64,000 nt of DNA from Girardia tigrina (lineage: Eukaryota). Each line of letters opens with the position of its first letter. The first letter of the stretch is position 1. The notes under the pieces were generated by a model that was given only the letters and a program-made list of their open reading frames with translations, did not search any database and was not told the DNA's origin. A program made the translations under genes and the position numbers. The stretch lies in the NCBI GenBank assembly GCA_001938485.1, contig MQRK01220805.1:12757-76756 (forward strand), given 5' to 3'. This document shows positions 1 to 64,000 of this stretch, piece after piece.

Positions 1-1108
1 ATAAAAAAATAAAATATCTATTTAAAAATAAAAAATATCTTTTAATGTATCTATTAAATATCTTAAAATTAAAAATATCAAGAAAACAAAAATATTAAAT
101 ATTTATTTATAAATAAAAAATATTTTTAATAAGTAATTTTAAAAAACTTTGAAATAAATTTTGAAAATAAAGTTTAAATAATTTTCGAAATAAATTTTCA
201 GTATTTTAAAAATTAAATCGAAAAGAATTTAATAGATTAATTTTGGTCGAGATAATTAAATTAAATTAACAGGAAAATTTGTTTTAAAGATGTGAATTGT
301 TATATAAATAAATTTTGGTGTTTAAAAAAATGAATTCTGATATAGACGTTGCAACCACTTCTCGCAATCTGAATCAATAAATTATTAAGTGATCTGACAA
401 TGAAGGTTGATCAATCAAAATATTGGCTTTAAAATATTTATTATTATATAATTTTAACAATAAACTTGAAAAATTAAAAAAAACATTTATTTTAAAGTAA
501 AAATTAATTAAACATACATAATTTAAATTTTCAATAATTTTGCTATGGGAAAAAACATTTGTTTTAAAAATATTCATAATTTTAAAAAAATATTTTCTGA
601 TTGAAAAAATCGTTTATTTTTAATTTATTATTATTTATATCATTTTTTATACTTATGATTATTTAATAAACATTGCAAAAAAAATTTTTTTAAGTTTTCC
701 ATAACTTAATTTTCTTAAATGTATTAAATATAAATTATTACTGTTATTTTATTTCGCCTTCATTATTGGAAATGTAATGTTTTTTCAAAATATTTTTTAA
801 CAGAATTAGAGATCTGGCATGGAAGATATTATTCCTAAGTATGAAAAGTATGTGATCCGTTTGATACTTCTTTATAGTTTATATGAACCATTTAAACATA
901 AGTTTAAAATTTTAAGGTATATAAACTGAATTTTTTGTTATTTTTTTATTATAATGTTAATATAATTTTTTAAATATTTTAATATTTTTTAATCGTATTA
1001 AAAATGTTTATATATATATAATTTTTGAATTTTAAACTAAATTTTTAATAATTTAAATAATTTTGTTTTAATAAATTTTTATTAAAATATATTTCTTCAA
1101 AATCCAAA

Positions 1109-1810
1109 ATGGATACAGTTAAAGAAATTTCAAAGTTAATCAAAACTTATATGGATAAAGAGAATATAAAATTGGAAGACTTGCTAAAGCACGAATCTCG
1201 AGAATATGTTCTCGAATTTCTGAATGATGCCACAAGAACAATTTGTGAAACCCTTGATCTCACTCCAAATGAAATCGCTTTACAGTTATTTGGGAAGAGG
1301 TACATAAAACCGGATAGTATTTTTGAATACGACTTGTTAATGTGGGCGATTATTGGAAAACGTATTACAACAGTAGAAAAAATTATTGACTTTTTAGCAT
1401 ACTTCAATAGACAGAATTGTTTCGGATTTACTTCTCTTCATTTAGCTGTTCAATTTGGTCTAACAGAGGTTGTTAAGATTCTTTTGACGAAGAGCATTTA
1501 CGTTTTTCGAGAAGATAATTGGGGTTTAACTCCAATTATGGTTGCTTGTCGATATAGGCATTATGAGATATTTAAGATGCTACTGGATCATGGGGTTCCA
1601 GTAATGGATGCCGATAAAGAAGGAAATACAATGTTTCACTATGCAGCTAAAACTGGAGATAAAAGATATGTTTTAGATTTGATTGAAAATGGAACTTGTA
1701 ATCCTCGCTTAAAGAACAAAAACGGAGAAATAACATTAAATTTCTTGAAAAACTCATTTGATTCAGAAACAGTGAAAGCATTTCAAAAATATATTAAAAG
1801 CAGATTATAA
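1109..1810 (+). CDS. Ankyrin-repeat protein, 233 aa, apparently single exon
   Basis: Intact ATG-to-TAA ORF with tandem ANK motifs (GFTSLHLAVQFGLTEVVKILL, GLTPIMVACRYRHYEIFKMLLDHG, GNTMFHYAAKTG); AATAAA near 2015. Confidence 0.85.
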   Translation: MDTVKEISKLIKTYMDKENIKLEDLLKHESREYVLEFLNDATRTICETLDLTPNEIALQLFGKRYIKPDSIFEYDLLMWAIIGKRITTVEKIIDFLAYFNRQNCFGFTSLHLAVQFGLTEVVKILLTKSIYVFREDNWGLTPIMVACRYRHYEIFKMLLDHGVPVMDADKEGNTMFHYAAKTGDKRYVLDLIENGTCNPRLKNKNGEITLNFLKNSFDSETVKAFQKYIKSRL

Positions 1811-2229
1811 TACTCAATACATTTTATATTCTCTTGCTGTATCTTTTATCTCTTACCGAAATTTGTCATTCATTATCATTATTTATCTGCACACAACTTT
1901 AAATTGCTCGAATTTGAAAATTAATTTTTTAGCTCAAGACTTTTAACTATGATTCCAGTTTAAATATGTAAAAAAATGAAATATTTTAAATTAAAAGTAA
2001 GTTTAAAAAACAAATAATAAAGGAAATATATTAAAAATCTTATAAAGCAAATTCAATTTGTGACGGTTATACTTAAAAAATGAATTTATTGTGTATATTT
2101 TTTAATTATAAAATTTTTAATATATTTATATATCTATATTTTATTAATTATTTATAGAATTAACTTTTTAAAATTAATTAAGATATATATTTTTTATAAT
2201 TATTCAGAGTTTATTAATTCTTCTAGAAG

Positions 2230-2900
2230 GTCGATGGCCCAACCTGATTTCAAGAATTTCATGTTCTCAAGAAATTCAAAAGACAAGTGATACACCTGGT
2301 AAAGTAATCTTAAGATATAAAGGAAAAAATATGAGAGCCAAATGTCAAATTCAAAAGTGAAGTTTGTTATTTAATTTCTCAAATCACTGAAAGATTCTCG
2401 TATTGACTGACCTTTAGGAAACTAATGACCTTATTCTGGTATATTTTGATGAAATATTCCAATTTCGTACAACATACCAGAAAGTTCCAAAGAAAAAGTC
2501 TCGTGTGAACTTTATAATTTACACAACGTCCTATTCAAACAAGTTGAGCTTCAATTAGCACAATTGATGAGTGTGAATTAAAACTGGTTCCACATCCTCC
2601 ATACAGTCCAAATTAGTCCCTACATGACTTATAATTGTTTAATTATTTTAAACAAACTATATAAAGTCAGAAATCTGCTTCAACAGAAAATTTGAAAGAT
2701 ACAGTGTCACAATTTTTAAACTGAAAAATCTCCAGACTTCTTTAAAATCATCTTCAAAAACCTTTGTCACACGTTGACAAAAAGTGTATAATTTATTTTG
2801 CGAAATAAATCATACAAAATTTTCTTGTTGAAAATAAAAAAAATGTTTGACTTAACTTATTTTTTTATAAAAAGTCTCACAATTTATTGCCTCACCAATA
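2230..2900 (+). mobile_element. Degenerate mariner remnant (3' part)
   Basis: CCACATCCTCCATACAGTCCA encodes PHPPYSP near 2590; broken frame; ends in a TIR-like run followed by TA. Boundaries approximate. Confidence 0.6.
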
Positions 2901-4299
2901 TACATTGAATATTCTTTAAAAACTCACGCATTTTTAAAATATAAAATTACTCATGTAAACCCAAGTTGTTGGCCTACATACACCTGCTACCAAATCTAAC
3001 CTTGAGAAGTATTCAGGGGCATGAAAGTCACGGGTGCTCATAGTGTCTGCTGAGTATATTGATGATCTGGTAGTCGATGTGTAAATGTTCTCTATAGAAT
3101 ACCTTAAAAGTCTAATAATCAAATCTCCATCAACCTCAAACTTTTTTTGTTGTCATTGATAATTGATCAACATTTATTTGATCAACATCAAACTGATTTT
3201 TTGAACATTTATTAATATCACAGGCCGAATTGTTATTACAGCAATTATTCAAACAATTTCGCTATTCGAAGTTTTCTCGATTAATATATTTCTGAGTTTC
3301 TTCTTATTTTTTGAAAATAAATGAAAAATATTTATAATATTAATTAATTATAAACATTCTAATTAGTTTAAATCAAATCTAAACATTTTTAAAAAAATAC
3401 CAAATTAATATTAAATTTTTAAAAATATTTTAAATCGCTTTATTTTAAAATTAAATTATCTTCAAATAGTAGGAATCAAAAAAATACCAATCATCCATTT
3501 GGGTAGTAGAGACACAATCCGAATAAAATAACAACATTCAAAATATAAAACAACAATCAATTCAAATTATTCCTCATATTTATTTTTTTAAGTTTATTTA
3601 CATTCTTTTAAAATATTTAAAGAGTGTTGTTGGGATAGTTGTTTCCATAAAAATGATTAACTTGATTAACAACAAAAAAAAATAATTCAACAAAATTTAT
3701 AATTTTTTATATCACATTCCGTTTATTTAAACAAAATTTTATTATTTTTAAAAAACACGTTTTATTTGATTTTTTTAAAAAACAATAAAACTAATTTAAC
3801 AAGTGTCTTTTTATGATTAACAATTAAATGATTATTCAATGGAAATTTAAGAAATCAACAGAATATAAAGCGACATGATATCAATAGAGATTTGTTTTTC
3901 TAGACAGCAGATAAGTGAATATTTATAAAAATAGTAGGAAATATCTGATTTTGTTCACTGGTAAAACATTTGACCATATGAACCTAATCGGGTACGATAC
4001 GAACCATTTGCCTATGTTAGAAGAGGGAAGTTAAATGATGTTCGTATCAAAATAATTTGTTGGGTTAATAATGAAAAAAAGAAATTATACATAATAAAAA
4101 TAATCACAACCCAACATTATTTAACTCTAGGAATACTGTTTTTGTGGATCCCAGAATATATTTAACTCTTATAACTTTCGTCTAAATAAATCACATTAAT
4201 GTTATCATGGATGTGTATACTAGGTATATATATATATATATATATATATACTAACATAATTTGTGAATTCATTTATTGACACAAAACTAGTCACATATA

Positions 4300-5105
4300 C
4301 AGGTAGTCGTCGACTTACGACCACGATTGGTTCCGACAGACCGGTCGTAACACGATTTGGTCGTAAGTTGAGTAGGCTATATGTACAGTACTGTGCAACT
4401 GGTACAACTGATTTAATATTTGCAAAACATACAAAATTACAAAATACAGGTTTAAAAAATACAATAGGAAATATTTTTCCAATTGCAAAACATAACATAT
4501 ACAAATATATAGACATGTATGAAACATTTTATTGGCCGCTGGTGCTTAGCTGCGGATCATTGATGTCGTCATTTGAGGCAGCAGTTGGGGTTACCGGAGT
4601 TGGTTTTTTCATAAACATTGTGAGCTTTGTCTGAATTGTTTGTTTCTTTTTTTCTTCATAAATTTCACCATACGGACGAAACCCATCATGCGCCATCCGT
4701 TCATTTCTTGCAAATCGTTAGATGTTTGGGTCCATTGTACTGAAATGTATAAGAAGTTTATTCAGTAAAGATAAACCTTCTGATAATCCCTTAGTGGTGA
4801 ACTTTCTTTCTGGCTCCTCCTCTTCTTTCTCTGCTTCTCTTCTTTCTTCTTCCATCACTCTTTCTTCTTCCAGTTCGATTAGCTCTTCACTTGTAAGTTC
4901 TCCGGATTCTTTGTCCAGCAATTCTTTGACATCTTCCATTTCACACTCCAAAGAAAGGTCTTTAGCCAGTTTTACTATTTTTTCCTGAATCGTTTCGATT
5001 TCATGTTCACTGTGAAATCCGTCAAAATCATTAACATAACTGTCGTACGCCGCGGCTAGCGATTGTGGTCGTAAGTTGCATAGGTCGTAAGTTGACGACT
5101 ACCTG
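4300..5105 (-). mobile_element. Tigger/pogo-type non-autonomous element
   Basis: 23-bp TIRs CAGGTAGTCGTC(G/A)ACTTACGACC with TA on both sides; internal minus-strand acidic Tigger C-terminus (EDVKELLDKESGELTSEELIELEEE, 4718-4951). Confidence 0.9.
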
Positions 5106-5449
5106 TAGACAGTACAGAATGAATCTTATGAACATCGAAATACATGAACCATGTTTAAACAAGTCCTGCCGATTAAGGAAGGAAGCAGCAAAGCAAAAAA
5201 GATTCCATAGAGTTACACAAGAAGGAGTTAACATTGTTTGTTATTATCACATTAATGATTACCAATGTTGAATGTCAACAAACCTTTGAATGTTCTTTAA
5301 ATTATTATTTTGTGATTTCAGCAAAAATTTAATAAAAAAGTCAAAATAAAGAAATATAATTTATTTAAATCAAAATAATAAAATGAAAAATGACTCTTTA
5401 TACATTAATATATGCAGATTTAAGACTTTATAAATTCTTCTGTTTCTTA

Positions 5450-6000
5450 TTATTTGTTCTCTGTGATTGAAGTCGTACAGGATTGTTCTGAACACAAATC
5501 TCCAATTCTTAAACCTTTACTTCCCTGAGCCACAACTGGACTGGCTACAAGATGTCTTTCATTGTTGTCGTTTTCTGTAGCGTTTGACTCGTAACCGATG
5601 GAACGGGAATTGTCGGATGAATGTAGTATTAGAGGTTCAAACGCTTGATAAACTTCATGACATTTAGGATTTCCACATGTTTGATTACTACATATGCTTT
5701 TATTATTATTTAATTTTCTAGGATCATAGTAAATCGAGTTTCTATCGCTTGGAAAATATGAATATATTTGATTATCATTCACTCCATTGTCAGGATTACA
5801 AGAATATGGACGCATCATCGCCAACTCTTGAGCATTTACCTTATTTTCTATAATGAACATCATAATTATTTGGATTAGTATTATAAAATTTTATTAACCT
5901 TGCGAGCTGTTTGATCGTCTCCATAATATCCACATAATGTAGAAGGTGAGGTTGCATATCAGGGATATAATGAAGGCAATGAATAGCATCAGATTGAGCC
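5450..6000 (-). CDS. Last two exons of a single-pass membrane protein: TM exon 5899-6000 and cytoplasmic-tail exon 5450-5847
   Basis: AG|GG CTC AAT... gives GLNLMLFIAFIISLICNLTFYIMWILWRRSNSSQ (hydrophobic run then RR). A 51-nt GT-AG intron (5848-5898) joins it in frame to ENKVNAQELAMM...TENK*. Confidence 0.75.
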
Positions 6001-6591
6001 CTATTTAATTATTAACTAACATCATACTACTTCAATATATAACAAAATAAAAATTTATAAAATTAATTTTTAAAAAAATATTTTTCTGTGATTCTTAGAT
6101 AAGATATCCTTAATATTGGAAGATTTATACTGTCGAGAACTTTTTTTAGGTTTTCAAACTTTACAAATATTTTTTGTATTTAAATATTTAAAATTTATTA
6201 TTTTTATTACATATAATAACTAAATTATTATGCATAAATTTTTGTTTAATTATTTTATTCATTTTTTTTATAAAATATAAAATATATGATCCTATTTTAT
6301 TCGGCGATTATTTTATTATAATAAATAATTAGTATCATTAATAATTTCAGTAATTTTTATTAGTATATATTATTATTGATTTTTTTTTAAATTATTGTGG
6401 TGGAGTGGGTCGCGAAAATGATTATTAGGTAAGCAAGCCCCCTGGATTTTACTATTATTATGAGTAGGAGATTTTTGTCAAATAGATTCCTAAAAAGACT
6501 GTTTAAAAATATTGAAGAATTGTTACTAAAAGCTTCACTCTTAAAACTTGTAACTACAGAAGGTAATGCGAAATTGATTATTTCTTCATAT

Positions 6592-7018
6592 CAGGCGTGT
6601 AGCCAGGGGGGTGATTGGGTGGATTTCCACCCCCCCCTGATAAAATTCCCTAAAAATTGTTTAAAAAAATTATTACGAAAAACAAAACTTAGAGGAACAG
6701 GACCTCTCGTTTCCCCCCCCAATTAAAATCCAATTGGACGTTCCCATTTTAATCCACGTTTTCGGCCCTACTGGCGAGGCTGAAAACAAAGATTAATATA
6801 TAAACCGTTGATTGGATTTTAATCGGGGAGAAAAAAAGGAGGTCCGAGGAACGTTTAAGGAGCTTAAGGATCGTTTAAATTTAGAGGGTTAAAATCGGGA
6901 GACACCCCCACCCCTGAAAAAATTAAAACATAATTAGCCACCCCAATTATATTTAAGATTACTAGATCTTTCATGAATTTTTTTTCCACCCACCTCTGCA
7001 ATCCTGGCTACACCGCTG
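6592..7018. mobile_element. hAT-type MITE
   Basis: TIRs CAGGCGTGTAGCCAGG / CCTGGCTACACCGCTG; perfect 8-bp TSD CTTCATAT at 6584-6591 and 7019-7026. Confidence 0.9.
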
Positions 7019-8539
7019 CTTCATATTTCAATTGCAATCACCATAAACAGAGTCATTTTTGTACGAATTGTACGAATCTGGATGTTAAATTTGAGTTGAA
7101 AATAAATTTATTGAATCAATTCGAGTTATTCATATATTATTGTTGGAAGAACCTCTGATCTAAATCAACAAAATAATAAAAACAGAGCAGAATTTATATC
7201 GTTGCCATCTTGAGATCTACCTAAAGAAAAGCGCATCTGCCAAACTAAATTTTGGATGAGAAAGTAGTAACTGTATGTTCACAAAAGTTTAAAAACATTT
7301 TCTATCACTTTCAATGCATTTTTTATTTTATAACTTGAATTATAATAAACTTTTGATTTATAATGAACTTCAAACATGTGTGACATATTTTATACAATTA
7401 ACAAGAAAAGTAATCTGCAAACAGTTGCAACACATGTAGGACCAAGATGGAATTAGAAATAGTTTTAACAGATTATCAAACTTTATATATTTAAACATTT
7501 ATAAAAGAATAACTAATAAAAGAAATAACAGATGTGTAAGAATTTAAGTAATTAAAATATTTAAATAAACTTGTTGGGAGCGTTGTTGAGTTCATAAAAT
7601 TTTTGAATTTACAATCTTATCAAATTAATAATTAAACAATTACATACCGTAAAATATTGCTATAGATATGTTAAGATAAGATTTTCAGAAATTTAATGTT
7701 AAAAATAATTTATGTAAGAAATAAATTAAATTTTACGGTAGGTTTATTAAAAGATTTATGCAAATATTTATTACAAAGTAAAAAAGTTAATTTCAAATTT
7801 GATGAAAATATTTAATTGAAATAAAATCAAAAGTAATATAAAGTTTAATATTTTATTTGCGAATTGAAAGTAAACTAAACTATTTTTTGTAACTTTTATC
7901 GACTTAAATGAAAATGCGATTTTAATTTTATTTTGGAAAACGTAATTATTAATGGAAATATAATTTCATTTTTTATGTAAAAAAGGGGTAATTTAAAATT
8001 TGTTAAATTAAACGAAATTACTATTTTAAATTCTATTTTCAAAACATTATTTTATTAAATCCAAAGTAATTTTAAAACTATTATGAAAACGAAATGAAAA
8101 GTGCTATTGTATAGAATTGGGAAATTTAATTGAGAAACAGGTAAATTTAAATGTCCAATAAAATTGAAATTTAATTAAAGACGCAACAAAATCTTTGTTA
8201 CAAAATTTTAATAAAATCATTTAATAATTTTTTATTAAAAAAGTACATAATTTTAATTCGTAAAAAAATACAATAACCGTATTTATATTTATCAATTCTT
8301 ATTTATAATGGTTTGTGTAAAAGGAAAGTGCAAAAATTCCTCGAAAATATTTGTTTAAAAAAACTCAAATTGTGCTAGAAATAAAGTTTTGTGTTAATGA
8401 CAACGTCTTTTGATCAAGAACCCAATAAAGATTATTTAAATATAGGAAAATGACATGCAGACCCACCAAAAAGAATGTATGACTTATTGTCTTTATTGAT
8501 AAAACAAAGTCCGGATGAAAATCTTCTTTTAATAACCAA

Positions 8540-9730
8540 AGTCATCTATTAAAAAATATATTTTAAGACAATATATTTCGACGGATCTACCGTCATCTTC
8601 AGGTCACTAATTAATAATCAATTCACCTGTATATAAATACAAAAATGATGATTATNNNNNNNNNNNNNNNNNNNNNNNNNNNNNNNNNNNNNNNNNNNNN
8701 NNNNNNNNNNNNNNNNNNNNNNNNNNNNNNNNNNNNNNNNNNNNNNNNNNNNNNNNNNNNNNNNNNNNNNNNNNNNNNNNNNNNNNNNNNNNNNNNNNNN
8801 NNNNNNNNNNNNNNNNNNNNNNNNNNNNNNNNNNNNNNNNNNNNNNNNNNNNNNNNNNNNNNNNNNNNNNNNNNNNNNNNNNNNNNNNNNNNNNNNNNNN
8901 NNNNNNNNNNNNNNNNNNNNNNNNNNNNNNNNNNNNNNNNNNNNNNNNNNNNNNNNNNNNNNNNNNNNNNNNNNNNNNNNNNNNNNNNNNNNNNNNNNNN
9001 NNNNNNNNNNNNNNNNNNNNNNNNNNNNNNNNNNNNNNNNNNNNNNNNNNNNNNNNNNNNNNNNNNNNNNNNNNNNNNNNNNNNNNNNNNNNNNNNNNNN
9101 NNNNNNNNNNNNNNNNNNNNNNNNNNNNNNNNNNNNNNNNNNNNNNNNNNNNNNNNNNNNNNNNNNNNNNNNNNNNNNNNNNNNNNNNNNNNNNNNNNNN
9201 NNNNNNNNNNNNNNNNNNNNNNNNNNNNNNNNNNNNNNNNNNNNNNNNNNNNNNNNNNNNNNNNNNNNNNNNNNNTTTTATACTTAAGTTCACAAAAACT
9301 ATCTGGTGAAGTATATAAACCTGTATCAGTTTGCTTCCTATAAATTCCAGTCTCGTAACTAAGAGATTTTCTTTCAACCAAAAGATCTAGAAAAAAGAAA
9401 AAAAAGATCCATTCCTTTCATTTTCAACTGTAAAAGTAACATTTGAATGTAACGAATTCATAAAATTTAAAAATGGAAGTACATCAGCCTGATTTTTAAA
9501 AACTAGGAATATATCATCAACGTATCGTTTATATACTAAAGGTTAATTTCCATCAAACAGTTTAATTTTGTTTTCAATCTTAGAAAGAAAAACAGAAGCT
9601 AACGTTGGTGCTAACGATGAACCCATAGCAACCCCATCAGTTTGCTTATACCACTCATTATTAAAAAGAAAATGAAAATTCGATGTTGCAAAGCTTATTG
9701 TCTTTAAACCAATTTTGTTCTCAAGCAATT
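8540..9730 (-). mobile_element. Penelope-like retroelement fragment (RT, gap, 3' end with hammerhead)
   Basis: Minus-strand RT motifs FLFNNEWYKQTDGVAMGSSLAP, YKRYVDDIF and IYRKQTDTGLY; spans the N-gap; hammerhead core at the 3' end. Confidence 0.85.
8567..8605 (-). ncRNA. Minimal type I hammerhead ribozyme
   Basis: Reverse complement reads GAC CUGAAGA U GACGG-UAGAU-CCGUC GAAA UAUA UU GUC: intact core, 5-bp stem II, palindromic mini stem III, GAC/GUC stem I. Confidence 0.8.
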
Positions 9731-10009
9731 AACTATGCTTATTGTGAACCTCTGGACATGTGCAAATTTTTAGCGAGTTGTGATCTTGGGTGGATGTGAT
9801 TTTATGTACCTTAGCGATAGGAAAAACATTGAAATAATTTGTGTGACTTCGTGTCTTGGAGTCAGGGGGACTTTTTTCACATCTTGAGCAGTTGAGAGAT
9901 AATATGTTTGATGTAAAATTAATTAATATGTAAAAAACGTATATATAAAAATCTCTTGTTTTCTAATAAAAGAAAATTTTCTAAATGTTAACTGTAACCC
10001 TACTTTTGA

Positions 10010-10490
10010 CCCTGCAGTATATTTGCATGATAATTCATACCCTGCCCTACCAAAAGTCTTTGGTAAGTAGCTTTTTCATACTTTTAACTGGTCGCAATGA
10101 ATTCTATAACATTTAAACCCAAATAGAATGCAGAAGATAGGTGAGGCAATGGAAAAAATAGTGTTTAGTACAGTTTCCTCTTATCACTGCTCTTACCCGG
10201 TTTGGCATAGAATCGACCAATTTTTTCACGAGCTGAGGAAGAATATTTGCCCATTCTTCCCGCAGCTGAAGTTCCAATTCAGTGGCATTCCGTAGAAGCC
10301 ACTGCCTTTTACGAATGCGTCGATGTACCGCATCCCAAAGGAATTCGATTGGGTTCCAATCGGGGCTTTGTGGCATCCATTCCAGTACATTTATGCCACT
10401 TGTTTCGAAGAAATCCTTAATGAGGTGCGACGATTTCTGGGAGGAATGGAAGTAGTTCGTGTTCAAGGATTGCTCGGTACTCATGGAATT
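10010..10490 (-). mobile_element. Tc1-like transposase C-terminal remnant
   Basis: VLEWMPQSPDWNPIEFLWD...LREEWANI...LVDSMPNRVRAVI, typical of the Tc1 DDE C-terminus. Confidence 0.85.
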
Positions 10491-10599
10491 CATGTTATAA
10501 AATAATAAGAAATTATTAAACTTAAATGTTTAATGAATGTTAATTTAAATTAATGCAAGTATTGTGTTATGTTATCTACGTTATACATTCCATTTAATA

Positions 10600-10960
10600 T
10601 TGAAAGTTCAATATATACTGGATTTGTCGACAAAAATGATTGAATGTGCTATTAGGCTACAAAATGAAGGTTACAGTTATCGCAAGGTTGAAAATTGAAC
10701 ATAGAGTTATGGCATCTGACATTCGAAGGATTTGTGAGCGCTTCTAAGCAAGTGGCAGCTTTGCAACAAACGAAGAACGGTAAAAGAAAAAAAACTTCAT
10801 TCTTGATAACTGATAGAAGAATACCGAGGTTATCACCACACAACAATAGAACAATATCATGAGACACGAGCAAGACTTTTTTTGACCCAGGAGTGGTTGT
10901 TTTTAATAGAATCGTCCTGTTTAGATTGTTTAGTTTTACAATTTTAGACAATTTATGATA
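10600..10960 (+). mobile_element. Probable Tc1 N-terminal (HTH) remnant
   Basis: Degenerate frame resembling a Tc1 DNA-binding region (SGSFAT...GKRKKTS..TDRRI); many stops. Confidence 0.4.
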
Positions 10961-12759
10961 CCAACGAATAAGAAGAAAATATCCTCGTTCAATGTAACGA
11001 ATTTATTTATTTTTAAATTATATTTTTTAATTATAATATAAAATCAGCGTTCGCAAGACTCAATACTAATAATATACCAATAATAATTATATACCATTCT
11101 ATAGGTTATAGTTATTTTCCTTCATTTTGGGGGAATATAAAAATATAATGAATTATCATATTTTATTGTATAATTAAGAAATATCGTTGTGGTCTACCAG
11201 GTTCTTCATGGTCCATCTCAAAGGGGTGTACCTCACAGATGGAAAACACGTGGGTTAAATTTTACGTCTAATAATGATAAGTATCAAATTGTCTATTAAA
11301 ATTAAAATTAGAATTTAAAAATAAACGAAAAATCAAAAAATAGATATTGTTTATTTTCAAACTGACAAATATTGTAAATAAATATTTTTTTTCAGATTTC
11401 CAGTATATAAATTAAATGTTTTTTTCAAGAAAAAATAGAATATTTTTGGTGGTTTGAAAATCATGTAGAGGAAAATTTAAAATAAACTAAATTTACTAAA
11501 TCTGATGATAAATCAATTTAAAATAATTATTTTTAATTTCTAAAATTATATGGATTTACTTTATTATATTTTTTGATATTTATTTTAAATTTAATAAGTA
11601 AAAATTAAAAATAAATTATTTTTATTATACTTTATTTAATTTAAAATATAGTCTTTGAAAATTTTAAAATTTATTTATTATTAATTAAACATTATTTTAT
11701 TGTCTTTTTTCTTTTTGATAAAATTTAGAGTATATTTTTAATAATCGATAATTAATTTTTCTATTATAAACGCGTCTTAAAAAAATAATGATATTAAATA
11801 TATTTAATTAATTTTTTTTAAATTCGAGTAAAGGTAAAACTAAATAATATAATGAATAATGATTTATACCAAAATTATATTAAAAAATAATATATCCAAC
11901 TGATGAATGACATTTATGAAGTCAAAATAGCTGGTTGGCGAATGGAAGCAGTTGATCTGTTAAAAAATCAAGAGTGAATATTTTGTTAAGAATATTTATT
12001 ATTTCGCCCCCAAAGATAAACATTAAAACCGAACCACTTGAAATCATAAATTAAAAAAATTAAATAATTCAAAAGGTTACGAGATTTATTTTTCAAAATT
12101 TCTCTCGAGACAGAAGATTGGGTAAGATCCTTCTTTTAAAAGACGAAAAAAACTAAAAAAGAAATAAAACAATCGAAACAATTCTATGGACATACAGTTT
12201 AATAACCCTCAAAGATATTTTTTATGAATTATAATTTGAAATCAAATTATTTTTTTTATTTTTTTTAACCATGTGAGGTTCAAAGGGTCTTTTGGGAATA
12301 CAAAGGAATACAAAAAATGTCTTGATTATTAAATATATAATATATGTATTTTTACTTTGTGTTCTCAATTTTACTTAATTCTTTAATAGGAAATACATAA
12401 TATAACAGTCGGTCACGATAAATACAGATTCAATTTTGTTATTTAATTGTAAAAGATGATTCAATTATAGGGTGAACCCACGGCCAAAAATATGTATAAT
12501 TATAATAATAAATTATTATTACTAATAATGTTTGTTTTTGGTTTAATTTGAACCTTGATTCGACATTTCTAGAACGACTGATTAATGAATAGTCATATTG
12601 AGTTATATGTTGATATAGCGTTAAGTAAAGGCTTTACTTCACCTAATAATTATCAGGTTGTCGAGTATGACACTTGTAGGCATGGTTACAATAAATTCAA
12701 ATAGCTATAATTTGTAAATGACTTAACATTTTGTTGTCCAGTTTTTTATGTTTGATTGC

Positions 12760-13882
12760 TATATACATATCTTGACTATTGAACACATTAATAAAAATTA
12801 ATTAAAATTATTGATAAATTGATTTAATAATCAGTATTTTAAAAAATGGAAAAGGCAGAAATTTGAAATATTATGAAGTACGAGTTTCTACGTCGAACAT
12901 CAGAATCAGAAACTATGCGAAATATCAATAGTGTATTTCGATACAATGCTACTGCGCAGCACACAGTCTCCAATTGGTTCAGGAAATAATTACCTCAATA
13001 ATAAGTCTCGGAGTCGCTCAAGAACGCAGGTAGACAATGACGAAGTGAAGGTAATCATAGAGTCGGATCCATCACAAAGTGCTCATGATTCATCGCTAAC
13101 GTTTGCGATTACAAAGCAAACAATATTGAATCATTGGGTTGAAATTGGTAAAGTGAAAAAGTTGGGTGAGTGGATTCGACATGAGTAGAATGAAAACCGA
13201 AAATAAAAGTGTTTGAATGCATACTTGATGCTTTATCGTTATAAATATGATCACATTTTTGAATCGAATCGTCACTTGTAAGGAAAAATAGATCCAATAT
13301 TATAATCGCAAACGTCCAGTAAGCTGGATTGACACCAAAGAAGCACCAAAACACAACTTTCATAAAAAGAAGCTGATGGTGAGTGTTTGGTTGTCTCCCG
13401 CAGGTGTATTCATTTATGACTTCATGAAACCTCGATGTCTACTGCAACCTGTTGAAAAATATGATGTAGAAACTCTAAGAAAAGCAATCGCGTTTGGTAC
13501 AAAAGTCGACTCTCATCTTGCTCCACGACAGTGCAAAATCACGTACTGCAATTAAGACAGTGACAAAACTACAGGAACTTCTTCATCATCTTCTATACTC
13601 ACTAGATTGAGTCTCAACTGACTATAATTTCTTCCTCAATTTGAGAAAATTTTCGATTATGAAAAATTCAATTCCGAAGATGCCGTAAAAATGGCCTTCC
13701 AGAAATTTATAGATTTTCACCTACTAAATTTTTATTCAAATGGCCTCAAGAAGCGGCCACTCAGATGATTAAATTGTGTCAATAATATGGGTGCATACTT
13801 TGATGAATGAAAAATATTTGTATTGAAAAATTAATTATAAAATTTGACTTTAGTTCTACAAATTTCATACTTGAAGACCTAA
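12760..13882 (+). mobile_element. Degenerate mariner, cecropia subfamily (Dtmar1-like)
   Basis: From 12847: MEKAEI*NIMKYEFLR...NINSVF, then KVKKLGEWIRHE, HKKKLMVSVW, ILLHDSA, NNMGAYFDE; 3' TIR ...ttcatacttgaagacctaa-TA. 5' boundary approximate. Confidence 0.85.
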
Positions 13883-15039
13883 TACCATTAAAATTATATT
13901 AATTATCGAATAATATCTGTCTAATCAACGAAAGAATTTTAGCATTATGTAGACATATGACAAAAGTTACAACGTATTGACAAAGAGACACAGTGAATTT
14001 GAAAAGCTTATAGATAAAATCCAATTTTTTATAGTCAATATGATAAATGAAGTTATAAAATTAAAGTTAAAAAAAACATACATCCCATTGTTATTTTTAT
14101 GAGTTCCAGAAAGAAAATGTATTTGATAAGGGACTCCAAATCTATGCGAAAGTTTTTGCAGAAAGTTTTATAATTCCAAAGTCAAACTTTAGTTTAAAGG
14201 GTTTTAATATGAAGTTTTTAACTTTGCAAATACAAGTTGTATTATACAACTCAAAAATGTGAAGCAGATGCGCGCCATGCTGCGATTAGATAGTTGGAAG
14301 TTAAAAGAGAGTTTTATTTTAACATGGAAAAAGGTTCTAATGACCCTCCATATTCTCTTGACATTAGTCTTTCGACTTGACTTATTGTGTTCTCTGTCAA
14401 ATTATATAAAATAGAAAATGCTCAAAGATCCTTCTAACGTATTTTGTTTCATCCAGTTCAAGCATTTACTTTCAATACAAAAAAGAATTCATGGAAAAGT
14501 TTGTTGTTTTTCGAATATAAAATTTTTTCATTCGATATGTTTTTATCATTTTAATAAACTAATTTATTTGTAGAAGACCATCTAAATATTTTATTTTATT
14601 TTAATTCATATAAAAAATTGAAAATAAATTAATTAAATGAAATAAACTCGCTTTTTTTTGATTTAAAAAAATTATATTTTCAAAAAAATATAAAAACAAC
14701 TTACAAAATTTTGGATGATCTCGTTTCTCTTTGACTGAGCTCATCGAAAAATTATTTTCATTTTTTCCTAAAATAATAAAAAGAATTAAAATTTCAGGAA
14801 AATATTTATTTATTTGAGAATTAATGATAATTTTTATGAATGATTTTTCAAAGTTACTTTTCTTGTTTTTCTTGAAATATTTTTGATATTATATTCATGA
14901 AAGACACTTTCTCATAATATGTTACGATATAAAACATGTTAAAATATAAGATTTTGTATGAAACTACCTTTGTATATGTATTAATACTGTAATATAAATG
15001 AAAAGATTTTGTTTTGCAAGTATGCACATAAAAACATTA

Positions 15040-15790
15040 TAACAATCGATAATCCAAAAATCTGAGGAGCGACAAACGAAAATGTTTTAGATGTAATAAA
15101 TTTTGACACATCAAACGATTTTGCAAAGCTTTAATTTGCTACAAATGCGGCGGTAACCACAAGACAACAAGTTGCTCAAACCTTAAATCTGTTAAGTTGT
15201 TTCAGGAAACGGAGTTATCGGAATGCCAAAATTCAAATTCGATCTCAGAAGTAAGTAGAAATAATGAAAGGCAAATTAACTCATTGGCGAAAACTAAGCC
15301 CCTGAAAAAACCGGATCTAGTTGACCAATATGTATCTTAAATTAACGGTACAACAACGAAACCGAAACGTTCACTTTACAAAGAAGCGCTATTAAAAAAT
15401 CTGCCGTTAGCAAATAAGCCGATAGTTCAGTGTTCAGTTCGAAACAGTAAGATTAATTTTATGTTTGATGCAAGTGCAGATTTGAATGTTGTAAGTGAAA
15501 ACTTTGCAAAACAACTATCTCAGCTAGAAAATTTAAAAATTTATCCGTCAGAAACAAAGGTAAAATGTGCTAAATGTCAGGTGGTTAGTTGTAAAGGCAT
15601 GGTAAAGTTATCGGTAAAGGCTGGTTCAATTTTAACCAAGCATGTATTTGATATTATGCCAGATATGTTTATCGGATTACGAAGCATGAAAAAATGTGAC
15701 ATAATAATTAGATCAGATATTGATGCTGTTGAAATAGATAAGATAATTATAAGTACTGTGCGGAATATTTTAAATTGTTTGAATGTGTAA
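15040..15790 (+). mobile_element. Ty3/Gypsy gag-protease remnant
   Basis: Zinc knuckles CFRCNKF*HIKRFC and CYKCGGNHKTTSC, then retropepsin-like MFDASADLNVVSE. Confidence 0.75.
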
Positions 15791-16289
15791 ATGTATTAAT
15801 AATGTATGTTGATTTAAGTATGTTGAATTTAGAATGGTGATTCTCCCACCCAGATGGAAATTGGTATTTTTCTATTTTTAAAGTGATTGACTATTCGAAC
15901 ATAATTAAAATAATAATTTTATAAGTTTATATTTTTAAAATTAACTATTAAAATCAAGTTAATATTTAGCAAAAACGAAAAACATTTTAATAGATATAAA
16001 TAAAACAAATAAAATTTAAATTTAAAATCATTTTTCACAACTTGATGACATTTTTATTATTTTGATGTTTTATATAAAGAAATGGTTAAAATTATTATTT
16101 TGAATTAATGTTTTGTGGATATTAAATATTTTTAAAAAAGATTTAGAAAAATGTTCGAATAATAACTTACAACTTTAACACTTTATAAATTTTAAATCAG
16201 GCTTATCCTTATTTTTTAATAAATACAGAAGGATTTTGAGGTTCTTAGAATAGAAGGTCGTAATGATAAGCGGACTTAATAATAATAAA

Positions 16290-16790
16290 ATTTATTGACA
16301 GTGGTTTCACCATTTCGATATCTTATGCGTAATGAAATTGAAGCAATTAACTGCTATACATTTATTTAGTTGAAAATTATTATACCGTTCACCTAAACAA
16401 TATTCTTTAAATACCTTTATGATGGTTAGATGAATTACGGTCCATGTTAAAGTATGATTTATGATATTTTACAATTATATTACAATGCTTCTGTAATGAT
16501 TGTTTCATACTTTGTGTCAAAATTATTTAAAATTCCGTTAAAATTTTCATCATGACCATCACAATATCTATTTTGAAATTGGTTACTTAAGGTCTTAATC
16601 GAGCTATTCCTACTCGATGGAGTATGTTCATCAATTCTACAACAAAAAGGACGATTGGCTTGCCTATGTAGAAGACTTCACCCTTTGTATATTTGAATCG
16701 ATAAACTAGATTTGCCTTAATACAAAAAGGAGTTTTCGATTTATTAGATAAATAATGTCGACATTTATTATCTGAGACAAATAACAATCA
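16290..16790 (-). mobile_element. Penelope-like GIY-YIG endonuclease remnant
   Basis: KSKTPFCIKANLVYRFKYTKGEVFYIGK, a PLE GIY-YIG signature; possible decayed hammerhead near 16297-16330. Confidence 0.7.
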
Positions 16791-16810
16791 TATACAATTA
16801 TATATGTATA

Positions 16811-17914
16811 GTGGGTTGAGTCAAAAGTTATTCATATTTTTTAGTGAATTAAAGTTTTTGTTTTATCAGATCATTTAAGTCTAACATTTATATGCAACAT
16901 TTTGTATCATTTTAAAGCCCACAAAAAGTGAATCAAACTACTTTTTAAAAGTTAAATATTTAAACTTCCTTCCACTATTTATTCATGATTTATTAGGACA
17001 TTATTGGAAAAAAAGGCCTAACAGTCGCAACTGTGACTCGAGAAATCTGCAATGGAAAAAAAGTACTAGCACTTGTAGGCTGTCTGAAGATCACGGCCAT
17101 TCTCAAATTAACATTATTCGTCATCTGCATATCTTGGGTTTGTAAAGAAAAATCCACTTCAAATTCCCCACAAATCGATAAATATTCAAATCCAGTGTCG
17201 AATTGATCTTTACCGCGAACTACTCAATAACCTCCGGGACAGCCGTTTTTAGACCAAAATTATTACAGAAAATGAAAAGTGAATTTTCTTCCGTAATTCT
17301 AGTGGAGATAAGCAATGGCTGCAGTAGGATCAGCCAAGTCAGCTAGTAGTTCGTCAAGGTCTCATCAAAAAGAAGGTGATGTTGTGTGTTTGGTGGATTT
17401 ATGATGGATATGTGCACTGGGAACGTGTTTCTGATGATCGAGCAATCAATGATAACCTTTATGCTGAACAATTACAGCGATTTCAGGATGATTTGAGCAC
17501 TTGCTACCTAGGATTGTTGAATCGCGATGGAACAATCGTACAGCATGACAATGCTCCAGCTCATACATCACGAAGGGTGAAGCAGAAAATTAAAGAACTG
17601 CAAGGCATAGAAGTCATTCAACACCTAGCGTTTAACCCAGACCTTGCCATTTCTGGATATCATCTGTCTCGGTCTCTCTGAAACTTTTTTTTTATCAGGG
17701 AGACGCTTTGGTTCAGAGGAGGAGGTCAAAAGTGGAATCACCGAATTTTTTACCTTTATGGTATAGCTAACAGATTGAGCCCTTGGCAGAAAGATTGGTT
17801 CAGGTCATTAAAAATGGTGGAATGTATTTCGAGAAAAATATAATCAGTGTCATAAAAAATTTGTGTAAATATAATAGTAACATAAAAACATGGATAACTT
17901 TTGACTCATTCTGG
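16811..17914 (+). mobile_element. Degenerate mariner with TIRs
   Basis: TIRs TA-gtgggttgagtcaaaagttattc / ggataacttttgactcattctgg-TA; KKVMLCVWW, QHDNAPAH, HLAFNPDLAISGYHL. Confidence 0.9.
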
Positions 17915-18656
17915 TATATGTATACATGGGTTGAAATTAATTTCGGCATCAGCCATTCTTACTATTGGAGCTTTGAAAAGCTATATAGTACTGAAAGTAT
18001 ATTCAAGGCGTTCGTTTTTAAATTACTGTCTACTATTTACATCAACAAAGCACTTAAATAATAAGCCTAAAAATTAATTACAACTTTGGCTAAATAATCT
18101 AGCCTAAATTGAACATTGTCCAACTCGCGGCGGTTCCTTGAAGACTGCAAAAGTTGATGCATAATTGATATTAATTTTCATTGAATAGGTTAGACGAAAG
18201 TTTGTCTCGATAGCACTATATTATTATGGGGGAATTCTTATTTTTTCTATTAAAAAGCAATTTTAGAATTCTATCACGTGTAGAATTGTTTCATATATTC
18301 GGAAAAGTGCAACATAACACTGTTGCCATTTTGTAAATATCAAATGTGCACAAGTATCGCATGTATCACGATGTCTATTATACGTATCCACGATTTCCAG
18401 CGAAACAGAAGCTCAGGAAATATGTTATACTAATAGATTTTTAATTAAAAAATTATATTCTTGGAATTTTATTATAAGTACCGAAACTTTCTTCTATTTT
18501 TTAAAACCAATTATTTCAATCCGAGATTATATGATTATTAAATGAATTAAGAACTGTTGGATCAATATTGAGACTTTAGGGAATATAAATAAACTTGAAA
18601 AAAGATGGCAATTTTTTAGTAAAAACAAATAAACGCCATTTAAAAATATATTTTTT

Positions 18657-18695
18657 GATAATATATGTCGATGGTTTAACCGTCATCATCAGATC
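18657..18695 (-). ncRNA. Hammerhead ribozyme copy with mutated core
   Basis: Reverse complement GAT CTGATGA T GACGG TTAAA CCATC GACA TATA TT ATC; GAAA has become GACA. Confidence 0.6.
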
Positions 18696-20054
18696 ACTGA
18701 TTATGTTCATTTTTATTGCTTTTATAAAAGAAATGAATTATTATGTAATCACTTACGTAAGTCTAATCAAAAACTATTAACAAATTGAATGTACTGTTTG
18801 AACATTGATTTTTTGATCACATGATCTTATAAATAATGCTTTACGTGACACTCACCCAATAATTTTTAAAATGCTTGCACAAAATCTTAAAATTATTTAT
18901 GCTCATATTATTCTTGGTCTCTTTCTTCTACGTTTTAAAAATCTATTAAAAGTAATGATACATTGAGTCAGGCAATGTTTTAACATAGTAACTGGGCACC
19001 CATTCGGGTGCCCAGTCATTGATTAATAAATGAAGTGGGCACCCGCCTAGAATATTCCATCTTCTAGAAGCTCCATCTTCCTCAACCTCCGTATGTAACT
19101 GGTTTATCGGATAAATTTTACTTTAGAGATAAACTTTATCTTTCTTTATCGCTCGCTCCCCCATTTTGACTCTTACTCTTTGCAGCACGCAAATAGACTG
19201 ATTCATAACCTCATTGTTCTGATTATAATCACAGTCCCATGTCTATAGATCATGTTGTGACTGTGCATGTGTACAGTAGATAACCACAGTTATTTATTGA
19301 AGAATACTAAAAGTTATTTTCCTTTGGTTTGAAAAAGATTCATTTCAGAAAAATAGGTTTCATTTTCATGACATAAGAGGGTGTCAATTAAAAAAACTGT
19401 TAAAGTATTGAGCAAGTTATTGAATAATAACGGTTAATCTAAGTCTATCATAGACCGACTCACTTGTGAGACAGTACATAAAATAATTGAAAAAGAAAAA
19501 ATTAATAATGAACAAATTAATAGTTTAAACATTGAAAACTGCTTTACACATGGGTAAACTCTAAGCTTACCTTACTCCGAGGAGTTTAAACACTTAAAGA
19601 ATTCAATCTTGAAATCAACAAATAATATTTTAAATTTAAAAATTGTATCTCAATCATTTAAAGTTGAGAATATGTTTTGCAATAAATCACATACTCCTTT
19701 AGGGTTGTGTTCAGACATTGTTTATCAATACACATCTAATGGGTGCAATGCCACATACATTGGAGAAACTGCCCGTCATCTCTGCAAACGAGTCCAAGAA
19801 CACAGTCAAAGAGAGGGAAAGAGTAATATTGCTGAGCATAAAGAAACGTGTAACTGTAATATGAGTATAAATGATTTTAAGATTTTGTGCAAGCATTTTA
19901 AAAATTATTGGAAGATAGTGTCATGTGAGGCATAGTTGATTTGATCATGTGGTCAAAAAAATCAATGTTCAAACAGCATTCTCAACTAATTTACGTAAGT
20001 GATTGAATTGTCATTCATTTCTTATAAAAAACAATAAAAAAGAACATAATCAGT

Positions 20055-20093
20055 GATCTGATGATGACGGTTAAACCGTCGAAATATATTATC
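20055..20093 (+). ncRNA. Minimal type I hammerhead ribozyme (intact core)
   Basis: GAT CTGATGA T GACGG TTAAA CCGTC GAAA TATA TT ATC. Confidence 0.8.
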
Positions 20094-20639
20094 AAAAAAT
20101 ATATTTTTAAATGGCGTTTATTTGTTTTTAGGGAATATAATAATTTTTTTAACCACTGAAAATTATTAAGTTTTATGGACAAGGGTAACATTTATATAAT
20201 AATTCAAATAAGTGAGAATTCAACCCTTCCTGTATAGATGACCCTTTTTCGGGTAAGAAAGCGTTTTTGCAACAACTACAAATACTATATGATATCGCAA
20301 AAGTGCCATTTTTTGAGCATATAAAGCTCTTATTTTTGATGTGAAAGTCAGCATAAGACGTTCGTAATTTGAGTGCTGTTTGCAATTTTGCAGCTTTTTC
20401 AGTAAAGTCGATGTTTCGAAATTTAAATTATAAACTTATATTATATAGTTAGTAATATTTATATTTCGAATACGGGTAACAAATTTTTTCCTGTCCAAAG
20501 ACAGTTTTTCAAATCCTTATAGAATCACTTTTCGTTTTTATTTGTTAAATGTCACTATCGTGTGATGTATTTGTTTAAATCCACTGAATGTGGTATTAGT
20601 GTTTCTTTAAAATAAAACTTGTGCGTTGTCTGCAGTTTG

Positions 20640-21320
20640 TTTCTTACAAGCTGCCGCGGCCAAAGAGGTTCGCTCCAAAGATGAAAATTCTCATGGTGGC
20701 TTGATTGAATGGCGGGACGACGGCGGCAATGATTTTGGCGAACAGGGACCGATTGATCGGCGTTGAAGAGCTAGGAAAGACGACACGATGAGCTCAAAAT
20801 GAAGCATCGCGAGAAGAAGCCGTTCCTGCTGATGACCGATGGCGGCGACAGTGCTGATGCCCCCGATCACCAAACGAGATTCGAATGAAAACGAGGGGTG
20901 CCAGTCAGATCAGTTTCCAGCGGACTGTTTTGTGGCTAGTTGAGGGGGACGTCGAGGCCAGTGGTGGTGCCCGAGGGGATTGCGGAATTAGTGGCGATTT
21001 CGACGAGTGGGACCGGCTGGTCGCTGGTTTTATTTCAGTGGCGATTCAAAGGATCAAGAGGGACATCATGATCACGGTCGGAGACGGTAAAACGCTCCGC
21101 GGGGAGCTCGAGGTAGCCGAGAGAGTGAACCGATAAGCGTTGAGAACGCTCGTGCTCGGTCGACAGGGACTCAAGTTGCGGTTGTGCGCGGCATTAGCTA
21201 CAGCAACCGGGGAATCGATGTTCGGGTAAGATCGGACGATCAAAAGACGGGTATCAGGGACGTTAGGGCGATCGAAAAACGGGTCGCGGGGATTTTGGAC
21301 AGGATCGAGTTATGGATAAA
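20640..21320. other. GC-rich island of unknown origin
   Basis: Abrupt shift to roughly 55% GC (visual estimate) and CpG-rich; no recognisable motif in the short ORFs. Confidence 0.5.
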
Positions 21321-23265
21321 ATGTTACACGAACATTGAGTAAAAGAATTTTTAGTTACAAAATTTCATTGAGAAAAAAAATTTCATAAAAAAACATTTTA
21401 TTGCAAATTAATTAATTAAAAATCAATACGGTGAAAAATATTTCAGTGAAAAGAAGTTTGATAAAAGTAATTTACATATGAGCAAATATCCGTGTGAGCA
21501 AATGTTATGTGAGGAAACGTTCGGGAACCGTTTCTGCATAATTACGCTCAGTTGAAATGACGAATTTTATTTTCAAATTGGTCATTTAGAAATTAAATGG
21601 TTCAACATAAATCTATTGAACATCTTGCGAAACGAACTTCATCAATTCCTTTATAAAACGATTTATATTAATTTTTTTTATTTTATAAATGAAATTTTAT
21701 AAAAATTTTATAAATCCTATTCTCAAAAGGCGATTTGAGAAAAAAATTCTTCGAAAAATAATAAAAAAATCTTTAAAAATTTTTTTTCAGCTTCAACGAA
21801 GTCGACATTGTGCTCGTAAAATGAATTATTTTCGAAATATTAAATAAAAGAAAAAAAAGGAACTCTAAAGATTCAAGAAAACTTTGATAAATGAATGTTT
21901 TATAAAATTAATTTACGAATCATAATATACATTTAGGAAAAAATGTAATTTTAAAGACAAATTTTACAAGAAAAGAAAGAAGAACATCTTTTATCGAGGG
22001 AAAAATGTTTTTATTTTCATTTAAGTCGAATTCCACAGTTTTATATTGCCGTAATTATGGGACGAGTTTGACATATTTTATGATGAAACCACACTGATTT
22101 TATAACAAATAAAATGGGACAAAATACATTTAATGAAACGATAAATATTTATCGTTTTTATAATATTTTTTATATATTGTTGAAATAAGTTAAATGAAAA
22201 ACAAACTCGACTTTGATTTTCTACATTAAAATAGAAAATGATAAATAAATTAGTACTTGTGAGAATATATCAACTCAATTTAATTTGTTGTAAATATAAA
22301 AATAATATTATTAAATCAAATTGATATTAATAAATTATATTAACAAATAAACAATAGTTAACAAACAGTTCAATAGGAAGATGTAAATTAGGATCAATAA
22401 AAGCAAGAAAAGAGACCTTTAGGAAGAATGTTATGAATTAATGTTACTTTGATGATAGTATTTGATCATTGTAGTTGATGTAGAGGTAATTGATCCGTTT
22501 GATGAGAAGATTGAGGACGAAATTAGGATTGAATATAAACAAGAATAGAGAGATAAAGTGACACAAATAAATGCGAATGAAATTTTACGACTTTCGCTTT
22601 TTGTATATTCGAAATCAAAACTGCTATAGGAACTGGATTTTGATTATTCGGAGTCATTTGAGAGAACAAGATCGCACTTCTCCAGTATTAAATCCGTTTT
22701 ATTGTGAAATTAATTTATTCGTAAAGTAATAGCCTCATATGCACAGAAAATAAAAATTAAATCAAAATTGTTAATTATGAAATCCGAACCATCGATAAAA
22801 AGTAATTATTTTTATCGATTTAATTTAATAATAATAGTATATATTACCACATTTTTCTTAGCTTGGTTTCTTGTCTGTCTGTCTGGAACAAATCTTGCGA
22901 TTGATTTTTCGACCACTTTCAGTCATCCAATTGAGCTGATTTTTTTTATACAGGCTTGCTTCCGATGACAATACAATATTTTAAAACATTTACTTTACGG
23001 ATGTACGGAAAAAATTAATAAATTGAACAAATATAGTGAAAATCAAGTGATAATTAAGTGTAGAAGTATTAAAATTAGGTTTAAAAATTATTTTGAAATA
23101 AAACTTGCTTTTATTAAAATAAAACTTTGTTATTTTGGTTTTATTATCATTTCTNNNNNNNNNNNNNNNNNNNNNNNNNNNNNNNNNNNNNNNNNNNNNN
23201 NNNNCATTTCTGTTATTCGAAATCAATCGAAAGATTTGAATTCCTAAATGATAACTAAAAATAGT

Positions 23266-23646
23266 TAAATAATATTATTAATAAAAAAAATTTTTTTATA
23301 AAAACAACCACGTTTTTCAAGCACGTTTTTCAATACACTAAAAAGAGGAAAATAATATTTTTCTAGACATGTGCGAAATTTTATACCTAACCAAAAACGT
23401 GGGGCATAGAAATTATCGATTGTTACTAAAAAGCAGTAAAGAGGAAATAGCAGTTACTAATAGCAGTAATTCAGAANNNNNNNNNNNNNNNNNNNNNNNN
23501 NNNNNNNNNNNNNNNNNNNNNNNNNNGTTAGGTATAAAATTTCTCACATGTCTAGAAAAAAATTATTTTCCTCTTTTTAGTGCATTGGTAATGCTTGAAA
23601 AACGTGGTTGTTTTTATAAAATTTTTTTATTAATAATATTATTTAC
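23266..23646. repeat. Foldback/MITE-like long inverted repeat around a gap
   Basis: About 23266-23391 is an imperfect inverted copy of about 23527-23646. Confidence 0.7.
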
Positions 23647-23862
23647 ATGTTTAATTTAAAAAAAATATACATAAATATATGACAAGGTATGTCACTACAT
23701 AAATTACTATTTCTATTTTTTTGACTACTTGTAGGGTTTATTTCAAAAAATTTTATGAGCTTTTTTGTAGGAAATGAAAAGAGGAAAATATCAGTTCTAA
23801 GATCCTTCAAAAGAATCAGCAATGAAAAAGATACATTATTAATAAAAATTATAATAACCTAC

Positions 23863-24337
23863 CTGAATGTTTTTGGAATTCTTCATGATTTACTAAATCT
23901 GGATTATATTTTTCAATGAAAAGTTCATTTGATTCCTTTCCACCATAAACACATCGCCAATTTCCACTAACATTAAGTTGCTTCAAATCGATTCCCCATG
24001 AATATCTTGTGGATGTTTTAGAAATAGATTCTTTGAAACACGTTGTTAAAGCGTCATCACAAGGTTTTCCTTTACAGAATGAATAGCAGCCACTATAACA
24101 CAAGCCAGAGCCGATTAACGGGCAACGAAGATACGTTTCGTATTGAATGTTTTTGGTATTAACAACATTACAAGTTAGGATAATTCTCTCCGCCGAGTAC
24201 TTTACGGTGAGTGTAACTGGATTATCGAAAAGACCTAAATAATTTTTAACAAATAAATCATTGATCTTACTTTCAAGACAACGGGCCATCAACGGAAAGC
24301 TCCAACAAACGAACGATAACAATAAACTGAGTCTCAT
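23863..24337 (-). CDS. First coding exon: signal peptide plus divergent Cys-rich Ig-like domain
   Basis: MRLSLLLSFVCWSFPLMARC signal-like start at 24337; Ig-like IILTC ... SGNWRCVY framing six additional Cys; ends at phase-1 donor CAG|GTAGGT. Confidence 0.8.
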
Positions 24338-24755
24338 TATGATCCAATTAAACGAAATAACATAAAATATATATCTTGAAGTGTGTTGCGTTATGTAAAA
24401 ATGATATTTTTCTATTAATGTATCAATTCCTCTTAACGTAAACACTTTTCTAATTCTAGAAGAATGTAGATGTAAATAAATAATGATGTGCGGGTCGGTG
24501 TGCTCTTCCCGCATTTTTCGAGCCCCCCACGAATAATCAGTTCTATTGTGACTCATACACAAACCGAATGTGCTAAACAAATATTATCACATCTTTCCAT
24601 TTTCTTTAAATATGTTTTCTGAGTTTTAATTTATTTTTGTAAAGAATCCTCCCCTAGAAAAATCAATAAAATTCTTATTAATAATTAAAATTCCTAAATA
24701 ATATTACAAGTATGTTAGATAAATAAATTCCTTAGGGATAAAATTATTTTACATT

Positions 24756-25075
24756 TTATTATCACAATATATTTTATTATAAATTAAAATTGCCCTTATG
24801 ATATTTATCAAATATTGTGTTTTTTCGTATTGATTTATGATTATTATCATTTTTATTTCTAGAATACAAATAATAACTTTGCATTTAATTAGGCTTGAAT
24901 AAATATCAAAGAAGATCTTCTTTGATATTTATTCAAGCCTAATTAAATGCAAAGTTATTATTTGTATTCTAGAAATAAAAATGATAATAATCATAAATCA
25001 ATACGAAAAAAAACAATATTTGATAAATATCATAAGGGCAATTTTAATTTATAATAAAATATATTGTGATAATAA
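24756..25075. repeat. 320-bp palindrome with no loop
   Basis: Centre GAAGA|TCTTC at 24915/24916; 160-bp arms with one mismatch seen (24819 G vs 25012 A). Confidence 0.95.
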
Positions 25076-26273
25076 TATTGTGATTAAGCAAATTATTTAA
25101 GTAAGTTTTTATCATTTTTTAATATATTTTTTGAAATATTATTTCTCTGTATTTCTTATACTCTTACTGCTTTTGTTTCCACGTTTTTTAGTAATTTTAT
25201 TATAAATTTTAATATATTTTTATTTCTTGATATTATTACTAATTATTTTGATAAAAATAAAAAAAAACTATAAAAAAATATTTCATTAATAAAAAATTAA
25301 TTATAAAAATATTTTTTATAAAAAAAATTTAAAAAATTAAAATATTTTATAATTCCGTTTATACAAAAATTATTTTTCATTTTAATTTTAAGTGTAAAAG
25401 TTTGATAATATTATAATTTTAAAATATTTATAAATATTTTTATTTAATGATAAAAAATAAAACATTTATGAACAAAATAATTAATAATTTAATTAATGAA
25501 AAATAATTATTAAAATTAAATTATATTAATTTAATTCAAAACAATTAATCATTAAAAAAATTTATTGACGATTATTTTTAAAAGATATTTAAAAAATAAA
25601 GTATTTTTTTATTCTTTTTATACGAAAATTACTTTGATTTTTAATTTAAATTTTAAAGATAAACGTTTGATTATATTATAATTTTAACATACCTACACAA
25701 ATGTTTATTTTTAATTTTCAAAGCAAAAATGTATTTTTTTAAACGTCTTGAAGCTCTAAATTTAAAAGATTTGTAAAAGATTTTTTTCATTGAGAATTTT
25801 TTTTATAAATTAAAATTATTTAGATATGAAAATGCCAATTAGTCGCAAAAGAAGTAAATAATGAAGGATCCAATATCCGTGTTGGGAGAGATAATCAGAT
25901 ATATCAAAAACAAGAAGCTAATTTCCATTAACATGACATTTTATTTTAATATTCACTGAAACTTTAATATAAACATCTGGGTTCATTCGAATTTGTATTT
26001 TATCGCTAAAATTATTATTATTATAGAGGAAAATAAATTTCATTTTTCTTCAAATTTTCATATTTTTTGTATTAAAAATAAATAATTTTTTAATTAAAAA
26101 ATAAAATTTAATTTTTAATAAAATAAAATATTATATTAAAAATTAAAAACCCCTTTTAACATGTCTTATTTTCTACACAAATATTATCCAAAAAATTAGC
26201 AAATTACTTTTTGATTTATGAAAATTATTCCAATTTATTAAATTTAATTACGCAGATAAAATTTTTTTATTTA

Positions 26274-27574
26274 TTGGGTTGAGGAATAAGTTCCTGCCGT
26301 TTTTTGAAAAATTAAAATTTTATTTTTTAACAAAAAAGTTACTACAAATTAATCACAAATATAATCTCCACCATTGTTTACGACTTCTTCCCAACGTTCA
26401 ACGAGTTTTTCAATGCCTCTTTGGTAGAAATCGCCCGGTCTTGACTCGAAGAATTCAGCCAACCAAACTTGCAGTTCTCCATCATTGTTGAACGAAACAC
26501 CACGCAAAGCGTTAGAAAGCGAACGGAAAAGATGAAAATCAGATGGAGCCAAGTCAGGTGAATACGGAGGGTGCGGTAACACTTCCCAACCAAGTGTTTG
26601 AATGGGTTCTTTTGTCATTCTGGCAATATGAGGACGTGCATTGTCGTGTTGCAAAATAACACCATGTTGTCGATTCGGATGTTTTTGTCTTATAGCGGCG
26701 TTGAGTCTATGCAGCTGTTGAACATAAAGTTTTGCATTCACTGTTTGGTTTCGAGGAAGCAATTCATAATGAATAATCCCTTCCCAACCCCACCAAACGC
26801 ATAGCATTGTCTTTCGTGGATCCTGTTTTGCTCGTGGTGTCGATTGTTCTTCTCGGCTACGCCATTCTTTGCGCTGTTTCATGTTGACGTACAGGCACCA
26901 TTTTTCATCACCCGTTACAATTCGATAAAGAAATTGTTGCTTATGACCGTGAGTAGAGCGATGACGGGCAATCAAACTCGCCGAAATTGTGAATCACTGG
27001 TTTTTGTTGTTTTCTGTCAAAAGATGTGAGACCCAAGCTCCCATTTTTTGAACTTTTCCCATTGATTTCAGGTGGTTCACGACAGTTTTTTGATCACAAT
27101 CCATTTTTTCCACCAATTCTCGAGTGGTTTGATGCGCGTCTTCATGCAAAAGTTTGTTCAAACGCTCTTCATCGAATTCATTTGGTTGTCCTGAACGAGG
27201 AGCATCCTTGAGGTCAAAATTGTCAATTTTAAATTTTGCGAACCAATAACGAGCGGTTCTATCAGCTATAGCACCTTCTCCGTATACAGCTCAAAGCTCT
27301 CCGGCAGCGTCTGTGGCTTTGGCGCCCCGATTATACGCAAACAATAGATGGTGTCGGAAATGCTTATTTTTGTCGACTTGACACTCCATTTCAATGGTCT
27401 AAAAATCGACAAAAATTAATCTGAATAAAAAAACAAAATACACCATTTTTTAGAGCAAAACAATAGCTTTCAAATAACATATAACATTACATCAAAAAAA
27501 TTGATTTAAATATTAAATTGATTAAAAATTGATTAAAAATTCAAAAAACGACGGGAACTTATTCCTCAACCTAA
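26274..27574 (-). mobile_element. Near full-length mariner (1.3 kb) with disrupted transposase
   Basis: TIRs TTGGGTTGAGGAATAAGTTCC / GGAACTTATTCCTCAACCTAA with TA; ATG at 27389 (MECQVDKNKHFRH); TGDEKW, HDNARPH, YSPDLAPSD (DD34D); stop and frameshifts in the 5' half. Confidence 0.95.
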
Positions 27575-27739
27575 TATTTAAAAATATTTTTTTATTTTTT
27601 TTAAAAAAACTTTAAATAAATTCTTTTTTTACTTTTAAAGATTTTTTTCGAAATTAAAATTAGGAAATTTATTAAAATATATAAGTTTTAATTATTATTG
27701 AAAACTAAATTAATTTCTTTAAAAATTTCATTTTGACGA

Positions 27740-29410
27740 ACTGAATTTTGAATTGTTTAGCGTATAAATGTTATGTTGATAACATTTTTCTTATTTTCGA
27801 TTATCAAATTGATATAGATTCATTTTTAGGATACTTAAATTCTCTGCATCCGAATATTAAATTTACAACAGAAACAGATAATAATGGTAAATTATCTTTC
27901 CTAGATTTCCTAATTGAAAGGAAAAGAGATTTTTTGAGACCGAGATTCACAGAAAGAAAACTGATACTGGGCTATATACAAAGTCAAACAGTTTTTGTGA
28001 ATCTTGATACAAATATAATATGATAAGAGGGTTAATTTTTTGATCTTGGTGATTATCATTAACTTTAAAAAAAGTTGTGATAGTACTAACAAATTAACAA
28101 AATTTTTGAATAAAAAGGGTTATTCAAAATCAATTATAAAGAAATTGACGAAAGAAACAAATGATAAATTAATTAATAAACCGATTAACATGATAAAGAA
28201 GAACCACCAACTTTAAAATACGTTTTAAGCATTCAATATTCTAAAATATTGGGTCAATATAAATGTTCAATTTTAAAATGTGTAAATTATGTCTTTAATT
28301 TTAAATAAAATATATCGCAAAAATATAAAGTCCAAAATGTATAGGATGTTTCAAAAGTAAATTGAGGAAATTATTTTGTATGTATATCTGATAAAATAAA
28401 AGAAAATGCAAAGTTAATGGTAGAGCTGTATCTGCAAACATACAGAGAGTATTCTGAATGGATCACTTTTGCAGTTTTTCCCTGCAAGGCGGTTCACTGT
28501 TCAAACCGCTAATACGCTGCATGACATGCTCTTTTGACCATGTCCTGTGGTATTTCTTTAATGCTGAACTCGATCTCGTCTCGGAGCTCAGCAGTAGTAG
28601 CAGGCCTTGTGCGGTACACATGCTCCTTCAAGTGGCCCCAGAGAAAGTAATCACACACAGTTAAGTTAGGCGAACGAGGAGATCTTCAACGCTTCCAGTC
28701 TGCTGAAATCGCTCAAACACTGCCTTGATCGTCGTAAACTTAGGACGTGAGGTAGCAAAATGAAAATGCCCCTGTCTTCGTACCTCTTAATAATTCTGGG
28801 ATTGTACGTAGAGGAGTACCATTTTAATTCTCTCCTTAAGAGGTTGTCGTGTCGAGATTTCATTCATCTGTAAATAAATGATAAAAGTCAGTTTTAAAAC
28901 GTAAATATGAATTTCCGCGAAAAAATGCCTTTCTCGAGATACATTTAAAATAAACATCCTCCCATTACTTTTTGAACACCCTTTATTTTGTAATAAATCT
29001 CCAACCCCGTTTGGATTATGTTCGGATCTTGTATATAAATTTACATGTAATAGTATAATGCCACATACATTGGAGAGACGTCCTGTCATTTCTGTAAGAG
29101 AATCCAAGAACAAAGTCGGAATGTAGGTGGGAGTAATATTACAGAACACAAAAGGTTGTAATTCAAACGAAAATATAAGTATAAATGATTTTAAGATTCT
29201 GTGTACTCGTTTTAAAAACTATTGGGAGAGGTTGACTTGTGAAGCACTATATATCAGATCTTTAGATACTAAGATTAATGTGCAAAGGGTGCGTAAATGA
29301 CATAACAATCCATTTTTGACATAATCACTACTTGCCTATATAAGTAGATTTAAAACACATTTTTTTCTTGAGACCTGACGATGACGGTTATACCATCAAA
29401 ATTAATATTT
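27740..29410 (+). mobile_element. Penelope-like element remnant (RT thumb, GIY-YIG, decayed hammerhead) interrupted by a DNA transposon
   Basis: YVDNIF...LNSLHPNIKFTTE..KLSFLD; GIY-YIG near 29000-29280; GAC CTGACGA TGACGG TTATA CCATC AAAA at 29372. Confidence 0.85.
28342..28983 (-). mobile_element. Internally deleted Tc1/mariner (rosa/Tc3-like) nested in the PLE
   Basis: Imperfect TIRs (TAGGATGTTTCAAAAGTAA / TTACTTTTTGAACACCCTT) flanked by TA; minus strand PRSPNLTVCDYFLWGHLKEHVY. Confidence 0.8.
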
Positions 29411-29999
29411 ATATTTATTTGACATTATATTTATTTATAAAGGTTTCCGAATAAAAAATAATGTTCATCAAAAATTCTTTTAAAAAACAGAAATAGGCAT
29501 TGAAATAAAATTTTGATATAATGTCTATGCTTCAATTCGATTCAAATACGGGTTCGTAAAATATGTCCGAAGCGAACACTAATAATAATATTAAAGCATT
29601 AAAATATAGGTTGTTAATCATTTATAATGTCAAAAGATTGCAAATATGGATATTTTAAATTAAAGTTTTATATTTGTTAAAAAACACGTCTAAAGTGCGT
29701 AGGAGTCTCTAAAAGACATGGAGTTTTTGGAAATTACTTTTCAAAAAAACAGTAAAAGTTAATTGGCTCCAACCCAGTTAACTATATTCATTTTGGATAA
29801 ATGGAATACCGACATAAAATAGTAATATATGTTATTAGCTTACTTAAGGGCTCTTTATTTAAATTTAATTTTTTTAGCTGTTGAAAATAAATTGAATAGT
29901 GTATTTCAAAGTTTTGTCATATAATTCTGTTAAAATATCCACAAGTTATTTGATTTTTTAAAAGATGTTTTCACTTCATTTTCGTATTAGTATTTTATG

Positions 30000-30200
30000 G
30001 TTACCATGGCTACCGTTGTAATCACCTTATCGTCGGTTCTGATTGGTTTCCGTTACCATAGCAACGGTTCCGATTTTCTTATCGGCGCTTCTAATTGGTT
30101 CTGATTACCGTAGCAAAGCTTCTGATTGGTTCCCGCTACCATAGCAACGGTTCCGCTTTCCATAGTAATGGTTCAGATTTTCATATCAATGGTTCCAGTA
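30000..30200. promoter_or_regulatory. Tandem array of RFX X-box-like and CCAAT motifs (probable LTR-derived enhancer)
   Basis: GTTACCATGGCTAC at 30000, GTTACCATAGCAAC at 30052, GCTACCATAGCAAC at 30135; ATTGG at 30042, 30094 and 30125. Confidence 0.55.
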
Positions 30201-30539
30201 ATGCACGTCTTATAGTATCATTACCTTTAGTCGTATAATGATATTTATTAATATACATAATAAGAATATAGTTACATATGATCATAATACATAACTTATA
30301 ATAATAAACATGACAGAAAACATCACAGTCATATAAAAGGTTGAAATATTACGCAGTGTTGTTTTCGATTACGCAAATGATTATTATACATGGTTTATAA
30401 TGTGATACATATATTTCTATAGTATAAATATGTTGACCATAATCACATGTGACTGTAATATATTGTATACTGACATTGGTGATTTTGTAAAGCAAACTTG
30501 ATGGATCAATAGGTTGTTTGGGGCCCATAATACGACATT

Positions 30540-31010
30540 TTCCAATGTCAGAAGAAACGGGAAGGGACATGTTTCGGATGTGATCAAAAGGGTCACATCA
30601 GACTAGAATGTCCAGTAAAATGTCAAAGATGTCAAGGACCGGGTCACAGAGCAGAGAAATGCTATAAGAAGTTGAGAGAAAATTCCTCAAGTATAACAAC
30701 CATGGAAGACAATCGAATGGAAAAACGTATGAACAAAAGTAATTTCAACGGAACGACAGAATGACGAGTGGACCAAGAACAGACGCAAGAGAAAATCAAT
30801 ATTCAGATGACTACAGATGAGGCATAGAGAGGACGCCTTCTGGCTGAGCTAGAAATGGAGAAAACAGAACACCAGGGAAAAAAGGAAGAGCCAAGTCGAC
30901 GAGGAACCGATTTTGGCGATGCAGTAAGTTTTGTAAATCTTAAACAGGATTGTAAAAGTAGTATATATGATTATGGTTCGGAATTAAAAATGCTATGAAA
31001 ATTTTTGAAA
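30540..31010 (+). mobile_element. Gypsy-type gag remnant
   Basis: Twin CCHC knuckles CFGCDQKGHIRLEC and CQRCQGPGHRAEKC (about 30569-30662). Confidence 0.75.
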
Positions 31011-31438
31011 GAAGGTTATATTAAAGATGCACAAATTAAAAATTTTATATAATTAAATATGTAACGTTTGAAAAAGTAAAATTACTAAAATTAAGAAGGT
31101 CAATTAAATTGCTAATAATAAAAAAATTTTGAGAGTTTTTAATATAATATAAAAAGTAAAATGTACAATGAAAGTACAATCTAAAATTACAGATTTTATA
31201 AAAAGTAAAACCTTGACTAAGATTATGTATCAAATTCCCATTGTCATAGTCTAAAGGCTCCTGAGAAATATTTTTTTTTAAATGTCCGTTTTTTTAAAAT
31301 TTGGATAACTCGATAAATTATATAAGTCCCTTCCAAAGCAAGTTAACGAGGTTTCACTATATATAAATATGATATTATATATGTAAATATATTAATTATA
31401 AATAAATGACTTTTACAATAATTAACAATAACAAAACA

Positions 31439-33203
31439 CAATCCTTTGCAGATAAGTACGTTGGATCTGAAGTTAACAACAAAAATCTTACATAAAATAC
31501 CCAATATAAAAATTAAACACAATGGAATATAACAACACGAATTTTAGGCATAGCTATCCGCTTTTATGAATCTTTTAAAATACTTAGGTTGTCCCAAAAG
31601 TCCTCAGGTAACCTTTAAAAACACACTAATATTTTACCAAATTTAACCAAATTCGGAATGAATATTATTCAGACTGTCATAAATACTGTGTTAAAATTTC
31701 AAAGCATAAAATTTGAAACTTACCAAAAAAATAATATTATTAACCAACAAAAAAAATTAAATGCAGCGAATTTAAAAATTTATTTAAAAAAATATTTTAC
31801 AAATTTCTTAAGCAACAACATATTCACCATTGTTGTCGATAACCAAATGTCAATAGTTAAAAAGTTTCTCTAGTTGATTTTTTAATGTTTCTGTTGATAA
31901 AGAATTAAAAAAGAATTTACAAGCTTCTTCAATTTCTTCATGTGATTTGAAAACATGATTTGTAAAACTTTTCTTCCTTTTTGAAAACAAGAATCTGTCA
32001 CACAGATTAAAATCTGGACTATAGGGCGATTGATAATTTTTTCAATTTTTCTTCTTTCAAAAAAAAGAGTTGTTTCTTTGCTAGAATGAGGTCTTGCATT
32101 ATCAAGGCACCACTTAAGTTCCTTTAGCTTGATGCTGTTAGATCTAAGTTTCCACCATTTTCACCGGTGTCATGAACAAAGTTAACATACGCATCGGAAT
32201 CAATCTTGGTACCATATGGCAGTGCTTTTACATTAAAACGTTTGTTGCAAGTAAAGGTTACGAAAACAAGAAATTTTTTATCAGTCATTGGCGATACTTT
32301 ATCACTTTTGGTGGAACAGCATTAGAAGGAATCCAAACTTTGTGATCTACTTTCTTTCCTCTACCTTAGAAAAAAACCCATGTCTCATCCTCGATCGCGA
32401 TGTTGGAATATGCTTCATCACCCATCTTTGAAATTACATGGCGTATATGCTTTGCAGTGTTAATGCGTTGTTGTTTAGTAGCAACAGAAAGATCGTGAGG
32501 GACCCAAACAGAGCAAACTTTTTTGTAATGAAGTTTTTCACGCAAAATTTTGTGGACTGTATTTTTGCCTAAATAAAGTTCATTTTCAATATAACGCAAA
32601 GACGCATTTGGAGCTTCATCAATCACTTCTTTGACTGCTTTAATCTTTTCATCGTCTATTATGACGGCCTGCTACTTCTTGATGAATCGTCGAAGGATGT
32701 CCGCTTTTCTTTTTTAAAATCAGTCAACCACTGTTGAATAGTTTTCAGTGCTGGGTGATTTGCGTCTTCCCATGCCTGCTGAAGTTGCTGAAGAATTTCT
32801 GAAGCAGAGAATCCTCTTTTACTTTGAGTTAGAAAAAAAACGTTGACAACATTTATTTGGTTCCATTGTTAAAAACCGCTTGATTTGAATTCGCTGCACT
32901 TTTAAAATTTCAATAAAACAAAATTTTACTTTTTTTGTAATTTTATGCTTTGAAATTTTAACACTTCATAAATTTATGGCAGTCTGAATAATATTCAGTC
33001 CAAATTTGGTAAAATAATAGTGTGTTTTTAAAGGCCACCTGAGGACTTTAGGGACAGCCTAAGTATTTTAAACAGATTCATAAACGCGGATCTGTTATTT
33101 TATTTCACCTAGCTATGCTTAAAATTCGTGTTGTTATATTCCATTATATTTAATTTTTATATTGGCTATTTTATATGAGATTTTTGTTGTTAACTTCAGA
33201 TTC
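31439..33203 (-). mobile_element. Divergent DD34D-like mariner with about 300-bp inverted repeats
   Basis: About 31463-31770 is inverted to about 32890-33203; transposase remnant with VWVPHDL, IEDETW, LDNARPH and PYSPDFNLCD. Confidence 0.85.
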
Positions 33204-34744
33204 ATAATCATGGAACATCCGAACATGGTCGGTCGTTTTTTACTGGGGTTCCGAAGAGACATCGTAAGTTAATTTAATTTAATCGCACCGCTTAGGTGAG
33301 GCTTATCGGTGGCTGCTGGTACTTTTTAGTTGGGGTGGACCCTCTAAAGAGCCTACGACTCAATACCATTGAAAGAGATAGGAGGCCCACAGTGTGTGAC
33401 AGTTAATACCGTTCAATTTAATACTAAAATTTTGAAAATTAAAATAAATATTAAATTAAAATATTTTTATTTTAACTTTTTATTATTAATGGAAATTAAT
33501 ATTGAATCAAAAAAATCAATTTACGTTTTTTTAACTTTAGTATACCAAAAAATACCAAAACATTTAATTCCGCAGAAAAACACCGAAACAATTAAATTTA
33601 TAAAAGTTTTAAATGATTAATTTTTTATTAAATTTGAAAAATTATAAATTAAATTTTTTCATTATTTTATTTTAAAAAATTGAAATATTTATTAGTTAAA
33701 AAATAATGATTAGTAATAAGAAATTTGAAAATCTTTTATCAGAAATCACCATATAAGATAATAATATTAATTTAAATTTCATGTAAATTAATTTAATAAA
33801 TTAATGGTTTTAGTTTTTTTAAAGTTTCTCTTATAACTATGACTAAAATAATAAATAATTACTAAATCCTGTATCCAACCACTAAAATTTAAACATCTTA
33901 TTATTATTCTTCAATGAACCCTAGAAACCAGTATTTTTGCAGAGTTTCTTGTTTTACCTGACAATTTTTTTTATTTTTTTTTGAAACAATGAATGTATGA
34001 ATATTATTCATAATTTATGCAAGGTATTCGAAGGGGGCACGTACATACTAATCGAAAACACGACAAGACATAAATAATTAAAAATTAAAATGACAGCAAT
34101 GATTTAAAATTCTGCAAATGAACGGTAACTAAAAATGTAAAAAGTGCCTTGTAATGTAGCCCGTAGCCCGTAAGTTGACACCCGGCCCTTAGGGGCTCCA
34201 CCCCAGACTATCAGCGTTGCCTTCCACATCCGTGACCGTGAAACACTTATTTTCAACTTTAAATAAATAGGGGATTCTATTGAGCAGGATTTGTTAGATG
34301 CAAATAGAGGACCATTTTGTAATGATTTTCTTACAATAAATAATAAATATTAGGATGATTAGATTACATTAAATTTTGTTATTTTTTCAGTGCATATAAA
34401 AACATAATGTATTACTAAAAATAAATTATATATTTTTGTACCTCGAAAGTTAATTATTTGGTCTTTTTACGCTTCCGTTTAATTAAAAAAATATCCTGAT
34501 GTAAACATGTAAATAGACCTAAAAAGGAGTCGGATAATTTAGTCCGACTCCGCAGTCCTGTTATAAACAACGACATAACACTTTGAGCTGTTCAAAAAGT
34601 TTAATTTCACAAAAATAAAGTTAATGACAAAATTGTATTCAAAATGGTTAGACGGTTGCATTTATTGACATTAATGATTCAATTTACGAACTGTTACTTT
34701 TCAATGTAAAATAATATTTTACGCTATTAAATTTTAGTTTTAAA

Positions 34745-35285
34745 TGTTTGTTACATGTATAGGAGACCACAAATATAATTCACGGGATTATTAGATGTAT
34801 TGCTTTTGCACTTGACAAAATACTAATTCAAAAATTAGTCGATTATGTATTAGTGCAATTAAGTATATTTACATATATATTTAATTTACCGACAAAAATG
34901 AACCATAATAAATGTTGAAAATAATAACTTAAACTATCATGAAAATATAGTTGATCAATGGAGCTTATTTTAACAATTTTTAAATTTTGTCAATTCGTGA
35001 TTAAATAATTATAATCTTGAAATATGAATAATTGATATGGATAGGCAATACAATATGAATGATTTTGTAATAGAAATCATTATCGATTAAGTTACGATTA
35101 TAAAAGTAATTTTTCTATAGTCATTTCATTGAAATTGAGCTTAATATATAAAAACTTTAAATCGGCTTGATTGTTACATGCATTGGAGACCGCAAATATC
35201 ATTCACGGCACTATTAGATGCATTGCTTTTGCACGTGACACAAGATAAATTAAAAAATATATATCAAGTATGTCACAGTGCAACA
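34745..35285. repeat. Diverged ~115-bp direct repeat (about 34745-34860 and 35170-35285)
   Basis: Both copies read TTGTTACATG.AT.GGAGACC.CAAATAT.ATTCACGG..TATTAGATG.ATTGCTTTTGCAC.TGACA. Confidence 0.75.
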
Positions 35286-35957
35286 AAGAAAAAGACATCG
35301 GTTTACACATGACAGAATTTAGATTTAATGTTTACAAGTAAAACCATTTATTTAAACAAAAATTGAACCCTTTTATTTTCTAAATTATATTAATTTAAAA
35401 AAATGGATTTTTTAAGTGGTTTGTTAGAAAAAAATATTAAAATAGTAAATCAAAAATGTTTTAAATTGCTGGAAATCAATATTTTTAATAATATTAATTA
35501 AAATTTTCAAACAAACACTAAAAATTTTTATTTATCAAAATATTTTAGGTACAAGAAATTATTTTAAATGCAACACTGTATACACCCAATCTGAACTTTT
35601 GTCATGGAAATTTCCTGAATAAAAAATTCTAACTTCATACAATGAAATTTATCTATTACTTAATTTTAGAAAGTCTCGATAATTTTGGCTACTGATATTT
35701 TAAAATTTCAATTTACCGATACGTGGCAGTCATACCGCCATTACTACTTATATCAACACGAAAATCTTTTACTTTTATCACATTAGGTTGCTTGATTTAA
35801 CCTCATCAAACTTTCTTGAACGACATTTTAGTGTTTTTATAAAGTGTTTCGTTGTTCCTGTCTGGGTAGTATTAGTGACTTTCAGAGTGGATGAATTTGA
35901 TACAGCTTAAAGGGCATTTAGAGTGATGATGTTTTTCAACGAATTCCTGATTATAAT

Positions 35958-36451
35958 TAGACGTGGGCATGTTTTAAAATTTTCTAAACATTTAAACGGT
36001 CTTCGTTTAGCAAATTAAACTTTAAATTTTAATTATAAGCTTCATCAAAAACCAATACCTTCTCTTCAATACAATACATTTTGTTTTTAAAACTTTTACT
36101 CGAAAAAAATTAGAAAACGAACAAATATAATTTAAATAAGTTTACGTCTAACAAAAAAATTTACTGGAAATTTTGATGCAATTCTCAAATATGATATTAA
36201 TACCACTTTTCATATTTTGTATTTATAGTCCCACGAAAAAGCTCAATAGATTGGGACAATGTGTTCTTTACAAGCGTGATAATGTTCTTTAGGTAGCGTG
36301 ATAAAAGTTTCAAAAAAGTATAACCCATATCGTGAGTTTGAAATACTAACTTAAGAACTATACGCTCGTTTATAAATCGCTAAACGTTTAAACGTCTTAA
36401 AAATCGTAAACGTTTAAACGGTCGTTTAAACGCGAAACGTGCCCACCTCTA
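35958..36451. mobile_element. hAT-like MITE
   Basis: TIRs TAGACGTGGGCATGTTT / AAACGTGCCCACCTCTA; subterminal AAACGTTTAAACG repeats; TSD not conserved. Confidence 0.7.
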
Positions 36452-37145
36452 TTCATACATGCGTAGCCCATTGTGCTTGATTTCAACCTTCAGTTTTAGA
36501 CACTCTTTTAGCTTTATAACACTCTCAAGATAAATATTTATTTATAACGTTTCCAGGATGATTTATTTACTGTACAATAATCTCCCGTAAGATCTGAGGA
36601 TAACAATGGCTGATTCAGACTGAATACTTGATTAATATATACTTGTCGTAGGGTTGAATAAACTTGAACGTGAATTCGTAATCGTTTACTAAAAATTCGT
36701 CTAACAGATTATTTATTTTTATTTGAACATGTTTCAAGGATTAAATGATCGAATCGTCTGGGAAATGCTACACGAACTAGATAATAAAAGATGCCGCACA
36801 AGACACATCTCTCCTGGTCAAATGACCCCTGAAAATATTTCTAGGATTACGCAGTCATTCTTCAAATGCAATAGAGAAGTGCACATAAATCATATTCATT
36901 TATTTATAAGACAACAAATGCTAATCATTTTCCAATTTGAATATTAAAATTAGATATCAGAAATAATATTGCAGAAAAAATTGAAAAATGAAAACTTAAA
37001 TAAAATGCCAATCACCAAGATCGAATGTTAATCACTTGTATATAGGAAAGATAAATAAATGCAAATTTTCTGTCGAATAATCAACTGTTGAAGAATACAA
37101 ATGTTTCATTTCCTGTCACCGAGTGTCGTCGAGCAAATGCGAGCA

Positions 37146-40100
37146 TCAGGTACAACTAGAAACATCTGTATATTTGTCCAGCCGTTTTCCAAAGTCATCT
37201 ATTTGCTTTAGTGTGTTACTGAAATTGCTAGATTTATCTAAACTGGTTCCAACTAAAGAACTCGCTAAACTTTCCCTGTTCGTCGATGGCGTCGGAAGAG
37301 ATCTTCGAAATGAATTTGAAGATGAATGAGACAAGGATAAAATTGCAGAACTAGTTGATTTATGAACTAGTCTCGGGATTGCTGAAATATTTGTGCTATT
37401 GGGTCGGCTGCTGCGCCTCTCTAGAATGGGAGAAACACTGGTAGTGGGAGTAATATTGTAGCGCGTGTGACTGGCTTGAGCTCGGTTCTCAATTCCTGAA
37501 TCCAATGATTCATTGGGAGTTTCAGAGCTAGATATTTTCATATCATAGTTTCTTGAATGGAGTACTAACGGTTCATTGTATTTTCCAGTGAGATCACCGT
37601 TGGGCCTGTGGCTGGACGATGTTTCTGTCTTATTAAAACCAGTATTGCAATTAATTCTGTCTTTAGCAGGAATACTATTTGGCTGTCGATTAGAATTATT
37701 AATTTGACAAGAAATGGTATTTGGAGTGATTGAAAATTTTGGTTGTTGTAATTGGGAACCGACTTTATTGAGTCTACTGCTTAGAGAAACTTTAGAATTT
37801 GTTGATTGAATAATCCGAAAGAACCTTGAAGATTTTATTATAAGAAAAGAAAAATAATTTTAATTTTTACTTAATATACGCAATTATAGCAACAGCAACT
37901 GCTTTCAACTTAAACTTAAAGAAATTTCTTTGAATAATAAGTTTCTGCTGATCTGTGAGCAGCGGGGTCACAATATAATTACGTAGTTTTGTAGGTAATT
38001 GAGACAGAATGTATTCCTTCTGTGAGATTAATTGTTGTCGCCATCTTTCGGACTTATCAAGACTAGATTGCAACTCGATTATCTTAAAAAATACATTAAT
38101 TAATTATGAAAAATCACAACGTAATAAAGTATGAATAAACAATAGTTCACCCTTTGCCAATAATTTTCAAATTTCGATTACAAAATATTCAAATCATAAA
38201 TAAAATTTATTTTTAAACTTATTAAGAACATAAAGACAAGTCTCATTTGAATTCTTATTACAATCAAATTTAGAGTAATTACGACTCTCAGAAGGTCTTT
38301 CATCGCTTGCCATCATTCTAATTGGTTTTCTTATTTCTGCTTTTAATCATGATTATTCGAACATTTTTTTCTAAGTTATTTTTTAAAATATTAATTAAAA
38401 AATAATAAATTTTACCATTTCTCAATAAATCCCAAAATAATAAAAATATCATCAAATTATTAAAAATCCATTTAATTTAAATTTTACTAAAAATTATTAA
38501 ACTTAATTTTAATTCTGAAATTAAAAATATGAACTTATAAAATGATTATTTTAATTATCTTCGAATAGTCAATCACTTTAAATTTAATAAAATATTCCAA
38601 ACAATACTGTTTTTTGTTCCCTAATATTTATTTTAGCCTCCGTTCGATAAAGTTTAAATTATATAATAAAAATGAAGCCTAACACCGAATAAATGTAAAT
38701 ATGCAGAACAATATCCGATATTTCCCCCTAAAGGACAATTTACATGGTTATTAAGTAGGGAGGACACCTAAAAATAAGTGACACTGTCCCGAATAATTAC
38801 AAAAAATAACATTAGTAGACTTTTAAACTAGACTTTTGCTGTTAACTGTACATTTGGCGTACTTATCTGCAAAGGACTATAATTTGCATTATTAATAGTC
38901 TTTGAAATATTTTCTTCCATTACAACAAACACTAAGACAATGCCTGATTCTTCCATGTTGGTTACTATTTCCTTAAAACACTAAACCTCTTGTCCTTTAT
39001 TTTAAAGATTGAAATCTAATTAATTATTTTAAAATATTTTCTTTTAACATTTTGAAATTGACTACGAAAAAACGTTTCGAATATTGTCTCATACGGAAAA
39101 GTTCGTTCACCGTCGTAATCTAATTACGTTTCAGATTAGATTAATTACGCAATTAAGATTTTTATAACTTATTTTTTACAACTTTATGAAATTTTATAAA
39201 TCAAATACCAAATAAATCATTGAATTTTATTTTTTATTTCTAAGAATATTAATAAAGAATAAGTCTTGATACGGATATAAGTCCTGAAGATATGAAAACA
39301 ATATAGAGAAATAATAAGATAATCTGTAGTGTAAAAATATTTTTAGACAATACGTTGGAAAAATGAAATATATCAATTATCGCATTTCCACCACCAAAAA
39401 GAGGACATGACTGAATGGCATAAATAATTTCCCAAATATCTATAATAGTCTTACGATAATAATTTATATTTATTTCAAGTGAAATTCCCCAGTCAATCAC
39501 TCTGTCATTCACACTTGACATTATGGAAAACTTAGGCTTTCAAAAAACTAATTTAAGAGACCCAAAATAACGAAATTCGAAAAGTTTAGAATCGTAATTT
39601 ATTAGAAAGAATTAATTTTACACAATTATATAAATGCCTTATATCGTTTGGTCTTATAATTAACTTTTTCATTCAATTTTGATTTATATATATATGAGTA
39701 TTGTGAACGCTAATTTAATATACTTGAAAAATAATTTTGTTAAAGCATTTTTCTAAGAAATTATACATGTTTCTGAAATTCTTTGTGAATCATATTTATA
39801 TTTGTTACTTACTTCTCTTCTTATTTTTACTAAGGTTACTTTTTTATAAAATTATTAAAAGGGAAAAATATAATAAAATATTTATTTAATTTTAAGATAT
39901 TATTGGATAATAATTGCAAAAATTTTTTAAAATTTTAATTAAAGATTTGAAATGACTTTATTTTGTTCATTTTGAATGTTTATTAATTATGTAAAAATTA
40001 TGACCACAAACACGGGTTAGGAAAGGACTAAAGATATGAATTTGATTTTTGTTAGTTTTCGAACATAAACTAACTGAATCTATCTATCAATTGTCAAAGT

Positions 40101-42771
40101 CGAAAATGTGTTCACTTGTGTTATCTTTTCACCCCTATCTTCACCCTCATCGCTTTTAGAAGAAATATCCTGAAATATATCTTCTTCCTCGATGAATTGA
40201 TTTTCTTATTAAATACATCACAGGCAGCCAAATTGATTCCATGATTGAAACATAAATGACTAAATGATTATTTAGCTTGATCAATGTGTAAGAACTATTT
40301 TTCTCAGTTCGTAGAGCACCCCACAATTAGCCTACTTTAGTAGGTGTCGGCTAATTTGTAAAGTTACAGATACAGCTGATGTACTTACCTGGTGTTCACC
40401 AAATTTTATTTGTCATTTTGACGAATATTGGTTGACCTCTTGACTTAAGTCGACCTCCTCAGTAATAAATGAATGAAAAAGAACAAGAAGAATTTAAAAT
40501 GTACAAAGTCACAGTACTCTTCATTTGGTTGCGTATTTGCTATTGATCACCTTTGGGAGTTCGTCCCTCATGATTAAACCCTATGTTTATGTTATATAGA
40601 GGTACTGGAAACGATTTCGGACTTACGTTCCGTGAGATGGTGAGGAAATCCTACTCATTGTCTCGGTATTGCATTAGCGCTGCCGGTCGACCTCTATGCG
40701 TAAAGATTGCCCATTTGTGTTCTTTTTGATTAATACGAAATAATCTTCTGCTCATGATGTGGTGGGTCTGTCAATAGAGTTTTTACAGTGTAACTCTGTA
40801 CTTTGTATACCTTGCAGTCACTGTGGATAGACTTTAACAAGAGGACAGGTTGGTATACAAACAATCTTCCAAGAAAGCAGTAATAAACTTTTTTTGTTTC
40901 GATGCTTTATCTTCCTACACCGTAATGTGTAGCCAGGGCTATCTTGATGTATGGATCCCTGGTTTTCTTGTCCCTCAGTGGGACTGTAATGTTATGAACC
41001 ACATAAATATATGTATTATAAAATAAATTTATTACACATTTAATACGATGTTCTGATATTGTTTATGAATGTAAAGGGTGTGATGTCAAATACATTGGAG
41101 AAACTGTCCGTCATCTCTGTAAACGAATTCGCAAAGAAAGGACGAATAATATTACAAAAGATACTAAAAAAATTAAATGAAATGAAGATTTATAATTTCA
41201 AGATTCTGAGAGTAGTTTAATAGTTTCTGAGAGTGTCGTATGAAGTGAATATGTTATAATAGAATATTTCTTACATTTCAAAAGTTAGTAATTGACTTCT
41301 TTTTTCTTTTATGGCTTATCTTATTATCTCTTACAAAACTCCATATGTAGTGTCCCATTATCCCTGAAAATGTTTCTCCATCAACTGTATGTCATGGTGC
41401 AACATCTCCCCATGTTTCTTACTAACAGTATCTATATTTTCTGGAAAGCAATCAAAAAAAGCAATGAATGTAGGTAGTGGAATTAGAATGAAATTGTACA
41501 CCTCGAGGCTTGATAGTTAAAAAGGAGTTCTTCCACAAGATCATTGTATTTTGGGTCTTTTTGTAGCCCAGAAATACATTAACGACATTCCTGAATGCAA
41601 TCCATACTCTTCTTTGGGTACCTGTCAATTTTGGAAGAGTTTTGTCCATATTAATATATATTATCGTCCATTAATAGAACAGATTTTTAAATATTCGAAA
41701 CCAAAACAAAAACAGAGTCTGTATCAAACAAAAATATCAAAAAAATATTAAACACAGAATATTTTTAAGAATTCTGATTGGATATAAATAACTTAAAACA
41801 CTAAGGTTTATTTATAAAAAAACTAGTATTCTAATTATTTTTTTTAATTATACGAAAATATTAAAAAAAAGCAATTTTTAATATTTTAAAAACATAAATT
41901 TAGTATTGAAAATCATTTTTCAAGTACCGAGATTTTCTCAAAATAAGCGCAATATCCCCAATCAGAATTAATTTATTTTTCTGTAATTTGATACAGAGTA
42001 TCCAATAAAAGTTTTGAAAACGCTTTTTTCTTTCAATGGGCGAACTACTGGAAGATGCTTAGTTAAAAGCGAAACAAGGAGTAGTATGTCTTGAATTAAT
42101 ACACTAAATTTCAAAAGAAATTATCATTCGTGTAAAAATCGAAACAAATCCATTTGAAAATCAAAAGAAACATTTACTTTATTCGTCTGAATAATATATA
42201 TTTTTGTGCTAAGAGAGTCAATATCTTGATGAATAAAAGAATGATCTCTTGGCTCCGACATCGATTCAGTATCCGTGATTGAATCTAAAGAATCCGATGA
42301 TCCAGTTGGTTTTGGTCTATTTGAAATATTCTGAAAGATTAAAATAAATAATATTGATGCCTGTCTCAAAAGACGCTTACACTTTGATTAAGAAAATACT
42401 TTTCAGCTTTTTCCGAAGACAGACCCTTAATTTCAGTAGATTGATAATTAGAATGCTGAGGTAGTTTTTTTTGACTTCGATTGAGATATAAATTTATCAT
42501 TGATTGCATAGATTTTATAGATTGCAGTAATACAAGAAGCTCAGAATTACTTCGATTGAGAGTGCTATCAGCACTATATGGACGGGATTTAAAGACGGAC
42601 TTTGTATTTGAATCCCCGAACAAATCATTGTGATTTTCTCCAGATGTAGTAGGACTAAAATGTAGTGCCAGGAGCTCAATTCTTAGCTGTAACATTTTTA
42701 GAAGCCAGTTTACTTGAGATAAGATACCTTCATCCTTATCCTGAATATACAAATAGTTAGTTTTAAATATT

Positions 42772-42806
<35 letters not shown>

Positions 42807-42856
42807 NNNNNNNNNNNNNNNNNNNNNNNNNNNNNNNNNNNNNNNNNNNNNNNNNN

Positions 42857-42912
<56 letters not shown>

Positions 42913-45900
42913 TTTAGCCTATTTATGGAAATTAAGAAAAATATCAAAATTCTCAAGATATTTCAGGATACAAAACAGACACAGAAGAATTTATTGAAGT
43001 AAAACTTACCAATTGACAGACAAAAAGCAGAATTCAGTATTTTGAATGGTGTCCATTATTTTTCAAGATCTCTTGAATCCGAAGAGGCATGCTGTCAGAC
43101 AGAACATTACAAAAACTAGGAGAGAGTTCGACTGACCAAACTTTTCGGATGATCTCAATCAGATTGTTCACGTTAGAACAGGCTTCTGCATTGAAAGTCT
43201 GCCTTTCATTTCATCTAAATATTCTCAATGTGATTTATGTCTGGGCTTTGTCCTGGCCACAACAACAACTCGATACCTTCAGCAGTCAATCAGTTTGACA
43301 CAACTCTGGCCTTATGACAAGGCGTGTCATCGTGCTGAAAATGATTACAATCAAGGTGTTCTATTGAAAGTTCTAGATGCTGTTGTAAAATATCATTGAG
43401 GAAATTATTCGGCTTCTTCGTTGTGTTTCTGGGTAAAAAAATACAAATCTCCTGCCCCACTTCCACAGAAACATACTCAAACTGAGGGAAAGTGGATGTC
43501 ACACAGTTACGTGTACTTGCGATTATGGCGTGTATTTGTTGGACGAACATATCAGATGTAACTATTGAATTGATAAAATTGACTTTCATCGGAAAATAAC
43601 ACACAGCTTCACATTTCTGGTATCCAAGAGCCATACTTCTTACAAAAGGCAATTTGAACCTTTATATTCTTGTGAGAGAGAAAAGGTTTTTTTGGCTGTT
43701 CTGCACCCTTTTAAACCTAAAAATTTGTGAACGCGGTGCTTGATTGTACGAATAGAATAGTATTTGGTAATTCTCCTGCAATTTCCTTGGCTGATCACAT
43801 TGGATTGATCGTTGATACTTGCATTTGTAGAGATGTCACATTAGGTCTTCCACATCGCATAGCTGATGGAAAATTGCCACGTTCTCGGTAATTCTTCAAG
43901 GTACGTAATACAACCGACTGATTTACTCATACACCATGAGAAGCATGCACTTGCTTCCAGCCACAGTGTTTGTAAACCACAATTTGGGATTTGCTTTCGT
44001 TAGTGACCTCTAGTTTTCGTGACATTCTTAAAATGAATAATGAATACGATACATGTGACCTACAAGTTCCAGAAATCTAAAAATAACATTAAATTAAGTG
44101 GTTGACATTCAGTAATTATACAGTGTTAGTATACTCATATAGAGTATAAAATTCAGAAAATCAGCGATTATTATGAATATGCTAATATTTTGGTGGCAGC
44201 TATAGATATACGAGGGGCGTTCCGAAAGTAAGTGGAAAAAAAGGAGACGACACCACAAGAAAGCATTTATTGAAGGAATACAATGTCATTCATCATCCTA
44301 ATCACTGTCAAACTTGGTAAGGCAGCGATTTGCATTGATGGTCTCCGACACTTTCCACATTTTCTACCGTGCTCGTCATTGCTGGACGTCCACTCCTGTC
44401 CTCGTCGTCAAAGGATTCACGTCCATTTTCGAATTGATGCACCCAATTGTAGACGGCAGACTTTTGCAGGGCTCTTCCTTGAAACACATTTGATAAGCGG
44501 CGCATAATGTCAGACACTGGAGTATAATAATTCTGAGGATGTTCCGAGAACATCTAACACAAATAAAGAACTATTTGCCTTTCGTTTATTTGATTAGAGA
44601 ATTGATGTTTCCATAGAAACATAACACTTGAAAATTTTGTAACATTAATGCATTAAACTTCTCAGTTTAGTCACCCTATGTCACTATTCATATTTTAACT
44701 TCCATTTAAAAGTACAATCAATTCTCAGCAAAACAAAAGATAAGTAAATATTTTTAAAAAGTTTCTTGAATGAATAATTTTCATTTTCTTTCCAAAGGAA
44801 AAAGATGATGGCACGCTGAGAACGTACTGCGTCTTCCATGTGTTAAACAAAAATGAAAACACTGCCTATGACAGTTTCCTCTATGCCGCTCACATGTTGC
44901 ATGGACCAATGCCACTTTTGCTCGATTTCTATTGGCTGGTAAGTACATCACGCCACCACGACATCTGTCTCTCTGTAAGATGCACACACACGCGCACACC
45001 TGCATACAAGTATTTCCACTTACTTTCGGAACGCCCCTCGTATATATATATGTGTGTGTGTGTGTGTCAATGAAAATCAGACATTAGGATATTCACAATA
45101 AAATAATAAATAACTGAACGGCAGTTATTATATTTTGACGCAAAGTTTTAGGTGGTGTCCTACCGTCCTAATATTACACTATATGTTTCTGCTATGTTAT
45201 CTTTCTTTCATCTTTGTAGTATCAGTAATGTTCGGGTATATAAGTGCATCTTTGTTGTTTTGCTGATATTGATTCATGAGAATGATTGGTTGTATGTAAG
45301 GTGATGCTTTATCGATGGTATGTCGTATTTTAACATTCTGCCGTTTTAGGAAGAATCAATCATTTTTTTGACATCCAGTAGAATAAAGCACTTTTTCAGA
45401 TCCCTTCAGCTGCACTGCAAATATAGTCCATTTTGATATATTCTCGCATTTATTATATTAATTATTTACTCCATCTTTTATCTACAGTGTGTGTTATGTA
45501 GAAATAGTTTTTATTATTTAGTGCACAGGTTTACAACCTCCAGCCATCCATAGTCTCTAATCCGACCAACCAATGTTTTAAATATTACACAATAAAACAT
45601 TATATTGCTTAATCAGATATCTTTTTGTGGCCTTTCATCTTTTTTCTTCACACAATGGCAAGAAAATCTAATATTAAGATCTATTTGACTGAATACAGGT
45701 TGCAATTACTGAAGCTCGTTTACCATCACAGAAATAAGCTCTTGAGTTTTTTTCCCATCACACAAGATTTGAAAAGAAGTGTTCACGAGAGTTCTCGATT
45801 GACGATTGCAAAATTTACTGAATTTTGGAGAAAGGCAAACTTGCCGACAACCTTTTAATGGAACGTCTAAAGAAAATCTACGACAGTTTCAGATGAATGT

Positions 45901-48900
45901 AAAATGAGGAGGTGATAGACAGAAAACAAAGGACGTTTCTGATTCTGCATTCAATTGAAAAAAAAACGTTTAAAGTTTCCCAACCTTGATTTAAACAAAC
46001 ACATTAGAAACAGTGATGACAAGCTCTTTCGGAAAATACAATTATGTAATGGACTTTAAAGTAACTCGATGATACAAGTTGATAGATAGTTTAAACTGAA
46101 AAGGCGACGGACACAAGCAAGGTTGAATGCTATGAAAGCTAGAGAGAAAAGAAATAATGTTGAAGAGAAATCCGTCCATAAATCTCATAACTTAAAGGTA
46201 CCACTGACAATGAAATTTCTTATGAATATGCTAGAGGACTTAAAAAGTGCTACCTCCCAAGAAATGTCATAATATTACAAGTAACGTCTGCTCTAGACAT
46301 TAAAAATCAAAGATTAGTGTATTATTTTCCCAATTGCATTTGTTTCTCAAGCCTTAGGAGAAAATCTAAGTCAATTAGCACTCAATGGATGGTATATTAT
46401 ACGACCCAGGATTGCACACCGACAGGAAGTTGTTACAAACGTTAAAGATTTCTTTTCGCCTAAAAGTATTCATAGTTTTATTTATGATTGGGTTGATCAG
46501 TCGAAATCGATCACAATATCGTCTCGACGAACGTTTTTTGATTTTTAAACTAATTTATTGTCATTTTTTAAATATTTATATGTATTTGATAATTTTATCG
46601 AAATTTAAAATTGATAAGATTAAAATAAAATCAAATACAAATATTCTAAGTATTTTTAGTTATACCGGTTTAAGATTTATAAAAAAAATGTTTCTCAAGA
46701 AAAAAATAAGTTTGTGTAAATACAAGTGTTAATCATTGTTTTAAAAAAACTGAGTATTATAATAAAATTTGGATGTCGGAATTAACTTTTAATAATAATT
46801 CTGAGGATGTTCCGAGAACATCTAACACAAATAAAGAACTATTTGCCTTTCGTTTATTTGATTAGAGAATTGATGTTTCCATAGAAACATAACACTTGAA
46901 AATTTTGTAACATTAATGCATTAAACTTCTCAGTTTAGTCACCCTATGTCACTATTCATATTTTAACTTCCATTTAAAAGTACAATCAATTCTCAGCAAA
47001 ACAAAAGATAAGTAAATATTTTTAAAAAGTTTCTTGAATGAATAATTTTCATTTTCTTTTAATGTTAAATGATTCCTCAATTAGAATAATTAAATTATTA
47101 AAATTTATTAACCTTTGCATCAATATTCCCATTGATTATGTTCAACCAATCCTGGCGATCTTCTTCGTGTTTCAAATGCATATCACTGACAAACCGTTCT
47201 AGTTCTTTTATTCTTCTTTCATAATCCTTGCAAATATTTTTCATGGACTGACATTTAATCTATAAAATAATAACAATAAATCTATTTCAAGTCAGTCTTG
47301 TTACCCGTAATGTTTCGTTTTCTTTCACAAAAGTAATCTCCCTGCGACAAGATATCTGTAGCAGTTGATGAAGTTCATTAACTTCTGTTTCAAGCTTCTT
47401 TCTTCTTTCTTGATATATCTTGACAAACTCATTCATCTTGTCACGATATTCAGTATTTGACTGGATTGTTTCTTGAAGTTCAGTTTTCGTTTTTTCGCTC
47501 TCAATAATTTGGTATTGGAGATTCCTAAAATATTAAATGGCATTATTAACATATAAAATACCATTCAATTGAAACTTTACTATGGGAAAATATTATATTC
47601 CTGATATTTGAGAGAAATATAACGGTCAAAATGAGAAGAAAATCAGTGTTCATAACTATAAAGACATAATTTTAAAAGCCAAACCTTTCCAGAACACAAC
47701 AATAACAGTACACAATCTGTTCGGAATTTAAATTACTATTATTGCTATTTATTCGAACTCCTTTTCGAACTTAAAGATCCTAGTTTCGTATCAAAAACGA
47801 AGATTATTCTTTTTTATTAATGATAATTACTGTTAATTTTTATCCACCATAAATATATTGATATGTATAAATAATAATAATAAAAAAGATTTAAATTAAA
47901 AAAATATATTTAAAGGAAAAAATACATAATAGAAGAAACTTTTAATGTAAAAATCAATTGCTTATTATAAAAAATTTTTTATCCGGACTAGTTGTTTAGA
48001 AATTACGTGTATATTATGATATCCGAGAGTTTAGTGTTTAAAAAGAATTGTCAAATTTTCTTTAGCTCGATTTTAAAATGTAGGTTGTGATCGATATTGA
48101 AGAGTTGTTGAGCTCCAGAAAATTCCTGTGATAAATAGAAATTTTATTAGAATATTAGTGGAAAATGCTTTGTTGTTCTTTTGGAATTAATTATTTGAAA
48201 GTCATTTTTGAGAACTAAATTTGAAATTCAATTGATGAACAATGTCGAATTTCTCAGACTTATTTGGGACTGATATAGCGAATATTAACAATCTGTTGAA
48301 ACGCGCCTTTTCATTGAACTTTGATTTCTCGAATGAGGATATTAACACCGAGGAAAAAATTGACGATATATTCGAAGATAATAAAGTCGAATTCAAAGAC
48401 CTGGAAAGAAATCTTCCCGTTTTGCAACAGTGAATTTGAACGATAAGGATAACAAATTATCAACGATTTTCAACAGAAGCGTGTTCAATATCAAAGCAAT
48501 AAATTTTTTATCAATAAATTTATTCGCCATACAAAATTTAAAAGTTCGCGAATACCGACAAACCGAATCATTTAAAAGTTACACGGATCGATGATAAATG
48601 GGCTCAGCACATCCTTTCTGATTCTGAGCCTTCAGCACAGCATCACCCTGCTATCACCGTCCAATTCTTGGGGCAACTAGGGGATCGGGCGAAACACAAT
48701 CTTTCTTGAATGAGTATGTCATCTGGTAATACTTAAGTGATTTACCATACTTTTAAGGAACATCCTTGTATTCGATTCCATTGGGTATTTCTCGTAATAT
48801 AATATCTCGTATTTGATCTATTTGGACATAACATTACGAATATAAAAAGTAATAACACTGATATAAATAACGATACATTAAAAAATCAATAGATCTACTT

Positions 48901-51900
48901 TATTCAATAAAGTCATTAAAAAATGTAATTACCGTAAAGTCCGGTCTAAAAGACCCCTAGGCGTAGAAGACTGTCTCTTAAAAATCAAAAAGTAGGATTT
49001 AACATTTTTAACATAATTTTCATAATGAAACAGGGTCTTATGGAACTGACTTTACGGTACTTGTTTTAAATTTTGTTTTTAACGTAATTTGTAACATTAA
49101 ATTTTTATATAACAATTATAAAATAATTATATAACAATTATATTTTGTAATCACGAGTTCATTTTGTAAAAATATTTTTTCATTTGTAAAACCAAATATT
49201 TCTGATTCGTTTTTGAAAAAGGAAAAATTCTAATATTATATGAGCTTATATAAGCTTATATGAAAGATCAGCTCAGAAGAGAAGTTTGATAAGTTAACAA
49301 AGACAAAAAGAGAAATAGCAAGTACAATGCCTCAACAGTATCTGAATGATGATATCGAAATGAACTCTAAATGATAGCAGTTAATTAAATTAATTAAATA
49401 AATCGAATAATGACAAGGTCAACAATTTAAACTCACTGTTGTAGGGATTCTATTTGAATTTTGTAGTTATTGCATCTTCTAAATATATCTGCATATTCAG
49501 TATTGAATGAATCCTTTTCTTTTTGTATGTAATCAGTTTGTTGGCGAGATTTCTTTAAAACAATGTTTAAAAAAGCTCCAAATTATGATTTTTACCTTGA
49601 TCAATTCAGCATTTGACTGTTCAACCAATTTGAGCCGTTCATCTGAGACAGAAAGAGCTGCTTCCAATTGTTCCCGAGAGTGCTGTTCGTTCTTTAAAAG
49701 CCGATTTAAGTCAGAACATTTATTTCTTTCTCTTTCAAGGTCATCTCTGGGATAATTTTAAAAATGATTTTATTTAATAAAACATCTGAAGTATTAACTT
49801 GACATGCAACATTTGATTAGTAAAGTCGGACTTCAATATTCTATTTTGATCGGTGATATTCCTGTGGTTTTCAGAAAGGCGACTATTGTTGGCCAGTTCT
49901 TGATCTAACTTCACCCGAAGATTTTTCAATGAGGACTCTTTCTCTTGCAATTCGGTCATTATAAAATCCGCTTAAATATTTTTAAGAAGTGAAACGGTGA
50001 ATCAATCAAATCATACATTTATATTTTAATTCTTGGTTTGTCTTTTTCTGCAACTGAATTTCGTGTTCCATGCAAGATATTTTATTCAACAAAATAGTTA
50101 ACTGCCTTTTGTACATTTGTTCTAACAAATCTCTGAACTGTTTAAAATGTTCACGATTAATACAAATTAAATTTAATATAATTTAAATTACTTTATTCAT
50201 TTTAGGTAATATTTCCCGGGGAATATCATCACCAATGACACACGATTGTAGGACTGTTTCCACTTCTTTTAACAAATCTGGTAACCAGTCCGAGTAGGAA
50301 ATATATCCAATATCAGGAAACATATTCTGCAATAAATTATTAATCTATTATTATCTAACTACATACAGAATAAATACTTGATAATTCGTTATATCATGAA
50401 CTTTTGCTGACAGATCCGTTTGAATAGCCACAGCCTGACAAGATTCGTGACTGGGAATAATATTGCTACATTCTTGTAATAGTTTCTACATTAACAAAAT
50501 AATTAAGATTGATAATATATTATTAATTAACATTGAATTCAATATCGTCATCCAGAGACACCTGAGATTCATTGAGTAGATCATTTACATCAATGGATTC
50601 CAAAGACACGTTGAAATCTGGCTTTATTTCCTAAAAATACTGTTAATATAAAGTTTCACATATGTATGATACAAAAATCGTAAAAAACTCTGAATCTTTA
50701 TTATTTCCATTAAAAACTTAAAAATAGAAAGGATTACATTAATTTAACCACAATCTTAATTTGAAGAAAACTGATATGATCATTAGATTTTAGTTGGTGA
50801 ATGACTACATAACTTAAAGGAAGAAAAAATGAAGTAACTTTCTATTATTCTTATTTTTTATCACAGAGGATAAGATATAAAAATTGAATGTCGGGTAGTC
50901 CGCCTAAATTAATCACTGAAATAAAATTTTTAAATAGCCTTCCGAATTTCGATTTAATTAATTTAATTATTATTTTTTAATGATCATATTAAGTGATTTT
51001 GTCATTGTTATGATAAGATAACTTATTGTAGTGACCTCCTCACCAGTAATATATTCATATTTATTTTAAACTTAAATATACTTTGTTTATTTTATTTTTT
51101 TTAATATTTATTACTAATATAGGCATATTTATATATCTATTACAGTATTTTTTTATTATTTATTGATCATTTATTTATTAAACATAATAATATTTATTTA
51201 TATATTATAGGATATTATAGTATAGCATAATGTTATCAATTAAAAAAAGTCGATAATTAACTTCATTATTCGTAATTATTTACGGTAATATTACGGAAAT
51301 TCACTTTACTCGATTCTACGGTATTGCGATGTAATGTTCGATCGATATACATTGTGTTTATCACAACTCCGCTTTAAATGCTAAAACATTGAATGATAAA
51401 AACTCACTCGTATTTAATTGTGTCGCTTTATGTCTCTCACCCCATTTATATTCAAATCCCAAACTCATCCTCAATTTTTCAATCAAATGGATCAATTATC
51501 CTCTACATCAGGGGTCTACAAACATTTTTCAATGTGGCCCGGATGGAGCATTTGAAGATTGTCTCGTGGGCCAAGAATATAAATTATGGTATTAAAAATG
51601 AATAAAATCAGTGAATACACAGATAAATGATAAGTTTATAAATAATATGAATATATAAAATTATAATTTTAATTACATTATAGTGAAAATTTTAAAAATA
51701 TATTCAAAATAATAACACTAAATTCCATTTAATAATTATTTTAAAAAATTGAATGATTAGCGGAAGGTCTAACTATTGAGAATGGAGTAACTGCTGTTGA
51801 TTTTGTAAAACACAATTCCTTTAAAATCCCACCAGACGAAAAGCATAACCTTCTTTTGGTGAATTTCTGCTTTTGGGATCGTTTTGGCAGGCTCACCACG

Positions 51901-54900
51901 TTTTGTCCATGATCGTCGGCGTTCCACATTGTTGTAAACAATCCATTTTTCGTCACCCGTAATCAAGCGCTTCAAAAATAGATCACTTTGTTCTCGCTTC
52001 AAAAGGGAATCGCAAATGTCTACACATTTCACCAAATGAACTTCTTTCAGTTCATGTGGTAACCACATATCGAGTTTACTGACGAATCCAAGTTTCTTTA
52101 AATGACTTCCAACACTTGATTTTGATATTTCCAGAGTCTCTGTAACTTCTCTTGTCGTCATACGTGGATTAGATTTGATCAGTACTGTTATTTTGTCGCC
52201 ATCAACTTCAACTGGTCGACGGGAATGTGGTGCATCTTTCAGATGAAATTTTTCAGAACGAAATTTAGAAAACCAGTTTTGATACTGTCGAAGTTTTAAG
52301 GAGTCACTACCATATACAAAACATACCTTCTTATGAGCTTGCACAGCGGTTTTCCCTTTAATAAAATCATGCAACAAAACATGAAGAATATGCTCATTTT
52401 GATTTTCCATTTTGAATTGACGATAAAGTAATAAATTAAAAAAAATCAATTAATATTTTGTATAAACATAGTCTGAAAATTAAGGTTTCAGAATATATAA
52501 TTGAATTTAAATTTTATCACATCGTTTTATATTTTCAAGCTTTTTATTAGGACGTACTCAAAAACGCAATGACTTTTTGGCCAACCCAATAAAAACATAT
52601 GCACTATGACAAATATAACAGTATTTATTAGGTGTACAAGTATGAAATGCGGATTTCAGAAAACGGATTGTGCACAATGCAAAAAGTAGGTCAATGATTA
52701 GGCAATGATGTCATAATATTGAGTAATTATGTAGTGTCTCATNNNNNNNNNNNNNNNNNNNNNNNNNNNNNNNNNNNNNNNNNNNNNNNNNNNNNNNNNN
52801 NNNNNNNNNNNNNNNNNNNNNNNNNNNNNNNNNNNNNNNNNNNNNNNNNNNNNNNNNNNNNNNNNNNNNNNNNNNNNNNNNNNNNNNNNNNNNNNNNNNN
52901 NNNNNNNNNNNNNNNNNNNNNNNNNNNNNNNNNNNNNNNNNNNNNNNNNNNNNNNNNNNNNNNNNNNNNNNNNNNNNNNNNNNNNNNNNNNNNNNNNNNN
53001 NNNNNNNNNNNNNNNNNNNNNNNNNNNNNNNNNNNNNNNNNNNNNNNNNNNNNNNNNNNNNNNNNNNNNNNNNNNNNNNNNNNNNNNNNNNNNNNNNNNN
53101 NNNNNNNNNNNNNNNNNNNNNNNNNNNNNNNNNNNNNNNNNNNNNNNNNNNNNNNNNNNNNNNNNNNNNNNNNNNNNNNNNNNNNNNNNNNNNNNNNNNN
53201 NNNNNNNNNNNNNNNNNNNNNNNNNNNNNNNNNNNNNNNNNNNNNNNNNNNNNNNNNNNNNNNNNNNNNNNNNNNNNNNNNNNNNNNNNNNNNNNNNNNN
53301 NNNNNNNNNNNNNNNNNNNNNNNNNNNNNNNNNNNNNNNNNNNNNNNNNNNNNNNNNNNNNNNNNNNNNNNNNNNNNNNNNNNNNNNNNNNNNNNNNNNN
53401 NNNNNNNNNNNNNNNNNNNNNNNNNNNNNNNNNNNNNNNNNNNNNNNNNNNNNNNNNNNNNNNNNNNNNNNNNNNNNNNNNNNNNNNNNNNNNNNNNNNN
53501 NNNNNNNGAAGTTTTACCTCATGCGGCTTATTCACCAGACTTGGCTCCTTCAGATTACCATTTGTTTGCATCGATGGGTCACGCACTTGCTCAGCAGCGC
53601 TTTCATTCTTACGAAAATGTGCAAAATGGGTCGATGAATGGTTCATGGAAAAAAAGGAAGACTTTTACTGGCGAGGTATCCACAATTTGAGATATAGATG
53701 GGACAAATGTATCATTTAGTAATGGAGCATATTTTGAATAAAGCTTTTTTATCATTCTTTTGTTTTTAACGTATTTCTTTTCAAAATTTAATCCGCATTT
53801 CATACTTGTACACCTAATAATATAATGTCTTTTAGCTTCGACACAAGCTCCTATTCAACGAGGCGTTGAAAAATTCAATTTATTTTAATATTTCTAAGTT
53901 ATCTATTGGCTCCAAACACTCAATATTCGCTACGTAGGTCTTCTAAAGATGTAGTATTCATACTTGACACCCTCTTCTTCAATGTTACTCAGCAATGCTT
54001 TATCGACTTTAGATCTGGAGAGAAACCAAGTTAAGGACGAAGTATATGGATAATTTACTTAACAAATCAGTCTTCGTTACACGATGTATTATCGTGTTGA
54101 AATATGTTACATTGACGAGTTTTCAACGGCAGCAACTGTTCCTTCAAAATACTTATATCAGTATGCATTTTTCAAAAAAAATGTTTTTCAAATATGCATT
54201 TTGTAAAAACCGCACGAACTTATGCAGTAGCCTAATAGTAGCCATTCGTCAAGCTTTAATACAAAATCAATAGTCGTTTTTTTGATGTCTGATCCTTTAA
54301 ATTTAATATTTTCCCGCTTTCTTCACATTTTGCAAGTGGATTGCTATCCAAATACTTATTACCCAATGTTTTTGTCTTAAAATTCCAATGGGTTTAAGAT
54401 TCCAATCGTTTAGCCCTCTAAACGATTCATTTTCAAGATTTTCATTTCCAGATTTAAATGGGCAAAACTAAAAACGTATATATTAATCTGTTACAAAGTT
54501 ATCACTAAAATAATTTCGTAATTTCGTTGCAACTTCATATGCTTTAAAGCAATTCTATTTATTCATAAATCAAAAAAGTACGGATTTTAAAACTTGAATA
54601 CGCTATTTTAGGTGAAAAATAATCAATAATTAATTTGCTCTTTCAACTTGAATCTTTTTTCAGTAAGACAAGCAAAACAAAAGCTTTTGAAGACTATAGT
54701 CTACACCAAATTACCATAAATACACTTTTTTAGGTGTAAAATGAAAATAATATATTAATTTTGCCACTACCTAATGTATCAAATATGGTTTTTTTCAGTT
54801 TTCATTATTTATTAATATAAAACTAATTGTTTTAATGATACAAAATTAACATACCTGACAAGATATCAGTTTTGTAGAATTAACTCTTTTTCCCAACAGT

Positions 54901-57900
54901 GTAACTTTATTAGATAGAGCTTCATATTGCGATGCAAATTGTCTAAAGATCAAACATATTTTAAATAAAAAACTTCATGTTTTCAAGATATTTAAAGAAT
55001 TAAATAATTACTTATATTTCGCTTCAATCTGATGTCTAAGCTCCTTTTCATAAATATATTCTTTTTTCAGTTTTTCCACGGTCTTAATGAGCTTGTCTTG
55101 AATATTGACGAAGCTCGTCAAAGAATCATTTGAAAATTTCTCACCAGCAATTGTCTCCGTTTGACAACTTGAAGTATTCATGATCACCTAATAATTTTAA
55201 TACAATCAAACATTCCATTTATCAACTACTTTATGCTTTTTATTTTCCTCCATTAATTTCCTGTTCATTGATTCAATTTCTTCTAAACTAGCGTTTATCT
55301 TTGAAATTTCGAATTTATGTTGATCTTTAATTTCGCTCAATCTTAATTCAGTAAGTCTATTTTGATCAACCAGACTTATATTTTTTTGAGTTAAAATATC
55401 ATAGTTTAGATTTGAGTCCTCGATTTGATTCATCAACGATTCTTTGGTCTTCTTTAGATTCTCTATTTCATTTATCATTTCTGAATGTTTCTTTGAAAAA
55501 TAATCCTTTTGCTCCAGCAAATCAGAATTCATCTTTTGCAAATCTTTGACTTCTTTTTCTAAATCTTGATAAATGTCTTTATTCTGCATAACTGTTGCTT
55601 CATATTTCAATTTTGATGATTCAAGTTCTTGTTCAAGAATTTCCTATTAAAAAAAATTTGTACACGTATTTTAAAATGATCAATGTTTATGAAAGTATAT
55701 AATCATTTAGATAAATATACTGAAAGAGTGAGTATTTTGAAATAATTTCACTAAAGTTTATTATTGAGATAATTTACCCCAGTGTGAATTTGTTAATTGG
55801 TTGATTTTTTAGTGTTTAACATGAATTTAACAGCACAGTGATCCGTCTTAAGCGTGAATCTCTTGTCGTACAGATAATAATTAAAATGTTTACGGAAATA
55901 GTAATTAGACTCACAAACTTCTTTCAGATTATTCAATAACATCTTTCACTGGAGTGCATTGCATACGATCCGTAAGCAACGATGTTTTCCTTGTCATAGT
56001 TGTTCTATTTAACCGGGGGAGCTGATATTAAAAGAAATATACGACACTGGAAGAAAAATATTCTCAGTTAAATTTAGAACGAGAAGAAAATTTAAGAAAA
56101 TGTATTGAAACAATCGCAATGACACTCAAACCTTTATCTGTACTGAAACATTTGAAAAGTTTATAATTCAATCATTCACCGAAAACTTTGATCTCATTTA
56201 TTAGCATTTGCCAATTTGTTATAAAAATTCTTTCATGCATTTTATCATCCAAAGACGATTTCGATCAAATAAATCAAATGTGCCATTTATAACATCATAT
56301 CAAATATTATTATAGGTCATTTAAATGTCCTCGAAAATGAAAAAGTTTGATTCGGAAAACAATGCGTATTTTTAAACGTTAAAAGGAGATTTTTTGTGAC
56401 AAATTAATTGATTTAAATTACAGTAGATATTGTCTATATACAGGTCACTTGATGCCTCAAAAAAACTTACATACGTACGAACTTGCATATAGGCAAATCT
56501 TTACAGTAGGTATTGCCTATATGAAATTCTTCTATATGCTTCAGGAAAAGTTGCATAAATCCAATAATTGCATATAGACGAATTGCATATAGGCAATACA
56601 TACTGTATATTGTTTGATTAAAAATTTTAACAAAAATAATTTTGTCGATTTTTTTTGTATTTTTTCTGTGCGAATTTTTTTTCGATTAAAGTTAGAGTCG
56701 CCATTGTTATAAAAAATTTTGAGTTTTGAACCAATTTGAATTTTGATTGTGAATTGGTAAAAAGACGTTTGTTCCTGCGATCGAAAATTTGGAGCGGAAT
56801 TCAAAACAACATTAATTAATAATGAGTGAATTAAACGATTAGGATTGTCGAGTGGTTAGCGAGAATCTCAGCGGAAATGAATTGATTGAAAATTCGAATG
56901 TCAGTAAAAAAAACAATTGCATGATTATGACGGCAATTAAGATCTAGAATCGATTGATAATTAAGACAGATCGCGTTTGAATGACAATTTTAACTTGCTA
57001 GAATTATCTGAAAACGAGTCGCGTGAAGAAAATAATGTCACTGTAATAATAATAATATTACTGATTACACCAATACAAAAGTTCATAGAAAAATCTTATG
57101 TAACAAATAGTGAGATCATTCTTTCCACCCCCTTCGTCCCGGAAACACTGATTTCCCAATCCCGGGATCCCGTAGCAGAGCTGCGCCCGCTCGTGTACCA
57201 ACAATAGTCATCCTTAAAAAAAACGGTTCCTATGATATCTAAGCTGACATATGTTTAATATAATTTTTTTCTCATGTCGACAAAGCTCAAAACAGGATTT
57301 AATATTAATGTCTGTTTTATTCACTTGAAACCTTCATCGAATTCCATAATCCAAATCAATTTATAAATTATATGATCACATAGTTGTTCTACGTCTCGCA
57401 TTTTTTTCACACATGGCCTTTTCCGAATAAATATACTTAGGAAGCTTGTTTGATGTTCTAATACATTTGCGTTTGTTGAATATTCTGATAGCACTTATTT
57501 TTGACGGATCCGTTTTAATAAGTTTTCTGTTGATAGTATGTCCCAGGGACTTGATCCCTTTACATAGCAACTGTCAGAAATTAATGATATGTGTGTTTTG
57601 TAAATATCAAGATATCGTTCAAATATACTTTGACCTCCTTTCTTTCTACAATGACCTTGATCATTGATTCTAGAAAAGTACCTGGAGCTGTAGCCATACG
57701 GAACGGTATCCTAATAAAACATTAACAGCCTTTCCTTATCAACATTTATCCATCTTTACTTGGTAGAAGTACCTTCCGAGATCGATAGAACTAAATTATT
57801 TTGCGCTGCATAATGAGTTCAGCGTTTCATTAATATTTGGCAAAGAGAATGCTTTCTCGGTGTCGTATCGAGCATCAACAAATCTAAACAGATCAACGCT

Positions 57901-60900
57901 ATTAGCTTTGGAACTTTATCATTTTTCTTGTGTTAAGATTTGCACATGAGTTATGTTCATCAATTCCCGTTGTTCGAGATTCCTTGGAGTACAAGTACCC
58001 CTGGTTGTACCATTGGTTTGTTATTGAGAGCAACATCTATGTAGTTTTTAATAACGTTGACTTCCCTGCTTTCTTTTTATACATGACATTCGTATTCATG
58101 AGCAATTTCTCGATTTATTCGGTATCTTTTAAATCACGCATTTGAGCTATTTATGTTATTCCTTCGTCTTGAATGCAACGTATCAGCATGCACGAAATTG
58201 ATTTCTCTTTCCGTAACTCTTGAGTGAGAGTTCTTCATTAATGCTTTAACTTTCTAAATATTGGTTTAAACATCTTCAGATTCTCGGCTATATTGACACA
58301 TTTGGTCCTTCAAAAGCTAATCGTAGCAAGTTTTAAACAATCCGTTTTGCTAGACGTTCTTTCATATTGTTCGATTACATCATCATATAATACACTAAAT
58401 ATTATCAAACTTTTCTGGGCATATTAGCAACATTAATATTACGATTCATTTGCGATCTAAATCAATTCAGATCCTCTCTATAATAGAGAAACTACAGTAA
58501 AATACGACCTACCATTGAATTTGGCGTATTAGTCATTCTAACTGGATCAATTTCTAGACATTTAGAATCATACATCTCAAATGAAAAATATAAGAATCAT
58601 TTTAAAAACTTTATTAATGATGCAAAAATTATTTCACCAAAAATTACTAATAAACAATTTGCTATATCTTTGTTTTTTAATAACTTGCTCACAATTCCAA
58701 ATTAAAAAAAAATTAATCCAAAAATAAATATTTTGTTTGTTAGAAAAGCTAAAAATATTTTTATTTTTTTCAAATTAATTGATGTATTTCCAAATGTAAG
58801 AAATGACTAAGATAGAAGAAAGAAAGCCCAATTTTTATCAATTGTTTTAAGAGCACTGACGCTATTATTATGAAATCCTTTATTATCCTTACAATTATGG
58901 TCATCTCCTAGATAACTCTCTGTAGATCCCTTACCATTCGTCATCATTCTAATTAGCGGTATTTCTGGATCGTTTAATAGTAATTTTTTGAACAAATTTC
59001 CTCATTTTCAATAACATTTAATATTTATTTAATTTGGAAATATTTAGATTAAAATTAATAGAGTTTGTGTTTTTAACTTGAAAATTATGTTATTCAAATT
59101 CCCTTTAAAATTAGCAATGTAAAAATATTTTTGAATACAATTCTTACAAAAACTTACGTAGTTAATGTTTTAATTTCTCTTACAAATTAAACCTGGATTT
59201 CGAAAGATATTTTTGTATATTAAAAAATAAATAATATTTTTTGAAAAGGGGTTCTTTATTTTTGAAAACCAGATCTTTGTTAATGAAAAACCCTGTAAAT
59301 TATTGAAAATACAATAAAACACTAACTTTCCAACTGGGTGGAAGAATTACAATTCTAACTTCAACACTTTACATTCATATACAATTTAACATATTTCTCA
59401 TAAAGAGAAAAATTGATAATTTTATCAAAATTTGGTCGAAAACTGTTATATCAATATATTTGTAATTATTTTATTATCGCTTTGTAATTATTTTGAAATT
59501 TCGTAAGCACTATATTATATTAATAATTTGTTATTAGAATTTATAATTTTACGTCCTTCTTTTCGAACGTTGAAGAATCAATCTTTTTCATTAGTCCCAT
59601 TATCAGAATCTTAATCAAGTTTGAATGACAAAATTGATGATTCATTTTTCTTCCTTTGATTGTATATACAGTAGAACCTGGCTATTCCGGAATGACCGGT
59701 GATTTTAAAATATACAGGAATATACAGTTTGTTGGATTAGAGTCCGAACAAATACCGTGATAGAAAAATAGGTATTTACGAACCTGTCGGATTAGACAGG
59801 TTGCTAGATTAAAGAAGGATGGATTAGACAGGTTCAACTCTATGTAAATATGTATAAATATTTATATAGTTTTATTTTATTTTAGAAAATAATATAAAAA
59901 ATTAAAGTAAAATAAATATATTAATTTATTTAGAAATTAAAATCAGATCAAAGACTTCCTTTGATCAAATTTGATGTGAATTGCAAAGTTATCGTGTTGT
60001 TTTCGGTATGTGGAGATAGAAAGAATTTCGGGTCGGTAGGCTCGATCTCTTTGTCTGATCAATCAGAGCGGGTTATAACTTATAAATCAATGCATTACTA
60101 CAACTCAAATTTCAGTTATAGACCATAAATCGAATTTGGAGTGAAATTTTGTTAAAACGATTATTCGATTTTAACCCTACAATGCGCAATTTTTTTAAAC
60201 ATAAAAATATATGCAACACACGCGGCCAGTATTACAAACTGAACTGTCATTTTTGTTGACAAAATATATTGCATCTATGACTTTATGGGCAGTTATCATT
60301 CCATACACAATGTTTTTGGTTCACAGTATGTAAACACTCAAAGAATATCACGTGATTAAAAGATATTGAGGTAAAATATGGTTGATTCAAATATGAATCA
60401 CGGTGCATTGTAGGGTTAAAGTGAATTTATCGAGAAAACCATTATCAAATTTTGAGAGTAAATTTTATTGAAATAATTGAAGAAATTTCGAGTTGTATTT
60501 TAGATAGAAACGTTCTTACAAAATTTGTTTAACCAATTTTGACTTGATTTGAAAGATTCAAATTATAGAATTTAAAAATGAAACTGTTAGAATATTTTGA
60601 AATTGTCTTTTTTCCTTGCCGTTAGAATAAAGATTTTGTTTTAAAGAATATCTTTAGATCTGATTGAAGACAGGTTGATGATTCATCAAGAATATTTTGA
60701 AATCTTTAAAATATGAGCCCAGCACTACGGTCTTATAGCCGTTTTCAGGGGCAACTCAGGGACTGCCAAAACAGTAACCGATACCAAAAGAAGGACAGAT
60801 TGAAAAATTAAAAGATTATTTGAATGATTTTTAACTAAGTGATAGAATAACAATTACGCTAATATTATTTCTTCATAAATAAAAAGGTAATTTGGTTTAC

Positions 60901-61960
60901 TAGGATATGTTGCTGGGAGCAGAATTAATATTTATGGGTATCACAATAAATTTTCATAGCAGAGATTTAGTTTTTACTTTTACCTCTTTATCTGGGATCA
61001 TAAAGCTTTTTAAAACAGCTAAAAAATAATATGACTGAAATGCTTTTGCTAAATATTGTACTTTTACATTTTAAGAATTAAAAACAGTAATTTTGAAGTT
61101 ACTAAATTTTATCTTTGTTGAAAATTTTATATTTTTTATTCGATCGTCCGTTTTCTTTGAATAAGAACAGAAGAGGGAAGCAATGGAACTTTCGATACAG
61201 TTTTTCCCTTCTCAAAACCACTACAAATACTTTACTCAGACAAAAACAGTATTTTATCGATTGAAATATATATTAAATTTAATATTTTAATTATTTTCAA
61301 TTTATCGTCGAATTAAAATAATTAAAAGTAGTACCTGACCGATTAATGACAGATATAATACATACAATTATACGAAATAAATACATCAAATAGAAATAGT
61401 GGAATATTAAATGAATAATTGCGTCTATGATATGTTTAATTAATGTAAAATAATATTGGATGAATTTATTATGATATCCTATAAAGTGGATTTGAACTAA
61501 GAGTCAGGAGAAAAGAACACGTGAAAAGATCTTATAATATATAAATAAAAATAGTCATAAGATTCAGTTTTTGTCATAAATATCTGTTAAATCAAAATTT
61601 TGATTCATTCATTCCTAGCATGAAAATTTATAATTAAATTTTCGTTGAAATATGTTTGAAAATTATAATAATCTGTAAAAATTATAAATACAAATAAATT
61701 GATAATACTTTTTCTTCCTTTATAACGTATAGGTCTTCATCTCTTTCATCAATGATATTTTGTTTTTCAGTTAATTCTTTCTTAAGTGCGCGGATATTTT
61801 CTTCAAAGTCATCCTTAAAATTATTAATTTATACAACAAACTTATTCATTTGAAATACCACAGTCTTCTGAGAGAGCAACTTGGAGGATAACTTATCCAG
61901 CTCATTTTGCTTTTCTTCTGCCATTGCTTGTAACAAATCATAATCTTTGGATAAATTTCT
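37146..61960 (-). CDS. Large multi-exon coiled-coil protein with PACT-like motif (pericentrin/AKAP9-like), 5' end unresolved
   Basis: Phase-consistent GT-AG exon chain: 61859-61960, 61709-61813, 55230-55643, 55012-55187, 54855-54942, 50532-50630, 50378-50485, 50192-50326, 50017-50137, 49799-49970, 49596-49746, 49437-49552, 47305-47524, 47113-47259, 42381-42740, 42178-42330, 37871-38082, 37146-37824 (3558 nt). E/K/L/Q heptad-rich; PACT-like SERWRQQLISQKEYIL...FKLKAVAVAIIAYIKF; Ser-rich tail. Confidence 0.85.
41040..41270 (+). mobile_element. Short Penelope GIY-YIG remnant
   Basis: CSDIVYECKGCDVKYIGETVRHLCKRI. Confidence 0.7.
41290..41700 (-). mobile_element. DNA transposase C-terminal remnant (tentatively Chapaev3-like)
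   Basis: VWIAFRNVVNVFLGYKK followed by a decayed FHYLHS...EKHGEMLHHDIQLME pattern; family assignment from memory only. Confidence 0.45.
42775..42910. repeat. (TA)n microsatellite spanning a gap
   Basis: Long TA run on both sides of 50 Ns. Confidence 0.9.
42960..44201 (-). mobile_element. Degenerate Tc1-like element (intronic)
   Basis: MSRKLEV...RCGRP, FQHDDTPCH, WPGQSPDINHIEN, LSDSMPLRIQEILKNNGHHSKY*. Confidence 0.85.
44211..45040 (-). mobile_element. Non-autonomous irritans-type mariner containing a 268-bp copy of nearby host DNA
   Basis: Perfect 28-bp TIRs CGAGGGGCGTTCCGAAAGTAAGTGGAAA with TA; HTH fragment VYNWVHQFENGRESFDDEDRSGRP; 44524-44791 matches 46792-47059. Confidence 0.92.
45600..46450 (+). 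mobile_element. Unclassified DNA transposase remnant
   Basis: Broken frame with ESSRLTIAKFTEFWRKANLP resembling DNA-transposase N-termini. Confidence 0.4.
48932..49057. mobile_element. Small pogo/Tc2-type MITE
   Basis: TA-CCGTAAAGTC...AAGACCC / GGGTCTT...GACTTTACGG-TA. Confidence 0.75.
51745..52589 (-). mobile_element. 3'-truncated mariner (mellifera-like) with open 5' transposase frame
   Basis: MENQNEHILHVLL...WLPHEL...ITGDEKW...KKVMLFVWWD, then truncated; 5' TIR TTGGGTTGGCCAAAAAGTCATTGCG. Confidence 0.9.
52628..53817 (+). mobile_element. Mos1-like (mauritiana subfamily) mariner, middle hidden in a gap
   Basis: TIRs TTAGGTGTACAAGTATGAAATGCGGATT at both ends with TA; EVLPHAAYSPDLAPSDYHLFASMGHALAQQRF. 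Confidence 0.92.
53830..54236 (-). mobile_element. Short decayed mariner remnant
   Basis: TIR-like ...cacgaacttatgcagtagcctaa-TA; decayed FQHDN-like segment on the minus strand. Confidence 0.5.
56421..56605. mobile_element. Tigger/pogo-type MITE
   Basis: TA-CAGTAGATATTGTCTATATAC / GCATATAGGCAATACATACTG-TA; a third internal TIR copy near 56504. Confidence 0.65.
57380..58560 (-). mobile_element. Ty3/Gypsy pol (RT) remnant
   Basis: Minus-strand FSSIDLGRYFYQV, IPFRMATAPGTF, VYLNDIL and LGHTI...TDPSKISAI; many stops. Confidence 0.8.
59669..59840. mobile_element. pogo/Tigger-type MITE
   Basis: TA-CAGTAGAACCTGGCTATTCC / GGATTAGACAGGTTCAACTC-TA imperfect TIRs. Confidence 0.65.
60175..60415. mobile_element. 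piggyBac-type MITE
   Basis: TTAA-CCCTACAATGC ... GCATTGTAGGG-TTAA. Confidence 0.85.
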
Positions 61961-62039
61961 CTATAATAAACAATAAATCTTAATACAATTAAAATATTTT
62001 GTATTTTACGATGTAATTTTTTTAAAGATAAATATTTTT

Positions 62040-62690
62040 TTCGTGACACGACAAACGTGCGAAAATGATTTACTACCATAATTTCAGTCAGAGAAAAGAT
62101 TTCTGCATTTATCCCAAAGCTTTTGCATCGGAGACAAAAAGCTGAACAAAACAAAATAGCTATCTTTTCCAACTAAGCCTTGTTTTTGGAAGATTGTGAA
62201 GAAATTACTTTTAATGTTGTTTAGAAAACATTTTAACAATATCTTAAGAAACTCAAAAAACGATTTTCTGAATACTTTCCAGATCTTGATTTACATACTG
62301 TCAGTAGGGTTGTTGATCCATTTAAATGTGAAACTGCTGATATAACAGAAGATCCTCAAGGATTGGCAGAATCGCTTATTGAATTTCAATCAAATTCTGA
62401 TGAGCGCAGTGAATTTGATATTAAAGTAAATTTATCATAATTTTGGATGTAAAAACAATGAAAGGCTTTTAGAATTGTACACGAAGAAGAGGTAAAAAAG
62501 TTATTGCCTTTTGCAAAAACCTATCTTTGTGAACAGGAATTTTCTGTTTTAACAAATATAAAATCAAAGAAGAGAAATCGTTTGAATACTGAGGATTGTA
62601 TTCAGATTGCTTTAACTTCAATTTGTCCAGATATTGATGGTGTTGTATCAAAACAGAAACAATTTCATTTTGTCAAACCATAAATGGCAT
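62040..62690 (+). mobile_element. hAT (Charlie/Buster) transposase C-terminal remnant
   Basis: YFPDLD..VVDPF, LLPFAKTYLCEQEFSVLTNIKSKKRNRL (hAT dimerisation domain). Confidence 0.85.
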
Positions 62691-62962
62691 AAACCTTATA
62701 AAGTTTTGTGAATACATATTTGTTCTTTGTTATTATATGATTTATTTATTCATATTTATTAAATATTAAAATTTATTAAAAGGAGAGAGGAAATGATTAA
62801 ATTACAAAAATCATATTGAGGTAATGGAGGTAAAAATTCCCTGATCCCAGTTCTAGAATGTCACCATTTATACTCCATCCCGATACAGCACAAAATAATC
62901 TTGCTGCACAATCCCTATAATTCTTTTTTTGATTGGGAGTTTTGACCACTTAAATACTGTAC

Positions 62963-63000
62963 CATCTTTAATTCGTTTAAACTTTGTTCTTGTTTAACAG
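62963..63000 (-). CDS. Candidate upstream micro-exon of the coiled-coil gene
   Basis: aag|CT GTT AAA CAA GAA CAA AGT TTA AAC GAA TTA AAG ATG|gta; its phase-0 end fits the exon starting at 61960. Confidence 0.4.
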
Positions 63001-64000
63001 CTTTTATAAAAAACCGAAACGCGGGATGAAACTAATTTAAATAATGGAAAACTATTATGTATTCCTTCTAAGTTATTGTTCATCTTAAACCATTAAGTAC
63101 CAGATTTTTTTTTCGAACTATGTCATCTTAGACTTTTTGAATGCCAATGACTCAATATCTCCGCATCTAATTTTCGTAGATGAAAGATAACACGTGAGGT
63201 AATAGGGCGAAATGCTTACTAGTAGATAATGACTAAACTTTCTTTAACTTTCTTTTCTTTAAACTTTCTAACTTTAACTGTTTTCGAAAAACACGTGTTT
63301 TATCTGAAAGCTTAATTTAAAAAGCAATTTGTTATTTTTTAGGTTATTTTCAAAAAAAATATTTTCGAAAAAAAGTGCATTTCAAGAATTTATCGTTCGA
63401 AAAAATTGTTTTAGAAAATTATGATTTCGAAGATTTCGAAAAATTATGATTTCAGATACAAAAAAATTACATATTTCACAAAAGTTTACAGTTTTTAATT
63501 AAAGAACGCGAGAGTGACAAATTTAATTTAATTTAGTGATTTTCACGATTATAAAGCTGAGAACTTTTCGCCCTAACAACCCTTTCAACCGTTCAGGCAT
63601 TAAAACTTGCTTTTCTTTAAAAACTAAAGTAGGCAGTTCTTTTTGTTGCATCGTATATATTTTCCATTCGATGAATAATTTAAAATTTAAAATTTTGCAA
63701 AAAGTAAATAATTATGTAAGACAAAAACAGTTTAAAATCTAAATAATCTAAAAGTTGATATATTCAGTAGAATTTTTTTAAATAAAAACTTTAAAAGAAA
63801 TAATAAAATAAATAAAAAATATTGCGTAAATTTATAATATAAAGCTACTACAAAAGTATTTTTAAGAAATTAAATAGTTTTTTTACAAATTAATTTTAAA
63901 ATTAGATGTTTATATAAATGGAAAAATTAATTGTACTGTGCTTGGAATTTATTTTAAAATACATAAGAGTTAGATTAAATAAAAATTTCAAAAAATAGAA

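Follow-up and report, generated by a model that had tools for sequence, protein, structure and literature searches.

A putative single-Ig receptor gene of Girardia tigrina and its likely place in an eight-cysteine flatworm family

The 64,000-nucleotide stretch of Girardia tigrina DNA analyzed here (the window) contains three exons that we consider reasonably likely to form one gene, encoding a 324-aa single-pass protein with a predicted V-type Ig ectodomain. Its most likely role is that of a putative cell-contact receptor, and it is a divergent member of a flatworm Ig-superfamily receptor family that is itself apparently undescribed. In the proposed mechanism, the Ig domain would bind a partner on a cell surface or in the matrix, the polar Ser and Asn of an S-x-x-x-N motif would pair transmembrane (TM) segments, and tyrosines of the disordered tail would relay the signal; skipping of the symmetric TM exon could provide an optional soluble form.

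The features of the model are listed in Table 1. Residues ~1 to 20 of exon 1 are likely a signal peptide, called from hydropathy alone, and the eight-Cys V-type Ig-like domain (residues ~39 to 146) and a short stalk follow, up to the phase-1 donor G/gtaggt. Two cysteines lie in the motifs IILTC (C56) and SGNWRC (C129), with six more at positions 72, 80, 84, 88, 93, and 100. An earlier note on this DNA had described the signal peptide, the Ig motifs, the six extra cysteines, and the phase-1 end of this exon, together with a phase-1 start of the TM exon; the sequence agrees with this description and places the TM exon in phase 1 at both ends. When the three exons are joined directly, the frame stays open for 324 aa. 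For intron 2, only the acceptor at 5847, of those tried in three frames, leaves the frame open. The gaps inside the inferred intron 1 (8656 to 9275, 23155 to 23204, and 23477 to 23526) amount to 720 N, and its 17 N-free open reading frames (ORFs) of at least 80 aa include five that match transposon-type Pfam domains and 12 that match nothing. None of seven window ORFs was present as an exact sequence in the protein collection.

Table 1. Positions in the window of the model exons and introns and of two alternative 3' ends
Feature	Position	Strand	Description
Exon 1 (coding part)	23863..24337	(-)	ATG, leader, Ig-like domain, short stalk; phase-1 end
Inferred intron 1	6001..23862	(-)	17,862 nt; transposon remnants and three assembly gaps
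Exon 2	5899..6000	(-)	102 nt, symmetric phase-1/phase-1; transmembrane, S-x-x-x-N then RR
Inferred intron 2	5848..5898	(-)	51 nt, GT...AG
Exon 3	5450..5847	(-)	Cytoplasmic tail, 131 aa, 7 Tyr, TAA stop
Alternative acceptor product	23799..23804	(-)	Ends ...KHSGS-stop after a 58-nt intron; considered a chance site
Rival local terminal exon	23651..23727	(-)	24-aa hydrophobic end, 18% GC; considered an AT-rich DNA by-product

According to structure prediction, the ectodomain very probably adopts an Ig fold, in line with what the earlier note had proposed. The AlphaFold2 model (mean pLDDT 76) places C56 on strand B and C129 on strand F and matches TCR V-delta and CD8 alpha with a Z score of 9.8; the two models compared with V-set domains (window and Clonorchis) gave Z 9.8, with rmsd values of 2.7 over 96 residues and 2.4 over 93. 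The predicted B-F disulfide C56-C129, which spans 73 residues, would be accompanied by three more in the C-C'-D region; the six extra cysteines sit in the C-D region. C88 and C93 are lost together in P0007, which suggests that they pair. Predicted strand C (residues 68 to 71, TYLR) indeed has no Trp, as had been noticed; a Leu that is invariant across the family rows replaces it. A Pfam scan of family members gave an Ig match in none of seven. The missing C-strand Trp and the lack of a Pfam V-set score weaken the label of canonical V-set, but not that of Ig fold. V-set Ig, with 48% of members, also appears at 0.91 in a language-model search. Foldseek, which the earlier note had proposed as a check together with structure prediction, gave no match for the window model at an E value of 0.001 or lower; the top row was ZIG-8 IG1, with an E value of 2.4e-3. 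Matches to viral folds were weak, the best having an E value of 1.1e-3, and sequence searches against solved structures returned nothing useful. The V-set domains of CD8 alpha, TCR V-delta, nectin-like 1, and PD-1 share strand order and the B-F disulfide with the window model (Z 8.6 to 9.8), whereas the window domain is only 8 to 15% identical to them, has six extra cysteines, and lacks both a Pfam V-set match and the C-strand Trp. The V-set F strand usually carries a Tyr, where the window domain has Trp.

On sequence evidence, the protein almost certainly belongs to an eight-Cys flatworm Ig family. A phmmer search of 1.84 billion representatives yielded seven matches, six of which have the Cys pattern; five of those six are named flatworm proteins. 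The six have E values from 1.5e-7 to 8.6e-4, and trematodes (including Schistosoma mansoni, with Smp_163930), a cestode, and a monogenean are the flatworms represented. In the family alignment L-x-C-P, three further cysteines, and W-x-C are invariant in all seven rows. One candidate relative, the 1196-aa repeat protein P0001, lacks this pattern of cysteines and was dropped as spurious. Word-indexed homolog searches with exon 1 alone gave no match in either length range, while a full HMMER scan did find relatives; the metagenome contigs searched contained none. Because trematodes, a cestode, and a monogenean carry relatives, the earlier claim of a lineage-specific gene is not supported in a narrow sense. 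The top Atlas rows are unnamed, mostly molluscan clusters (0.92 and 0.89) with recognition values under the Atlas threshold, which makes a family extending across lophotrochozoans no more than a lead.

The trematode relatives are annotated as hypothetical or unnamed proteins (Smp_163930, C. sinensis CSKR_110740, O. felineus CRM22_010101, and S. japonicum EWB00_008524), and the full-length ones are single-pass proteins with one Ig domain and long tails. Among 38 family records fetched, 27 have one TM segment, and all 27 carry S-x-x-x-N. For three proteins (P0002, P0004, and P0007) no TM segment is recorded; P0002 and P0007 have Thr-rich stalks. In an older Clonorchis annotation, the ectodomain and the TM/tail region lay on separate contigs, and a later model joins both. 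None of the nine inner branches of the family tree is well supported, and the tree does not settle orthology; it groups the window protein weakly with P0002 and the cestode protein, neither of which has a TM on record. Literature searches found nothing on Smp_163930 and six other locus tags, and topical searches returned no description of the family, supplementary tables, which may list these genes, being outside the reach of both. The trematode ortholog group shares with the window protein the eight-Cys domain and its motifs L-x-C-P and G-x-W-x-C; under the one-gene model, a single TM segment with S-x-x-x-N that is removable as a unit and a Tyr-bearing tail would be shared as well. In contrast, domain identity is 23 to 27%, and the stalk and tail of the window protein are shorter.

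Exon 1 and the TM/tail exons probably constitute one gene spanning 17.9 kb, connected by an inferred splice. The single-pass membrane layout, already claimed in the earlier note, is supported by the type I architecture of the trematode relatives, and the S-x-x-x-N motif that the window TM exon shares with them supports the one-gene reading. In the window, 117 open stretches are TM-like; four of them contain S-x-x-x-N, and exon 2 alone also has at least two basic residues after it, in a test picked after the relatives, all members of one ortholog group, had been inspected. Exon 2 also ranks first among 10 TM-like phase-1/1 acceptors under crude splice weights, and exon 1 has the most hydrophobic leader reaching a phase-1 GT among the 21 ATG ORFs at 6040 to 36000. 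A profile from eight trematode TM segments placed the window TM stretch at rank 231 of 513 reported (E value, 45). A codon-usage test was weak and did not discriminate, with exon 1 itself scoring near zero. Since three gaps lie between the blocks, the join depends on scaffolding, and the gaps may hide exons.

An alternative that we judge unlikely is that the blocks belong to two genes. Exon 1 would then encode a secreted single-Ig protein, ending either by read-through of its donor (...SGRLL-stop) or at a near acceptor, while the TM/tail exons would start at ATG 5989, giving a nearly ectodomain-free adaptor of 162 aa, or be fed by an exon hidden in a gap. Both routes do yield short ends for exon 1, and an AATAAA lies at 23742, but this hexamer occurs at 3.1 per kb, and acceptors at a short distance are frequent. 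The 162-aa product is open; yet the TM exon opens directly at an AG, in the phase left by exon 1, and the search for a better leader-bearing exon among the 21 ATG ORFs found none. The three gaps and the absence of a profile match between the window TM and tail and those of the relatives favor two genes, as do the three TM-less records, although the latter resemble partial gene models, as the Clonorchis ectodomain-only record later joined to a TM illustrates.

There is a small chance that the gene is single but that further exons, such as a stalk exon, lie in gaps or were missed, leaving the 324-aa model incomplete: the F-strand Cys is 33 aa from the TM segment in the window and ~47 to 73 aa in the relatives, and the interval includes the unsequenced 720 N, but the direct join is already in frame, and in Clonorchis a single block (P0008) seems to include both the domain and the stalk. 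Very improbable, in our estimate, is a local anchor of the Dpr/DIP type, in which exon 1 is spliced to 23727 or 23724 and gains a hydrophobic end serving as a TM or glycosylphosphatidylinositol (GPI) signal, the distant TM being unrelated. A 135-nt intron would suffice, hydrophobicity is 2.47 against 2.42 for the distant TM, and the top Foldseek row points the same way. The segment, however, has 18% GC against 35 to 39% in the three exons, its codon score is the lowest of four tested (by the same weak test), and it lacks S-x-x-x-N; such a hydrophobic run follows 26 of 817 phase-1 acceptors, the end of the segment coincides with the edge of an inverted-repeat element, and full-length relatives have long tails.

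Under the preferred one-gene model, the tail would face the cytoplasm. It contains YSYF, YYDP, and YQAF, as the earlier note had listed, but their value for signaling was not supported: 37% of 10,000 shuffled tails have at least two YxxPhi motifs, which puts the three at chance level, and consensus patterns for ITIM, ITSM, and ITAM found no match. With the same patterns, ITIM occurs in seven and ITSM in three of eight trematode tails. The window tail has neither YDEVHNS[VI]YTT, a motif conserved in trematodes, nor the LEDW found at the C terminus there; a trematode tail profile ranks it 73 of 1104 reported at 0 bits, and similarity to the trematode tails is not detectable. We regard tyrosine signaling through this tail as possible while leaning slightly against it.

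Regarding soluble forms, the earlier note had pointed to an acceptor at about 23805. The AG and the resulting ...KHSGS end are real, but 54 of the 341 donor-like sites in the window likewise have a comparable near acceptor with a quick stop, which puts this soluble form at chance level and leaves it unsupported. TM-exon skipping is the better-grounded route, being annotated in two trematode genera. In one Opisthorchis gene, two isoforms include a 37-aa TM segment and two omit it; in a Trichobilharzia model the corresponding segment is missing, and a changed junction residue there excludes phase 0. Skipping the symmetric exon 2 in the window model would keep the frame and leave 290 aa. By analogy, a soluble form of the window protein made in this way is a tentative and rather doubtful proposal.

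Two known groups of proteins invite comparison. The wirins (Dpr/DIP, ZIG-8/RIG-5, and IgLON) supply the top Foldseek row, and RIG-5 and Dpr1/DIP are among the VIA rows. Wirins contain two or three Ig domains, and most of them lack an intracellular domain (PMC6525511), whereas the modeled window protein has a single Ig domain and a tail, and all full-length relatives have a single domain and a long tail. TIM family receptors have one IgV domain with extra disulfides, a stalk, a TM segment, and a Tyr tail (PMC10576709), a layout that the modeled window protein resembles in outline. It differs from them in having six extra cysteines rather than the four that in TIM tie the CC' loop into a ligand cleft, and a stalk of ~17 aa that is not Ser/Thr rich, against the mucin stalk of TIM; no entry named TIM is among the fold-search matches listed for the window model. 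An architecture of one Ig domain, a TM segment, a tyrosine-bearing tail, a long intron, and a TM-skipped isoform is of a common kind; what has become newly visible is a family with a distinctive domain. A broader view, which we offer as speculation and deem unlikely, is that these are ancient, flatworm-wide, Pfam-invisible single-Ig receptors with a four-disulfide V domain that lacks the C-strand Trp and with a polar S-x-x-x-N helix on a cassette exon, whose skipping would be a conserved switch between membrane and secreted-decoy forms. If so, the blood and liver fluke tails with a tandem ITSM/ITIM-like motif would mark a checkpoint-style, PD-1/TIM-like receptor of independent flatworm origin, which in schistosomes would be a candidate target at the surface.

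In planarians, melanoir (dd_10408), Smed-siglec (dd_7073), and dd_13217 are described as Ig-like membrane proteins with eye phenotypes upon RNA interference (RNAi) and as uncharacterized or named after predicted structure (PMC13322009). Their six published primers had no match to the window exons with up to six mismatches, a comparison of little weight if the species differ. A review of invertebrate Ig-superfamily proteins describes those of flatworms as mostly just cataloged (PMC11999971). Our results connect a predicted Ig fold with a set of Schistosoma, Clonorchis, Opisthorchis, and Paragonimus proteins annotated as "hypothetical," with the window protein as a likely free-living member of the eight-Cys family.

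The three minus-strand exons proposed in the earlier note form a real feature, and their open frames, cysteines, phases and in-frame join agree with the sequence. Exon 1 encodes a hydrophobic leader followed by eight cysteines in the mature part (C56, C72, C80, C84, C88, C93, C100 and C129). Joined, the exons give 324 aa with a single transmembrane (TM) segment at about 162-180. As assembled, 17,862 nt separate exon 1 from the TM exon, and three assembly gaps (720 N in total) make the true length and content of this interval uncertain. All 17 of its N-free ORFs of at least 80 aa were scanned against Pfam: 12 matched nothing and five matched transposon-type domains (DDE, mariner transposase twice, GIY-YIG and gag-type protease), three of these five below the Pfam cut-off.

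Exons of the candidate receptor gene and other features of the window (GC of the window, 28%)
Feature	Position	Strand	Description
Exon 1	24337-23863	-	475 nt; ATG at 24337, frame open to donor G/gtaggt; ends in phase 1
Exon 2 (TM)	6000-5899	-	102 nt; AG before, GT after; phase 1 at both ends
Intron between exons 2 and 3		-	51 nt
Exon 3 (tail)	5847-5450	-	open to TAA
Ankyrin ORF	1112-1810	+	232 aa uninterrupted; 3 repeats (Ank_2 E 1e-20)
GC island	20600-21300		47-57% GC; 3 ORFs, no Pfam match
Inverted-repeat element	23259-23652		50-N gap inside, another adjoining
Palindrome, near-perfect	24753-25078		163-nt arms, 99% complementary, no spacer
Mariner-type transposase remnant	26349-27290	-	two adjacent ORFs; Transposase_1 E 3e-21 for 26349-26993
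Mariner-type transposase remnant	51769-52449	-	assigned by eye
Exon-like ORF	37146-37859	-	Ser-rich
Exon-like ORF	42366-42770	-
Exon-like ORF	55206-55643	-	coiled-coil-like
Direct copies	44524-44791, 46792-47059		268 nt, identical

Neither Pfam, word-indexed searches nor sequence searches of solved structures returned anything for the exon-1 domain. In a full phmmer scan covering 1.84 billion representatives there were seven matches, one of them a repeat protein that was dropped as spurious. The other six (Paragonimus, Schistocephalus, Trichobilharzia, Clonorchis, Cichlidogyrus and family record P0002) have the Cys pattern in common, and L-x-C-P, three further cysteines and W-x-C are invariant in all seven alignment rows. 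Searching longer proteins with a profile yielded 12 matches among 6515 candidates, 11 of them named trematode proteins, including Schistosoma mansoni Smp_163930. No Pfam Ig family matched any member examined, and all named members are annotated as hypothetical, unnamed or uncharacterized, except that P0004 carries a UniRef label without Pfam support. These sequence matches place the window protein in an apparently undescribed flatworm family, whose domains are 23-30% identical to its own. Together with general genome traits, this membership suggests that the window comes from a free-living flatworm. The domain tree has no well-supported inner branches and groups the window protein weakly with P0002 and a cestode protein; therefore, it does not establish the window protein as an ortholog of the trematode group. 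Schistosome models P0031, P0019, P0023 and P0018 break or begin within the Ig domain, suggesting that it is spread there over several exons, whereas a single exon encodes it in the window.

AlphaFold2, given a 16-row alignment, models the window ectodomain as a beta-sandwich (mean pLDDT 76) in which strand B carries C56 and strand F carries C129. Among 48,161 solved chains, TCR V-delta comes closest in fold (Z 9.8, rmsd 2.7 over 96 residues), ahead of CD8 alpha (Z 9.6) and nectin-like 1 (Z 9.3), and 90 chains reach Z 8. As a prediction, the Ig-like fold claimed earlier is well supported by these V-type matches, though no Foldseek match reached E 0.001: ZIG-8 IG1 came first, with E 2.4e-3, and most of the rows after it are antibody V domains. 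The same fold is predicted for the Clonorchis ectodomain, whose model matches CD8 alpha at Z 9.8 and reaches 7.9e-4 in Foldseek; the two models are not independent, since their alignments have rows in common. Predicted strand C is TYLR, in which Leu is invariant and Trp is missing, and the six extra cysteines fall between predicted strands C and D. P0007 lacks both C88 and C93 in the alignment, a joint loss that suggests a disulfide pair.

Exon 1 and the TM and tail exons probably belong to one gene, with an 18-kb join. Formal rivals are a local hydrophobic terminal exon (23727-23651) for exon 1 and a stand-alone start at 5989 for the TM/tail block. A single TM occurs in 27 of the 38 family records (P0002-P0039), and all 27, which represent one ortholog group from six trematode genera, have S-x-x-x-N inside it. 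Counting both strands, the window has 117 open stretches that resemble a TM; four contain S-x-x-x-N and, by this post hoc test, one of the four is followed by basic residues, namely, the exon at 6000. Downstream of the exon-1 donor there are 372 open phase-1/1 candidates, 14 of them TM-like (at 10 acceptors), and exon 2 tops the TM-like ones in crude splice weights (1.5 versus 1.2 for the next). Exon 1, for its part, has the most hydrophobic leader of the ORFs reaching a phase-1 GT (21 ATG-started minus-strand ORFs of at least 50 aa, 6040-36000). In Clonorchis, an older annotation has the ectodomain (P0008) and the TM and tail (P0009) on separate contigs, and a later model unites both, as would be expected of a long intron in the position inferred for the window gene. 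Against a single gene, the gaps in the interval might conceal exons or a mis-join. Profiles built on trematode TMs and tails did not single out the window exons, the TM exon ranking 231 of 513 reported and the tail 73 of 1104.

The secreted form that had been proposed through an acceptor before 23804 was not borne out: the site, with A at -3, is of a common kind, and nothing marks it out. In the window, a T-rich AG lies 45-70 nt downstream of 54 of 341 donor-like sites, with a stop following within 15 codons; on read-through, 193 of the 341 reach a stop equally fast. Gene annotations of relatives point to a different route to a soluble form, the skipping of the TM segment. In Opisthorchis felineus CRM22_010101, a 37-aa segment holding the TM is present in two annotated isoforms and absent from two; in T. 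szidati the annotated model is missing the corresponding segment, and the change from FD to FE at the join excludes phase 0. Skipping exon 2 in the window gene would keep the frame, leaving 290 aa.

Nor is the signalling value given to the tyrosine motifs in the earlier note supported. The 131-aa tail has seven Tyr and two YxxPhi motifs, a number equalled in 37% of shuffled tails, and matches none of the ITIM, ITSM and ITAM consensus patterns. The motif YDEVHNS[VI]YTT, conserved among trematode tails, can be read as ITSM and/or ITIM in several of them and, in those of Clonorchis, Opisthorchis and Paragonimus, as ITSM and ITIM in tandem; MAFFT places the window EVYQAF over it, without statistical support. 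The tails of P0005, P0006, P0013-P0017, P0019 and P0035 also share a conserved W-x-x-D...Y-x-P-Y block, and most of them end in LEDW. The window tail exon contains a C-x4-C-x4-C-H cluster (model residues 245-256), possibly metal-binding or acylated, which differs from the juxtamembrane C-L-D-x-x-L-C of trematode tails.

The gene product would most plausibly work at the cell surface, as a type I receptor or an adhesion molecule. By analogy with the established behaviour of single-IgV receptors, its disulfide-rich V-type Ig domain would bind a partner in the matrix or on another cell, the polar face of the TM may mediate pairing with a second copy or with an adaptor, and the tail would pass the signal on, an outline of action similar to that of TIM, PD-1 and nectin-type receptors. 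The window protein departs from Wirins in domain number and tail (PMC6525511) and from the TIM family in its stalk (PMC10576709). In papers readable without subscription and a minority of their supplements, we found none on Smp_163930 or six other family locus tags, and topical searches of the same scope returned no description of the family. Eye phenotypes have been reported for three planarian proteins with Ig-like character (PMC13322009); their primers do not match the window exons, yet the proteins could still belong to the family.

As for the surroundings, the ankyrin ORF is convergent with the tail exon. The exon-like ORFs between 37146 and 55643, on the same strand as the receptor exons and with no Pfam match above cut-off, are likely parts of one multi-exon neighbour gene. 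The inverted-repeat element lies just within the inferred first intron, and the palindrome, which lies about 415 nt upstream of the start codon in exon 1, is either a foldback element or a product of misassembly.
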